From Terriglobia bacterium (GTDB taxonomy: Bacteria; Acidobacteriota; Terriglobia; 20CM-2-55-15): a DNA stretch of 64,000 bases. Under the pieces are notes generated by a model. It saw nothing but the letters and a program-made list of their open reading frames with translations. It was not told the origin of the DNA and ran no database searches. Both the position numbers and the translations under genes were made by a program. Each line of letters starts with the position of its first letter. Positions within the stretch are counted from its first letter, which is position 1. The DNA is taken from NCBI GenBank assembly GCA_965216035.1, contig CBDCFM010000004.1:2780-66779 (forward strand), in the 5' to 3' direction. Below, one piece after another: positions 1 to 64,000 of this stretch.

Positions 1-1025
1 GGATCGGAAATCCGAATCCCAAGCATCTGGTACCCCCCACAGATTCCAAGCACGACCGAGCCCGAAGCGAGCGCATCGCGGATGAATCGCTCGAACCCTG
101 TCCTGCGGATCCATTCCAGGTCTCGAATCGTATTCTTGCTGCCGGGAATAATCAACAGGTGTGGAGAGGGCCCGGTGGGGGTCTTGAGATATTCGACCCC
201 AAGCCCCTCGAAATGTTCCAGGGGGTTGAAATCGGTGTAGTTGGAAATGTGTGGCAGATGGATCACACCCACACGGAATTCGGCCGGGGTGTCGGATCGT
301 TCCTCAAGGGAAACTCCGTCTTCCTGGTCGATGCCGAGCGCATCGAGGTAGGGCAGGACGCCCAGGCACTGACGGCCTGTCCTTTGTTCCAGAAAATCAA
401 CGCCGTCGTCGAACAATGCGGGGTCCCCCCTGAAGCGATTGATGATGAATCCACGAACGATCTCTGCCTCGGCGGGTTGGAGCAAGTCGAAGGTCCCGAC
501 GATGGAGGCGAAAACGCCACCGCGGTCGATGTCGGCAACGAGAACGGCCGGGGCCCCAACCGCTCTCGCGAACTCCAGATTGACGATATCCCGATCACGG
601 AGGTTGACCTCGGCGGCGCTGCCGGCGCCTTCCAGAATGATGGCGTCGAACCGGCTGGCCAACCTCTGGTACGCCTCTAGAGCCTGTTCGAAAAAGAATG
701 AGCGCTGAGCCGAATACTCGTCTCCGGTCATCGTCCCGTAAACGGATCCGTTCAGAACAACCTGGACTTTACCGCCCGCGGACGGCTTCAGCAGGATCGG
801 GTTCATTTCCGGCTCCGGCTCCAGTCGCGCAGCCTCTGCCTGAACGACCTGGGCGCGACCGATCTCCGCTCCATTCCCGCAAACAAACGAGTTCAGGGCA
901 ATGTTCTGGGACTTGAACGGGGCGACTCGAACGCCACGATCCCGTAAAACCCGGCACAGGCCGGTTACCATGACGCTCTTTCCGACATGGGAAGCCGTAC
1001 CGATGATCATCAGTGATCGGGCCAT
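1..1025 (-). CDS. cobQ: cobyric acid synthase (runs off the window start)
   Basis: Own translation of the minus strand: MARSLMIIGTASHVGKS...APFKSQN...EMNPILLKP...EGAGSAAEVNL...DIDRGGVFA...IIPGSKNT...LGICGGYQMLG; not in the ORF track because it has no stop in the window. Confidence 0.93.
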   Translation of the reverse strand, partial: MARSLMIIGTASHVGKSVMVTGLCRVLRDRGVRVAPFKSQNIALNSFVCGNGAEIGRAQVVQAEAARLEPEPEMNPILLKPSAGGKVQVVLNGSVYGTMTGDEYSAQRSFFFEQALEAYQRLASRFDAIILEGAGSAAEVNLRDRDIVNLEFARAVGAPAVLVADIDRGGVFASIVGTFDLLQPAEAEIVRGFIINRFRGDPALFDDGVDFLEQRTGRQCLGVLPYLDALGIDQEDGVSLEERSDTPAEFRVGVIHLPHISNYTDFNPLEHFEGLGVEYLKTPTGPSPHLLIIPGSKNTIRDLEWIRRTGFERFIRDALASGSVVLGICGGYQMLGIRISD

Positions 1026-1138
1026 GCCCATCAGCATATCCCACCCCCTCGGTCGAACTGCATGGATACTTCGCGTCGGGCGATAGGGCGCCGATTGCCG
1101 TTTGACCCCGGCGAAGCCAGCCGATAGAATCCGCCTCT

Positions 1139-2302
1139 ATGACAGAGCGGTCGGACTTATGGGTGTTTCGTCTGTCCCTTGCCTCGGTTTCGGCCGTACT
1201 GGTCTCGATCGCAGCGGCCCAGATTCTCCTGGGGCTGACACTGGTCACATGGATGATCTGGCGGCCCAGTCGAATCAACTGGCCCGGATATCTCGTCCCT
1301 CTCGTGGCGTTCATGCTGACCACGCTGCTTTCGTTGGCCATGTCACCAGATCCGGGGATGGGGACCAAGCCCGTGCAAAAGTTCGTCCTGTTCAGCATGG
1401 GGTTGATGGCAGCAACGTTTCTGACCAACAGACGACGCATTCTGCTGACGATGACCGCCATGCTCGTCGTTGCCACCGTCGCCTCCATCGCGGCTATGAT
1501 TCAGTTCGGCTTCCAGTATGTGGAATTCCTTTCCTCAGGGGATCTGGCGGACGACCCGACGATCCTGGCTCGAATCACGGGTTTCATGGGCCACTGGATG
1601 ACCTTCAGCGGTGAACAGATGCTGGTTTGGTGCGCCGCAGTGCCGCTGGCCTTCACGATCGGATCGCGCAAGTATATGATACCGCTAACTTTAATAGGCA
1701 TTGGCCTGCTCTTGAGCTTCACCCGGGGGGTGTGGGTGGGATCCGCCGCCGGGATCGCCGTAGCTGCGCTCTACCTGCCCCGGCGGCAGCTTGTCCGGCT
1801 GCTGATTCCCGTCGGGATCGTTGCGGTACTGACTTCGGGCTTGATCCTCCGCCGTGTCTCTACGAATTTACTGGAGGACCCCCGGTTCGAAATGGCGGAT
1901 GTCGGACTGCGCATGATCGGCGACCATCCACTATTCGGCGTCGGGCCCGAGCGCATCGAAACAGAGTTTCCCGGATACTACCGGGGGGACAACCTGGAAA
2001 ATTTCTTTTACGGCCACCTTCACAACAACTACCTCCAGATTGCCGCCGAACGCGGATTGCTGTGTCTTGGGGCGTTCCTGTGGTTGTTGGTCAAAATGGG
2101 CCTCGATCTGAAACGCCGGGCCGGCTCGACCGATCCTTCGGTGAAGTGGGTGGCGGTCTCGGGACTGGCCGTCCTGGTCGCATTTGCGGTTGCCGGCCTT
2201 GGGGAATACAGCTTCGGGGATTCGGAGGTGTTGATGTTGTTCATGTTTCTCGTTTCAATTCCGTACGGGTTAGACAAGAAGGACGCGGATTACGCAGGTT
2301 AA
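1139..2302 (+). CDS. O-antigen ligase (Wzy_C/WaaL) family membrane protein
   Basis: Multi-TM protein with HPLFGVG and HLHNNYLQIAAERG motifs. Confidence 0.85.
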   Translation: MTERSDLWVFRLSLASVSAVLVSIAAAQILLGLTLVTWMIWRPSRINWPGYLVPLVAFMLTTLLSLAMSPDPGMGTKPVQKFVLFSMGLMAATFLTNRRRILLTMTAMLVVATVASIAAMIQFGFQYVEFLSSGDLADDPTILARITGFMGHWMTFSGEQMLVWCAAVPLAFTIGSRKYMIPLTLIGIGLLLSFTRGVWVGSAAGIAVAALYLPRRQLVRLLIPVGIVAVLTSGLILRRVSTNLLEDPRFEMADVGLRMIGDHPLFGVGPERIETEFPGYYRGDNLENFFYGHLHNNYLQIAAERGLLCLGAFLWLLVKMGLDLKRRAGSTDPSVKWVAVSGLAVLVAFAVAGLGEYSFGDSEVLMLFMFLVSIPYGLDKKDADYAG

Positions 2303-2343
2303 ACGGATTACGCAGATAGGAAAGAAGCCATGTTGGCCCTACT

Positions 2344-2526
2344 ATGACAAAACAAATCGACAAAGACTCAGTCAAGACAATGGCGGAGGCCGGGGATTGG
2401 AACATTTCCGATGACCGGGCCGGCGAGATCGCCCGTGTGTTCCAACCGCTCCTGGACGACACGCGGGCGCTTCGCGCGATGGAGTTGGGAGATTCGGTTC
2501 CGGGCGCGGTTTTCGAGGCCGACTGA
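2344..2526 (+). CDS. small GatC/AtzG-like amidase partner protein
   Basis: 60 aa, stop overlaps the amidase start (TGATG); acidic C-terminus PGAVF. Confidence 0.55.
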   Translation: MTKQIDKDSVKTMAEAGDWNISDDRAGEIARVFQPLLDDTRALRAMELGDSVPGAVFEAD

Positions 2527-3938
2527 TGCATAAAAATGATCTCGAAAAATTGACGCTGGCATCCGCGGCTCGGATGATCCGGGCCGGAGAGCTGTCGCCG
2601 GTGGAACTGACGCGGGCGGTTCTGGATCGAGTCGAATCCTTGAACGATCGGATGGCGATGTTCATCACGGTCACCGCCGATCACGCGATGGCTCGAGCCG
2701 AAGCCGCGGAGCGGGCTTTGAAGAACAAGGCTGATCTGGGCGCCCTGCACGGGGTTCCCATTTCGCTGAAGGACCTTTTCGACACAAAGGGTATTCGTAC
2801 CACCGCGGGGTCGCGGGTATTCGCTGACCGCTTTCCCGAAGAGAACTCGACGGTCACCCAACGGCTCGATGATGCCGGCGCCGTCCTCGTCGGCAAGACC
2901 AACCTGCACGAGTTTGCTTTCGGGGCGACGTCGGTCAACCCCCACTACGGAGCTGTGCGCAACCCATGGGATCCGGATCGAGTTGCAGGTGGCTCGAGCG
3001 GCGGTTCGGCGATTTCAGTGGCACTGTCGGCCGCTCTCGGTTCGATGGGCTCGGACACGGGGGGATCGATCCGCATACCGGCCGGTCTCACGGGAACGGT
3101 GGGTCTCAAGCCCACGTATGGACGGGTCAGCATCGCCGGAGTCGTTCCTCTGTCCTGGTCACTGGATCATGTCGGACCCATGACACGGACCGTGGAGGAT
3201 GCGGCCATCATGCTGGAGGCCATCGCGGGTCACGACCCCCGGGATTCATACTCGCGGAAGGTTCCGGTACCAGCCTATTCCCAGGAACTCGAAGGAGGGA
3301 TCCGGGGTTTGCGACTCGGGTTGCCGAAGACCACTTTCTTCGACAGGCTGGACCCGGAAATCGATAGCGCCGTTCAGACAGCTATACGACGAATGGAGGG
3401 GATGGGCGCAAGCGTCGTGGAGGTCGACATACCAAATGCCGAACTGCAGCGGCCGATCTTCGCAAACATTGCGGCTCCGGAGGCATTTTCTTTTCACCAG
3501 CAATATCTCGACAGCAGTCCGGAATTGTATGGACAGGACATTCGGGCACGAATGGAGGCGGGCAGGCTCCTGCTGTCGGTCGATTTCGTCCGCGCGCAAC
3601 GGGCACGGTCGATTCTCAAAAGCGATCTCCAGGCGGTCTTCGAGGAGGTGGATTTGCTGGTCACACCGACCCTCCCCATACCCGCACCGTTAATCGATCA
3701 GAAAGTGGTCGAATGGGGCGGGGAAACCGAAACTGTCCTTGGCGCCCTGACCCGGAACACGCGCCTGTTCAACATCACCGGCCTTCCGGCCATCACGGTT
3801 CCCTGCGGGTTTACGTCGAACGATTTGCCGATCGGACTACAAATTGCCGGCAGGGCTTTCGAAGAAGCGACCGTCCTGCGGGCGGCCCACACCTACGAGC
3901 AGGATGCGGGTTGGTTCGAAAGACGGCCGGATCTCTAG
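2526..3938 (+). CDS. amidase signature family protein (GatA-like)
   Basis: GVPISLKDLF, GKTNLHEFA, GGSSGGS, GSDTGGSIRIP. Confidence 0.92.
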   Translation: MHKNDLEKLTLASAARMIRAGELSPVELTRAVLDRVESLNDRMAMFITVTADHAMARAEAAERALKNKADLGALHGVPISLKDLFDTKGIRTTAGSRVFADRFPEENSTVTQRLDDAGAVLVGKTNLHEFAFGATSVNPHYGAVRNPWDPDRVAGGSSGGSAISVALSAALGSMGSDTGGSIRIPAGLTGTVGLKPTYGRVSIAGVVPLSWSLDHVGPMTRTVEDAAIMLEAIAGHDPRDSYSRKVPVPAYSQELEGGIRGLRLGLPKTTFFDRLDPEIDSAVQTAIRRMEGMGASVVEVDIPNAELQRPIFANIAAPEAFSFHQQYLDSSPELYGQDIRARMEAGRLLLSVDFVRAQRARSILKSDLQAVFEEVDLLVTPTLPIPAPLIDQKVVEWGGETETVLGALTRNTRLFNITGLPAITVPCGFTSNDLPIGLQIAGRAFEEATVLRAAHTYEQDAGWFERRPDL

Positions 3939-3940
3939 CT

Positions 3941-4132
3941 CTAGTGGTCCCCGCCAGAGATAACGTTACTATCTCCGAAGGAGGTTGCGAGCGGACTGAT
4001 GAGTGAGATCCACCGCGTGGTATGTGTGACTTTCGACCGTTTTGAGCGTTCGTGAGGGCAACCTCCATCGGCCCTACGGGTTCGGGCGGAACTCCGAAAT
4101 CTAGTAACGCTAACTCTGGCGGGGACCACTAG
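3941..4132. mobile_element. MITE family A, short copy (IS630-type ends)
   Basis: Terminal inverted repeats CTAGTGGTCCCCGCCAGAG...CTCTGGCGGGGACCACTAG; near-identical inverted copy at 36025-36298. Confidence 0.85.
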
Positions 4133-4218
4133 CTGCTATAGCTATCGCCGGCTGGCTCTATCCAGTACGACCGAGGACGACTACTCTGCCTCTACGCGCA
4201 ATGCTATGATCACCGCCT

Positions 4219-5736
4219 ATGTTTGGTAAGGTTCTCATCGCCAACCGGGGAGAAATTGCGGTGCGTATCATCCGCGCCTCGAGAGAACTGGGTATTTCGA
4301 CCGTCGCGGTTTATTCCGAAGCCGACGTAGGTTCACTCCACACCCGAATGGCGGACGAAGCTTTTCCGATCGGCCCGGCGCCGTCAACGGAAAGCTATCT
4401 TGTTATCGACAAACTCCTCGACGCCGCACGCCGTTCGGGTGCCGACGCCATCCACCCGGGTTACGGGTTCCTCGCCGAGAACCCGGACCTGGCCCTGGCT
4501 TGCGAAGACGCCGGAATCACCTTCATCGGCCCGTCACCGAAATCCATCGCTCTGATGGGCTCCAAGGTTGAAGCACGACGCGCGGTTTCCGGCTACGGCG
4601 TGCCGATGATACCGGGAACGATGGACCCGGTCATCAGCGCCGAAGCTCTCCAGGTCGCCGCGGGGATCGGCTTCCCGCTCATGCTCAAAGCCTCGGCGGG
4701 CGGTGGCGGCAAGGGGTTGCGCTTTGTCGAATCTGCCGACGAGATGGAAGGCGCGTTGAGGAACACGAGGGCGGAAGCTCTGGCGGCTTTTGGAGACGAC
4801 ACCGTCTACATTGAAAAATTCCTGGATCGCCCCCGCCACGTGGAGATTCAGATTCTCGCTGATCAGCATGGTCATGCCATTCACCTGGGCGAACGGGAAT
4901 GCACGATCCAGCGACGCCACCAGAAAGTCATCGAAGAATCGCCTTCTCCGATCATGGACCCGGAGCTTCGGGAAAGGATGGGAGAGTCGGCCCTCAAAGT
5001 GGTTCGGGCCGCAGATTACTACAACGCCGGCACCGTCGAGTTTCTCGTCGACCAGGATCGAAACTTCTATTTTCTCGAAATGAATACACGGCTGCAGGTC
5101 GAACACCCGATCACCGAAGCCGTCACCGGCATTGATGTCGTGAAGCAGCAGTTCTATATCGCCGCAGGCGAGGAGCTCTCAATCAGGCAGGAAGATGTCG
5201 TCATGCGGGGCGCCGCGATCGAATGCCGCATCTACGCCGAAGACCCCGACAATAATTTTTTCCCTTCACCCGGCCGAATCTCGATGCTCCGCGTGCCGGG
5301 GGGGCCGGGCATCCGCGATGACAGTGGCGTCTATCCCGGCTGGACAGTACCGCTCGACTACGATCCGCTACTTTCGAAATTGATCGCCTGGGCCCCGACC
5401 AGAATCGAAGCGATCCGGCGGATGGAACGGGCTCTGGGCGAGTATGAAATCGGTGGAATCAAGAACAACCTGGGCTTGTTCCGGGAAATACTGCATCACC
5501 CCGAGTTCGTTGCCGGCAACTTCGACACAGGGTTCATCGACAGATGGCTCAAGGAACGCCAGGAAGCAGAACCCGGCGACCCTGTGTCGGACACGGAGAG
5601 AGATCACGCAATCCTTGTGGCCGCTTTGTTTCATTCACGCCGTAAGGAAACGGCCGTGAACGGCGCTCCGGGCCCCACCGCGAGCCCGTGGAAACTGGCG
5701 GGACGGCAACAACAACTTCGAAGAACGATGAAATGA
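4219..5736 (+). CDS. accC: acetyl/propionyl-CoA carboxylase biotin carboxylase subunit
   Basis: KVLIANRGEIA, HPGYGFLAEN, GGGGKG, ERECTIQRRHQK, FLEMNTRLQVEH. Confidence 0.93.
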   Translation: MFGKVLIANRGEIAVRIIRASRELGISTVAVYSEADVGSLHTRMADEAFPIGPAPSTESYLVIDKLLDAARRSGADAIHPGYGFLAENPDLALACEDAGITFIGPSPKSIALMGSKVEARRAVSGYGVPMIPGTMDPVISAEALQVAAGIGFPLMLKASAGGGGKGLRFVESADEMEGALRNTRAEALAAFGDDTVYIEKFLDRPRHVEIQILADQHGHAIHLGERECTIQRRHQKVIEESPSPIMDPELRERMGESALKVVRAADYYNAGTVEFLVDQDRNFYFLEMNTRLQVEHPITEAVTGIDVVKQQFYIAAGEELSIRQEDVVMRGAAIECRIYAEDPDNNFFPSPGRISMLRVPGGPGIRDDSGVYPGWTVPLDYDPLLSKLIAWAPTRIEAIRRMERALGEYEIGGIKNNLGLFREILHHPEFVAGNFDTGFIDRWLKERQEAEPGDPVSDTERDHAILVAALFHSRRKETAVNGAPGPTASPWKLAGRQQQLRRTMK

Positions 5737-6227
5737 AGTACACGGCGCTGATTGGAGGCCAGGAGATTCAGGTCGAGTTCGAAGGCACGCTACCGACGGT
5801 TCGGGCCCGAGTCGGCAAACGCGAATACGAGCTGAACCTACAGGAAGTAGAGCCTGGTGTTTTCTGGTTCAATTCCGAAGATCAGTCGATTGAAGCCACC
5901 GTCACCACAAACGGTGATGGTTATCAAGTTCGCATCGGGAATCGCCATCTGCACGTCGAACTCCTGGATGGACGCAGCGCTTTTCTCCGTTCGAGCCAGC
6001 CCGACCACGACGGAATCGCGGAACTGCGCTCGCCCATGCCTGGAAAAGTCTTCAGGATTCTAGTCGAACAGGGAGACACAGTCGAAGCAAACCAGGGCTT
6101 GCTGGTCATCGAAGCAATGAAGATGCAGAATGAAATGAAATCCCCAAAAAGAGGAACGATTCGAAAGCTTAGCGTGGAAGAGGGAATGATCGTCAACGCT
6201 GGAGACTTGCTGGTGGAGGTAGAATGA
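5733..6227 (+). CDS. biotin carboxyl carrier protein
   Basis: SPMPGKV...EAMKM biotinylation motif; ATGA overlap with accC. Confidence 0.9.
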   Translation: MKYTALIGGQEIQVEFEGTLPTVRARVGKREYELNLQEVEPGVFWFNSEDQSIEATVTTNGDGYQVRIGNRHLHVELLDGRSAFLRSSQPDHDGIAELRSPMPGKVFRILVEQGDTVEANQGLLVIEAMKMQNEMKSPKRGTIRKLSVEEGMIVNAGDLLVEVE

Positions 6228-6311
6228 AGAAGTGGTTAGTTGTTGGGAGCTTTTATGCGAGCCGGATTGCTCCGGTCTAACCACTAACCACTGACCACTA
6301 ACCACTTCTTC
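6226..6311. repeat. inverted repeat with heptamer (CTAACCA) tandem repeats between convergent genes
   Basis: GAAGAAGTGGTTAGT...ACTAACCACTTCTTC; four CTRACCA units in the right arm. Confidence 0.7.
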
Positions 6312-7341
6312 AGGAACTCCCCCCTGCCCTCGCCAGTATCCGCTCCGCCAGAAAATTACTGATGTCGGCCTTGTTCCTGGCTATTTCGAAGAAGGCTCCC
6401 TTCAGCGTCTGATCCTTCCGATTGAAGATCAGCTGCCGGATGTCGGCCTGCACCCGGGGGTCGGTGAGATCCTTTTGACCGCCGGCGTCCTGCTCCAGCA
6501 ACTTCAAGATGTGGTAACCGAACCGGGTTTCGACCACGCGCGGAAACGATTCACCGACTTTCATCTGAAGCACAGCGTCTGCCAGAGTGGGATCGATGCC
6601 ACCAATCGAATCGATCGGCTGAAAATTGAGGTCGCCTCCCAGAGGCGCCGAAGACGGATCTTCCGAAAAGCCACGCGCTACGGTGGCAAAGTCCGCTCCA
6701 CCCTGAATCTGTCTCAACAACCTCTGGGCCTTCTGGCTGGCCTCCTCCGGAGTTTTAGCATCGTCGCCCTCCGCATTGTTGATTTCCGTGTCCTCGACAG
6801 GAGTGACCAGAATGTGGGCGATCCGGAAAGTTTCGGGAAGGTTGAAGCTTTCCCTGTTCTTGTTGAAAAAGTCCTCGATCTCAACTTCGGACACGGAAAT
6901 CTTCGAGGTGATTTCCTTGTTGACCAGCTTTTCGATCGTCAAGTTCGTGCGCAATTGCTCTCGTAACTCGGATGTGGTCAGCTTCTGCTCGTCCAGCAAT
7001 TCCTGAAAGCGCTCCGCGGTATACTGACTCTTGAACTCGTTGAACTGGACATCGACTTCCGCGTCGCTGGCTGTCAGGGCCGCTTCGGCAGCCAGTTGCC
7101 GGAGGATCTCGTTGGTGATCAACTCGCCCAGGAGTTGCTGTTTGAGATCCTCGATCTCTTCAACTGCCGGGGACGGATCCGCACCCTCGACACGAGTCTC
7201 AAACTCTTTGTCGAGTTCGGCCACCGTTATGTCGACACCGTTCACCCTCGCAACAACGTCTGCTGACGCCGTCGAACTGGATGAACACGCCGAACCAACG
7301 GCAAGGACAGCAACTAACGCAACGACCGAAAATAGCTTCAA
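6310..7341 (-). CDS. SurA/PrsA-like parvulin peptidyl-prolyl isomerase, probable lipoprotein
   Basis: VVARVNG, AHILV, FSEDPSSAPLGGDL, TRFGYHIL; TTG start after GGGAG; signal ending GSAC. Confidence 0.88.
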   Translation of the reverse strand: MKLFSVVALVAVLAVGSACSSSSTASADVVARVNGVDITVAELDKEFETRVEGADPSPAVEEIEDLKQQLLGELITNEILRQLAAEAALTASDAEVDVQFNEFKSQYTAERFQELLDEQKLTTSELREQLRTNLTIEKLVNKEITSKISVSEVEIEDFFNKNRESFNLPETFRIAHILVTPVEDTEINNAEGDDAKTPEEASQKAQRLLRQIQGGADFATVARGFSEDPSSAPLGGDLNFQPIDSIGGIDPTLADAVLQMKVGESFPRVVETRFGYHILKLLEQDAGGQKDLTDPRVQADIRQLIFNRKDQTLKGAFFEIARNKADISNFLAERILARAGGSS

Positions 7342-7540
7342 TGGAATCGCTCCCTGGCGGACAGATTGATTGGCTATTCTAGCACTCGTACCTCGTCCTG
7401 GAAAAGCATTGTCGACGGCGCATTGAGCCAGAACCCCCGCCTCTGGTATAATTTGCAGGTAATACTCCGTGCGGTGGAATCCGCTGGGTATCCTGAACTT
7501 CGAATGGCGGCAAACCGACGACGAGGAGCGCAATAGGTCT

Positions 7541-7732
7541 ATGGCGAAACGATGCGAAATATGTGGGAAAGGCCCGATGTTTGGAAACCGGGTCAGCCAC
7601 GCTCACAACCTGACCAGGAGACGATGGAATCCGAATCTCCAGCGCGTCCGCGTTCTCGAGGGAAAAACACCAAAACGGATGAGGGTCTGCACGAGCTGCA
7701 TTCGGAGCGGGCGGATTTTGAAACCCGCTTGA
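7541..7732 (+). CDS. rpmB: 50S ribosomal protein L28 (Zn-ribbon form)
   Basis: [23 protein letters not shown]...WNPNLQRVR...VCTSCIRSG. Confidence 0.97.
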
Positions 7733-7761
7733 TCGACGCTGTCAGGTACAACGATGACCCT

Positions 7762-7787
7762 AAAGCCCTGTGTAAGCAGGGCTTTTC
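7762..7787 (+). terminator. rho-independent terminator after rpmB
   Basis: AAAGCCCTG-tgtaag-CAGGGCTTTT hairpin with T tail. Confidence 0.65.
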
Positions 7788-7793
7788 TATTGT

Positions 7794-10541
7794 GTGAATC
7801 GAGTCGCCCCCTTCATCGTCAAAGGGTTTATGAGGGTAATCAGCCTGATCGCGTTTATTCTCCTCCCGATGGAGGCCGTGCCGGCGCCTCAACACTTCGG
7901 TACAGAGATCAGGAGCATTGAGATTTCAGGCGCCCCGGTCGATGCACTCGAGGCGATCACCCTCAGACCTGGCAATCTTCTGAACCCCGACGCGATCCGA
8001 TCATCGATTCAGGCGCTTTACGATGCCGGTCAATACGGGAGCATCGAAGTCGATGCGATTCGTACATCAGACGGTGGAACGAAACTCACTTTCATCGTAA
8101 GCGAGCCTTCCTTCTTCTCCACGATTCGCGTCGAACCTTCGGACTTGCTCGCGCGGCCACTGTCCAGCTATGTGGCCCTGCCTTACGGCGAACGGTTCTC
8201 CCGAACACAGATGGACCTCATCGTCCAGACAGTCCGCGAGCAACTTCGAGCAGAGGGTTTCTTCCAGGCCATCGTCAAAACCTCCCGGGAGGTCGACGAA
8301 GAGACGCGCCTCGTCAACGTCGTGCTGTCCGTCGACGTCTCACCCCGGGCCAGGATGGGTGAGACCCGGATCGAAGGCGGCCGGCAGACGTTCACTGAAG
8401 CCGAGTTGCAGGAAGCCTTCGGTGTCAAGACAGGTTCTGCTTTTTCCATGGAGCGGTTGGAGCGTGGTATCGCCGATGTGCGATCCGAGTTCGCCGAACT
8501 TGGCTTCTTGAACACGGGCGTCGCGCTCGAACAAACCTATGATGAAGATCGCAACGTTGTGGATGTCGTGATCCGGATCGAACCGGGACTTTTCACGCTC
8601 GTCCAGGTTCGCGGGCACGACCTGTCCAACAGCGAAATCCGAGAGCTTGTGCCCGTGTTCGAAGAAGGGAGTATCGATCCGGACCTTATTGAAGAGGGGC
8701 GCGTTCAAATCCTGGAAAAGTTGCGGCGGGATGGATATTTTGAAGCGACTGCGCGTGTCGAACAAATTGACGCCCGGCCGCTGGACAACGCTTTCCAGGT
8801 CAACTACATCGTTCAGCCCGGGGAACGGCATTCGATCAAGGATGTGCGTTTCGAAGGGAACGAATTCTTCGATGAAGAGTTCCTGGACGGACGGATCGGG
8901 ATATCTGAACGGGGGCTGTTCACCCAGGGGACCTTCAGTACGGACCTGCTCGAGCGCGCCTCAGCCATCATCACTGGATTGTACGCAGCCGCTGGTTTCG
9001 AAGGCACCCGCGTCCGTACGACCTACTCGATCGATCAAACCGCTATTACCGTGATTCTCCAGATCGATGAGGGACGCCGAATCCCCTTGACTGGCGTGTT
9101 CTTCGCTGGGAACACAATCATGAGCGTTCCGGAAATCGCGCCCCTCGCCAATATGTTGCCGGGCCAGATCTATACGGCGGACGCGATCGAAGCGGCTCGC
9201 ATCGCCATTACAGCCGGCTATCACGGCCGGGGATACCCCGACGCTCGGGTTCGACCGGAAATTCGGCGAAAGGCCGATCCCGATGGGATGGACGTCACCT
9301 TTCACATCGAAGAGGGGCCCGCCTACCAGATCGGCCGCGTCCTGGTTGCTGGAAGCACGCGCACAAAGGAGAAGGTCGTCCATAGAAACAGCGAGTTATT
9401 TGAAGGAACGCCATACGATCCGGAAACGATTCTCGAGGCACAGCAGCGTCTTTACTCAACCGGACTTTTCAAACGGGTGGATATCGTCCCACTCGAACGG
9501 GCGACATCGAACAAGAGGGACCTGCTGATACAGCTTGAGGACGCGGGCCCGGTTCTGTTGACCTACGGAATTGGCTTTAGTGGTTTAGGTATCGGCGTGC
9601 AAGACCGGGAAGGGCCCCGGGGGACCATCGAGTTGTCGCATGCCAACCTGTTCGGACTGGACCGCTCCATCAGCTTTCGAGTCAGGGGTAGCAAGCGCGA
9701 ACAACGCTTCCAGACCACTTACCGTGAACCCCGTCTCTTCAACCGGGAAGTCGACGGGTTCGTCTCGCTTTTCGTGGAACGCACGAGCCAGCAGTTTTTC
9801 GACGCCAGTCGCGTAGATTTTTCGTTTCAAACCCTGAAGCAGCTCCGGAATCAGGACAGTTTTCTTTTTTCGGCCAGCTTCGAAACGGTCAATCTCCGGG
9901 ACATCCGGGTCAACCCGAGGACTCAGAACTTTCCCGACGAAACGGGCACAATTCAGATCGCCCGGCTCAGTGGATCTTACATTCGCGACCAGCGGAACGA
10001 CCCCATCAATCCTACTCGGGGGGACTACATCACCGGGACGTTTCAGGTCGCAAACAGGGCCTTCGGATCGGAGGTGAACTTCACATCTCTGTTTGCTCAA
10101 GGCAGCTTTTTCCGGCCGGCCAAAGATGCCGTTATCGCCACATCGGTTCGCCTCGGCTGGAACCAACCCTATGGGGGCACGAAATCATTACCTATCACCG
10201 AGCGTTATTTCGCCGGCGGATCGACAACGCTCAGAGCGTTCAGCCTTGACGAGGCCGGACCGGAGGGTGGGGGAAACGCACTGGCGATCATCAACGCCGA
10301 GTACCGATTCCCCATACCGTTCCTGATCTCGGACCTGGGGGGTGCGTTTTTTTATGATACGGGTACGACGTTCCCAAGGCTGTCGGACTTTAACTTTGGC
10401 GACTTTACGCACACGGCTGGTTTCGGTTTTCGTTACGAAACGCCACTGGGGCCAATCCGTGTAGATTTCGGATTCAACCTGAACCGACAACCACACGAGT
10501 CTCACAGCAAAGTGTTTTTCACCCTGGGGCACACGTTCTGA
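7794..10541 (+). CDS. BamA/TamA (Omp85) outer-membrane assembly factor
   Basis: POTRA-like repeats; ERYFAGGSTTLRAF; ETPLGPIRVDFG; C-terminal Phe. Confidence 0.9.
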   Translation: MNRVAPFIVKGFMRVISLIAFILLPMEAVPAPQHFGTEIRSIEISGAPVDALEAITLRPGNLLNPDAIRSSIQALYDAGQYGSIEVDAIRTSDGGTKLTFIVSEPSFFSTIRVEPSDLLARPLSSYVALPYGERFSRTQMDLIVQTVREQLRAEGFFQAIVKTSREVDEETRLVNVVLSVDVSPRARMGETRIEGGRQTFTEAELQEAFGVKTGSAFSMERLERGIADVRSEFAELGFLNTGVALEQTYDEDRNVVDVVIRIEPGLFTLVQVRGHDLSNSEIRELVPVFEEGSIDPDLIEEGRVQILEKLRRDGYFEATARVEQIDARPLDNAFQVNYIVQPGERHSIKDVRFEGNEFFDEEFLDGRIGISERGLFTQGTFSTDLLERASAIITGLYAAAGFEGTRVRTTYSIDQTAITVILQIDEGRRIPLTGVFFAGNTIMSVPEIAPLANMLPGQIYTADAIEAARIAITAGYHGRGYPDARVRPEIRRKADPDGMDVTFHIEEGPAYQIGRVLVAGSTRTKEKVVHRNSELFEGTPYDPETILEAQQRLYSTGLFKRVDIVPLERATSNKRDLLIQLEDAGPVLLTYGIGFSGLGIGVQDREGPRGTIELSHANLFGLDRSISFRVRGSKREQRFQTTYREPRLFNREVDGFVSLFVERTSQQFFDASRVDFSFQTLKQLRNQDSFLFSASFETVNLRDIRVNPRTQNFPDETGTIQIARLSGSYIRDQRNDPINPTRGDYITGTFQVANRAFGSEVNFTSLFAQGSFFRPAKDAVIATSVRLGWNQPYGGTKSLPITERYFAGGSTTLRAFSLDEAGPEGGGNALAIINAEYRFPIPFLISDLGGAFFYDTGTTFPRLSDFNFGDFTHTAGFGFRYETPLGPIRVDFGFNLNRQPHESHSKVFFTLGHTF

Positions 10542-11167
10542 TGGGTATCGATCCGACTCGAAAAGGAATCTTGAGCTTGCCGCGGGGTCTAATCCTGGTG
10601 TGTTTTCTTGCCCTGGCATGGGCACCCGCCATGTATGGCGACGTCATTGACCGTTTGATGGCAGTGGTGGACGGGGACGTCATCACGCTCGGTGACGTCA
10701 AAAAGGAACGGGCGGTCCGACGATTCTTTGGTGACGAGGCACCGTCGGACGATCAAGCCATGCTCGATGAAGTGATCGAGGATTTCTTGATCCGCAACCA
10801 GGTCGATCAAATCCCGGGCATTCAGATCACATCGGAAGAAGTCGAAGCTTACAGCTTGCAATTGGGCGATCCCGGGGACCTGTCGGCGGAAGTCGTCGCT
10901 GTTGCCGTTCGCCAGCGAATGAAACTGGCTCGATACGTGGACCTGCGGTTTCGCCAATTCATCCGGGTCTCGGATCCTGAAATAGAGGAGTACTACAGGG
11001 ACGTGTTTCTCCCGAAGACGCAATCGAGCGGGTTGGCCAGTGTTCCGACCCTCGACTCGGTTCGAGAAGCGGTCCGCACCAACGTCATTGAAGAAAAAGT
11101 AATCCGGGAGATCCGGCTGTGGGTGAATTCACTGATCCGGAGAAGTGATATTGAAGTTGTTGAGTAA
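10541..11167 (+). CDS. SurA N-terminal-domain-like periplasmic chaperone
   Basis: Signal peptide then VIDRLMAVVDGDVIT; coupled between tamA-like and tamB-like genes. Confidence 0.7.
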   Translation: MGIDPTRKGILSLPRGLILVCFLALAWAPAMYGDVIDRLMAVVDGDVITLGDVKKERAVRRFFGDEAPSDDQAMLDEVIEDFLIRNQVDQIPGIQITSEEVEAYSLQLGDPGDLSAEVVAVAVRQRMKLARYVDLRFRQFIRVSDPEIEEYYRDVFLPKTQSSGLASVPTLDSVREAVRTNVIEEKVIREIRLWVNSLIRRSDIEVVE

Positions 11168-14100
11168 AAAGAAGGTTTTCGCCGCAATCAGCATCGCGGG
11201 ACTGGTGGCGCTAGGACTGGTTGCCGGAGTCGTGTACTTCCTGACCTCACCCGACTTCGACGAGTTCGCCAAGGATTACCTGGTCAATCAGATCGAAGAA
11301 CGGACGGGCCGCGTGACGACGGTCGAAGAGTTCGATTTCGATTTGTGGTCTCAACTGATTCAGATCGACGGTCTCGTGCTTCGGCAATCCACTGGGGATG
11401 CACTTCTCGAAATCGAGAGTATCGACATCGGACTGCGTCTCCGAACGCTGTTCGAAAGGAAGATCGATCTTTCCTCTCTGACGCTGGTCCACCCACGGAT
11501 CCGAATCGACGTTGGCCCGGACGGCACGACCAACGTTCTGTCTCCTCCGATCGAGGCCGGCACGGGTTCATCGTCATTTGAAGTCTCAATCGGAGAGCTC
11601 ACAGTCGAGGGCGGAGAGATAACTATCGACGAACGCCGGGTCCACATCGACTTCCTCCTATCCGAACTCGACGGTACGTTTGAGTACTCGGGCGCAACCG
11701 GCGTCCTGGGTGGTCGCCTGGAGTATGAAGGTTCGCTCGAACGAGAGAACCGCCCTACGATTCCTTACCGCTTCTCCGCAGACTTCGACCATTCCGCAGG
11801 GACGGTCCTGGTCCACCGAGCGGAAGTGACTTCAGGCGAATCCAAGGTAACGCTTCAAGGGCGGATCGACGACGTGCTCCACGTTGGCCATGGAGCCATG
11901 GAGTATACCGGTACCGTCGATCTCGGATTTTTGAACTACTTCTTCACCGAGGAGGCATTAGATGGAACGATCGGAATCGGCGGCGCGCTGAATTTCTCGT
12001 CCCGCGACTTCTCGACGAACGGGCTGGCGGAAGGGCAGTCGCTTACCGTCGAAGGCTGGAATGCCCGAAACGTCGAGGCCAATTTCGAATACTCGTTCCC
12101 AGAGCGAATACTGTCGGCGTCGGATCTGCGGATGAGCCTGGTCGGTGGCACGGTCACGGGTAGTGCAAACGTCCTGTCACTTCCCGGATCACCACGAGTC
12201 GAAATCGATCTGGGCTATGAAGAGATCGATCCGGCCGGGCTGCGCCGCGCTTACCCGTGGGACAGGAAGTACATGATCCATTCGGTGGCGACCGGAACGA
12301 TCGACGGCTGGTTCGAAGGGAAGTTCAGAGATTTTGATTTTTCTGGCGCCGCAACGCTCCAATCCGCGGATGTTCCCCGGGACTCGGACTCCGTGGATCT
12401 GGCAGTAGAGGGTTCGACCACATTTCGGGCCACACCGGAATCGGTGCGGTTATCTGAAGCCACGGCCAGATTCGGATCGAGCAACATCCGGGCGGACGGT
12501 CTGATTGACCGCGTGGACTCTTCGCTGCAGGTGACGTTGGAGTCGACCGACCTCGGCGACCTGCACTTCCTGTATGAGCCCGCAAACGGAACCGGCCGGT
12601 TCGAGGGCTCGATCAGCGGCCCGATAGCATCGCCTCAAACATCAGGAAGGTTCAGCATTCGAAGCTTTCGACATGAAGGCCGAACCATCGACAGCCTGAG
12701 GGGCGAAGCAACTTTAACCGCCGGTGGCCTTGAGCTTCGCGAGGTTCAGATCTCGGAGGCGCGGTCTGAGGTTACGGTAAACGGGCGACTGCCGTTCGAC
12801 GACACAAAACTGGATCTGGACCTTGATGTCATCCAACTTTACGGCTTCGATCTTGCCGAATTCGTCCCCACACCCGTCGACGGTGTGTTTCGAGGCAGGG
12901 TGCACCTGGATTCGATTGATCCGATTCGGGCATCGGGTACCGTGTCCGCGTCCGATCTGACGTATGAAGATAACCTGATCGGAAACACCGAAGCCGCGTT
13001 CGTACTGGATGAATCCACGCTCGCGCTGACTGACATTTCGATTCGACGCGATGGCGCAGTTCTATCCGGCAACGTACGTTACCAACTCATCGGCGAGCAA
13101 CTCGGAGTAGAGCTCCGGGCGTCTGGCGTGTCGCTGGAAGACTTGCACTGGCTTGGTATCCCGACCGCGTTCCGAGGCGTGGTTGAGGAGGCAAACTTCG
13201 ACGTCGAAGGGACTCGATCGCGCCCACAGGTCCGGGGAACAGCAGTGCTCGGAAACCTTCAGCTCGGAGAGCAGACTCTTCCTCAAATGAAGATCCAGGT
13301 CCGCACATCCGGTTCAACTATCCGCACCGAGATCGAAACCGACGAACACGTCGTGATTGAGGCCGCCTTCGACACGGCCATAGAAGGCTACCCGTTCGTC
13401 GGAAGCGCACTCTTTTCCGACTTTGAGGCAGATCAACTCTTGAACATATCCCTGGGAACAATCGTCGCGACGGGAAGTGTCTCGTTCGGGGGACTTCTAA
13501 TGGACCTGGCCACTCTCGAAGGAGAAGGACTGGTACGAACTTTGACCGCCCGGTTCGAGGAAAGGGAACTCCGGGTTCTGGAACCGTTCACGTTTCAATT
13601 TGATTCGGAACGATTGAAGTTTTCGGAAATGGATTTTAGCGGCGGAGTGACTTCGCTACAGTTGGGAGGAACCATCGCCTTGTCCCGGGATGCGCCGATT
13701 GATCTCGATATCACCGGCGACATCGACCTCTCGATCATGTCGGGCGGCTACCCGGGATTCCTGGTCGGAGGAGCTGTCACGGTGGAGGGAAAGGTGGGCG
13801 GGACCCTCGGGAGCCCGGAGCTCATTGGACAGGCCCACATCGAGAACGGGTCGTTCGGCCATCGAGGTATATTCCTGAGTCTGTCGGCACTTGACGGCGA
13901 CCTGGATTTCATCGGAAACAGGGTGAATCTGAACGACCTCCGGGGGAACGCGGGCGGGGGTGAGGTCGTCGTCCGTGGATCTGTTGGCGTCGAAAACCTG
14001 GAGCTGGGTGAATTCGACGTTCGTTTCGATGTGTCGAACGTGCGTGTCCGGAACCCGGAAGGGCTCCGAACCATCGTAGACGGCTCCCTGGCGCTCCACG

Positions 14101-14975
14101 GCACGGCAGAAACGCCACGGCTGGAAGGAGATATCGATGTCACCAGCCTCTCCTACGATGGGGGTTTCGAACAGTTCCTGGATCTGTTCGAAGCCGGACC
14201 GGATGCCGCGGAATCCGACAATCCATTTGAGGACATGGCTCTGGCAGTGCATGTGGAGGGAAGTCGGAACATCTCGATCGAAAACGAACTCGCCAGCGTA
14301 GACGCAAGGCTGGACCTGGATATCGCCGGCAGTTTCGGTGATCCAAGCATGACCGGCCGCATCGAGGTCGGAACGGGCACACTCACTTTCCAGGGGACCC
14401 GCTACAGAATCACCAGGGGCAGCGTCGATTTCGTCGACCCGATTCGCGTCGAACCCATCGTGGACGTTCAGGCCGAAGCCGAGCTCCGGGACTATCGGAT
14501 CATCCTTGGGATCAACGGCCGAAGAGATAATATGCGGCTGGAAATGCGGTCCGAACCTCCGTTGCCACAACTGGAAATCGTGAGCCTGATCGCCGGAGGT
14601 CGGACCCGGGAGGAACTGGCTGAGAATCGGGCCAGCGGCCTGATCCCCACGAGCGAACAACTCTTCAGGGGCAGCGCCGCGACGATCCTGACAGACCTGC
14701 TCCAGTCACGTGTCGGCTCCCGCTTTGGCCTGCTCGACCGGTTCCGCATCGATCCGTTCCTGGTCGGCGCGGAAAACGACCCCGTCACCCGCGTGACGAT
14801 CTCCGAGCAGATTACCAGGGACCTGACCATCACGTATTCCCAGGACCTCTCATCAAACCGCCAGCAGATCATCCTGATCGAGTACTTCCTGAACAGCGAC
14901 ACGTCGTTCATCGCCTCCCGGGACGAAACCGGCGCGGTAGGGCTGGATATCAAGCTGAGAAAACGATTCCAGTAA
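11145..14975 (+). CDS. TamB/AsmA-like translocation and assembly module protein
   Basis: 1276 aa, N-terminal TM anchor, beta-rich repeats, TamB-like C-terminus; next to an Omp85 gene. Confidence 0.85.
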   Translation: MILKLLSKKKVFAAISIAGLVALGLVAGVVYFLTSPDFDEFAKDYLVNQIEERTGRVTTVEEFDFDLWSQLIQIDGLVLRQSTGDALLEIESIDIGLRLRTLFERKIDLSSLTLVHPRIRIDVGPDGTTNVLSPPIEAGTGSSSFEVSIGELTVEGGEITIDERRVHIDFLLSELDGTFEYSGATGVLGGRLEYEGSLERENRPTIPYRFSADFDHSAGTVLVHRAEVTSGESKVTLQGRIDDVLHVGHGAMEYTGTVDLGFLNYFFTEEALDGTIGIGGALNFSSRDFSTNGLAEGQSLTVEGWNARNVEANFEYSFPERILSASDLRMSLVGGTVTGSANVLSLPGSPRVEIDLGYEEIDPAGLRRAYPWDRKYMIHSVATGTIDGWFEGKFRDFDFSGAATLQSADVPRDSDSVDLAVEGSTTFRATPESVRLSEATARFGSSNIRADGLIDRVDSSLQVTLESTDLGDLHFLYEPANGTGRFEGSISGPIASPQTSGRFSIRSFRHEGRTIDSLRGEATLTAGGLELREVQISEARSEVTVNGRLPFDDTKLDLDLDVIQLYGFDLAEFVPTPVDGVFRGRVHLDSIDPIRASGTVSASDLTYEDNLIGNTEAAFVLDESTLALTDISIRRDGAVLSGNVRYQLIGEQLGVELRASGVSLEDLHWLGIPTAFRGVVEEANFDVEGTRSRPQVRGTAVLGNLQLGEQTLPQMKIQVRTSGSTIRTEIETDEHVVIEAAFDTAIEGYPFVGSALFSDFEADQLLNISLGTIVATGSVSFGGLLMDLATLEGEGLVRTLTARFEERELRVLEPFTFQFDSERLKFSEMDFSGGVTSLQLGGTIALSRDAPIDLDITGDIDLSIMSGGYPGFLVGGAVTVEGKVGGTLGSPELIGQAHIENGSFGHRGIFLSLSALDGDLDFIGNRVNLNDLRGNAGGGEVVVRGSVGVENLELGEFDVRFDVSNVRVRNPEGLRTIVDGSLALHGTAETPRLEGDIDVTSLSYDGGFEQFLDLFEAGPDAAESDNPFEDMALAVHVEGSRNISIENELASVDARLDLDIAGSFGDPSMTGRIEVGTGTLTFQGTRYRITRGSVDFVDPIRVEPIVDVQAEAELRDYRIILGINGRRDNMRLEMRSEPPLPQLEIVSLIAGGRTREELAENRASGLIPTSEQLFRGSAATILTDLLQSRVGSRFGLLDRFRIDPFLVGAENDPVTRVTISEQITRDLTITYSQDLSSNRQQIILIEYFLNSDTSFIASRDETGAVGLDIKLRKRFQ

Positions 14976-15101
14976 GAAGGGGATTCGACGGTAGAGTAGG
15001 GGAGGACGCGAAGAGCGACCTCCCCCCTCGTCGCACCGGACGTGCGGATTTCCCGCATCCGGCGCTCCCGACCAATTCTTCTGAAGCACACACGGAGAGC
15101 C

Positions 15102-16382
15102 TTACAGATAGACCAACCCGAGGGTTTGGAAATGCTTGTAATAGCTGACCCCGGCGGGAGGACGAAAGGGTCGCTGGCTCCGCCGCCGCAAATGACGCGT
15201 CAGACGGTCGCGTACGAAACGGTTGATCTGGCGCTTTGCAACACGGGGATAGCCATAGCTGAAGTACTGCGCCCAACCGTTGAGGTGCCGATTCAAATCC
15301 GCAACCAGGGCCGGTATGGGCATCGAGCCTCGCCATGGGCCAGTCATGTCGCGCAACCTCTGACGTTCCCGAGCCAGCGCCTTCTTTGAGGGGGCCACAT
15401 TCAGATAGCGTCGTGGCTGCCCGTGCAGGTCCCGATCGTACCGAAACGTGTATCCCAGAAAGTCGAAGCTCTGTCCCGACTCCATCAGTCGCACGACCCG
15501 TGTCTTGGCTCGATTCAGTTCGAGCCCCATCCGTTGTTCCAACGTCTCTTCAATCCAATCCTTCAACCGGGGACTCTGGTACCGGGCCAGTATCACCAGA
15601 TCATCGGCGTACCGCACCAGTTCGGCTCCGGCCCATTGGGCCGGACCCCCTCGGGCATGGAAGAAGTGATCAAACCAGTGCAGGTAGATATTCGCTAACA
15701 ATGGTGAGATCACCCCGCCCTGCGGAGTCCCGGTCCGGGTCCGCCTAGGCGGTCCCCCGTCCCGGGTGTCGGTCACTGGCGCGTTGAGCCACATCCGAAT
15801 CAACTTGAGCACCGCACTATCGGTCACCCGCATCCGAATCGCCTTGAACAGCTTGTCCCGCGGAATGGAATCAAAGTACCCTTTCAGATCCGCGTCATAC
15901 ACGTCCCGCTTCCTGCCGTGGAGTCCTTGCCGCACTTGCTCCAATGCATCATGGGCCTTTCGCCCAGGCCGAAATCCATACGAACTGTCCAGGAAATCGG
16001 CTTCGAAGATCGGCTCCATTATCAGCAGCAGCGCCGCCTGCACCACACGGTCACGAACCGTCGGTATCCCCAATGGCCGCTCCCGACCATCGGGTTTCGG
16101 GATATACACCCGTTGGACCGCCTCAGGCTGGTACTTCTTCGAGCGCAGCACTTCGGCCAGTTCGGCCAACCAGCGCTCCGGGCCGCCCTCCGCATCCACA
16201 ATCTGGTGGATCGTGACGCCATCGACCCCGGCCGAGCCTCGATTGGCCCGCACCTGCTCCCAACCTGCTTCCAACACGTCCTTGCGGTAGATCCGGTCGT
16301 ACAAACTATAAAACCGGAACTTGGGTTCCCGCTTCGCTTTCAGATATAGCCGCAGCCTCAGGTCAGCGAGTCTCGGACCCAT
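15102..16382 (-). CDS. ltrA: group II intron reverse transcriptase/maturase, no HNH endonuclease domain
   Basis: RPLGIPTVRDR, SYGFRPGR, GTPQGGVISPLLANIYL, YADD, FDFLG; native start probably lay beyond the IS630 (~17611), 16382 is the first remaining ATG. Confidence 0.93.
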   Translation of the reverse strand: MGPRLADLRLRLYLKAKREPKFRFYSLYDRIYRKDVLEAGWEQVRANRGSAGVDGVTIHQIVDAEGGPERWLAELAEVLRSKKYQPEAVQRVYIPKPDGRERPLGIPTVRDRVVQAALLLIMEPIFEADFLDSSYGFRPGRKAHDALEQVRQGLHGRKRDVYDADLKGYFDSIPRDKLFKAIRMRVTDSAVLKLIRMWLNAPVTDTRDGGPPRRTRTGTPQGGVISPLLANIYLHWFDHFFHARGGPAQWAGAELVRYADDLVILARYQSPRLKDWIEETLEQRMGLELNRAKTRVVRLMESGQSFDFLGYTFRYDRDLHGQPRRYLNVAPSKKALARERQRLRDMTGPWRGSMPIPALVADLNRHLNGWAQYFSYGYPRVAKRQINRFVRDRLTRHLRRRSQRPFRPPAGVSYYKHFQTLGLVYL

Positions 16383-16440
16383 CCGTCGCCGCTCGCACCA
16401 TCCGTGCTCCGCTGCTTCGGCTCGCTCTCGCTCCGTGCTA

Positions 16441-17593
16441 GTGTAGTCCGCCAGAATTAATGAGATGTAAGTGCTTGTCCAACGTCTGATATAGATATGA
16501 GGAAAGCACCGAGGGTTGATCTTGATGTTCAGGTACGAAAGGAACTGGAACGACTGAGGCGAAGCCGTAGTACATCGGTACGGTTGGCGGAACGATCCCA
16601 AATTGTGTTGCTGGCGGCTGAGAGTCTGAGGAACGAGGAGATTGCAGCACGGCTGAAGATGACGCTTCAGAAGGTTGGCCGATGGCGTGCTCGTTTCGCC
16701 AAACATGGATTGGGAGGCATTGAGAAGGACGCGCCGCGAAGCGGCCGGATTCCCTCCATCAGCGCACGGAAGCGGGCCCGGATTGTAAAGAAGACGATTG
16801 AAGAGAAGCCCCCCAAACGCCACGCATTGGAGCCGTACCTCGATGGCAAAGGCGACCGGAGTCAGTGATTCGACGGTCGGGAGAATATGGCGGGCCCATG
16901 GCCTGAAGCCACACCTGTCAGGAACCTTCAAGCTGTCCAACGACAAACAATTTGCCGAGAAGCTGGAGGATGTGGTCGGTCTGTATCTGAACCCACCGGA
17001 AAACGCCATCGTCTTGTCCTGTGATGAGAAGAGCCAGATGCAGGCACTGGACCGCACCCAGCCCGGGTTACCGCTGAAGAAGGGGCGGTGTGGCACCTTG
17101 ACCCACGACTACAAACGCAACGGAACCACCACGATGTTCGCCGCGCTCAATACCCTGGACGGCTCTGTGATCGGGACTTGCATGCCGAAGCATCGGCATC
17201 AGGAATGGATTCGGTTTCTCAATCAGATCAAACGCTCCGTGCCTAAAGACAAGCAGATCCACATAATCTGTGACAACTATGCGACCCACAAGCATCAGAA
17301 AGTTGTCGACTGGCACAAGCGCAACCCGCGCTTTCATGTGCACTTCACACCGACCAGTGCGTCGTGGCTGAATATGGTCGAACGTTTCTTCCGGGATCTT
17401 TCAGAGCAACGGCTTCGGCGCGGAGTTTTCCATTCGGTTCCAGAGTTAATCCAGGCCGTTGAGGACTATGTCGACGGTCACAATCAGAGCCCTAAGCCGT
17501 TCATCTGGACCGCGCAGGCTTCCGATATTCTTGAGAAAGTCCGACGCGCTCGAAAGAAGCTGGTTAAAGTGCACTCTGTTTGACGGGGACCAC
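16441..17593 (+). mobile_element. IS630 family element, copy 1 (transposase 16497-17583 frameshifted)
   Basis: TA duplication at 16439-40 and 17594-95; ends GTGTAGTCCG.../...GGGGACCAC; [22 protein letters not shown]; frame break near 16810. Confidence 0.92.
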
Positions 17594-18083
17594 TAGGGTG
17601 GTATCCCAATCGGCTCCCTCACCTTCTGGCTGTTGCGTTTGATCGGTGGGGCCGCTTCGCTCCTCCGGCATTACCCGGTCTCATCACTACTATCCGCCCC
17701 GCCGACTTCCCGATGTCCCCCCTCAGGCTTATCTTTTCGCCTCAGGCGTTGGGTCCCACCCAAACATCGGGATCTCCCAGGTTCCTGGGCATCCTGTCGA
17801 CACGCGCCGTCCCCTTCCATCCCGGTGGACCCCTCAGGTGCCTTCGCTCGTTGCTTCCCTGATGGTTTCAGGCTTCGGCGCTCTCTGGTGGCTTGGCCAT
17901 CCACGATTCGCGTTTCGAGACCGATTCGGGTTCACTTGCGTTACGGCTCGCATCTTCGCCTTCAAGGGCTTCAGCTTACGGGTTACCCCATAACCACTGC
18001 CTCGTTGGCTACATGTTGAACGAGCAATTCACATGGCTGACTCCTTTCATTCAGCTAGAATGTCCAAGCTTTGCCTGGCGCAC

Positions 18084-18248
18084 CAGAGGCGCAAAGACGC
18101 AGAGAGGGAAGTGTCTTTTCTGAAGCTTTCGATCCAGACTCAAAGGTTGCGGAGTTTTCTTTTCAACAAGATTGACGGATTTGAGATCGCCCGGGTTGGG
18201 CCGGATCAAACAATATCCACTCTGCGTCTTTGCGTCTCTGCGTCGAAA
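18084..18248. repeat. REP-like palindromic element (ACGCAAAGACGCAGAG family), intron target
   Basis: CAGAGGCGCAAAGACGCAGAG...CTCTGCGTCTTTGCGTCTCTGCGTCGAA; missing left end TTCGACG lies at 14984-14990. Confidence 0.8.
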
Positions 18249-18251
18249 AAA

Positions 18252-18638
18252 TCAATCGACTAAGGCAATGCATTCGATTTCGATGGCGACACCAAGAGGG
18301 AGGCCGGCGACCTGGACGGTTGCACGTGCGGGTGGGGAATTCCGGAAGAACTCCGCGTAGATGCCGTTCACCTCTTTGAAGTTTCCCATGTCATCGAGAT
18401 AGATCGTGACTTTAACGACGTCGCGCATGGAGGCGCCGGCACCTGTCAGGATTCCCTGGAGATTGAGTAGAGACTGCCTGGTCTGGGCTCGGACGGATTT
18501 GTCTTCGATGAGCTGTCCGGTGGCTGGATCCAGGGGGATCTGACCGGAAACGAACACGAAGTTACCCGCCTGAACGGCCTGCGAATAGGCTCCGATGGCA
18601 GAGGGGCCCAGTGGTGTTGAGATCACTTTTTTTTGCAT
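18252..18638 (-). CDS. ridA: RidA/YjgF enamine-imine deaminase
   Basis: GAYSQAV, VSGQIPLDP, PPARATVQV, IEIECIA. Confidence 0.92.
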   Translation of the reverse strand: MQKKVISTPLGPSAIGAYSQAVQAGNFVFVSGQIPLDPATGQLIEDKSVRAQTRQSLLNLQGILTGAGASMRDVVKVTIYLDDMGNFKEVNGIYAEFFRNSPPARATVQVAGLPLGVAIEIECIALVD

Positions 18639-18647
18639 GGTTTGGGT

Positions 18648-20834
18648 CTATTGTCCGATCTGGGTGGCGGTGTTTATTGGTTTCGTGGAGCGCATGACGT
18701 CGTAGACTCCGTCAAGTCCACGGATGGCGGCGATAACCCTCTCCAGATGTTTCATGTCGGGTATTTCGACAGTCATGTCGATCACGCCTCGTTCCTCATC
18801 AGTCCTGGCGGACACGTCCAGTATATTGGAGCGGTTGTTGGAGATCGCCGCTGAAATCCCGGCAAGAATGCCGTGACGGTCGGCCGTGATGATCGTCAGA
18901 TGAACGGCATATGCCTCGGCGGCGACGGCGCGCCCCTCCCACTGAACATCGATGCGCCGATCCGCTTCATACATCAGGTTCTGCACATTCGGACATTTCT
19001 TGGCGTGGACGGCGACCCCCTTGCCCCGGGTCACGTAGCCGATGATTTCCTCACCCCGGATCGGGTTGCAGCATTTCGCTCGATAAACGAGCAGGTCGTC
19101 CATGCCCTTGACCTTGATCTTGACGTCTTCCCCGAAACCGAACACCTTCTTGACGGCGGCGGTGAACCTCGAATCCGGTGCGGCGGGTTCGCCCAACGCT
19201 TCCGGCCGAAGCTTGGCCAGAAGCTGTCGAGCCGAAACCTTGCCAAAACCGATCGCGGACCAGAGGTCATCGACTCGCGCACATCCGTAATCCGGCGCAA
19301 CTTTCGCCAGCCGGTCATGTTGAGTCAGTTCCTTTACACTGAGTTTGTACTTGCGGGCTTCTTTCTCGAGAAGTTTTCTTCCCAACTCGATGGACTTGGT
19401 CCGTTCCTGAACTGTCAGCCAGTGACGAATCTTGTTTCTTGCGCGCGACGTCTTGACGAAATTGAGCCAGTCGCGGCTGGGATGATGCTCGGGCTGAGTC
19501 ACAATCTCGACAATGTCGCCGTTGGAAAGCTTGGTCTTGAGCGGCGACAGACGCCCGTTGATCTTGGCGCCCACACAAGTGTGGCCGACCTCGGTGTGAA
19601 TCGAGTAGGCGAAATCGACGGAAGTGGCGTCGCTCGGGAGGGTGATAACCTGGCCCTTGGGTGTAAAAGTGTAAGTCTCTTCCGGATAGAGGTCGACCTT
19701 AAGCGTACTCAGAAAGTCCGTGGGGTCTTTCATCTCCTGCTGCCATTCGACCAGATGCCGGAGCCAGGAAACGCGCTGGTCTTCACGATTATCCGCCACC
19801 AGTTTTCCGTCCTTGTACTTCCAGTGGGCGGCAATCCCGTCTTCGGCCACACGGTGCATTTCGGCGGTTCGAATCTGGACTTCGAAGGCCTGACCACCGG
19901 CAATGACGGATGTATGCAGGGACTGGTACATGTTGGGGCGCGGTATCGCGATGAAATCCTTGATTCGGCCGGGCACCGGACGCCAGGTGTTGTGAATCAC
20001 CCCCAGCGCGGCGTAGCAGCTCTTGATGTCGTCGGTCACGATACGGATGGCCAGCAGGTCGAAGACCTGATCGATGGTGATTCTCTGACGGCGAAGCTTC
20101 TGGTCGATCGAATAGATCCGCTTGATTCTTGCCTCCGTGGTACACCGTATCCCCTGCTCTTCCATGTTGATGGCAATGATCCTCCGAACCTCCTCCAGAA
20201 ATTGATCGTTGACCTTCCTCTTGGCGTCGAGCGAGTCCTTGATCTCTTTGTACGACTTCGGGTCCAGAAAACTGAACGCCAGGTCCTCGAGCTCCCCGCG
20301 AATCTTTCCCATACCAAGCCGGTGGGCAAGAGGCGCATAAATCTCGAGCGTTTCCCGGGCGATTGCCTCCCGGCGTTCTGCACGCAGGTGTCGAAGCGTC
20401 CTCATGTTGTGCAAACGGTCCGCGAGCTTGACGACGATGACCCGGATGTCGTCACTCATCGCCAAGAGCATCTTTCGAAAATTCTCAGCCTGTTTCTGTT
20501 CTGTAGAGGTGAAATAGATCTGGCTGATCTTGGTGAGGGCGTCAACGATGTGGGCGATCTCAGACCCGAACATTTCCTCGAGCTTCTCGAGCGAAATCAT
20601 CGTGTCTTCAACAATGTCATGAAGCAGGCCGATGCTGACCGTTACCGCATCCATCTTGATCTCGGCCAGGACATTGGCAACCTCAAGCGGATGGGTCAGG
20701 TAGGGCTCTCCCGATGCCCGGACCTGGCCTTTGTGCTCTTTTGCCGAGAACAGGTAGGCGCGGCGCACGACCTCCAGATCGTCTTCAGGGTGATACTTCT
20801 GGATCTTGTCCAGTATCTGTTGTAGGCGGATCAT
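18648..20834 (-). CDS. relA: bifunctional (p)ppGpp synthetase/hydrolase
   Basis: HD motif (LLHDIVEDT), KLADRLHNMRT, YQSLHT, EVQIRT, TGS, CC and ACT domains. Confidence 0.96.
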   Translation of the reverse strand: MIRLQQILDKIQKYHPEDDLEVVRRAYLFSAKEHKGQVRASGEPYLTHPLEVANVLAEIKMDAVTVSIGLLHDIVEDTMISLEKLEEMFGSEIAHIVDALTKISQIYFTSTEQKQAENFRKMLLAMSDDIRVIVVKLADRLHNMRTLRHLRAERREAIARETLEIYAPLAHRLGMGKIRGELEDLAFSFLDPKSYKEIKDSLDAKRKVNDQFLEEVRRIIAINMEEQGIRCTTEARIKRIYSIDQKLRRQRITIDQVFDLLAIRIVTDDIKSCYAALGVIHNTWRPVPGRIKDFIAIPRPNMYQSLHTSVIAGGQAFEVQIRTAEMHRVAEDGIAAHWKYKDGKLVADNREDQRVSWLRHLVEWQQEMKDPTDFLSTLKVDLYPEETYTFTPKGQVITLPSDATSVDFAYSIHTEVGHTCVGAKINGRLSPLKTKLSNGDIVEIVTQPEHHPSRDWLNFVKTSRARNKIRHWLTVQERTKSIELGRKLLEKEARKYKLSVKELTQHDRLAKVAPDYGCARVDDLWSAIGFGKVSARQLLAKLRPEALGEPAAPDSRFTAAVKKVFGFGEDVKIKVKGMDDLLVYRAKCCNPIRGEEIIGYVTRGKGVAVHAKKCPNVQNLMYEADRRIDVQWEGRAVAAEAYAVHLTIITADRHGILAGISAAISNNRSNILDVSARTDEERGVIDMTVEIPDMKHLERVIAAIRGLDGVYDVMRSTKPINTATQIGQ

Positions 20835-20943
20835 CGCTCAATCACCAATGCGTTGTCTACCACAGTGGCAGTGAGGTCCTTTTTTGTCAAACTCGGGAGG
20901 GCCTCACGTTATCGCGGGCGGCCGGCCGGCGCCGCAGGGATCG

Positions 20944-20970
20944 AAAAAAAGGGCCACCCGAAGGTGGCCC
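20944..20970 (-). terminator. rho-independent terminator of the TonB operon
   Basis: Minus strand GGGCCACC-TTCG-GGTGGCCC-TTTTTTT. Confidence 0.85.
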
Positions 20971-21006
20971 GCTGTACTTTCGAATCGTTTGAACTCGACT
21001 CGTCGC

Positions 21007-21792
21007 TTATGTACCTTCGCCACCGAGCTGCTCGGCCGCTTCTTCCGCGTTCCTCTGGCGGGTTTCCAATGCCATGTTGAACCACTCGTCAGCCATCGCG
21101 AGGATTGCGACTCTCTTTTCCTCTGCTTCGGCTTCCGCTGCATCCTGGTCCTCGGCTTCCGGATCGGCGACGATCAGCTCGGCGGCCTGGCGATACAGCA
21201 GGTTCTTATAACTCATGGCATCTTCGTAGTTCTCATCAAGAGCGAGCGCCGTATCCAGGTACTGTTGTCCCTCTTCGATCAGGTCACTCAGCTCTTCGAC
21301 AGGCCGCTCAACGGTCTTGTCGAACACGATCATCCAGTTCAGGCTCCCGACACTGTAGTGCGCGACCGGATTATCTGGGGTGATCTGCGCCTGTTGCAGA
21401 TAGAAATCGCGGGCCTTATCCAGCTCATTCGTGTTCTGGTAGATACTCGCCAACCCTGCAATCGCGCTCACATTCACCCCATCGCGAGCCAGGACGTTCT
21501 CAAACGTCTCGATGGCCATATCCGCATGGCGCCGGTTTTCTTCAGACAGTGCGCCTGGGATAAATTGCTGCGAATAGGCAGTCGCCAGGTAAAGTTCCGC
21601 ATTCACCAGCCCAGGATCGAGTTCGATCGCGAGCTTGAAGAAGTCCACTGCACTCGGGTAGTTGGCCTCGCGGAAAGCCCGGACACCCTTGTTCAGATTG
21701 TCCCGGGCCTGCAACCTCTGGCACCCGGTCAGTCCCAGTGAAAGCAGTCCGAGAAGCGCGAAAACAAGTTTCGTTTGCCGCATTTTTAACAC
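21007..21792 (-). CDS. TPR lipoprotein of the TonB/ExbBD operon
   Basis: Lipobox LTGC; TPR-like helices (ARDNLNKGVRAF). Confidence 0.8.
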   Translation of the reverse strand: MLKMRQTKLVFALLGLLSLGLTGCQRLQARDNLNKGVRAFREANYPSAVDFFKLAIELDPGLVNAELYLATAYSQQFIPGALSEENRRHADMAIETFENVLARDGVNVSAIAGLASIYQNTNELDKARDFYLQQAQITPDNPVAHYSVGSLNWMIVFDKTVERPVEELSDLIEEGQQYLDTALALDENYEDAMSYKNLLYRQAAELIVADPEAEDQDAAEAEAEEKRVAILAMADEWFNMALETRQRNAEEAAEQLGGEGT

Positions 21793-21806
21793 ACCTCCGC
21801 CTTGGC

Positions 21807-22238
21807 TTAATTACCTGCCGTGATCTGTTCAGTCATCAGACCGATCTTGTCCACACCGGAACCCTTTGCGATGTCGATTACCTGAATCACGTCGTTGAAC
21901 AGAAGATCGGGGTCCGCGTTGACGAAGACTGTACGGTCATTGCGGGTCTTGAAGATGTCCTGCAACTGCGTGCTCAATGTTCGAAGCTCTGCAGGATCCT
22001 GATTGATCATGATCTGCCCACGATTGTCGATCGATATCACGACGGTTCGGTTTTCCTCATCCGGCGGTGGCGGCGGGGTTCCCGGCGGCGGAGGTTGGGG
22101 AACCGCTGCGTCGAGCCCCTTCGGAACCAATGGTGTGATGACCATGAAGATCACCAACAGGACCAACAACACGTCAATCAACGGCGTGATGTTGGGTTCG
22201 GCTTTGGCCTTGAGTTGTTTTCCAAATTTAGTTGCCAT
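21807..22238 (-). CDS. exbD: ExbD/TolR family protein
   Basis: NITPLIDVLLVLLVIFMV. Confidence 0.9.
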   Translation of the reverse strand: MATKFGKQLKAKAEPNITPLIDVLLVLLVIFMVITPLVPKGLDAAVPQPPPPGTPPPPPDEENRTVVISIDNRGQIMINQDPAELRTLSTQLQDIFKTRNDRTVFVNADPDLLFNDVIQVIDIAKGSGVDKIGLMTEQITAGN

Positions 22239-22249
22239 CTCGCCTCCAG

Positions 22250-22684
22250 TTACTGCCGCACCATGTCGTCGAGCCGTTCAGTCAACAAGCCGATCCTGTC
22301 CACACCCGCGGCCCGAACACCATCGACAACCGCTACCACGTCTCCGTATTTCGCCCGGAAATCGCTTTTTATATAGACGGTCCTGTCGAGTCTGGTCGAG
22401 AGCAGGTCGAGGACCTTCCCCGGCAACTCTTCGAGCGTGACTCGATCCTTGGTCAGATAGAACTTCCCGTCACGAGTCACCGCAACCAGCACGGCATCGT
22501 CCGCGTCGGCTTCGTTCATGTCGATAGGGTTGTTAGTCTTGGCCATCTCCACGCTGACACCCTTCTGCAACATGGGCGTAATGACCATAAAGATGATCAG
22601 CATGACCAACATCACGTCGGCCATCGGCGTCACGTTGATCTCAGCCGTTATTCCACCACGCTCGCCGCCACCTGACATACTCAT
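22250..22684 (-). CDS. exbD: ExbD/TolR family protein
   Basis: EINVTPMADVMLVMLIIFMV. Confidence 0.9.
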   Translation of the reverse strand: MSMSGGGERGGITAEINVTPMADVMLVMLIIFMVITPMLQKGVSVEMAKTNNPIDMNEADADDAVLVAVTRDGKFYLTKDRVTLEELPGKVLDLLSTRLDRTVYIKSDFRAKYGDVVAVVDGVRAAGVDRIGLLTERLDDMVRQ

Positions 22685-22685
22685 A

Positions 22686-23402
22686 TCAACTACCTCGCCG
22701 CTTCACGAAATAATCAATCAACTCGGACGAGGAGTTGGTCATTTCGATCTGGAATGCTTCAACCGAAGTGGAAAAAGAGTTGTAAGCCCAGACTGCGGGG
22801 ACCGCAACGAAAAGACCGAAAGCGGTCGCTACCAGGGCCTCGGAGATTCCACCAGCCACAGCAGACAGTCCCGCGGTCTTTTCACTCGACATGCCCTGGA
22901 AGGCGTTAATGATACCAACCGTGGTACCGAACAGTCCCACGAAGGGTGCCGTCGCGCCAATGGTCGCGAGGCCGGAAAGGCCGCGTTTCAGTTCGGCGTT
23001 AACGATCGCTTCGGCCCTTTCACAGGCACGCCGGGACGATTCGATCTGCTCCCCGGATAATTCGGTCGAAGATCCCTGAGCACGAAACTCCTGCAGGCCG
23101 GCTTCCACAACCTTGGCCAGATGGCTTTTCTTGTTCTGCTCGGCGACACTGATGGCTTCTTCGATTTTTCCTTCTTTCAGACAGCCGGCAACGGCAGGGG
23201 CAAATTCCCGAGACTGCTTGCGCGCCCCGGAAAAAGAGATGTATCGATCGATCATGACGCCGATGGACCACGCCGACTGGATCGCAAGCAGAACGACGAC
23301 TGCTTTGGCCATCAGGCCCATCTGCGACCACATGGAGCGCAGATCAAAACCGACTTCCTGCAACAGCATCAGCCCCAAAAAATTGAGCTTGTAAAGCAAC
23401 AT
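22686..23402 (-). CDS. exbB: MotA/TolQ/ExbB proton channel
   Basis: [29 protein letters not shown]. Confidence 0.92.
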
Positions 23403-23482
23403 AAGATCAAAATCCTCCTACAGATTCGTAACCGGAACTCTTTAAGAAAACACTCCGATAATCGTTTTAGCGACGACGATTG

Positions 23483-24238
23483 TTAGTTGGCGAACGCGAA
23501 GTTAACCGTGACCGTTGTCACGACTTCGACGGGTTCACCGTTCAGCATCGTCGGCTTGTATTGCCACTGGCTCACGGCGTCCTGGGCCGCCTTGATTAAC
23601 AGCGGATGGCCCGTGATCACTCGCAAATTCTGAATCGTGCCATCTTTTCCGATCACCGCTTCCAACACGACCACTCCCTGAATGCGGGCCTGCTTCGCCA
23701 ACGGCGGATACACGGGCCGGACCTGGGAAATCATATTCGCCTGTTGCACGTTTCCACCCACGCGAACCCGCTGCGGCGGGGGCGGGGGCGGCGGTGGCGG
23801 GGGCGGTGGCGGGGGCGGCGGTGGCGCCGCATTGGCCTGTGCCCTGAGCACACCACCGAGAACCCCAGACAGCACGCCGGTGTTCGTCCCACCAATCACG
23901 CCGGCCACGGACGGCGGTGGTCCGGTATCGACGATACGGGCGACTTCATCGGGAATTTCTGTTGGCGCAACCATTGCGCCGGGATCGATCTGGACTTCCG
24001 TCACAACAATGGGCGCCGGAGGCAATTCCTCCGGTGGCGGGGGCGGTGGCGGTGGCGGGGGTGGGGGCGCAACCAGGAACGTCATCAGCTGCGAGGCCGG
24101 AAGCGCCTCGGTATAGATCAACGGGATCAGGACCAACACGACGATCATGACAGTGTGGACAACTACTGATATCAGAATCGTGACGGGCTTTCTACCTCTC
24201 CCCTCCGCTGAAGACTCAATCAAGGAATCCTCAAACAT
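23483..24238 (-). CDS. tonB: TonB family energy transducer
   Basis: TM anchor, poly-Pro tracts, YPPLAKQARIQGVV. Confidence 0.9.
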   Translation of the reverse strand: MFEDSLIESSAEGRGRKPVTILISVVVHTVMIVVLVLIPLIYTEALPASQLMTFLVAPPPPPPPPPPPPEELPPAPIVVTEVQIDPGAMVAPTEIPDEVARIVDTGPPPSVAGVIGGTNTGVLSGVLGGVLRAQANAAPPPPPPPPPPPPPPPPPQRVRVGGNVQQANMISQVRPVYPPLAKQARIQGVVVLEAVIGKDGTIQNLRVITGHPLLIKAAQDAVSQWQYKPTMLNGEPVEVVTTVTVNFAFAN

Positions 24239-24464
24239 ACCGTTCGTGACCTCCTTACTCTAAACTTCAACCTGTTCGATGCCTCCAGAGGAAGGCAATT
24301 CCAAATTCTTAAGATCACAGCCCTTCCGAACACAAAGCAGCGATAATCTACGAATGAATCCGTGAGAAGCAAATCGGTGTGGCTTATCTCTCAGAGCGAT
24401 TCTTATACCAATCGATTCGTTCGCCTGTCAACTATTAATGCCCCTCAGGATGGGCACGCTCCTT

Positions 24465-25427
24465 CTACTTCGCTCGCGCTGCGCCGGGCAACTTTGCGGG
24501 CGCCATGGCCCTGGCTCGCGCCCGATCTCGGTAATTGCTGTAAATCAGTACGGTCGGCGACGCAATCGCGACGGAGGAGTATGTTCCTACCAGCACTCCA
24601 ACCAGAAGCGCAAACGCGAAATTATTGATCACATCACCACCAAAAAGATACATCGCCAGCGCGGCCACCAAGGTCAGACCCGACGTCAGGATCGTCCGGC
24701 TCAAGGTCTGGTTGATACTCTTATTCAGTGTCTCTTCCAGTGTTTGTCTCCGGCTGATCCGAAGGTTCTCACGTACCCGATCGAACACCACAATCGTGTC
24801 GTTCACAGAGTAGCCGACCAGGGTCAAGAGCGCGGCAATCACGGTCAGGTTGATCTCTTTGTTGAAGATCGAAAAGAAACCCAGCGTGATCAGCGTGTCG
24901 TGAAACACCGCTAGAACGGCAGCGCCTCCATAGATCCATTCGAAGCGGAATCCGATGTAGACCAGTATGCCGCCCAGCGCATACAAGGTTGCCAAAACGG
25001 CTTGCCGCCGCAGGTCCGCTCCGACCTTCGGCCCCACTTCTTCCGATTTCAGGATCTCGAACTGGCCTTCGAACCCCTCATTCAAGGCCGCAGTGATGAC
25101 TTCCCGGCCGCGACCAAGATCTTCCAGGACGACTTCCTGCTCCACCTGGATCAGGATGTCGTTGCCGTCGCCCCCGCGAAGTTCCTGAATCTGACTCTCG
25201 GGTGCGCCGCCTTCGCGAAGCAAGTCCCGAATGCGGTCGATTTCCGGCGGATTCTGGAACCGGACATAGACAATCGCTCCGCCCTGAAAATCGACGCCGT
25301 AACGGAGCGACCCTTCACTGACAATCGAGATGAGGCCGGCCAACAGCAACACAGTCGATATCCCGAAAAAAAGACGGCGTTTGCCTTGCCAATTGACCTT
25401 GATACCACCAAAAAATTCCACCATCAA
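24465..25427 (-). CDS. secF: protein translocase subunit SecF
   Basis: GVDFQGG, VGPKVG, GYSVNDTIVVFDRVRE, GTYSS. Confidence 0.96.
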   Translation of the reverse strand: MMVEFFGGIKVNWQGKRRLFFGISTVLLLAGLISIVSEGSLRYGVDFQGGAIVYVRFQNPPEIDRIRDLLREGGAPESQIQELRGGDGNDILIQVEQEVVLEDLGRGREVITAALNEGFEGQFEILKSEEVGPKVGADLRRQAVLATLYALGGILVYIGFRFEWIYGGAAVLAVFHDTLITLGFFSIFNKEINLTVIAALLTLVGYSVNDTIVVFDRVRENLRISRRQTLEETLNKSINQTLSRTILTSGLTLVAALAMYLFGGDVINNFAFALLVGVLVGTYSSVAIASPTVLIYSNYRDRARARAMAPAKLPGAARAK

Positions 25428-25486
25428 GCTTTACCTAACTGTAGACACCGGGAACCTCTCACTTGTTCCCGTAAATTCATGTTGTG

Positions 25487-27088
25487 CTAAATGCTCAGCG
25501 TCGGAACCCGTTCTGCCCGACCCAGCGTCCACTCAAAAAGCGTTCTCGAAACAAACACCGCGGTAAAAACGTTTGCCACCAGTCCGATCACCAACGTGAC
25601 CGCAAATCCCTTTACGGGGCCCGTTCCGAACAGGAACAGCATGACTGCAGAAATGAGCGCGGCCAGGTGGGTGTCCACGATCGTGACGAAGACCCGGTTG
25701 AATCCGGTCACGACGGCCGACACGGCCGTCTTTCCGGAACGGAGCTCCTCACGAATCCGCTCGAAGATCAGAATATTGGAATCGATACCCACACCTATGG
25801 TCAGGATGATTCCGGCAATTCCGGGCAGCGTCAAAACCGCGTTGAAATAGGCCAGGGCTCCGAACAGGATGATGATGTTCAACAGCATCGCGATGGTCGC
25901 GTTGACTCCCGACAGCCGGTAATAGAAAAGCATGAAGCAGACGACGCCAACAAGTGAAACCAGGCCCGCTACGATGCCTTGTCGAATGGAGTCGGCGCCG
26001 AGCGAGGGCCCCACGACCCGTTCTTCCAGGTATTCGATGGAAGCAGGCAGCGCACCGGATCTCAAGACCAGGGCAAGATCCGCGGCCTCCTGGAGGTTGA
26101 ATCCTCCGGCACCACCGGTAATTTGTCCTGAATCGGTGATGCGGCCCTCAATATTCGGCGCCGATTGGATCCTGCCGTCGAGCACGATCGCCAGAGACCG
26201 TCCGATGTTTGCACTCGTCACGCGGCCGAAACGTTGCGCACCGTCGGCGTTCAGATTGAAACTGACCGCCGGGCGTCCATTCATATCTCGCGAGGTATAT
26301 GCATTCTTCAGATCTCTTCCAGTGATCGCGGCAATCTGCTCGACAGCGTACCAGGCCTCTCCAAACCCGGACGCCACGTCTTCAATCGAATCCAGCAACT
26401 GGAGGTTCGGGGGTATGGCACCGCCATAACTGGCCACGACAGCCTGCTGGTTTGGAAAAGGTCCGGAATCGACCATCTTCAGCTCGAGGAGCGCCGTGGA
26501 CTGCATGAGGTTCTTGACCCGCGCGGGGTCGTCTACACCCGGCAACTGCACCAGGATCTCGTACTCTCCCGGACCGCCATGTTCCTGAATCGTCGGTTCG
26601 GTAACGCCAAATTCATCAATGCGGTTTCGGATCGTCTGAATGGCCTGTTCCACGGCCTGATCCCGAAAGATAACCTCGGTGGCTGTTTCCAGCCCCATGG
26701 TGTAGGTGTTGGGAACCTCACCCGCTGTCGAAAGCAGGTTCCACTCCCCGAACTGGTCCGAAAGGATGCGTCTAAATTCCGAGTCCTTGCTTGGATCCAC
26801 GCCGACGATTTCGAAGCGGTTGTCGTCCAGACGGGATGTCTGGCGGAACGCGATACCGTCAAGACCCAGGGCTTCGGTCATACGTTCAATCGCCTGATCG
26901 GTTTCAGCTCTTATGGAATCTTCCGTGACGACCTGCAACACGAGATGGGTGCCACCCTTCAGGTCCAGACCGAGACGGATACGTTCCTGGACATTCGCCA
27001 GGCTGGGAGGAAATCCCGCGAACAAAAAGACAGCTAGGGCCGTGATCGCGGCCGAGACAATCAGACGATTACGAATTCTCTTAGTCAT
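25487..27088 (-). CDS. secD: protein translocase subunit SecD
   Basis: LGLDLKGG, LRSGALPA, VGPSLG, IFERIREE. Confidence 0.96.
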   Translation of the reverse strand: MTKRIRNRLIVSAAITALAVFLFAGFPPSLANVQERIRLGLDLKGGTHLVLQVVTEDSIRAETDQAIERMTEALGLDGIAFRQTSRLDDNRFEIVGVDPSKDSEFRRILSDQFGEWNLLSTAGEVPNTYTMGLETATEVIFRDQAVEQAIQTIRNRIDEFGVTEPTIQEHGGPGEYEILVQLPGVDDPARVKNLMQSTALLELKMVDSGPFPNQQAVVASYGGAIPPNLQLLDSIEDVASGFGEAWYAVEQIAAITGRDLKNAYTSRDMNGRPAVSFNLNADGAQRFGRVTSANIGRSLAIVLDGRIQSAPNIEGRITDSGQITGGAGGFNLQEAADLALVLRSGALPASIEYLEERVVGPSLGADSIRQGIVAGLVSLVGVVCFMLFYYRLSGVNATIAMLLNIIILFGALAYFNAVLTLPGIAGIILTIGVGIDSNILIFERIREELRSGKTAVSAVVTGFNRVFVTIVDTHLAALISAVMLFLFGTGPVKGFAVTLVIGLVANVFTAVFVSRTLFEWTLGRAERVPTLSI

Positions 27089-27096
27089 ACCGATTT

Positions 27097-27393
27097 CTAC
27101 TCGCTCTCCGGCTGTTGGAATGACGTCACGGCGTTACGCGAAATATCGATCTTGACGTTCTCGGCAATCCGCAACTGCAGTTTGTCTCCCCTCAGGGCGA
27201 CGACCGTTCCGAGAATACCACCCGTAGTGATCACTTTATCGCCCGTCTTCAGGTTGTCGATCATCTCCTGGAGCTTTTTCTGCTTCCGACGGGCGGGCAG
27301 GAACACGATCAGATAGAAAATGCCAATGATGAAAATCAGGGGAAGAAACGCAGCCAGGCCACCCGATTGGGGCGCCGGCACCTGTAACAACAA
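27097..27393 (-). CDS. yajC: preprotein translocase subunit YajC
   Basis: LKTGDKVITTGGILG; tgt-yajC-secD-secF order. Confidence 0.93.
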   Translation of the reverse strand: MLLQVPAPQSGGLAAFLPLIFIIGIFYLIVFLPARRKQKKLQEMIDNLKTGDKVITTGGILGTVVALRGDKLQLRIAENVKIDISRNAVTSFQQPESE

Positions 27394-27444
27394 GCTGAAC
27401 CTCCGGAACGCAAAACGGGCCCAGGTTTACTGGGCCCTGAAACT

Positions 27445-28536
27445 TCAAGTGACTATTAGCAATTCACTAAACCGTTCAGATTCAATAAAATGCCTTATTT
27501 TTCGCATAGTGTCAAGGTAGAAAAACAGGTTGTGAACCGTGTTTAACATCGAAGACAAAATCTCCCGGGACACAAAGAGGTGCCGCAGATAAGCACGGGA
27601 GTATTTGAGACAAACCGGACACCGGCAGTCCGGGTCGATCGGGTCGGGATCTTCGCGGTACCTGGCATGTCGTATCACGATATGTCCGTCGCCGGAAAAC
27701 AGCCAGCCGTTGCGGGCATGGCGCGTCGGCATGACGCAGTCGAACATGTCTACGCCCCTGGCCACCGACGCCACCAGGTCCGCCGGGGTTCCAACGCCCA
27801 TCAGGTATCGCGGCCTGTCGGCGGGGAGGCAGGCGGCCGTCTCTTCCACCATGTCGTACATCATGGGAATCGGTTCGCCCACTGCGAGCCCGCCAATCGC
27901 GTACCCGGCGAAACCGGTTTCGATCAAGCGGGCGGCACTTTCTTTCCGCAAGTCCGGATATGTGGAACCCTGGACGATTCCGAATAATGCCTGGGAAGAG
28001 GGCTCGCGGGAATCAAAGTGCACTCGGCTGCGTTGGGCCCAATCCATGGATCGTCGCATGGAGGCAGCCGCATCTTCCCGGGTCGCCGGGTGAGCCAGGC
28101 AGTCATCGAGAACCATCACAATGTCGGATCCCAACGCGGACTGGATATCCACAGCGAGTTCGGGCGTCAGGAAAAAAGAGTCTCCGTTCAGATGGGAGCG
28201 GAAAGAGACTCCCTCCTCGCTGACTTTCCTGAGGTCGCTCAGGCTGAACACCTGGTAGCCGCCACTGTCGGTAAGGATCGGTCCATCCCAGCCCATGAAA
28301 GAGTGGAGCCCCCCCTGACGCCGGATCACCTCATGGCCGGGACGCAGGAACAGATGGTACGAGTTTGAAAGAATGATCTCGGCACCCAGCTCGCGAAGCT
28401 GCTCCGGCATGACCGCTTTGACGGTCGCCTGGGTTCCGACCGGCATGAAAACCGGAGTTTCGATGAGCCCGTGGGCCGTGTGCAGCCGCCCCCGGCGCGC
28501 GCCAGTCGCCAAATCGGTCTTCAAAAGTTCGAACAT
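27445..28536 (-). CDS. tgt: tRNA-guanine transglycosylase
   Basis: TPVFMPVGT, LTDSGGYQ, RYLMGVG, CxCxxC zinc site. Confidence 0.96.
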   Translation of the reverse strand: MFELLKTDLATGARRGRLHTAHGLIETPVFMPVGTQATVKAVMPEQLRELGAEIILSNSYHLFLRPGHEVIRRQGGLHSFMGWDGPILTDSGGYQVFSLSDLRKVSEEGVSFRSHLNGDSFFLTPELAVDIQSALGSDIVMVLDDCLAHPATREDAAASMRRSMDWAQRSRVHFDSREPSSQALFGIVQGSTYPDLRKESAARLIETGFAGYAIGGLAVGEPIPMMYDMVEETAACLPADRPRYLMGVGTPADLVASVARGVDMFDCVMPTRHARNGWLFSGDGHIVIRHARYREDPDPIDPDCRCPVCLKYSRAYLRHLFVSREILSSMLNTVHNLFFYLDTMRKIRHFIESERFSELLIVT

Positions 28537-28582
28537 TTATTTACGCAGATTACGCAGATAAGCTGCGTATAGATTTGTTCCC

Positions 28583-29551
28583 CTACTCCACAAAGTGACA
28601 CGCCGCCAGACGACCGTCGCCGATCCGTTGGAGCGGCGGTTCCTCGGTCCTGCAGCGGTCCTCCACGATGGGACATCGCGTGTGGAATCGACAGCCCGAC
28701 GGTGGGTTGATCGGTGTCGGAACGTCCCCTCGCAGGATTATCCGCTCCCTCTTCCTCCCGGGTTCCGGCACCGGGACCGCGCTCAACAAAGCCTTGGTGT
28801 AAGGATGCTTCGGGTGGATACAGATCTCGGCACTGGTACCCACCTCGACAAGCTTGCCGAGATACATCACACCGATCCGGTTCGAAATGTGCTCGATCAC
28901 CGGAATTCCGTGAGAGATGAACAGGTAAGTCAGGCCAAACTGCTTCTGAAGGTCGGCCAACAGGTTGATGATCTGAGCCTGGATGGAGACGTCCAGCGCC
29001 GAAACCGGTTCGTCCGCGACGATCAGCTTCGGCTTCATCGCCAGTGCCCGGGCAATGCCGATTCGCTGGCGTTGGCCGCCGCTGAATTCATGCGGGTAGC
29101 GGTTGCCGACCACCGGATCCAACCCGACGGTCTCCAGCAACCGGGCAACGCGGCGGTCCCGGTCGGAACCGCTGGCCGTCCCGTGGATCGCGAAAGGTTC
29201 ACCGACTATGGATCGAATCGGCATGCGCGGGTTCAGCGACGCGTAGGGATCCTGAAAGATGATCTGCATGTCGCGCCGGCGTTTTCGAAGGTCTCGTGCC
29301 CCGAGCGCCCGGAGATCGATTCCGTCGAACTGAATGTCTCCGGCGTCAGGTTCGATAAGACGCAAGATGGCGCGTCCCGTGGTCGTTTTGCCACATCCCG
29401 ATTCACCCACGAGACCAAAAGTTTCACCCTGTTTGATCGAGAAACTCACATCATCGACTGCCTTGACATAGTCAGACACGCGGGACAGAACGCCGCCGCG
29501 AATCGGAAAGTACTTACGCAGGTTGCGGACTTCCAGGAGGTTCTCAGGCAT
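28583..29551 (-). CDS. oligo/dipeptide ABC transporter ATP-binding protein (OppF/DppF)
   Basis: [17 protein letters not shown]-terminal [10 protein letters not shown]. Confidence 0.93.
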
Positions 29552-30518
29552 GGATGCACCGCACCCGATGTGTTTCGTCGATTGTGTCGAGCGGGATGTC
29601 CGAGACGGTGCACTCGTCGGTTCTCTCCGGGCAGCGCGACGCAAACGAACAGCCTCGAGGCAGGCGAAGCAGGCTCGGAACCACGCCATCGATAACTTCC
29701 AGCCGCTCCTTCTTGCGCAAGCTGGATCCGAGCCTCGGGATCGAACGCAAAAGCCCCCGGGTGTAGGGGTGCCGGGCTTCCTTAAACACCTTTTCGGCCG
29801 GCCCGATTTCGACGATCTTTCCGGCGTACATAACGGCGACCGTTTCGGCCACCTCGGCGATCACACCCAGGTCGTGTGAAATCAGCATCAGCGAAAGGTT
29901 GTATTTCTCTTGAAGGCTGTTGAGCAAGTCGAGAATCTGGGCCTGGATCGTGACATCCAGAGCCGTGGTCGGTTCGTCCGCAATGAGCAGAGTCGGGTTG
30001 CAAACCAGCGCCATGGCGATCATCACCCGCTGTCGCATCCCACCGGACAACTGGTGGGGATAGTCTTTCGAACGGCGGGACGCATCCGGAATGGCCACGG
30101 CCTTCATCGCTTCGACGCCTCGGTCCCATGCGTCGGACTTCGAGACCTTTTCATGGGCCAGAACGGATTCGGCAATCTGGTAGCCGATTGTCAGGACCGG
30201 GTTCAGGGCGGTCATGGGTTCCTGAAAGATCATCGACACCCGGCTGCCGCGCCAGAGGCGCATGCTGGCTTCGTCAAGCGCCAGAAGGTTCTCGCCGTCC
30301 AGAAGGATTTCGCCGCCGACTACACGCCCTGGATGCGCGATCAACCGGGTGATGGAAAGCGCGGTAACGCTCTTTCCCGACCCGCTTTCTCCGACCAGCC
30401 CCATGGTCCCGCCACGGCGGATCGTGAACGACACGTCGTCGACGGCTTTCACGACGCCTTCGTCGGTAAAGAAATGGGTTTTGAGGTTCCGAACGTCGAG
30501 AATATTTGGGCTTTCCAT
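29544..30518 (-). CDS. oligo/dipeptide ABC transporter ATP-binding protein (OppD/DppD)
   Basis: [28 protein letters not shown]. Confidence 0.93.
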
Positions 30519-30542
30519 AGGATGTTCGGACCCGTCAGGACA

Positions 30543-32174
30543 CTATACGGTGACGGCCTCGCGATACTCGCCGAAGACCCGACGGAAGGCGTCGGAAATT
30601 TCGCCGACGGATGCATAAACCCGAACGGCGTCCATTATCGCAGGCATCAGGTTCCGATCTCCCCTTGCGGCGTTTTCGAGTGCGACCAGGGCGTCCCGGA
30701 CGGCGTCGGTATCGCGACTGCCGCGAAGGGCACCGAGGGCCTGGACCTGGGTCACTTCCAGGTCCGGGTCCACCCTGTGGATGGGAATCCGCTCTTTCTC
30801 ATCCGAATTGTACCGGTTGACACCGACGATGACCCGTTCGTCGGTTTCGATCGAACGCTGGTAGGAATAGGCGGCTTCCTGAATTTCCTTTTGCACAAAA
30901 CCGCTCTCGATGGCGGCAAGCATCCCTCCGAGCGATTCGATCTTGTCGAGGTATTCGATCGTCTCTTTCTCAATCCTGTCGGTCATCGCTTCGATGGCAA
31001 AAGAGCCGCCCAACGGATCGACCGTATGGGTCACGCCGGATTCGTGAGCGATGATCTGCTGGGTGCGAAGCGCAAGACGGGCGGCGTCTTCGCGCGGAAG
31101 TGCCAGGGCTTCGTCCTTCGAGTTCGTGTGCAGCGACTGAGCACCGCCCAGGACTGCGGCCAGTGCCTGTAGAGTCACGCGGACGATGTTGGCGTCCGGG
31201 AGCTGTGCTGTCAGCGACGATCCGGCAGTCTGGGCGTGAAACCTCAACGTCAGAGTGCGCTCGTTCTTCGCGCCCAATCCCCTGGCAATTCGGGCCCAAA
31301 GCCTGCGCGCAGCCCGAAACTTCGCGCACTCTTCCAGAAAATCACTGTGCGCGTTGAAGAAAAAGGAAAGCCTCGGTCCGAAGTCATCGATGTCCATCCC
31401 ACGGTCCAGGGCCGCCTGGACGTATGCGATCGCGTCGCCGAACGTGAAGGCAAGTTCCTGGACGGCTGTGGACCCAGCCTCACGAATGTGGTACCCGCTG
31501 ATTGAAATGGTGTTCCAGTTTGGAACTTCTCGATGGCAGTACTCGAAGACGTCCGTGATGAGCCGGATCGACGGACGCGGAGGGTAAATGTAAGTTCCGC
31601 GTGCGATGTACTCTTTCAGGATGTCGTTCTGAACGGTTCCACGAAGCGAATCCGGAGAGTGCCCCTGCTTCTCGGCCACCACGATATAGAGCGCCAGGAG
31701 GATCGGCGCGGTCGAGTTGATCGTCATCGACGTGGACACGCGATTGAGCGGTATCCCCTCGAACAAAGTCTCCATGTCGGCAAGGGTATCGATCGCGACA
31801 CCGACCTTGCCGACCTCGCCTGCCGCCAGTTCGCTGTCGGAGTCGATACCGATCTGGGTGGGGAGGTCGAACGCAACCGACAGGCCGGTTTGTCCGTGTT
31901 CGAGCAGGTATTTGAACCGCGCGTTTGTAGCAGCCGCCGAACCGAAACCGGCATACTGCCGCATGGTCCACAGCTTCCCGCGGTACATCGTTTCCCGGAT
32001 GCCCCGGGTGTACGGGTACTGACCGGGATCCCCGAGACGCTTCGCGTAGTCGGCGGCGTCACCGTCGGAAGCCTCGTAAACCCGGTCTACTTCGGCTCCG
32101 GACAAGGTTCGAAACCGCTCTTTCCGTTCTTCGCCTTTCATCGGCGTTAAGCGTAGCATATCGTCTGGCGGCAA
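30543..32174 (-). CDS. methylmalonyl-CoA mutase, catalytic subunit (split form, no B12-binding domain)
   Basis: [45 protein letters not shown]. Confidence 0.93.
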
Positions 32175-32199
32175 CAGACTCGCCTCACCGACAATTGGA

Positions 32200-32286
32200 T
32201 TTCAACGCAAAAACGCAATGACGCAAAGAGCGCAATGAAATCTATCTGTCTTTGCGAACTCGGCGCTTCTGCGTCTTTGCGTTGAG
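32200..32286. repeat. degenerate REP-like palindrome of the same family as 18084-18248
   Basis: TCAACGCAAAAACGCAATGACGCAAAG...CTGCGTCTTTGCGTTGA. Confidence 0.6.
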
Positions 32287-32298
32287 TCCTGTTCCTTC

Positions 32299-35133
32299 CT
32301 ACGATTTCCCCATGAGGACAAAGGGGGCCCAGAAATAGGGGTGCGGGAAAGACTCTTTTACGGAAAGGGCGGCCTGTTGCAACGCTTTGGGCTTGGTCAG
32401 GCCTTCGGCCAGACCTTCATAAAACCGACGCATGAGCTGAGTCGTTGAGCGATCGTTGACGCGCCAGAGGCTGACCACGAGAGATGGTGTGCCGGCGTAC
32501 AGGAACCCCCGGGTCAGACCGAGCAATTCATCGCCTTCATACAGGGCGCTCATTCCGGTTTCGCACGCGCTCAGCGTGGTCAGTTCCGCTCCGAGCTTGA
32601 GGTTGAAGATGTCCACCAGATTGAGCCAGCTGTCGCCGAGAAGGATAGAGGAAAACATCGGGTTGTCGCTTCGGAACACCCCATGAGCGGCAATGTGGAG
32701 CTTGCCGGCGGTCGGTCCATACTTGCGCAGCAAATCTGCCGTGGCCTCCGCTCCCACAAACACCCGCGCATCGGGTAACAGTTCTCGCAGGACGTCGGCT
32801 TCTTCCAGTATCGCTGGCGTGGACTCGTCGGCCACGGCCAGAACCAGATCCCTTTCCATCTCGGGCAGTTCCTTTTCGCGACATATTTTCAGGACCGATG
32901 CGCTGGCGCTGTAAACCACGTCGTGTCGATCCACGACGAAAGCCTCCCCGTCGAACAGGGCCTGAAACGGAACGTAATGAAGAACGTGGTGTGGAATGAT
33001 GACCAGGGAGTGTCCTTTGATCTTGTCTTCGAGCGGGGCCATCAGCAGGCGGTAGAGCTCTCCAAGATGGTGCGTCGTGGCTTTGAGTAATGTACCCTGA
33101 TGTTGCTTGAGGTACTCGGCACTCAGGTGAAATTTTGAGAGCTGGAAATTGAGACCCTTGAGACACGACCGGACCGCGTCGATGGTCCCGAGGTCCCGCT
33201 CGAGGTGGAATTGGGAACCAGAGATGACGAACGCGCAAAATCGATCTTTTATCGTGTAATACTCGATCAGCACTTCATGGTCCTCGAGCATTCCCTGGAT
33301 TTCCCGGAGCGATGGCAAAGCCATCGTTTCGAGCGCCACCCAGCCGTCCTTTTGAGAACCGGCCGCGCGGAGCAGGGCCACCAATTCCTTCTCGCGCTCG
33401 TCTATCTCGGTCTGGAGCGACTTGTCCGAGGCCAGGGAACTGATGGTCGTCCCGGCCTGGGACAAGCGGCTGTAGAGCCCGTTCAGATCCTGACGGGCCT
33501 TCTGGATGTCAGCAAAACTGGAGCCCGACCCGTTCGATTGCCAAACCGAATCCAGGTTCTGCTCCAGCAGGTCGATCAGCGTTCGTGACTTTGAACGTTC
33601 GACGAAGTCGAAAGCCTCGGTCCCCAAATCGGCCCGGATCTTCAAGTCGACCACGTTTTCATAGACCTGGTACTTGTCCCGTCCAAATGACATCCGGAAC
33701 TCGTCGAGCCCGATGTTGCCGCGGAGCGATTCCATCTCTTCGATGGCCTTCATATAAAGTCGTTCGGCCTCTTCGAGCGCGCCCTCGGAGGCTTGCAGTG
33801 ATCCCATCAGGTCATAGCACTGATAGGACACCCACTTGGCGTGGTAGCCCTCCAGGCCGGCCAGAGCCCGCTCGGTCTGGCCGATCGCTTCCACCGCCCG
33901 TCCCTCGTCCCTGAGGCACTGGGCCAGCACGATACGGGCGTAGGCGCCACGCACCCCCAGCTCCTGCTCTTCAAAGGCTTCGGCGGCCGCAAGGGCCAGA
34001 TCCTCCGCATCGGCAAAACGTCGCCTTCGTTTGAGGAGTCTCGCCAGCTGCAGGTCGACTGCGGCAACCGAAACGGCATTGCCCTCGTCACTGAACAACT
34101 CGCGAGCGCGACGGAAGGTTTCCTCGGCCAACTGCGTCTCGCCACGGTCGGACTGGGCGATCGCAATGTGGGTCAAACACTGCCCTGCTTCAAGGCGATT
34201 CGATTGCTCCTCGAAGACCTTGAGCGAGTTCTCCGCCAACTCCGCAGCTTCCTGGGGAAGATTCAACTGCAGATAGATTTCGGCTCGTGCCAGGTCGCAA
34301 CGTGCCAGGCGTCGGTCGTCACCCTGCTCCAGGTACGTCGGGCGTACCTTTTCCAGGCTCCGGAGAGCCTCTGAGTAACTGCCACGTTTGAAATACAGTT
34401 CTGCGATGTTTCGGTCAAGCAGGTCGGACCACAGGACAATCCCATGCTTTTCGCAATGATCTCGAGCGGTTTCGTAACTCCTCAGCGAGTCATCGAATCG
34501 GTTAAGCTCCGTCAGCACGGAGGCACGATTGAGTTCCACCGACGCTGTGGAAAAGTAATCGTCACCGTCCGCCAGCCTTTCCAGGGCCTGATCGTATTGT
34601 TCGAGCGCTTCCGGGAACCGGTGAAGACGGATGAAAGCATTAGCCCGAGCGACATGAAATCGGGGTAGATACTCTGTGTCCCCGGCCTCTTCAAGCAGCT
34701 GTTGGGCCCACTGGGCCAATTCCAGAGCCCGCTCATACTCACTGAGGTATGTCAGATTGTAAGACTCTGCACACAGGCTTCGTCCCAGTTCCCTGTGGGC
34801 GCCCGCCTGAACGAAGAACTCGCGCGCCTTTTGGTACAAGGGCTTGGCCTCGATGGCCTTCTTCACATTCATGAAAGCATGGGCCTTACACTGATTCGCA
34901 AGCCCCCACGCCAGCGCGGTGTCGACTTCGGAGGCCAACAGGAGTATGGACTCGGTCAAGACTTCGGCCAATTCGGGATCTTTTGGAAGGAATTCTCGGA
35001 TTCGGGAAGCCAGGGCAATAACGAGCTCGTCGGAGGGTAGGAAATCGGATTCTGAAATGAACGCACGTTGGCCTTCCATATCACGAACCTGGGCCAGCAG
35101 GTCCAGAAATTCATGGACAGAGGAAGGCTTCAC
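32299..35133 (-). CDS. TPR-CHAT caspase-like protease
   Basis: About 500 aa of TPR-like helices, then a CHAT domain with LHIAAHG (His), LSACETG (Cys) and HPYFWAPF. Confidence 0.92.
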   Translation of the reverse strand: MKPSSVHEFLDLLAQVRDMEGQRAFISESDFLPSDELVIALASRIREFLPKDPELAEVLTESILLLASEVDTALAWGLANQCKAHAFMNVKKAIEAKPLYQKAREFFVQAGAHRELGRSLCAESYNLTYLSEYERALELAQWAQQLLEEAGDTEYLPRFHVARANAFIRLHRFPEALEQYDQALERLADGDDYFSTASVELNRASVLTELNRFDDSLRSYETARDHCEKHGIVLWSDLLDRNIAELYFKRGSYSEALRSLEKVRPTYLEQGDDRRLARCDLARAEIYLQLNLPQEAAELAENSLKVFEEQSNRLEAGQCLTHIAIAQSDRGETQLAEETFRRARELFSDEGNAVSVAAVDLQLARLLKRRRRFADAEDLALAAAEAFEEQELGVRGAYARIVLAQCLRDEGRAVEAIGQTERALAGLEGYHAKWVSYQCYDLMGSLQASEGALEEAERLYMKAIEEMESLRGNIGLDEFRMSFGRDKYQVYENVVDLKIRADLGTEAFDFVERSKSRTLIDLLEQNLDSVWQSNGSGSSFADIQKARQDLNGLYSRLSQAGTTISSLASDKSLQTEIDEREKELVALLRAAGSQKDGWVALETMALPSLREIQGMLEDHEVLIEYYTIKDRFCAFVISGSQFHLERDLGTIDAVRSCLKGLNFQLSKFHLSAEYLKQHQGTLLKATTHHLGELYRLLMAPLEDKIKGHSLVIIPHHVLHYVPFQALFDGEAFVVDRHDVVYSASASVLKICREKELPEMERDLVLAVADESTPAILEEADVLRELLPDARVFVGAEATADLLRKYGPTAGKLHIAAHGVFRSDNPMFSSILLGDSWLNLVDIFNLKLGAELTTLSACETGMSALYEGDELLGLTRGFLYAGTPSLVVSLWRVNDRSTTQLMRRFYEGLAEGLTKPKALQQAALSVKESFPHPYFWAPFVLMGKS

Positions 35134-35199
35134 TTTCCAGTCGCGTCCTGCTTTCCTTTCGCGCTTTCCTATCGCGCGTCGCTGTCAGGTGTCACCGCA

Positions 35200-35805
35200 T
35201 CAAGCAAACTTCGGCTGGTTACGATGCACGCAAAAGAGGGTCACCTGCCCTTCGGGCAAGTCCATCGAGAGATGGTACGTGTCCTGAGGCACCTGGTCAA
35301 AGGCAAACTCACCCACAGGGTTGGTCCGGGTCTTGTACCGGATGATTCCATGAGATTCCAACCGCACGGGTGTATCGTCAAAAAAGTCGGTCGAGTCCGA
35401 TAATACCTGCCCGGCCAATGAGATGCGATCATCGTCGGCCGACTCGATCCGAATATCAACGTCTACCTCGCCAGCCTTGAACAAAAGTTGACGCGGTATG
35501 CTGCCAACATGGCGGATACCGGCAGGTAACGGCTGTTCGAAACTGTCGAACACGAGCTTGGCAAAGATACGACCCAACTTGCCCTCGGTCGGACGAAGCA
35601 CGGGCTGAAACAACTGAACACCCCACTCAAGCAATTCGGCCGGGGGCTCGTTAACGGCATCCTCCCGAATAAATCCCAGCAACCCCTTAAACTCTTGTGC
35701 TTTTTCACCGCACCGGCTGCATGAGGAGATGTGGTCGGCCACGCCCACCACATCGGTCTTGTTATCGACAAAATTCAGGATCGTTTCAACTGTTGGATGT
35801 CGCAT
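35200..35805 (-). CDS. putative soluble zinc-binding anti-sigma factor with C-terminal beta-sandwich domain
   Basis: N-terminal HxxxCxxC (HISSCSRC); no TM segment; between ECF sigma and CHAT genes. Confidence 0.7.
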   Translation of the reverse strand: MRHPTVETILNFVDNKTDVVGVADHISSCSRCGEKAQEFKGLLGFIREDAVNEPPAELLEWGVQLFQPVLRPTEGKLGRIFAKLVFDSFEQPLPAGIRHVGSIPRQLLFKAGEVDVDIRIESADDDRISLAGQVLSDSTDFFDDTPVRLESHGIIRYKTRTNPVGEFAFDQVPQDTYHLSMDLPEGQVTLFCVHRNQPKFA

Positions 35806-36024
35806 CGTCGTCTCCGTTTAGGTCGTTCTACCGTTGCGTCCTTGCGTTCGGTTTTTTCAGCTTTCGATCAGAATTCAACCGCGTTCCCCGCGCTTACTAC
35901 AAAAGAGCCATGGAGGACGGACAAAAATACAAAAAAGTGGAACAGGCGACGTAAAAGTCCTAAGTCTTTCGCGGGCATCAATCGGGCCGACCGCTGATTG
36001 GGCGACATTCGGCCAACAACTGGC

Positions 36025-36298
36025 CTAGTGGTCCCCGCCAGAGATAGCGTTACTAGATTTCGGAGTGCAACGGTGCCGGATTTGGGGGAGCGACGAGGAA
36101 TCAATGCTTCGACATTGTGAGGAGGAGCGACGCCAAAGACGGTACCGTTCCGCCCGAACCCGTAGGGCCGATGGAGGTTGCCCCTCACGAACGCTCAAAA
36201 CCGTCGAAAGTCACACATACCACGCGGTGGATCTCACTCATCAGTCCGCTCGCAACCTCCTTCGGAGATAGTAACGTTATCTCTGGCGGGGACCACTA
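36025..36298. mobile_element. MITE family A, long copy
   Basis: Same TIRs as 3941-4132 in opposite orientation, with ~80 bp extra internal sequence. Confidence 0.85.
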
Positions 36299-36299
36299 A

Positions 36300-36869
36300 C
36301 TAGTTGATGCCCTTGCGGCGCAAAATGGTCCTCAGCTTGTCCAGACAGCGAGCGCGGGTGGGCCCGATGCTGGCTACCGGCATGTCCAGCGATTTTCCGA
36401 TGTCCTCATAGCTCGGGCCGGATTTTTCAAAATAAAGCAACTGCAGCAACCGGCGGCACCGCTCGGCCAGAGTCGATATGGCTTCTCGAACCTTCTGTTG
36501 CTGGTCCGACTGGATTCGAATCTCCTCCATGGTTTCACCCGGATCCGGGGCCGCTTCAATTTCCTCCTCGTCGGAAATGTCCCTGTATTTCAGTGACTTG
36601 ACCTGGATACAGTGACGTGTCGTCGTCGTGATCAGCCAGGCGCTGACCTTCGATTCATCCTTTAAACTCCCCAGGTGCTCAATCAGCTTGACGCAAACCG
36701 TCTGGAACACATCCGAACAGTCCGCCGGCGAGAAGCCGAACTTAACCGGGATCGAGAAGATCAGCCGGCGATACCTCATGATCAGGACTTCCCAGGCTTC
36801 TGAATCTCCACCGAGACACAGGGACACCAGCTTTGGATCGTCCATATTCTGATAACGGGAGGCTGTCAC
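36300..36869 (-). CDS. ECF RNA polymerase sigma factor
   Basis: Region 2 (AWEVLIMRY...DVFQ...WL) and region 4 (SYEDIG...MPVASIGPTRARCL); GTG start overlaps the upstream stop. Confidence 0.9.
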   Translation of the reverse strand: MTASRYQNMDDPKLVSLCLGGDSEAWEVLIMRYRRLIFSIPVKFGFSPADCSDVFQTVCVKLIEHLGSLKDESKVSAWLITTTTRHCIQVKSLKYRDISDEEEIEAAPDPGETMEEIRIQSDQQQKVREAISTLAERCRRLLQLLYFEKSGPSYEDIGKSLDMPVASIGPTRARCLDKLRTILRRKGIN

Positions 36870-37117
36870 TTCCGGATCTTCCTCGCTTTCCAGAAACTGT
36901 GGACCCCAAACCCAAGCATCGACACGGAGAACACTCCGGCGAGCCACAGACGCCACACACCAAATTCGGGAGAATCGGTATAGCGCTGGTATTCCTGAAC
37001 CACACTGGACGCACCAATGATAAAGAGGGCAAGGAAAAACGCACCCAGGACTTCGAGCACGAGCGTGTGTGCGGTCAGGAAGGCATCTTTGAATGCAGTC
37101 TTGAATCTACCGGCCAT
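36866..37117 (-). CDS. small two-TM membrane protein upstream of the sigma factor
   Basis: 83 aa with two hydrophobic segments; GTGA coupling to the sigma gene. Confidence 0.65.
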   Translation of the reverse strand: MAGRFKTAFKDAFLTAHTLVLEVLGAFFLALFIIGASSVVQEYQRYTDSPEFGVWRLWLAGVFSVSMLGFGVHSFWKARKIRK

Positions 37118-37472
37118 AAATTCAGGTTGCTCCCTATTTCTTGCGGACAGGCAAAGACTTCCCCAAGAAGCTACTTACTCCGCGTCTCGACTCTGGACCT
37201 TGGACTTGGAACTTCTGATCTGCGAGAAGACTTCCGCTCTCTCCCTCCTATTGTGCCCATGGATCCTGAATCTCCCCACAAAAGTTTCGTCCGTCCGAAC
37301 ACGAAATGCAGCCTTTTCCCGGACGCTTGACTGCAGTTCAGACAGTAGAGTGAGCCAGCAACGTTAAGCCGTCCCACCGGGGTCTGGAAGAATCCCAAAA
37401 CGACAATTTGTGGAAAGATGTAGATTTTTGGGGTTGAAGCGTCGGTATCTGTATGTTATAATTATATACGAC

Positions 37473-37856
37473 ATGCAGTCTAAGAGCAAACTGGCGCGAT
37501 TGAGCCGGTACCGGGCCGCTTTGCGGGAAGCGATCGATGAGTTAGCCGAGTTGATCGAGGTGGGCTATGAACGCAAGCCGATGGTGAAGGGGACCGTGTA
37601 CGAGTTGGCGCGCAAGTGCGGCAAGGCTGGCTGTGCGTGTACGCGGGGACAGTTGCACCGCTCGATGGTGTTGAGCTGGAGCGAGGAGGGCCGGACCCGG
37701 TTGTTGTCGATTCCTGCTGAGCGAGTGAAGGGGTTGCGAGAGAAGAGTGAACGGTATACCCAGTATCGCGCGGCCCGGGCCGAGGTCACCCGAGTACAAC
37801 GGAGGATTCTGAAGCTGCTGGATCAAATCGAGAAGCTGCGGCGGGAGAAACCCTGA
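37473..37856 (+). CDS. DUF6788-like transposase-associated small protein
   Basis: GTV...RKCGKAGCAC.RG.LH motif. Confidence 0.75.
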   Translation: MQSKSKLARLSRYRAALREAIDELAELIEVGYERKPMVKGTVYELARKCGKAGCACTRGQLHRSMVLSWSEEGRTRLLSIPAERVKGLREKSERYTQYRAARAEVTRVQRRILKLLDQIEKLRREKP

Positions 37857-37869
37857 TGGGGAGTCCGGC

Positions 37870-39525
37870 ATGACCGTGTTTGAACGCAACGACCGGTTGG
37901 TGTGCGACGCGTTCCGGGACGGGGAGTTTGACTCGATCGAGGCGGCCGGAGAGGTCTCCGAGACGGACTTCTTTCGAGCCATCGCGGGCAAGAAGATTCT
38001 CGAGAAGTTGGCGGGGAGCTACCCGACCCCATTGAAGAAGCACGACGTACCGGTGTGGGTCTATATCGCCAGCAATGTGGCGATGCGCTTCCACGGGGTG
38101 CATCAGTTTCATGCCTATCCCTATGTCGTGCGCAGCGGGGGGATGGTCCAGGCCTTCGGCCCCCAGATGGGGCATCGGGCCATCCACCCGGAGACCGGCG
38201 ATGTGACCTTGGAGTGTGGGGGGTTCAACGACAAGAACAGCTACGACCGGCAGACCCCCTGTGATCAGGACTATCTGCGGAAGATGGCGCGCAAGACCGA
38301 CGCGGATCGCCTCCAGGATTGGTTCAACCGCGACGTGGTGGGCATCTTCCGACAGCATCGGGCCTTTGATCGGGAAGGGCTGTTCATCGGGGATGCGACC
38401 TATCTGTTCCTACCTGACAACCCGGCCTATGAACACGCCTCCTTGATGCTATTCAACGAGCACAACAAGCCGGTCGACGGTCTAAAACTGACCTCCAAAC
38501 AGAAACTCCGGTGTCAGTGGCGCCGGTGCTACAAACTGGTGACCCTGATCCACACCAATCGCGCCGGGGACTTCTTCCTATGGGCCGGACTGCGAGTCAG
38601 TCAGGGTAAAGATAACGACTTGCCGATACTGTACCGCATGGTCGACGAGTTTGTGGCCTATCATGGCACGGGAATCATCAAGCGGTTGATCCTGGACCGG
38701 GGGTTTCTCGATGGCCCCTCCATTGGTCGTTGCAAACAGGATTATGGGATCGACATCCTGATTCCGGCCCGTCGCAACATGGAGATCACCCGCGACGCGA
38801 TCGATCTGGCTGACGCCCAACCCGGGACGTTCCAATCTTGGACGCCTCCTGCACCGCCGGAGAAACCGGCTCCCCTTCATCGGCCCGCCGCGATTCGCAA
38901 ACGTGAGCAGGCCCGGCAACGCACCTTAGAGAAACGCCCCGTCGAAAATCCGCCCGATCCGGCCACCACGCGCGTGGGTTCGGAACTGGCCGTGGTCCGG
39001 GACCTGGAGTCCTATTCCAACTGTCCGGTCCCGCTCCATGCGGTGATCAACCGTGAACGCTATGCCGATGGGCACACCGATCAGTGGGTGCTCTTGGATA
39101 CCAAACGCATTGCGGATCCCGCCCAAACCCGCACCGAGTATGCGCTGCGCACCGTGGTTGAAGAGCGCTACCGGCAAACCAAGTGTTTCTCCGGCCTCGC
39201 CGAGTTCTCTTCCCGCGCATTCAGTCTCGTGGTCAACCAGGTCGTCTTTGTCCTGCTCACCTACAGCCTGCTGCAGTGGTATCTGCGGCGCATCGAACGC
39301 CGGAACATGAATCGGAAGACTCGCCCCCGCATCCTCGATGTGCTCCAGCCGACCTTTACCGTCATTCTGATTTACTACCAAAACTACGTCGCCTTCCTCT
39401 CTCCGCTCGAGCATCAGGAAATGGTGCTCACACTCAGCGAAACGGCTCGCAAGAAGATTCTTGCCAAGACCCGCCGGCTCCGTCGCGCCCTGGCAAATCA
39501 ACTGCAGAATCCTCGGCCTCCATAG
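37870..39525 (+). CDS. DDE transposase (IS4-superfamily-like)
   Basis: IGDAT, ILDRGF, YALRTVVEERYRQTK (YREK-like). Confidence 0.8.
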   Translation: MTVFERNDRLVCDAFRDGEFDSIEAAGEVSETDFFRAIAGKKILEKLAGSYPTPLKKHDVPVWVYIASNVAMRFHGVHQFHAYPYVVRSGGMVQAFGPQMGHRAIHPETGDVTLECGGFNDKNSYDRQTPCDQDYLRKMARKTDADRLQDWFNRDVVGIFRQHRAFDREGLFIGDATYLFLPDNPAYEHASLMLFNEHNKPVDGLKLTSKQKLRCQWRRCYKLVTLIHTNRAGDFFLWAGLRVSQGKDNDLPILYRMVDEFVAYHGTGIIKRLILDRGFLDGPSIGRCKQDYGIDILIPARRNMEITRDAIDLADAQPGTFQSWTPPAPPEKPAPLHRPAAIRKREQARQRTLEKRPVENPPDPATTRVGSELAVVRDLESYSNCPVPLHAVINRERYADGHTDQWVLLDTKRIADPAQTRTEYALRTVVEERYRQTKCFSGLAEFSSRAFSLVVNQVVFVLLTYSLLQWYLRRIERRNMNRKTRPRILDVLQPTFTVILIYYQNYVAFLSPLEHQEMVLTLSETARKKILAKTRRLRRALANQLQNPRPP

Positions 39526-39828
39526 CGCACCGGGCCCTCGTCATGGATTTCTATCGACCCTGTTTGCCGCATCATCCGGCGGTCGTCGCACTCGTGTCGC
39601 TTCTCGAGCCACACCCATCCCTTTCACCATCCTGCAACTCCCTGTTTCCCACGCAAAACTCCTATCGCCCGAAAAACCACACGATATCGATCGGATAGCC
39701 TCAAGGAAATCGCCGCAGTGTCTGAATCGCAGACACTGATTGATTGCTATCAACTCCTTCCTCGCGTACTCTTTTCGAAAGTTTTCCCAGCACAAGGTGA
39801 CGGAACGTCAGAGAGGCAACGGGAACTC

Positions 39829-39870
39829 ATGGCCCTCCCGGCAGGTACACGTCTCGGTCCCTACGAGTCC
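39829..39870 (+). pseudogene. N-terminal relic of a Ser/Thr protein kinase
   Basis: MALPAGTRLGPYE, then similarity is lost. Confidence 0.55.
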
Positions 39871-39891
39871 GCGACCATTGGTGCTAGGTGC

Positions 39892-41428
39892 ATTACCGTG
39901 TTCGATCCTGACTGGAGTGCGCCCCGTGAACTGGAGAGTTATTTCCCTAGGATTAGTACAGGCCGATCAGCGGGTTTCATGTTCACAAGAGCGTCTTCAA
40001 ACTCATTCGGCGGAACGTAGCCGATAGAGGAGTGAAGGCGCTTGAAGTTATAGACTTCCTCGATGAAGAAGGGAAGCCTTTCGATCACGTCGTCGTAGGT
40101 TTCATAGTTCCATAAGTGAACCTCCTCGTATTTGAGAGTCTTGTAGAACGACTCGATGAATGCATTGTCGTAGGGATTGCCCTTGGCAGACATGCTGATC
40201 TGGACCCCGTGTTCACCGAGTAGGTCGACATAGTCGGCCGAAGCGTACTGGCTGCCGCGGTCTGAGTGGTGAATGCAGTCGGGACCAGGCCGCCGAGAGT
40301 CGAGAGCCATGCGAAGAGCGGCGACGCACAGGGCGCTGTCGATCCGCTTGGAGATCGCCCAACCGACGATCCTGCGAGAATACAGATCCAGAATCGCCGC
40401 CAGATAGACGAAGCTGGAGCGAATCCGGATGTAAGTGATGTCGGCGACCCACACTTCGTTGAGTGCACGAACCTTCCGATTCTTGATCAGATTCGGATAG
40501 ATCGGTAGTTGGTGTTTCGAATCGGTGGTCCGTATGAACGCACGCCAAACGATGGGTCCGAGATCGTACTTGCCCATTACGCGGCGAACACGTTTGGCGT
40601 TGACCTGGATGCCACGGCGGTCCAGTTCCCGCACGATGCGACGGTAGCCGTAACCCGGGAATTCAGCATGAATGTCGTCGATCTGGAGACGCAGTTTCTC
40701 ATCCTCGGCTTCACGCCGCTGCCGGTCCGATCGGTCCGGCTTGTAGTAGTAGCTGCTGGGCGCCAAGCCGGTCACTTGGCACGCTTTCGAAACTGATCCA
40801 AGTTGTTCGAGGTGATCGCGGACGTATTGGCGCTTTTCCGCTGTCGAACCCAAACTTGCAGTTTTTTTAGGTGTTCGATTTGCATGACCAGGTCGCCGAT
40901 CTTCGCCTTCAGCTTCTCGTTCTCGGCTTCCAATTGGCGCTCCTGTCGGGACGGCTGGTCTGCCAGAGCGCTGACGTTGCTGCGATACTGTTTTCGCCAC
41001 CGTTCGATCAGGCTTCGCGAAATTTGATACTCGCGTGCGGCCTGGGCCATCGTTACTTGCCCGGTCTCGACCTGTTCGACCATCTGGCGTTTGAATTCGG
41101 GTTCGAACTTTCGACGGATTTTTCCCATTTCGAATATCGGTGTCCTTTGCGACCGGCCCAAAAACGACTCGCGCGAGAGGCTCTCATTCCACTCGTTTCA
41201 GGCCGTCGCTCTATGCCGATAATTCTGTACTAAACTTTTGGGAAAAGTCTCCAGTCGGAAGGGCGCACTCAAGACACGATCATCGACACCGCGACGTTCG
41301 AGCAGGACCTGTCGTTCTCGGAAGGAGTGCATCACGTTCTGGTAAACGGTACGTTCGTGGTGAAGGATAGCCAGACTGTTTCAGGAGCCTATCCCGGTCG
41401 GCCCGTTGTCGGGAGGTACAAGAACTGA
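39892..41428 (+). pseudogene. C-terminal relic of a D-aminoacylase/amidohydrolase split by IS3
   Basis: ITVFDPD | TIIDTATFEQDLSFSEGVHHVLVNGTFVV...YPGRPV; rejoins across a GAC duplication. Confidence 0.7.
39913..41272 (-). mobile_element. IS3 family element (orfA 41128-40772, orfB to 39939)
   Basis: Imperfect ~45 bp TIRs T(G/T)GAGTGCGCCC..., 3 bp GAC duplication, WVADITY, HSDRGSQY, DNAFIESF; A7 slippery run at ~40862-40868. Confidence 0.92.
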
Positions 41429-41705
41429 ACGAACCCGTGCCGGTGCCATGACGCCCTTCCGTTTCGCTGACAAGACCCCTCCAGCCGCCGGAGAACCGCA
41501 CGTGGATCGCGGTCGACATTTCGCTGTTGTCGACGGTCCACTTCTACGGGTACCGGATTTTACGAACATGTGACAACGTCATTGGCCTCAAGTTACTTCG
41601 GCCCTACTATTAGGCGAGATTTCTGTAGTCCGTTTGAACGTACAAAACGATAAGGCAGCAGTCGAGTTTGAACCCGCGAAGATTTGTTGAATTTGACCTA
41701 CGCTA

Positions 41706-42856
41706 GTGTAGTCCGTCACAGTTAATGTAACTTATTCAGCTTTCCTACGTCTGAGTATATATGAGGAGAGCACCGACGATTAAATTGGACATTCCTGTGC
41801 GGAAGGAACTGGAGCGACTGAGCCGAAGCCGCAGTGTGGCGGTCCGGTTGGCGGAACGATCTCGAATTGTCTTGCTGGCCGCCGGGGGTCTGGACAATCA
41901 GGAGATCGCTGCCAAGTTGGACATCACTCGTCAAAAGGCCGGACGTTGGCGCGATCGTTTCGTTGAAGATGGCCTCGGGGGAATCGAAAAGGACGCTTCC
42001 CGCAGTGGACGGATTCCCTCGATCGGCCGCCGGAAGCGGGCCCGGATCGTGAAGAAGACGGTCGAAGGGAAGCCTCCGAACGCCACGCACTGGAGCCGGT
42101 CCTTGATGGCCAGGGCAACCGGCGTCAGCGAGTCCACGGTAGGGAGAATCTGGCGGGCTCATGGCTTGAAGCCTCATCTGGCACGCACCTTCAAACTTTC
42201 CAACGACAAACAATTTGTCGAGAAGTTGGAGGATGTGGTCGGTTTGTATCTGAACCCTCCGGAAAACGCCATTGTTTTGTCCTGCGATGAGAAGAGCCAG
42301 ATGCAGGCCCTGGACCGCACGCAACCCGGGTTACCTCTGAAGAAGGGGCGGTGCGGCACCCTCACCCACGACTACAAACGCAACGGGACGACCACGATGT
42401 TCGCCGCGCTCAATACGCTGGACGGCTCGATTATCGGGACCTGTATGCCGAAGCATCGTCATCAGGAATGGATCCGGTTTCTCAATCAGATCAAACGTTC
42501 CGTGCCGAAAGACAAACAGATCCATATCATTTGCGACAACTACGCCACGCACAAACATCAGAAAGTCGTCAACTGGTTGAAGCGCAACACGCGCTTTCAT
42601 GTGCACTTCACACCGACCAGTGCATCCTGGCTGAACATGGTCGAACGCTTCTTCCGGGATCTTTCCGAACAACGGCTTCGGCGCGGGGTTTTCCATTCGG
42701 TTCCTGAGCTAATCCAGGCCGTGGAGGAATATGTCGGGGGTCACAATCAGAACCCGAAGCCCTTCATTTGGACCGCAACGGCTTCCGATATTCTTGAAAA
42801 AGTTCAACGTGCCCGAAAGAAGCTCGATAAGTTACAGTCTGTTTGACGGGGACCAC
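41706..42856 (+). mobile_element. IS630 family element, copy 2, intact transposase 41761-42846
   Basis: TA duplication at 41704-05 and 42857-58; 361 aa ORF with DDE motifs. Confidence 0.94.
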
Positions 42857-44074
42857 TAGGAGGCTGCGCGACAGAAGGGATCGTAGCGAGAAAGTGGAGT
42901 CTCGAGGCCAGATTTTCTCGATTTTGAGGCGAATAGTCGTTCTATTTAACGAAAAATCGGGGAAATCTGGACCGATTATACCGCTTTCGCAGTAGATCTC
43001 TCTTGCTTATCCGGTTGTTTCAGCAAGCCACCATATGTAGTGTAGGGGTGTGGCACGCCCTCCGTTTCCCAAGAATATGCGCGAGTTCCAACGGCAATTC
43101 GCTACCGAGGAGGCATGTCAAGACTACTTGGCGGTATGTCGCTGGACGAACGGCTTCACATGTCCCCGCTGCGGACACGGGCGGGCGTATCGGATACTGC
43201 GACATCGACGGTGGCAATGCGTTGGGTGCGATACCAGGTTTCGTTGACGGCCGGCACGATTCTCCACAACACAAGGACGCCACTAACGGTCTGGTTCTGG
43301 GCGGCCTATCTGATGGTCACCGATAAACGGGGCATTTCGGCTCTTCTGCTCCAACGACAAATGGGGCTGCGTCGGTACGAGACCGCGTGGATGCTGTTGC
43401 ACAAGCTGAGACGGGCGATGGTTAACGCGACGCGAGAGCCGTTGAATGGCGAGGTGGAGATCGACGACACCTGGATCGGCGGATCCCAATCCGGCCTCCG
43501 GGGCAGTCGTCAGCTCAAGGGGCGAAAGGCCGCCATTGTGCTGGTGGCCGTTGAAAAACGGGGCCGTATCTCGGGTCGTGTCCGGATGGCCGTCGTCCGG
43601 AACTTCAAGAAAAAGACGATGATCGATTTCGTCAAACAAAACATCGCACCGGGATCCACTGTTTACACCGACGGCCTGCAAGGCTTCGAGGGCATTCCGA
43701 AAGCAGGCGTTCGGCACATTCCCCATCTTCAACCTCTCCGGACCGACCTGCGCAAAGGCGTGCCCTCGGTGGTGCCACTTGCGGACCGCGCGATCGGAAA
43801 CCTGAAGCAATGGCTGATCGGTACCTACCATGGGGTCAGTAACCCACAGCTTCACATCTACCTGGATGAGTTCGTGTTTCGGCACAATCGTCGGAGGAGT
43901 CCAATGGCCGCTTTTCAAACATTACTCGGCCTCGGTGCGGGACAGCCTCCAACTCCCTATCGACGGATTCAGGGCGCTCGGGACATCGCGAATGATGTTG
44001 GCTAATCGCAACATGTTGGGGTCTGCTGAAACAACCGGATAAGCAAGAGATCTCTTCTGCCGCGCAGGCTCCTA
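42857..44074. mobile_element. MITE family B interrupted by IS1595
   Basis: TAGGAGGCTGCGCGACAGAAGGGATC...TTCTGCCGCGCAGGCTCCTA; without the IS1595 it matches the reverse complement of 61725-61902. Confidence 0.8.
43002..44047 (+). mobile_element. IS1595 family element, transposase 43050-44005 frameshifted
   Basis: 24 bp TIR CTTGCTTATCCGGTTGTTTCAGCA; 8 bp AGATCTCT duplication; zinc ribbon, VEIDDTW, VYTDG, YLDEFVFR. Confidence 0.92.
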
Positions 44075-44084
44075 TGGAGAAGCG

Positions 44085-45356
44085 ATGGCTATCGAACATC
44101 AAGATATGTGCACGATTGATACTGTCGTAATTGGCGGCGGACAGGCTGGCCTCTGCATGAGCTACGTTTTGCAGGAAGCGGGGCGTGAACATGTTGTGCT
44201 GGAGAAGAAGGTTGTACTTGAGCAGTGGCGCTCGTCACGTTGGGACTCCTTCATGATGAATACGCCTCAAGCCTACTCACGCATTATGGGGCAGGACGAC
44301 GGTCTACCCGATGAGAAGATGAGCATCCCGCTTGCGCAAAGTGTCAAAGCGTGGGACGACTGCGTCAAGCAAAGGCAGTTCCCTGTGCGTGACCACACCG
44401 AGACGGTTTCGGTCAAACAAGACCCAGACGGAAGCCTGCTGGTAAGGGTCAAGAGTGACGGAGAGGGCCCCAACGGGTACTGGGCGAGAAACGTCGTCGC
44501 CGCGCCAGGAAACTATCAGCTCCCCAACATTCCCGCATGCGCAAACAACCTTAGTCCGGAGATTCAACAGCTGCGTGTTGGCACATATACGAATCCCCAA
44601 GGCATCCAGGATGGAGCCATCCTGGTTATTGGTGGTGGCCAAACAGGCATACAGCTGGGTGAAGAACTCGTGCAGGCAGGCCGCAAGGTGTTCATTGCGA
44701 CCTCGAAAGTAAAAGGTAGTGTCCGTAGCTATCGAGGGGAGGACGTTTTCTTCTGGATGGACCGTACCGGCGTGCTCACAATGCCCAAAGAAGCGCTCCC
44801 CGACCCCAACATGAAATACGATCGGATTCCCATAACAGGAAACGACCACCCGATTTCACACCACTCCCTCGCGCGGATGGGCGCTGTCCTCCTCGGGCGA
44901 CTCAAAGACATTTCAGAGGATGGAGCCGTTGTTACTTTCGAAGACAATCTCCAGGAGAATATCGCGTTCGCTCACGAAGGATACGACTTCATTATCAACG
45001 TGTTCGAAGGCTGGATTGCCGAGAACGGAAACGGGGACAAGTTTCCTGCTCCCACCCCGGAACCCGAGTGGGAACCCTATCCCCCTCTTCTGGAAAACCC
45101 TGCACCAACTACGCTGAACCTCAACGAGCACAACATCACGTCGGTGCTGTGGGCGACAGGATGGAGAGCTGATCTCGGTTGGCTGCACATCGACGCCGTC
45201 CGTAAAGAGTTGGGACCACATGGTCGCCCGGAGGCATTCGAAACTGCTGTGCCTGGTTTCTTCTGGTTGGGATTCCACTGGTTGCGCTTCCTCAATTCTG
45301 GTAACGGCACTGGGTTTCACCACGATGCGCCTTACATTGGCGCTATGCTGCGGTAA
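44085..45356 (+). CDS. FAD/NAD(P)-dependent oxidoreductase (flavin monooxygenase, CzcO-like)
   Basis: VVIGGGQAG, RWDSF, LVIGGGQTG, WATGW. Confidence 0.85.
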   Translation: MAIEHQDMCTIDTVVIGGGQAGLCMSYVLQEAGREHVVLEKKVVLEQWRSSRWDSFMMNTPQAYSRIMGQDDGLPDEKMSIPLAQSVKAWDDCVKQRQFPVRDHTETVSVKQDPDGSLLVRVKSDGEGPNGYWARNVVAAPGNYQLPNIPACANNLSPEIQQLRVGTYTNPQGIQDGAILVIGGGQTGIQLGEELVQAGRKVFIATSKVKGSVRSYRGEDVFFWMDRTGVLTMPKEALPDPNMKYDRIPITGNDHPISHHSLARMGAVLLGRLKDISEDGAVVTFEDNLQENIAFAHEGYDFIINVFEGWIAENGNGDKFPAPTPEPEWEPYPPLLENPAPTTLNLNEHNITSVLWATGWRADLGWLHIDAVRKELGPHGRPEAFETAVPGFFWLGFHWLRFLNSGNGTGFHHDAPYIGAMLR

Positions 45357-45440
45357 GTCAGCGCGCATCCAAGTAGCGGATTAATCGAATGTTCATGCGA
45401 GGACCGATTGGACCCAAACACGGGATCATTCCTCACCTAG

Positions 45441-45526
45441 AATGGGGACAGGCACGAGTGTCCCCATTTTTAAACCGTTGACGTCATGGTGGATAGAAAA
45501 AGGGACACTCGTGTCTGTCCCCATTT
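45441..45526. repeat. REP doublet (REPIN-like inverted pair)
   Basis: AATGGGGACAGGCACGAGTGTCCC and inverted copy GGGACACTCGTGTCTGTCCCCATT, one mismatch. Confidence 0.7.
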
Positions 45527-45710
45527 GCGGGCCGCGACGAGAGGGGAAGGGAGCAATCGGGACGCAAGGTATCGGTGAATGGTCGCTGCTTACGGAGTCC
45601 TGCCAATGCGAGCCGAATTTGCGCAAACGAACGGGGTGGCGTTATAACGACTTAGCAATGGCACATCGGACGGATGCGGATCGATAATCCGCCGACCAAG
45701 GATATACATC

Positions 45711-46055
45711 ATGAACGAACTACAGATAACGGCCCGTTTGAAGATTCATCACGGACGACTCGACGATTTTAAGACTGTCGCACAGGCGTGCATGGACAGT
45801 GTTCGCGAAAAAGACTCCGGTACGTTGCAGTACGACTGGTTCTTCAATGAAGATCACACCGAGTGTGTTGTGCGCGAGCGCTACAAAGACTCCGATGCTT
45901 TGCTGCAGCATATTGCCAATCTTGGCGACACGATGGGTGCCCTGATCGGCACAGCAGATTTGTCGTTGGAAGTCTTCGGCAATCCTTCGGAAGCATTGAC
46001 GAATGCTACCAAAGGCATGGACATTACCGTCTACAGTCACTTTCAGAGCATATAG
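45711..46055 (+). CDS. antibiotic biosynthesis monooxygenase (ABM)/quinol monooxygenase-like protein
   Basis: GTLQYDWF...ERYKDSDALLQH. Confidence 0.8.
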   Translation: MNELQITARLKIHHGRLDDFKTVAQACMDSVREKDSGTLQYDWFFNEDHTECVVRERYKDSDALLQHIANLGDTMGALIGTADLSLEVFGNPSEALTNATKGMDITVYSHFQSI

Positions 46056-46149
46056 ACACGCCGCCACGATCTGACGAACAACTGAACCAACCGGCCCTTC
46101 GTGCCACCAGGAGGAAGCATGAGAGTGCTCCGATGTATTGCTGTACTAG

Positions 46150-46721
46150 CCCGCATTTCTCAAGAGATTTGAAATAAGTCGAAACGAGTAAGAAGGGAAA
46201 GGACCGAAAAAGGCCGCCATGTCTGGCATAGAAGGTTTTGACTAGAAACTTTCAAGCCAAGACGGAGGCGGCCTTTGTCATGACAGAGTGTAAAACAGAA
46301 ACGATTCAATATCACGCATTAGGTACACGGGAAGTGCTGGGGCAATTCGACGGGGGAGACAGACATCAGCACGGACGCGGGCGGTTTGCTGCTACGAGAA
46401 ACGGAAAATCGGATCAAAGAGCAACAACTCGGATTGTTCGCCGATCGGACCAGCACGGCCACCATGCGCGCCCATCAACTCCGACTCTACCTTTCATCGG
46501 TGGCGTACATGCTGATGCAGGCCTTGCGACGGCTCGGCTTGCAGGGTACCGAATTCGCGCGGGCGCAGTGCACCACGATTCGCCTGAAGCTGCTCAAGAT
46601 CGCAGCCCAGATCCATGTCACGGTGCGTCGAGTCTGGATTCGGATGGCTGGAGGCTACCCCTACGCTACGGTGTTCGCTCAGATTTACGCGAACCTTCAA
46701 CAAATCCCTCTGCGCTGTTAA
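46150..46721 (+). pseudogene. IS1380 relic with a large internal deletion
   Basis: N-terminal MTEC...FDGG..DAGGLLLRE fused to C-terminal ENRIKEQQLGLFADR...TIRLKLLKI. Confidence 0.85.
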
Positions 46722-47067
46722 GCACTTCTTCTCACACATCCCAACCTTCCCGTCTTTGGTCGGGATAGCTGTCTCTGTAATCCGATTTCACCTCAGCATT
46801 CCCTGCAACACCCGTCATCCAGGCCCACTTTCTCAGCTCAGTCGGCATCTTTGCTCCCGCCAACCAGCTTCCGACGCTGTCGAAGCGATGAAGTCGGGTC
46901 ACCGCGGGGCGTTCTTCACGCTCGAGTACAACGAGACAGACATCCTGAATGCGTTTCGTGCCATCGGAGAAGAGCCAGGCGACTTCGACCTCAAGGGTCA
47001 CCCCAAAACCGGCCAACGAAGGTCACCTCAAAACCGGCCAATGAAGGCGGCCCGGGACCAGGTTGTT

Positions 47068-47823
47068 TTACCGCGACTTGCCGTGATCGGGCAAGCCTGT
47101 TTGGGTACGCCAACTCCGTGGGCCACACTTGAGAATGTGGCCATGATGGAGGAGGCGGTCGAGCATGGCAGTCACGGCGGCACTATCCCCTAATAGCTTC
47201 CCCCAGTCCTCGACCGGACGATTCGAAGTCAGCAGCGTGCTGGTACGTTCGTAACGTCGCATCACGATCTCGAGCAGTTGCTCGGCGGCGGTCGGGGGGA
47301 GCTTACGCATTCCCAGATCATCGATGATCAGCAGGGGCACGGTCGCGAGCGATTCCATGTGTTTCCTGCGGTTACCGTCGATAGTGGCTTCGGCGATGTC
47401 GTCGAGCAGGGCGTGGGTTTCACGATAGAGGACCCGATAGCCCTGCAGGATGGCGGCCAGACCGATCGCCTGGGCCAGATGACTCTTGCCAGTGCCGGGT
47501 GGACCGAGAAACAGCGCATCTTCGTGGCGGGCGATGAAGGTGGCAGTAGCGAGATCGAAGACCAGACCGCGATTCATTTTCTTGTTAAAGGTGAAGTCAA
47601 AGTCCTGGAGTGTCTTCTGGGGATCGCGGAACTGGGCCTGTTTTCTGCGCCGTTCCAGCAGCCGGGTACTGCGGCGAGCCAGTTCGTCCGAGACCAGAGA
47701 GGAGATCAGGTCGATGGGAGCCATGGCTTCGGACTGTGCCTGATGGAGACGGGTTTCCAGGACTTCGGCGATGCCGCCCAGGCGGAGTTGGCGCAGCGCT
47801 TTTTGGAGTTCGATGAGGTTCAT
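47068..47823 (-). CDS. istB: IS21 helper ATPase
   Basis: GPPGTGKSHLA, LIIDDLG, TSN, LDRLLHH. Confidence 0.95.
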   Translation of the reverse strand: MNLIELQKALRQLRLGGIAEVLETRLHQAQSEAMAPIDLISSLVSDELARRSTRLLERRRKQAQFRDPQKTLQDFDFTFNKKMNRGLVFDLATATFIARHEDALFLGPPGTGKSHLAQAIGLAAILQGYRVLYRETHALLDDIAEATIDGNRRKHMESLATVPLLIIDDLGMRKLPPTAAEQLLEIVMRRYERTSTLLTSNRPVEDWGKLLGDSAAVTAMLDRLLHHGHILKCGPRSWRTQTGLPDHGKSR

Positions 47824-49460
47824 TGTTGTTCTTGCTCCTGAATCTTGAGGTTGATGAGATCGCGATACTGGGTCAGTTCGCGAATGAGGGGGTCGACCTG
47901 GCGGAGAGTCAGTGGAGGCCGCCGTTCCAGATAGCGGCGGACGAAACGGTAATCATGGACGTGGAGTTCGAGTGCCGCGGCGGAGGCATCCTCGACGGCG
48001 GAGACACCGTATTTTTTGGCCAGGGAGAACAGGCCCAGGATACGGCGGATGGCCGCCTCACCCTGGCGGAGATGGATGGCTTTGGCCAGTTCGCCGATGT
48101 GATCTCCGGCACGAGCCGCCCGGGCAAGCAATTGAACGGTGGTCACCGGCGTCGTTTTCGGATTGTCCTCGGGACGGACACGGTACCCGCCCCGTTTCTG
48201 GCCGACATGCTCGCGTAGTAGCTGATGGGTCTCTGGATCGAGGATCCGGACGTGGAGCGTATCCCACTGCACTTTGACGGCGCGTCCGATCCAGCCGGGA
48301 GGCAAACTATAATAGGCAGCCTCCACTTCCACGCAACCGTCCAGATGGACGACGCGGTCCCCGTACTGGTAGTAGCGGAACGGTTCCACCGGCAGTGGGA
48401 GCAGTGACGGCTTCTCTTCGGCGAACATGGCGGCGACCTGCCGTTTGGTCGTGCCGTGGATGCGCGTATCAGCCCAGCGGGTTTCCCATCGGTCCAGATG
48501 GGCCTGCGCCTCCTCCAGACTCTCGAAGCGGACTCCCTTCAGAGGGGTTTTCTTGGCGTGTCCGACACCCGACTCGACCTTCCCTTTACGATCGGGATCC
48601 CGAACCCGGCAGGGTAGGGCCACCACGTCGTAGTGAGCCAGAACATCTTTAAACAGCGGATTCAGAGTCGGATCGTAATAATCCGGATCGATCACGCCCT
48701 CGCGAAGGTTGTCCAGGACGATGCATCGGGGACTGCCCCCAAGCCGGCGAAACGCAGTCTCGTGCAGCTCGGCCCAGATTCGGGAACTGGAGCGGAACCG
48801 GAGCAGTCGGACCGATTTACGGCTGTAGCCCAACGTCATCACGAACAGCCGGGTGCGTCGGTACTTGCCCGTCTTCGGATGGCGCACCATCGGCCCATCA
48901 CCGTAATCGACCTGTCCTTCTTCCCCAGGTCCGGTCTGGATGATTCCCACCGCTCCGGGCCGCTGGGATCCACGCAGTTTGCGCACGAAACGCTTCATGG
49001 ACTGATAGCTGCCCGAAAAACCGTGATCCGAAACCAGATCCTGCCAGATGGACATGGCATTGCGGCCACGACTCAAACTCCGTTCGATGATCTCCCGATA
49101 CGGTGCGCAGGCGCTGGCAGAGGGCGGCTCTGGGGTGGCGGGCAGATCCAGCTTGGACAGATCGAGGCTCCCAGAGTCGGTGGTCACCCCGTTGGCCGGT
49201 TTTGAAATGTCCGGCTTGGAGAGCCCCTTTATAGAGGGGTTTGTCGCCTCAAGATCGGTGGTCACCCCATTGGCCGGTTTTGACGGCGCCCGTTTCCCCC
49301 AGCCCCCGGGTGGCCGCACCGCGATCCCGGCCGCTCGCAGGTAGGACCCTGCCGTCTCCCGACGCACACCGGTCGCAGCCTCGATCCGCCGTAGCGGCCA
49401 TCCGAGCCTTCCCAGTGCGATAACTTGTTGTTTCTTTTCTGTGCTCAAGACATTGCTCAT
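47820..49460 (-). CDS. istA: IS21 transposase
   Basis: GEEGQVDYG, VLDN, KGKVE, RIHGTT. Confidence 0.95.
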   Translation of the reverse strand: MSNVLSTEKKQQVIALGRLGWPLRRIEAATGVRRETAGSYLRAAGIAVRPPGGWGKRAPSKPANGVTTDLEATNPSIKGLSKPDISKPANGVTTDSGSLDLSKLDLPATPEPPSASACAPYREIIERSLSRGRNAMSIWQDLVSDHGFSGSYQSMKRFVRKLRGSQRPGAVGIIQTGPGEEGQVDYGDGPMVRHPKTGKYRRTRLFVMTLGYSRKSVRLLRFRSSSRIWAELHETAFRRLGGSPRCIVLDNLREGVIDPDYYDPTLNPLFKDVLAHYDVVALPCRVRDPDRKGKVESGVGHAKKTPLKGVRFESLEEAQAHLDRWETRWADTRIHGTTKRQVAAMFAEEKPSLLPLPVEPFRYYQYGDRVVHLDGCVEVEAAYYSLPPGWIGRAVKVQWDTLHVRILDPETHQLLREHVGQKRGGYRVRPEDNPKTTPVTTVQLLARAARAGDHIGELAKAIHLRQGEAAIRRILGLFSLAKKYGVSAVEDASAAALELHVHDYRFVRRYLERRPPLTLRQVDPLIRELTQYRDLINLKIQEQEQQ

Positions 49461-49972
49461 ACCGGCGGAAGCCTATTCGGCTTACCGCCGTTGTCAATGT
49501 CCCGGGCCTCAGTTCCGTTGGCCGGTTTTCAGGTGACCCTCATTGGCCGCTTTTGGGTGACCCCCGAGGACTTCGAGAACAAATTTGCGTTCGACAACTC
49601 AAACACTATCAGCGCTGAATACATCATCAGGCATCTGGAGACTGCGCCGCGAAGAACCATAGTGGTCGTCGACTACTTGCAGCTTCTTGATCAGAAACGG
49701 GAGAACCCGGAACTTATGTCCCAGGTCCGCGCGCTGAACAGATTCGCGAGCGACCGCGGACTCATCATCGTGTTCATCTCCCAAATCGATCGGTCTTACG
49801 ACTCGTCGGCGAACTCCTGTCCGGGCCTTGAGAACGTCCGGCTACCGAATCCTCTCGATCTCACGCTGTTTACGAAGACATGCTTCCTGAACGACGCAGA
49901 GGTTCAGATCGCGGCGGTAAGCTGAGGGTTCTTCGGGCCGAATCCGACGGTGTTCGTTCCAACCTCCAAGTC

Positions 49973-50060
49973 GCCCGACAAATCGCTCAACTCGGACCGC
50001 CGAATTCGCCGGGCCTTTCAGTCCTGGTTGATCGGCGGCTGGTTAGCTCAGACGTTAGGT
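49973..50060 (+). other. attC-like integron cassette recombination site
   Basis: R'' GCCCGAC, L'' GCTCAAC, inner stem CCGCCGA/TCGGCGG, L' GTTAGC, R' GTTAGGT; R'' departs from the conserved AAC. Confidence 0.6.
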
Positions 50061-50472
50061 GGCGCTGTCCGATTGACGTGTCTGGTGATACGCCCGCAGA
50101 TGATGGGTCGTGCTCACAGGGCCAGCACGTAGAGCAGAGGTCCTTCCTTCTCGATAGGGGTGCAAGTCATGAAGATTACTGTCGGCCTCTCTGTTGTCCG
50201 CTCGCTGCCGTGTTCTTCCTCGTCACAAACGCAAGCTCTCAGGACAAGGTAGGGGTAGACCCCGCCAACCAAGTCCAGACCGCAGATCTGATCGGGGGCT
50301 GGGGGCTGGTAGCTAAACCCAGGACCGATTGGGCAACTCCAAACACTGTGATCATTCCTGACGGGTGGCCAGGGTCGGCCCGCCATCCTGTTGCAATCGT
50401 CGAGCGAGTTAAGTTGGACGGACCCGACATGTTTCTTGATTCGAGTAACTAGAATCAGTAGATTGAGTTGGG

Positions 50473-50700
50473 ATGGGATACAAGGACATCATAACGATCG
50501 AGGCTGGCAAGAGGGGTGGAAAGCCGTGTGTTCGGGGCCTGCGTATCACGGTGTATGACGTATTGGACTACCTCGCATCAGGCATGACTGAAGAGGAGAT
50601 CTTGCGGGACTTTCCCGATCTCGAACCGGGGGACATCCGAGCCTGCCTTGAATTCGCCGCTGACCGAGAGCGCAAGCTCGTGTCGCTTCCGCCCGAGTGA
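50473..50700 (+). CDS. DUF433 antitoxin-like protein
   Basis: GGKPCVRGLRITVYDVL...EEILRDFPDL...IRACLEFAA. Confidence 0.9.
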   Translation: MGYKDIITIEAGKRGGKPCVRGLRITVYDVLDYLASGMTEEEILRDFPDLEPGDIRACLEFAADRERKLVSLPPE

Positions 50701-51143
50701 AGCTGCTGTTTGACCAGAACTTGAGCCCAAGCCTGGTCGCGGACCTGTCAGGTGACTTCCCGGGGTCCGCGCATGTCCGAGGCATTGGCTTGGAACGGTC
50801 GATGGACGAAGCGGTCTGGAATCACGCCAGAGAACATGGGTTCACGATCGTTTCGAAAGACTCCGATTTTCGTCAGCTCAGTTTCTTGTTCGGCCACCCG
50901 CCGAAGGTAGTTTGGATTCGCAGGGGCAACTGTTCCACGACCAGTGTGAGATCGCTGCTGGATCGGCGAGCAGAGATTCTGGAGTTCGAACGGAGCGAAC
51001 ATGCAACGTTCCTGGCGCTCCTGCAGCCAGCTCAACGCCTCCCGAAGCGCAACTACTCGGTCCTCAACCAGACCGCGCCGGACAGGAATTCCAGTGGGAA
51101 AGCGGGAAATTCGAAAGAGTTTTCCAAGGTCGCATTGAAGTAG
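50697..51143 (+). CDS. DUF5615 PIN-like toxin
   Basis: MKLLFDQNLS...DEAVW...IVSKDSDF...PPKVVW; C-terminus may read through a lost stop. Confidence 0.85.
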   Translation: MKLLFDQNLSPSLVADLSGDFPGSAHVRGIGLERSMDEAVWNHAREHGFTIVSKDSDFRQLSFLFGHPPKVVWIRRGNCSTTSVRSLLDRRAEILEFERSEHATFLALLQPAQRLPKRNYSVLNQTAPDRNSSGKAGNSKEFSKVALK

Positions 51144-51190
51144 TACTCGTCCCCGGAAGCGCGTCTCGTCTGTTCGTGACTTTCGACCTC

Positions 51191-51790
51191 TCATCCGTCG
51201 TTGGCTTCTTCTTCCAACCCGTTAACGGCGTCCAGAACCGTTTTGAAATCGGGTGGGTCTCCGAAGATCATCATACCCATCTGTCGATAATCGCGCTGGA
51301 GGCCGGGAAAGTGCGCGACGTTGCCGAAACGTTCCCGGCTTGGCGTCTTCGTAGCGAGCCCAGCCGCAGGGATAAAAGCGCTGTTTGAACTCCACGACTT
51401 ATTGGAGCAGCCCCACGTCCTGCCGGACGGGGCTCGTGGCGAGTTTGTCGGTGTCGTAATAATGCCGTGAATATCGCGACGGGGTCGCGCCTTCACGGTG
51501 CGCTTCCTGATGAAGAATCGTCGCCTTTCCCCAGAACGTTCGTTCCGCGGCGCGCGAGTGCCCGGGCCACCTCTCGAGTTCCGGGCCTGGCTGGCGGCCG
51601 AGGAGCTCGATCGGGGGGGTAGTCGTAGATGCCACGAATGACCCGGCAGATCACGCCTTTCTGAAGGAGACGGTGTAGGGGAGATCAATGGACGATCGGC
51701 TTCCCGGAAGAGCGAAGTCATGCTGGGAGAAGGCCCATCCTCGGCCTTTGCTTTGTATTCTTTTATATGTTTTTGTTTCTGTGCTTTGAT
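51191..51790 (-). pseudogene. fragmented AbiEi (DUF6088-like)/AbiEii nucleotidyltransferase type IV TA pair
   Basis: RIQSKGRGWAFSQHDF; ERTFWGKATILH...SRHYYD; DYRQMGMMIFGDPP, in different frames. Confidence 0.7.
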
Positions 51791-51823
51791 TCACTTTTGT
51801 GGCTCTTAGGTTGTAAGAAAAAT

Positions 51824-52141
51824 GGCCTCCTCCGCAGAATTTGTGGGCAGTCCAAAGGCCTGTGCGCACATAAGTAATTGAAACAAAGTACCTTATTCTT
51901 TTGTTCGACGGCGAATATTCCAGTACCCACTTCGGTCGGACGCCTACACCCGGTGCCCGGAGCCCCCGCCGGAGGCCCCGTTCCCCATCGCCCACACCAG
52001 CCGACACCGCGGAGCGCAGCCGAGGGTCAAGGCCGGCGCAGCCGCCGAGCTTGCGAGGGAAGCCTTGAGGCTTGGCGAGCACCGTGGTCTCCTCAAGCGG
52101 CGATGGAAGACGGTTTTACCCACAAATTCTGCGGAAGACCC
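51824..52141. mobile_element. ISL3-like non-autonomous relic
   Basis: Inverted ends TCCGCAGAATTTGTGGG...CCCACAAATTCTGCGGA; no transposase. Confidence 0.55.
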
Positions 52142-52240
52142 GATTTTTCTTTCAGAGTCAAGCCAGGGATCAAAGGAGGGGAATGGTCCGAGAGGGACTC
52201 GGAAACAACGGCCTCCAGGGTGGTTGAAGCAGGCGCGCGG

Positions 52241-52370
52241 TGGTATGAGCGAAGACCAGATCCTTGCCGACTTTCCGTCTCTGACCCGCGAAGACATTCG
52301 CACCTGCTTATCGTTTGCTGCGCCACGCGAGCGCCGCCTCACTAATTCGTTGGCGTGAAACTCCTATTTT
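52241..52370 (+). pseudogene. second DUF433/DUF5615 pair relic
   Basis: GMSEDQILADFPSLTREDIRTCLSFAA, then overlapping GTG-KLLF and truncation. Confidence 0.75.
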
Positions 52371-52632
52371 CTATTTTCTGTAGTTACAGTTCTGTAAATT
52401 GTTGTTGGGCTGACGGACCGACCACTCATTGCGACGCCCGCGAGTGCCAGTGATCTGGCGACCGCCGGTCATGTGCGAATGCAAGAACCCGGATGACGTC
52501 GTCACGATCGATGTAGACGACATGGAAGGGGAATCGCGACGGGTGCCCGGCGAACAGGCAAGTCCAATGGAAGGCCGGGAACTGGATAATACCTAACTGC
52601 GTTTAGACATTCGAGGCACAGGGAGAATTCTT

Positions 52633-53868
52633 GTGAGGGATTACAGTCAAAATGGTGAGCAGGCCAGCATCCTGAATTACTTCACAAATCACCATCCACG
52701 GCATCGGTACTTGGTAGATGTAGGCGCTTTCGGTGGACAGAGTTCAAACACAATGGCTCTGTTGAATGGTGGATGGTCTGGCTTGTTGATCGATGCGAAT
52801 CCACTCAGGGTAAACACGATAGTTCGCGACTTCCACGGATTGGACATTCGGGTCGTCTGTGTAGGGATAGTTGGGGAATCGCCTGGTATGGGCGAAATTC
52901 ACATGCACATGGTTGACGAACACTGTTCCCTGAAGAAGGACTGGCAGCCCCAAAGCCGGGCTGAATGGTCAGTGACGATAGCAACAATGACATTGCAGGA
53001 TGTCTTAGACTCGTGCGATGTTCCTTGCGATTTCGACTTTCTCAGCATAGACGCCGAGGGAATGGACGAATCGATTATGACGAGCTTTTTGCGAGACGGT
53101 GCATACAGACCCAAACTGATTGTCACGGAGGATGCCTCATACAAAGACGCGGATAGCGTATTTGAGAAGTACGGTTACACCTGCATTCTGAAGGTTGGTG
53201 GCAACCTGATGTTCGAGCAGGTTGCGGATGGCGGCATAGAGTCGTTTTCGCAGGATAAAGAAGATCTGGTGGTCTGGGAATACTTTCAGTCCCAGTCTCC
53301 TCGTAACCGGTTCTTAGTAGACGTGGGAGCCTGCCAGAAGGAGCAATCGAATACCTGGTCTATCTTGAACGAAGGATGGAGTGGAATATTGATTGATGCA
53401 GATCCTGAAAAGGAAGACTGGCTCAAAAGAGATTTTGCGGGTATGGACGTTGAGATCGTCATTTGTGGAGTAGGCGACAAGGACTGCCAGATGGATTTCC
53501 ATGAAAACAAGAATAGCGGAAGCAGTAGTTTTCTACCGACTTGGGATGTAGAGCACAGAACAGGGAACATCCGGCAACTGAGAGTCAGACCCTTGAAGGA
53601 TATTCTGAGCGAGTATCTGGTTCCTGAGGACTTCGATTATTTGTCGATTGACGCCGAAGGGATGGATTCTCTGATTCTGGAAAACCTGTTCGAAACGAGC
53701 GACTACAGGCCTGGCATAATTGTGACAGAGTGTGGTTTGGTTCCAGTTCACGAGAGGAATGAATTCTTCGAGAAGTTTGGCTATGAGTTGTTTCGAAGAA
53801 CACACGTCAGCGGAAACTGGTATTCCAATCTGATCTACTGCCAGACGGCACATCGACGGGATTCGTGA
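52633..53868 (+). CDS. tandem double FkbM-family methyltransferase
   Basis: Two repeats of (Y/F)SQ..E...VDVGA...SNT...GWSG.LIDA...FD(F/Y)LSIDAEG. Confidence 0.88.
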   Translation: MRDYSQNGEQASILNYFTNHHPRHRYLVDVGAFGGQSSNTMALLNGGWSGLLIDANPLRVNTIVRDFHGLDIRVVCVGIVGESPGMGEIHMHMVDEHCSLKKDWQPQSRAEWSVTIATMTLQDVLDSCDVPCDFDFLSIDAEGMDESIMTSFLRDGAYRPKLIVTEDASYKDADSVFEKYGYTCILKVGGNLMFEQVADGGIESFSQDKEDLVVWEYFQSQSPRNRFLVDVGACQKEQSNTWSILNEGWSGILIDADPEKEDWLKRDFAGMDVEIVICGVGDKDCQMDFHENKNSGSSSFLPTWDVEHRTGNIRQLRVRPLKDILSEYLVPEDFDYLSIDAEGMDSLILENLFETSDYRPGIIVTECGLVPVHERNEFFEKFGYELFRRTHVSGNWYSNLIYCQTAHRRDS

Positions 53869-54175
53869 GACCAAAGTAACTGTGAGGGAGATAGAGAAAC
53901 GGCTCGTGACGCCAGTGAGTCCGGGGGCGGTCGCGAAAGCTTGGATCGCACCTGTCTTGATCAGAGCTAAAACATGGCCGGCACATCGGCGGCTAAGAGG
54001 CCTTTCCCGCCCCGTTTCGCCCCAGATCGTTTTTCCTCCTGCTTCTGAATTTCGTTGGGTTAGAATTCTACTCTTACAAGGGACTGCAGGATTGGCAGGT
54101 CCAGGATGATCTTGTATTGCTCCGGCTCGAAGACGACGCGAGTTCAGGCTGCGAAGCTTTTACAGTTTTCATGTC

Positions 54176-55876
54176 ATGAACAGGGAATCCGACAAGCCGC
54201 AATTTCCTGAGAAAGAAACGCCGCTGCACTTGCAAAGCGAGCAGGCGGAAAATGAGGCAGGTCGAGAGCAGGTACCGGGATCGGGGCGCGGGTCAGGAAC
54301 GACAACCGAACATTCTCCAGGAGAGGAAACGACTTCCCGCCATCGGAAAGAGGAATTTCCGGTTGAAGTCCTTTCTCCAAGTCCCTCGGGCAGCCCCTCT
54401 CCGAGCCCATCGGCCAGCCCGATGCCTTCGCCAAGCCCCTCTCCGACGCCGTCGATGTCGCCTTCGCCATCTCCCTCGCCCAGTCCCTCGCCGTCTCCTT
54501 AGCCGTCTCCGTCGGTCAGCCCATCGCCCTCGATCAGCCCGAGCCCTTGCACAGCCACCCTGCGATTTCTTGATTCTCAGAACAACCGGATCGATCCAGC
54601 GACCCAGGCCCTCAACGTCAGCAACCACGTCTCCGATGACGGCGCCTTACGCGGCTCGAGCGCGTCGTTCAGGCGGACGGCTCGCGACCTGAACGCGTTT
54701 CGCCTGGAAGTGGAGGACGACGACGCGGTTCGTCCGGTTCGCGTGACGCTAAAGGTCGGTAGTCGAGATGCCATCACGTATACCCTGAACAGACGAAATC
54801 GAAACCGCTATCGGGGACAATTCATTCGGCTGGTGACCGATGAGGAGGATGATGGCAGGTTGAGAGATCAAACCGTCCGCTGCGTCCTGGGAGAGCAAGT
54901 CGTTTTGAGTTATTCCCGAACTCCCGACTGCCGCGACCAGATCTCCATCGGGATCGGTCGGCCGCCAAGCCGTCCCGGAGCAGGCAGAAATAATGTCCAC
55001 CCGAATCATTTGATGCACGATATCCGAACCTTGAACGTTGCGGTAGTCGTCTTCAGCGTTCCAGGGCGAACCCGATTGCGAGGCAGGATCAACCGGACTC
55101 AGACTACGATCCGCCTGAGAAATCTGGCCAACGTCAACCCTACCGGTAACGTTCTAATCGGAAGAGAGATCATCTCCTACACCGGAATCAACCAAGGAAA
55201 CAACGAACTCACGGGCTGCGCTCGCGGGACAAATAGCGCTGCTCATGCCATTGGAGCGAGGGTGTGGTTCTCCACAAGCACTCCCGCAGCTTCGGCGGCC
55301 GAGGTAGCCGCGGATCTTCTGACACTGAACGAGCGTTATGCCCAGGCGACGATACGACTGAATGCGAATCCGACCGTGAACCTCGGAACCAGCGTAGGAA
55401 CCCCGCCTGCCCCTGTGGGAGTGCCGCTTCCGGGAGCCCTGCTGCGGGGCTTCCGTCGAACGGAAGGTATCGTGGCGAACGCCACCGACTCCGAAAATGC
55501 ATTGGTCCCTTTGAAGAACGCAGGAGCGAATACGGTCACGATCTTCTATGTGGAGAAAGTGTTCAAGGAGGAACGCCCCGCGTCCTCGATCAAAGCCACG
55601 GCGTATCCAGCTGTCAAGAACGGCACACGTAACACAAACTTCAAGAACTTTCTCGTCATGGGACAGTCCAGGTGGGTCTTGTCGATATCCCACGAGATGA
55701 TGCATGTCCTTCGGAATTCTCCTCACAGAGACGGCGACCCGAGAACCTCTTTGCTCCATCCTTCGCGCGGCAGAAATGACAAGGCCACAAGCCGAAACAA
55801 ACGTGCTGGCCCGTATGCGGCTCTCAACAACGCCGATACACGGTTCATTCGAAACAGCGTTTTGACGTTACCTTAG
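54176..55876 (+). pseudogene. Ser/Pro-repeat protein with C-terminal HExxH motif, split by one in-frame TAG (54500-54502)
   Basis: ORFs 54176-54502 and 54710-55876 are in the same frame; the gap is open and continues the SP repeat; SHEMMH near the C-terminus. Confidence 0.7.
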
Positions 55877-55889
55877 AGAGTCATCGAAA

Positions 55890-56450
55890 ATGAATCCGCA
55901 ACGCTACGAATTCAAAGTCTACGCTCTCGGCCTTTCCCTGTTGGCCACTCTGACCCTCTTCGGCTTCAGCCGCACGTCCGCCTTGCTCTTGAGCTATCTG
56001 GCGTTTGGGATCTTTTTTTTCATTGCGGCTTTGCTGAAGCGGGATATTGCGGGTTCGAGGAAGATTCTTGAGAGCCTGGCGCTTTTGATCCTGTGGCCGC
56101 TCGTCTTGCCTTTCTTTTCAAGAACCCGAATGGCCGATGTCGAATCGGATGAGGACGAAGACCCTCGTTTGTTGGATTTGATCACACGGTTCGGCGGTAA
56201 GATAGACGCCACTCCCGACATCGACTTCGATACTGCTGCGAGAATGTCGGTCGTATTCGCCGATCTGATGGAGGAGTGGAATCCGATCAATTTCAGCGTC
56301 GACGATTTCTCGAAGGTCGTAGGCGCGCCGACTCGCATCGAGGATGGTGTTTTGGAATACGAATTCGACAATGGCTGGGACGGGGACTTGTGGCGCTTCG
56401 AGGTCTCGGGCCCGGATATTTCCGGCGTCGAACATATCGCCTTCGATTGA
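55890..56450 (+). CDS. hypothetical membrane protein with acidic C-terminal domain
   Basis: Three hydrophobic segments then an acidic domain; 13 bp after the upstream gene. Confidence 0.65.
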   Translation: MNPQRYEFKVYALGLSLLATLTLFGFSRTSALLLSYLAFGIFFFIAALLKRDIAGSRKILESLALLILWPLVLPFFSRTRMADVESDEDEDPRLLDLITRFGGKIDATPDIDFDTAARMSVVFADLMEEWNPINFSVDDFSKVVGAPTRIEDGVLEYEFDNGWDGDLWRFEVSGPDISGVEHIAFD

Positions 56451-56463
56451 AGCGTGCAAGCGT

Positions 56464-58586
<2,123 letters not shown>

Positions 58587-58590
<4 letters not shown>

Positions 58591-59564
58591 GCACACTCGA
58601 TCCTCAAACACTCTTCCCGTCTTCGGCGGCACGCGAAGAAGAAACCATCGAGCTGCTCCGAAGAGCCGGGGCTCATCTCGAACCGAATTCCCAGGAAACC
58701 TTCTGGAGAAGTTGGGAAGAGCTGATTCTCGACCCATTCGACGAGACCTATCCAGAACTCAACGATCTTCCTGGAAACGAACTCGTATTAGGGTTTCTAG
58801 GACGCTCGCATATGGGGGATGTGCTTTGCATGTCACCTTTGATTCGCAAGCTGACAGACACGTACCAGTGTCGCGTCAGCATCGTCAGGCACAGAAGTAC
58901 CTACAGGGTGCTCGAAGGCAATCCCTATCTGTCGCGCTATTTCAATGACAATCGGATTTCTATCGGAGAGTGCGTCCGGGGACCCGGACACATGATACAG
59001 AAGCTGGAAAGGCATTTCGGATTGGAAATCTCGTGCCGTCCAAAGCCGGAAGTCTACCTCTCGCCCGAGGAATCGCATTGGGCATGGCAAATCAAGGCGA
59101 TGCTTCCGCAGAATCGGCCCATCGCGATCGTCTGCATGAATTCCGTTACGGACAACCGGATCGCCCGAACCGACCGACTCAATTGGCAGAGCTGGGTCGA
59201 CGCTCTCGACGAACGATTCACGGTGGTTCAGCCGGCATTGACCAAAGTCGAGACTCTGGAAGAAGTCGTTCGTCTGCACGAGAGCCATCGAAGCGCCTGG
59301 AGGCCGGATCATATCCTGGACAATTGTTTCGTGTTGAAAAACCTGGACACGAGAAAATTCATGGCGCTCTTCTCGATCGCCGACCTCTATCTTGGACCCA
59401 ATTCCGGCGGGGCTCATCTTGCTGCGGCTTTTGACGTCCCCGCCTTCGTGGTTCTCAATGCCAAGCAATACAAAACCGGGCTGACCTTCCCGGATCGCAT
59501 TTCCGGAAACCATTGGCGCCACGAGTCATTTCTGTACCCATATCACAATTTCCTGTGGTCTTAG
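58587..59564 (+). CDS. glycosyltransferase family 9 (heptosyltransferase-like)
   Basis: HMGDVLCMSP, NPY, YLGPNSGGAHLAAAFDVP. Confidence 0.85.
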
Positions 59565-59718
59565 AGCGCATCGAAAACAAGGTCGATGTTGGCCTTCTCC
59601 CAACAAGACTTCGCTCTTCGGGGAAGCCGATCTTCTGTTGAGCGTACCGTCTACTTAAGCTGGCAGGAAACGCTTTGACACTTTCTGTGGGCGAACTTCA
59701 GGGAATAGAATAGCTTTC

Positions 59719-59928
59719 ATGTCCAAACCTCTGAGCGCAGACGACATTCTCCCGCTGGTCGCCCGCCTGACGCCACAGGAGCGTCTCCGCTTGCTGCGGT
59801 TGATCGGCCTGCAGCCCAGAGCAAACGACGGAGATGCCTACAGCGCGTTACCCCCAACACGAGAGGAGTTCTCAAGCGATGATGACCCGCTTGCTTGGGA
59901 TTCTGAAGGCTGGGAGGATGTCGGTTGA
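59719..59928 (+). CDS. putative antitoxin upstream of a MazF relic
   Basis: 69 aa, acidic C-terminus, overlaps the toxin start. Confidence 0.6.
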   Translation: MSKPLSADDILPLVARLTPQERLRLLRLIGLQPRANDGDAYSALPPTREEFSSDDDPLAWDSEGWEDVG

Positions 59929-60255
59929 ACCGCGGCGAGATCCGTTGGTATACATTTTCGACCGCCGGACAAGCGTCGCCCCGTTTTGATGCTCACGCGA
60001 GACGAGGTAATTGATCACCGGAATTAAATTATCGTCGTTCCGGTGACGCGAACTATTCGTTCATTAGCCACAGAGGTTGTCCTGTCGCCAGATGACGGCA
60101 TGCCTGTTATTTGTGCGTTGAACTTCGACCATTTATCCCTGGCCCAACGCGACCGGATTGGACCGGTGCCCTGTAGTCTGCCAGAGTCAAGATGGCCAGA
60201 AGTGCATCGTGCTCTTCTTTTGGCATGTGGCTTCGGAGAGCAGGAAGCTGGCTAA
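59925..60255 (+). pseudogene. PemK/MazF toxin with a frameshift and an internal stop
   Basis: NRGEIRW / PPDKRRPVLMLTR...N*IIVVPVTRTIR...CALNFDH. Confidence 0.8.
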
Positions 60256-60281
60256 CATTACGCTGCAACGGCCATACCGCC

Positions 60282-60923
60282 CTCGACAACTTCGAGAAAT
60301 TCTTGCACACCAACTCCGATCTCCCAGACCTCGTACACTGCGGCATAGCTCACGCCCAGTTTGAAACGATACATCCGTTCCTGGACGGGAACGGACGAGT
60401 CGGGCGTTTGCTCATTACCTTTCTGCTGTGCCAGAAAGAGATCCTACGGAAGCCCTTGCTGTATCTGAGCCTCTATCTGAGAGCACATCGCGCCGAATAT
60501 TACGATCGGCTAACGGCGATTCGCGTAGACGGGAATTGGGAAGGGTGGTTGAAGTTTTTCCTGATGGGCGTGTTCGAGGTCAGCCAATCAGCGACGGATA
60601 CCGTCCAGGCCGTTCTCCAATTGAGGGAGAGCCACCGTGCGATCATTGCCGAGACGATGGGCCGGCGATCACCCGGGGGTCTTCGGCTGCTCGATTTGCT
60701 TTTTACACAGCCGATCACTTACGTGTCCGTCGCCGCGACACGCCTCGAGTGCTCTTACTTCACCGCAAATCGAATCATCGAACGGATGGTCGCGCTGGGC
60801 ATCCTGGTTGAAACAACGGGCGACCAGCGAAATCGGCGCTTCCGATATCAGGCATACCTCGATCTCTTTGATCGACTGGCGCCATCTGCTCCCTCCCTTG
60901 GTTCCCCTCCCGGCCGGTCATGA
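60282..60923 (+). pseudogene. Fic family protein, N-terminus missing
   Basis: HAQFETIHPFLDGNGRVGR; C-terminal ETTGDQRNRRF; abuts the MazF cassette end. Confidence 0.8.
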
Positions 60924-61270
60924 CCCATCTCCGACGGCGTCGTCCCAGGGTCCGCCCAAAAATAACTTCGCAGAATTGGCGCCCAGATTTCGGTCAGATC
61001 CTGTCGTGCGATCTGTGGAATGGACCGATTGAGCAGACCGGAGGTGTAGCCCAGCAGTGGCTTCACCAGAGGGCGGCCAGCGTATTTCTTGATTCCTGAA
61101 GGAAGTGGTCGCCGCAGGTGAGGCAACGTCCGTAGAAGATTCCGCCTCTGGAGTAAACGCAATGAACTATCACGTATTCGCAGCGGAGTATGCATCGAGG
61201 TACGTAGTTCTGTAGAATTGTTCCAGGCGGACTTGGTAGCGAGTCTGTAAATTACGGTTATCCTTGGTAG

Positions 61271-61513
61271 GTGCCACAGTACGGATTCACGGACTATTTC
61301 GAGAAGGAAGTGCTTCGAAAACGTCCATACTTGAACAAGGAGCTGTGTATTTGGGTCATTGAGCAAGCGATCCGCTCTGAACCCCAGGAGAACAACCGAC
61401 ACCGATTCTGGGCGAAGGTTCCTGAACTGGGTAGCCGATATCTGAGAGTCATCACTCTGAAGGACAAGTCAACGATCCACAACGCGTTCCTGGACCGGCG
61501 GTTTAAACCATGA
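61271..61513 (+). CDS. small putative toxin paired with DUF2283
   Basis: FTDYFEKEVLRKRPY...RYLRVITL.D..TIHNAF.DR; ATGA overlap with the next gene. Confidence 0.7.
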   Translation: MPQYGFTDYFEKEVLRKRPYLNKELCIWVIEQAIRSEPQENNRHRFWAKVPELGSRYLRVITLKDKSTIHNAFLDRRFKP

Positions 61514-61727
61514 AGCTAAACTTCATCCGGACACGGATTCACTTTACATCGACCTGTCGGAGCAAGTGAGCACCGACACAAAAGAAATTTCCGAGGGCGT
61601 GCTTCTCGACTACGACGCCGAAGGCAATCTAGTCGGTATCGATATCGACAACGCCAGCAGCAAGGTCAATCTCCACAAGCTCACCATCAGCAAGCTGCCG
61701 GGCGATGTCGAAACGATCGCCGGTTAG
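61510..61727 (+). pseudogene. DUF2283 antitoxin-like protein with an early frameshift
   Basis: MKLN / PDTDSLYIDL...EISEGVLLDYDAEGNLVGIDI. Confidence 0.8.
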
Positions 61728-61902
61728 GAGCCTCGGCGGCAGAAGGGATCTGCTACGAAAGCGGTAGAGTCGGTCCTTCCCGATTCTTCGTCAAACACAA
61801 CCACTATTCGCCTCAGAATCGAGAAAATGCCTCAAAGTCGAGGGGAATCTGGCCTCGATTCCCCACTTTCTCGCGACGATCCCTTCTGCCACCGAGGCTC
61901 CT
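61725..61902. mobile_element. MITE family B, uninterrupted copy
   Basis: TIR AGGAGCCTCGGCGGCAGAAGGGATC...GATCCCTTCTGCCACCGAGGCTCCT. Confidence 0.8.
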
Positions 61903-62252
61903 GGGCTGCCACCGATCCCAAGGGCCAGGGTCATCAACGAAACCAACGTGAACACCGGCGCTTTTCGGAGGGTATGAAGAGCGAAGCCGATGTCCTGCCA
62001 GAGCGCACCCGCAGATAGGGTCCTGGGCGGTCTGACCGAACGCGACACCCTTTGTACCAAAAAGGGGCGAAGGCCAATACCTGACGCCAATACCACCGGA
62101 GGGCGGGGGCTTCGCCATCCCTGCTGACGCGAAGCCGGAACAACTCCTCCAGACCCGCCAACGTCTCGGCTGCCGTGTCGGCGCCGACCAGGAGGGTCAA
62201 CAGCCGGCGCGCCAACCGGGGCGGGGGTCGGTTCCCCACCCCGGGCTGTCAT
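61903..62252 (-). pseudogene. 5' relic of an acidobacterial orphan ABC (MacB-like) permease
   Basis: PPRLARRLL...WYWRQ / WQDIGFALHTLRKAPVFT...TLALGIG; frameshifted and cut at the MITE. Confidence 0.8.
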
Positions 62253-62602
62253 GACCGACCTCCGACGGCGTCGGCATCGGCGTCATCTAAGAGGGATTCT
62301 ACGCCGTCCCAGAGGTTCAGGTACCTTTGTCGGGCTCCGGACATCTCCTCCAACGCCTTCGCGGTGAGGCTGAAGTAGCGACGCCCGTGAGCCCCGTGCG
62401 TTCCCGGCTCCATCCACTGGTCCTCGAGGTAGTCCTTGTCCTTTAGGCGGCGGAGGGCGACGAGGACTGCGGCCGTGGCGACTTCTCGGCCGGTGCGGGC
62501 CTCGATTTCGAGGACGATTTCGACGGAGTAGGAGGAGGAGCCTTTGCGGAGGATTGCGAGGAGGACCTGGTGTTCGAACTCGCCCAGGACTCGTTGGGGC
62601 AT
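62249..62602 (-). CDS. PadR family transcriptional regulator
   Basis: LGEFEHQVLLAI...RRYFSLT; coupled to the permease relic. Confidence 0.85.
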   Translation of the reverse strand: MPQRVLGEFEHQVLLAILRKGSSSYSVEIVLEIEARTGREVATAAVLVALRRLKDKDYLEDQWMEPGTHGAHGRRYFSLTAKALEEMSGARQRYLNLWDGVESLLDDADADAVGGRS

Positions 62603-62798
62603 TGGGTTGTGGGCTCCTTGTTTGGGGCGGATTTGGGTTATGCGACTGGGCGGGGGGGTGGGCTCAGTTGTATAACAGTGCTGTATATGGGAGGGCAAGG
62701 GGAGTTGGTCCGAGGGAGGGGCAGAGATTGAGGTTGGGGAGGGGGGAAGCTGCTCATTGACCAACTGATGCTGAAAGAGCATGACAGTCACTACGAAG

Positions 62799-63143
62799 TC
62801 ATTCGAAACCGACGGCTTCTGTCAGCATCCTGTTCAGCAGATCCAGTTTCCGCCTTCTAGCTGCTGACATGCGCTCCTGGGCCAGATCACCAGCTTTCTC
62901 GAACTGAAAATGCAGAGCTTTGGGTACAGCTTCATAGCCGAGTGCGTTGAGTACTTCACGAAGCGGCGTGTCTATCTCGCGAATCGCAACCACGTCTAGA
63001 ACGAAATCGAAATCTCGAGTCGCACGGCTCGTCGAGATGGAAAACTTCATCGCCTGCGCTCCAGCCAAGACAAAATGATCTGCCAAATCCCCTAGAGAAA
63101 GAAGAAGTTCAAGAAGGTAAGTGCGCTGTGGTTCGTCAATCAA
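62799..63143 (-). pseudogene. AbiEii-like nucleotidyltransferase, apparently internally deleted
   Basis: FVLAGAQA...RATRDFDF; only 114 aa. Confidence 0.65.
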
Positions 63144-63146
63144 GAA

Positions 63147-64000
63147 CTAGCTCCAGCGCGGCTCGATGTTTCGGCTTAGGAGGTACTCAGCCTGTTTCTG
63201 GTCGCGTCCACCGCTGGCGAAAGCGTCCAGATAGGCCTGAACATCTGAGACGACCGGGACACCAGAGATCAATTGGGCATACATGAAGACTCCCATGTCG
63301 TACGGGTAAATAACTCTCAGGTCTGGACCGAGCGAATCTCCACTCTGGAATTGTCGAAGTCCCTGCGGCAAAGTGTCCTCAGAAGTAAACAGGTCAATGA
63401 CATCCAAGTCGACGAAGGGAGCAGTCAGGCTCGCGGCGGCCGACCCACTGAATGCAAACGGAGCCTTGGCGGCCAACTTTCTAAGCCCCTTGGTGACGGC
63501 TGCCAAGTCGGAGCCAAACGGATTGGAACACGTGAAAGCCCGTCTCAGATACCAGCGGTATCTATTCTTGTACACCTCCGCCCATTTCATCAGGAGCCGC
63601 TTGGGTTCAGGCACTTTCACGGCGGAGTTTGCACGACGGATCAGGAGTTGTTCCTCCAAACCACTGACGGCCTTCGAAACTGTAGCGATCGAAACCCGGA
63701 AATCTTCGACCCCAAGTTGGTTACGGAGGTTTTGATCCACGACTCCGGCAGCGAGTTCCGATATTGTCCATTGCTTCGTCGGGGCCTCCAGCAGCACCCT
63801 GACTACCCGCGAGCTGCGACCCGAGAATGGGTTTGGAAAAGGTCGCCTCTGCCTGGTCCGGTTCTTGAGCCCAGTCCGCTGAATCAGAAGTCTACCGGCG
63901 ACATTCATGTAGATGTTTCCGGAAAGATCTACAAAGTCTACGTTGTTGTCGATGCATATCGACTGAGACTCCGGTGAAAGATACGGGCAGATGAGCGCGA
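63147..64000 (-). CDS. AbiEi-like type IV TA antitoxin (starts beyond the window end)
   Basis: PYLSP...DFVDLSGN, PFSGRSSRVVRVLL, VSDVQAYLD...GGRD..QAEYL; frame open to the window end. Confidence 0.75.
   Translation of the reverse strand, partial: ALICPYLSPESQSICIDNNVDFVDLSGNIYMNVAGRLLIQRTGLKNRTRQRRPFPNPFSGRSSRVVRVLLEAPTKQWTISELAAGVVDQNLRNQLGVEDFRVSIATVSKAVSGLEEQLLIRRANSAVKVPEPKRLLMKWAEVYKNRYRWYLRRAFTCSNPFGSDLAAVTKGLRKLAAKAPFAFSGSAAASLTAPFVDLDVIDLFTSEDTLPQGLRQFQSGDSLGPDLRVIYPYDMGVFMYAQLISGVPVVSDVQAYLDAFASGGRDQKQAEYLLSRNIEPRWS

Follow-up and report, generated by a model that had tools for sequence, protein, structure and literature searches.

A candidate protease-gated ECF sigma factor module in a soil acidobacterium

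The minus strand of a soil acidobacterium encodes, at positions 32299-37117 of the window (the whole 64,000-nucleotide stretch of DNA analysed), a 2-TM protein, an ECF sigma factor, a putative soluble zinc anti-sigma factor, and a TPR-CHAT protein. The assembly comprises 5.77 Mb and is 96% complete. All four ORFs are present and co-oriented where the original prediction placed them. The features are:

36866..37117, minus strand: small 2-TM protein, 83 aa (ORF with two hydrophobic helices)
36300..36869, minus strand: ECF-type sigma factor, 189 aa (TIGR02937 and Sigma70_r2/r4 matches)
36026..36299, strand not assigned: MITE-like insertion, about 270 bp (terminal inverted repeats; missing from locus L004)
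35905..35931, minus strand: promoter-like motif TGTATTTTT-N15-CTC, candidate ECF-type -35/-10 (kept across loci)
35200..35805, minus strand: putative soluble ZAS anti-sigma factor, 201 aa (invariant residues, AlphaFold2 fold, PDB profile matches)
32299..35133, minus strand: predicted cytoplasmic TPR-CHAT caspase-like protease, 944 aa (PF12770, TPR_12, His/Cys dyad)

The neighbourhood consists of housekeeping genes. The flanking block, which encodes methylmalonyl-CoA mutase, an OppD/F-like ATPase, tgt, and secDF, is syntenic in 23 loci, and there are no defence genes directly beside the module. PADLOC returned no match for any of the four proteins, nor did a search of 72,556 plasmids. The absence of cas genes, noted originally, extends from the window to the whole 5.77-Mb assembly for the Cas1 (PF01867) and RAMP (PF03787) profiles. 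The IS elements near the module are not shared with L004, a 98%-identical locus that also lacks the MITE-like insertion. This insertion, with terminal inverted repeats of about 29 nt, lies directly 3' of the sigma stop codon and is outside the ancestral module; a second, partial copy occupies window positions 3942-4127, and a core of about 95 nt is 73-81% alike at 13 more sites in the genome.

The sigma reading frame is open from 36956, but a start at the GTG codon of position 36869, which runs into the 2-TM stop codon TGA (GTGA), yields a 189-aa protein. This matches TIGR02937 at 82.5 bits (cut-off 42.9) and, in Pfam, Sigma70_r2 (9.7e-10) and r4 (0.001), so the coupled 2-TM and ECF sigma genes of the original prediction are borne out. 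Sigma orthologues in 23 loci are 47-98% identical. The 2-TM gene lies immediately 5' of the sigma gene in all 25 orthologous loci, and in each the stop and start codons overlap or abut (GTGA, ATGA, or TAGTG); none of 20 paralogous loci carries it. This arrangement points to translational coupling of a co-translated 2-TM protein confined to this subfamily. The protein has no match in Pfam, NCBIfam, or PADLOC, and its Atlas matches are acidobacterial hypothetical proteins only; it may serve as a membrane tether or input.

The 201-aa protein contains no hydrophobic segments. Residues His3, His25, Cys29, and Cys32 are invariant in a 31-row alignment (A1); across 131 sequences (A5) the invariant residues are His25, Cys29, Cys32, Arg98, Gly132, Gln133, and Phe167. 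AlphaFold2, given the 131-row alignment, predicts a four-helix amino-terminal domain (residues 6-65), a linker (66-78), and a beta-sandwich (79-194), with a mean pLDDT of 89.3. Profile matches in the PDB are RsiW (1.4e-6), the DdvA N-domain (8rlz_A, 1.5e-4), RslA (4.4e-4), and ChrR (6e-4, residues 2-78); the carboxyl-terminal part matches NOMO2 (3.2e-7) and, weakly, Pfam CarboxypepD_reg (17.8 bits, cut-off 32.3). Together, the H/HxxxCxxC motif, the predicted fold, and the profile matches identify a probable zinc-type (ZAS) anti-sigma factor, soluble and with a beta-sandwich tail, as first read. The segment PAGIRHVGS (94-102), originally taken for an exposed linker between the domains, lies instead inside the beta-sandwich, between strands 83-87 and 105-111; it falls within a loop (88-104) that carries Arg98. 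This arginine is invariant also where the locus lacks a CHAT gene (L060, L061, L063, L066, and L072) and in anti-sigma forms fused to an S8 peptidase. It therefore need not be the P1 residue for CHAT, and may have another role.

The TPR-CHAT protein matches CHAT (PF12770, 1.8e-60) over residues 690-943 and TPR_12 (2e-23). Its PDB profile matches are Csx29 and TPR-CHAT chains (4e-13 to 4e-9, residues 706-902). The predicted His/Cys dyad is intact, as the original prediction had it: catalytic His817 is kept in 60/60 aligned relatives and Cys857 in 59/60, and both are present in all 14 complete paralogous CHAT partners. Orthologues are about 73% identical in the CHAT domain versus about 47-51% in the TPR part (split HSPs of L010, L012, and L024).

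Do the two proteins interact? The complex prediction proposed originally, here of CHAT residues 85-944 with anti-sigma residues 66-201, returned ipSAE values of 0.71, 0.71, and 0.70, versus 0.01 for the best of three controls. The score is a model's confidence; its pass mark is reached by 116/157 solved complexes and 2/215 mismatched pairs, counts that are only rough here because our alignments were own-made. The runs share at least 70% of contacts, and partner pLDDT is 75. In the model, the beta-sandwich docks on a helical hairpin (CHAT 659-688) beside the CHAT domain. The confident interface on the anti-sigma side covers residues 85-108, 115-141, and 163-168, taking in two residues that never vary in the family (Gly132, Gln133) and two that hardly do (Gln106, Gly165); Phe167 falls between the listed positions 166 and 168. 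From CHAT, the interface draws on residue 819, two positions away from His817; the output does not specify the anti-sigma residue that matches residue 819. The confident contacts do not include Arg98. Thus, the predictions support docking of the anti-sigma factor on the TPR-CHAT protein, with the Arg98-bearing loop near the catalytic histidine.

The neighbourhood survey also upholds conservation of the trio. Of 23 related acidobacterial loci found, 22 extend past the anti-sigma gene, and 21 of those 22 preserve the succession 2-TM, sigma, anti-sigma, CHAT; a contig end cuts CHAT in four of the order-conserving loci. Protein identities drop to 37-55% across orthologous loci. In the locus L020, CHAT is lost and the 2-TM and sigma genes are retained, with an anti-sigma gene that reads in two frames. 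The genome studied here carries a second, paralogous copy, in which an IS element interrupts CHAT and the anti-sigma gene is intact. Moreover, 11 other Acidobacteriota genomes contribute 20 paralogous loci outside this synteny; sigma, anti-sigma, and CHAT occur together in 15 of them, in three gene orders. An exported S8 subtilase is encoded in 14 of the 20; no subtilase was found in the 25 orthologous loci or in this genome.

The motif TGTATTTTT-N15-CTC occupies the sigma/anti-sigma intergenic region of 25/25 loci. In every case its core, [T/G]GTATTT, precedes the anti-sigma ATG by 59-211 nt; CTC follows the core in 23/25 loci (GTC in L011 and L017). The strict pattern occurs at three sites only in the 5.77-Mb genome: two anti-sigma loci and one position inside an ORF. 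A further intergenic copy of TGTATTTTT-N15-CTC did not turn up in this genome. In 5/20 paralogous loci, [T/G]GTATTTTTT occurs immediately 5' of the anti-sigma gene. Metatranscriptome contigs from two studies cover the anti-sigma gene in 4/4 runs compared, and one 837-nt contig ends at 35903, adjoining the predicted -10; this is a weak hint of a promoter, as RNA libraries may include DNA and contigs cannot fix transcript ends.

These features suggest a model, to which we assign a probability of about one half, in which the module acts entirely in the cytoplasm as a protease-gated ECF sigma switch. By homology, the amino-terminal zinc domain of the 201-aa protein would hold sigma. The beta-sandwich would dock on CHAT 659-688, as modelled, placing the loop with invariant Arg98 beside His817. 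The variable TPR array would sense a signal and so activate the His/Cys dyad; the anti-sigma factor would be cut in or near the Arg98 loop and the remnant degraded, freeing sigma. Free sigma would then read TGTATTTTT-N15-CTC, so that the anti-sigma factor and CHAT are re-made, a negative feedback that resets the switch.

The position of the motif allows a different order of events. This sole conserved promoter-like element precedes anti-sigma and CHAT rather than the sigma gene, so CHAT equally could be a sigma output. Sigma, released by another input (for example the 2-TM protein, or a thiol- or zinc-based reaction at the ZAS site), would transcribe anti-sigma and CHAT from the internal promoter; CHAT would cut other cellular targets, with the beta-sandwich docked as a securin-like inhibitor or chaperone. 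We give this reading perhaps one chance in five or slightly better. ZAS anti-sigma factors are classically redox-sensitive (PMC11506125), docking beside the active site suits an inhibitor no less than a substrate, and the available ECF54 description leaves 'regulation or response' both possible. However, it would be unusual for a single anti-sigma factor both to hold sigma and to inhibit an output protease; the part that usually senses, the TPR array, is on the CHAT protein and evolves faster than the CHAT domain; and the housekeeping neighbourhood points to no other CHAT target. Catalysis might also be dispensable, with TPR-CHAT a scaffold or anti-anti-sigma factor that pulls the anti-sigma off sigma. 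The predicted interface, mostly hairpin 659-688 and outside the catalytic cleft, would fit such partner switching, but the dyad is retained throughout nearly all relatives and conservation is highest in the CHAT domain; we consider this reading improbable.

A similarly low probability attaches to anti-phage defence, in which an abortive or alarm system, craspase-like but stand-alone, would sense a phage protein through the TPR array. The analogous DdvA/DdvS, Csx29/Csx30, and CalpL/T/S systems are all defence-linked, and genome G291 encodes seven full-length anti-sigma copies. The negative PADLOC and plasmid searches argue against it, as do vertical inheritance in synteny with metabolic and housekeeping genes, the lack of adjoining defence genes, and nearby IS elements not common to L004. 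Finally, all 23 orthologous loci share one long syntenic block, so gene order alone proves little, and CHAT might be juxtaposed by descent and uncoupled from the sigma/anti-sigma pair. This is very improbable: the trio is rearranged in non-syntenic paralogous loci, a linkage beyond inherited synteny, and the complex prediction passes where its controls do not.

How does the proposed switch compare with known systems? In DdvA/DdvS of Myxococcus xanthus, as here, an ECF sigma factor, a CHCC/ZAS domain, and a TPR-CHAT proposed to cleave the anti-sigma factor come together (PMC11506125). However, DdvA is a single transmembrane polypeptide whose dimeric TPR-CHAT is periplasmic and lacks three active-site helices, and RseP cleavage follows; here the anti-sigma and TPR-CHAT are separate, soluble, and predicted to be cytoplasmic, and no CBASS or CRISPR regulon is nearby. 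ChrR of Rhodobacter sphaeroides (ChrR/SigE; PDB 2q1z, 2z2s) is likewise a soluble two-domain ZAS protein with an amino-terminal H/HxxxCxxC motif and a beta-rich carboxyl terminus, but the latter is a cupin where the present protein has an Ig-like sandwich, and the ChrR gene has no neighbour that encodes a dedicated CHAT protease.

In type III-E systems, cytoplasmic TPR-CHAT Csx29 cuts the soluble inhibitor Csx30 to relieve the ECF-like CASP-sigma (PMC10028731). The CHAT domain here aligns to solved Csx29 chains (4e-13), but the genome lacks Cas7-11, RAMP, and Cas1. Target RNA on a Cas effector is excluded as the activator. We reject kinship with this arm: the TPR-CHAT protein reaches 43.7 bits with the Csx29 family model (cut-off 300), the inhibitor is of the ZAS type, and Csx30 chains are absent from the anti-sigma PDB profile matches up to an E value of 1. 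CalpL/CalpT/CalpS, a type III CRISPR SAVED-Lon protease, anti-sigma factor, and ECF-like sigma (10.1101/2024.05.08.593097, 10.1101/2023.06.23.546230), is by its published description, the sole basis of comparison, also a three-part cytoplasmic switch; there the protease is Lon and the trigger is cyclic oligoadenylate, sensed through the SAVED domain.

The closest arrangement is that of group ECF54, described in silico and, in the accounts available, from Actinobacteria only (Huang et al. 2015, cited in the supplement of PMC7826278, Casas-Pastor et al. 2021, and in PMC8999054). According to these sources (PMC7826278, PMC8999054), a carboxypeptidase-regulatory-like beta-sandwich protein is encoded at +1, TPR/CHAT and subtilase proteins at +2/+3, and the predicted promoter is GTATCAG / CTCC. 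The promoter-like motif here shares GTAT (-35) and CTC (-10) with that prediction, and CHAT accompanies an S8 subtilase in 12/20 acidobacterial paralogous loci. ECF54 is reported in these sources without an anti-sigma factor, whereas the +1 protein here is recognisably a zinc anti-sigma; this subfamily, moreover, lacks the subtilase and adds the co-translated 2-TM protein. Together with the paralogous Acidobacteriota loci, the ECF54 context accords with the expectation that similar neighbourhoods occur in other bacteria. By gene context and promoter motif, then, the putative module matches the ECF54 genomic context as described; it acts, in the proposed model, like DdvA/DdvS, Csx29/Csx30/CASP-sigma, and CalpL/T/S, yet belongs to none of them.

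The four-gene cluster at 32299-37117 of the window is an ECF sigma/anti-sigma module linked to a protease, with a gene context of the ECF54 type, and it now comes with a docking model and a candidate promoter. Protease-controlled sigma release is well studied for membrane anti-sigma factors, was found recently in the CRISPR-linked Csx29/Csx30 and CalpL/T/S systems, and has been proposed for DdvA. The Acidobacteriota, a dominant soil phylum, are poorly studied. The four ORFs are co-oriented on the minus strand, with positions and make-up as originally described, and base composition is unremarkable. A second copy (locus L003) lies on contig C20 of the same genome, G000.

36866-37117, minus strand: 2-TM protein, 83 aa, two hydrophobic helices
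ORF open from 36956, GTG at 36869, minus strand: ECF sigma factor, 189 aa from the GTG
35931-35923, with CTC at 35907-35905, minus strand: promoter-like element, TGTATTTTT
35200-35805, minus strand: anti-sigma, 201 aa, no hydrophobic segment
32299-35133, minus strand: TPR-CHAT protein, 944 aa, PF12770 at 1.8e-60
G000:C20:911000-929000 (L003 8773-14620), minus strand: second copy, a paralogous whole module

The sigma GTG at 36869 overlaps the TGA of the 2-TM gene upstream, and this stop and start overlap or abut in 25 of 25 loci. The sigma factor scores 82.5 bits against TIGR02937 (cut-off 42.9; residues 53-211 of the long ORF), matches Pfam Sigma70_r2 (9.7e-10) and r4 (0.001), and contains sigma2 and sigma4 regions only: it is an ECF (group IV) member of the sigma-70 family. 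Family searches with the 2-TM protein (Pfam, NCBIfam, PADLOC) gave no match, and an Atlas search returned solely acidobacterial hypothetical clusters.

The anti-sigma was originally described as a soluble HxxxCxxC protein with a beta-sandwich tail, and it is so: the motif is invariant, hydrophobic segments are absent, and the sandwich appears in the AlphaFold2 model. Mean pLDDT was 44.9 with a 31-row alignment, which is unusable, and 89.3 with 131 rows, whose members are 24-90% identical to the window protein. The latter model comprises four helices within residues 6-65 (6-13, 22-28, 30-50, and 56-65, at pLDDT of about 90); a linker, 66-78; and the strands of a beta-sandwich, 79-194. Invariant in the 131 sequences are His25, Cys29, Cys32, Arg98, Gly132, Gln133, and Phe167; His3 is invariant in the 31-row alignment (A1). 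With its HxxxCxxC motif and upstream His ligand in a predicted helical domain, the 201-residue protein is a class I ZAS (zf-HC2) member, and several members of its family carry PF13490.

Profile searches against the PDB matched the amino-terminal part to RsiW (1.4e-6), DdvA (1.5e-4), RslA (4.4e-4), and ChrR (6e-4), with RsrA also among the matches, and the carboxyl-terminal part to an Ig-like domain of NOMO2 (3.2e-7). Up to an E value of 1, the matches include neither a Csx30 nor a securin chain. A Foldseek search of the model against the PDB had no match at E<=0.001; all it returned were Ig-like sandwiches of a generic kind and, weakly, ChrR. The window protein matches CarboxypepD_reg only weakly, at 17.8 bits (cut-off 32.3); the match reaches E values of 1.6e-4 to 2.2e-3 in relatives and 1.4e-5 in the paralogue.

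The family is large. A word-indexed search yielded 341 matches at E<=1e-3 among 506 candidates, and a profile search of 1.84 billion cluster representatives yielded 3752 at E<=1e-3, 1351 at 1e-10, and 27 at 1e-30. Taxon names given for family members are Acidobacteriota, Terriglobia, Sulfopaludibacter, and Vicinamibacterales. Because a sigma gene adjoins in 25 orthologous loci and in 18 of 20 paralogous loci, the anti-sigma probably binds and inhibits its cognate ECF sigma factor. A shorter anti-sigma-like subfamily (about 165-175 aa; loci L070, L071, and L073-L076) is without the amino-terminal HxxxCxxC part and retains the beta-sandwich and a GxR...RQ loop; its genes are still flanked by those for sigma, CHAT, and S8 proteins.

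The TPR-CHAT gene is a separate ORF, 66 nt from that of the anti-sigma, and its product likewise has no hydrophobic segment. Its PF12770 score is 205.3 bits against a cut-off of 24. The His/Cys dyad, read as intact from the window alone, is borne out among relatives: His817 is present in 60 of 60 aligned sequences, Cys857 in 59 of 60, and the dyad in 14 of 14 complete paralogous CHAT partners. By family score and catalytic residues the 944-aa protein falls in the CHAT family (caspase-like, clan CD), and protease activity is predicted.

Conservation of the trio across genomes was a premise of the original prediction. With one genome scanned per species, 23 loci were found, all in Acidobacteriota MAGs; their labels are Terriglobia, Solibacteraceae, or Candidatus Sulfopaludibacter, and in one case Blastocatellia. 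By tblastn, the order 2-TM, sigma, anti-sigma, CHAT holds in 21 of the 22 loci with sequence past the anti-sigma gene, within which the contig of L026 stops. In L020, CHAT is absent and the anti-sigma occupies two reading frames; contig ends truncate CHAT in L009, L017, L018, and L022. In all orthologous loci the synteny extends further, to methylmalonyl-CoA mutase, two OppD/F-like ATPases, and tgt; therefore, this clade alone shows vertical inheritance, and not necessarily coupling. The second copy in the window's genome has 58-69% protein identity. Its TPR-CHAT gene is split after about residue 271 into ORFs of 283 and 669 aa by an IS element with an rve-integrase-type transposase (L003 10935-12077, plus strand). 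Genomes G050 and G221 also have two high-scoring anti-sigma copies each.

The decisive evidence comes from paralogous loci, non-syntenic places with the same anti-sigma family. Of 301 Acidobacteriota genomes searched with the profile, 66 have a match at E<=1e-8, mostly to the amino-terminal zinc finger only (an unpublished genome, G049, is counted in this tally only); the full-length matches lie at 29 places, spread over 17 genomes. Twenty non-orthologous places were examined with HMMs built for this analysis. Sigma, anti-sigma, and CHAT stand together in 15, so the expectation of similar neighbourhoods elsewhere was correct. Three gene orders occur: sigma, anti-sigma, CHAT; sigma, CHAT, anti-sigma (L064); and CHAT, S8, sigma, anti-sigma (L068, L069). 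CHAT is missing beside the sigma/anti-sigma pair in L063, L066, and L072; the anti-sigma is by itself in L060; and in L061 the sigma gene is 7 kb distant. The 2-TM gene was not found in the 20 loci. One genome, G291, holds seven full-length anti-sigma copies, with a CHAT gene near five of the six retrieved. This suggests expansion like that of a sensor family.

An S8 subtilase gene is present in 14 of the 20 paralogous loci, and both CHAT and S8 in 12. The amino termini of these stand-alone S8 neighbours resemble signal peptides. No S8 gene was found in the window locus, the 25 orthologous loci, or, at E<1e-20, the window's genome. In three family clusters (P0263, P0388, and P0404) the anti-sigma is fused to an S8 subtilase. 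A hydrophobic, signal-peptide-like segment separates the two parts in P0263 and P0404, which suggests that these proteins span the membrane and that their S8 part is extracellular. Given this segment and the signal-peptide-like termini of the stand-alone S8 neighbours, the S8 part is probably extracytoplasmic; the fusions, at first taken as evidence that a protease acts directly on the anti-sigma, therefore do no more than link the anti-sigma and S8 families. (The S8 parts of P0263 and P0404 also carry a tandem STAAIL(D/N)Q-like peptide. Three copies of STAAIL(D/N) occur in the stand-alone S8 protein of L061, at 6534-7910, and single partial matches in L064 and L058; the repeat is absent from the other 12 of 15 S8 genes and was rejected as a general S8 feature.)

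How might CHAT meet the anti-sigma? Prediction of their complex, proposed as a check on the cleavage model, used CHAT residues 85-944 (60-row alignment) and anti-sigma residues 66-201 (131 rows). It returned ipSAE values of 0.71, 0.71, and 0.70, against 0.01 for the best of three controls. Of solved complexes, 116 of 157 reach this mark, and of mismatched pairs, 2 of 215; these counts are only rough here because custom alignments were used. The runs share at least 70% of contacts, with a partner pLDDT of 75. On the CHAT side, the confident interface comprises residues 659-688, a helical hairpin immediately before the Pfam CHAT domain, and residue 819, two residues from His817, whose anti-sigma contact the prediction output does not give. 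The anti-sigma contributes residues 85-108, 115-141, and 163-168, and most of the carboxyl-terminal domain's family-invariant residues lie within or next to this set. Profile searches of the PDB detected no sequence-related complex of comparable kind, so recall of a known complex by the predictor is less likely. The predicted docking supports anti-sigma/CHAT binding.

The original prediction placed the candidate cleavage site, PAGIRHVGS, in a linker between the two domains. This placement fails: the model puts the linker at residues 66-78 and this peptide in the loop 88-104, inside the carboxyl-terminal domain. Arg98 sits in that loop, outside the confident contact set, with flanking residues 94, 100, and 104 inside it. 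Arg98 is also invariant in family members without a CHAT gene nearby and is kept in all three anti-sigma/S8 fusion clusters; it may therefore have a role other than that of a CHAT P1 site.

A promoter-like element lies between the sigma and anti-sigma genes. The sequence [T/G]GTATTT(T/C)(T/C/G) directly follows the sigma stop codon, 59-211 nt before the anti-sigma ATG, in 25 of 25 loci, and about 15 nt past this −35-like word stands CTC in 23 of 25 loci (GTC in L011 and L017). The element is kept although the spacers have otherwise diverged, and five of the 20 paralogous loci (L058, L063, L066, L068, and L069) have the same T-rich −35-like word a short way before the anti-sigma gene. The element is a putative cognate ECF promoter driving anti-sigma and CHAT. 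The genome has three matches to the strict pattern: one at each of the two anti-sigma loci and one within an ORF on contig C16; position-weight-matrix and regex scans of the genome found no further copies. Such confinement to two anti-sigma-CHAT loci points to either a self-contained loop or targets with a looser motif. A scan for sigma-70 and terminator consensus sequences found nothing relevant and nothing above shuffles, and an Rfam search of window 30000-40000 found nothing above chance (top score 25.9 bits; gathering score 110).

In metatranscriptome contigs from two studies, the anti-sigma gene is covered in all four runs, as are pieces of CHAT; parts of the sigma gene are covered in three of the four. 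The 2-TM gene is covered in 0 of 4, which is uninformative either way. An 837-nt RNA contig of a related strain ends at 35903, beside the predicted −10. Because a contig does not fix a transcript end and an RNA library may contain DNA, this end point is only a weak hint.

A MITE-like insertion of about 270 bp with terminal inverted repeats of about 29 nt (window 36026-36299) lies directly past the sigma stop codon and is missing in L004, the 98%-identical locus. A partial copy is found at 3942-4127, and a core of about 95 nt is 73-81% alike at 13 other genome sites; the insertion has no Rfam match and no tRNA. RNA contigs pile on 36068-36261, where their summed depth in X17 is about 300 and loose ends occur at 36146 and 36181; a related sequence is therefore abundant in RNA elsewhere. 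Upstream of the 2-TM start, several loci of the group L009-L026 (for example L011, L012, L014, and L017) have a conserved stretch, GGTCAATTCACAATTTAG, at about 100-220 nt, and a sigma-70-like TTGATG-N17-TAAGAT closer to the gene. Loci L009-L026 also have a conserved divergent small ORF beginning MQLDDNLKQLMKELG. All three are absent from the window's own clade.

In the window, an IS cluster occupies the upstream site at which most orthologous loci have a divergent small gene. Immediately before the 2-TM gene (37410-39525) are ORFs for a 148-aa DUF6788 protein and a 551-aa DDE_Tnp_1 transposase, and more ORFs that look transposase-like extend to about 42846. A group II intron reverse transcriptase/maturase ORF (15102-17096; RVT_1 2.8e-34, GIIM 7.8e-11) lies downstream of a RelA/SpoT gene at 18648-20834.

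These results bear on what the module does. In the main model, CHAT would cut the anti-sigma in or near the Arg98 loop and so free the sigma factor. The position of the promoter-like element, upstream of anti-sigma and CHAT, equally allows CHAT to be the output of the sigma factor and not its trigger. That the module belongs to a mobile defence island is argued against on three counts: the neighbourhood is housekeeping, PADLOC has no match for any of the four proteins, and tblastn with the anti-sigma had no match in 72,556 plasmids.

The module would be a wholly cytoplasmic, CRISPR-free version of protease-controlled sigma release, in which a caspase-like protease is combined with a zinc anti-sigma of classical type. 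Acidobacteriota carry it widely and in multiple copies, and it offers a small three-protein system with a predicted docking surface, a candidate loop, Arg98, Cys857, and a candidate promoter. A broader reading is tentative, with roughly one chance in three of being right: the ZAS-sandwich anti-sigma with its invariant Arg loop and the cytoplasmic TPR-CHAT protein would be central to a large, unrecognised class of soluble ECF switches gated by a protease, ECF54 included. This class would be a CRISPR-independent relative of Craspase logic, each TPR array reading a different cytoplasmic ligand (possibly imported peptides, where an exported S8 is encoded). This reading draws on the 1351 anti-sigma clusters at E<1e-10 and on the multiple copies in single Acidobacteriota genomes.

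Published work on CHAT proteins with ECF/anti-sigma pairs and on ECF54, with the ECF groups of the Casas-Pastor et al. supplement covered in part, was not found to describe the acidobacterial module. As described by Strecker et al. (PMC10028731), Csx29 cleaves Csx30, the inhibitor of CASP-sigma; CalpL/T/S is treated in summary in a preprint on a type III-B protease cascade. The window CHAT scores 43.7 bits against the Csx29 model NF041237 (cut-off 300), with only the CHAT core aligned. Type III-E Craspase has a Cas7-11/gRAMP effector and an adaptation module, and neither was found in the window's genome: the original statement that cas genes are absent extends from the window to the whole 5.77-Mb, 96%-complete assembly, where PF01867 (Cas1) and PF03787 (RAMP) are unmatched. 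(The same searches matched PF03787 in 5 and PF01867 in 7 of 14 control genomes.) DdvA of the DdvA/DdvS pair, as outlined in PMC11506125, is a fused ZAS-TM-periplasmic TPR-CHAT anti-sigma for which CHAT self-cleavage was proposed, not shown; its authors report DdvA-like proteins only in Myxococcota and one Comamonas. DdvA is a single polypeptide with a TM helix, whereas here the 201-aa anti-sigma and the 944-aa TPR-CHAT protein are split and both soluble. The module is therefore neither a Craspase arm, given the Csx29 score and the lack of Cas7-11, nor a DdvA-type protein.

The closest known context is that of ECF54 of Actinobacteria, a likeness of gene context and promoter. In the entries on this group in PMC8999054 and the PMC7826278 supplement, position +1 always holds a carboxypeptidase-regulatory-like protein, the subtilase is at either +2 or -1, CHAT is at +3 or -2, and there are TPR repeats; they note a 'lack of putative AS factor', with no experiments, and the supplement predicts the promoter GTATCAG / CTCC. 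On these entries, the module shares an ECF sigma gene, the +1 carboxypeptidase-regulatory-like protein, a nearby TPR/CHAT gene, and, in its promoter-like element, GTAT and CTC. The ECF54 context has a subtilase, whereas the window subfamily is without S8 and adds the 2-TM gene; the acidobacterial paralogues, with sigma, anti-sigma, CHAT, and S8, reproduce the ECF54 context. The module could also supply the missing regulator of ECF54.
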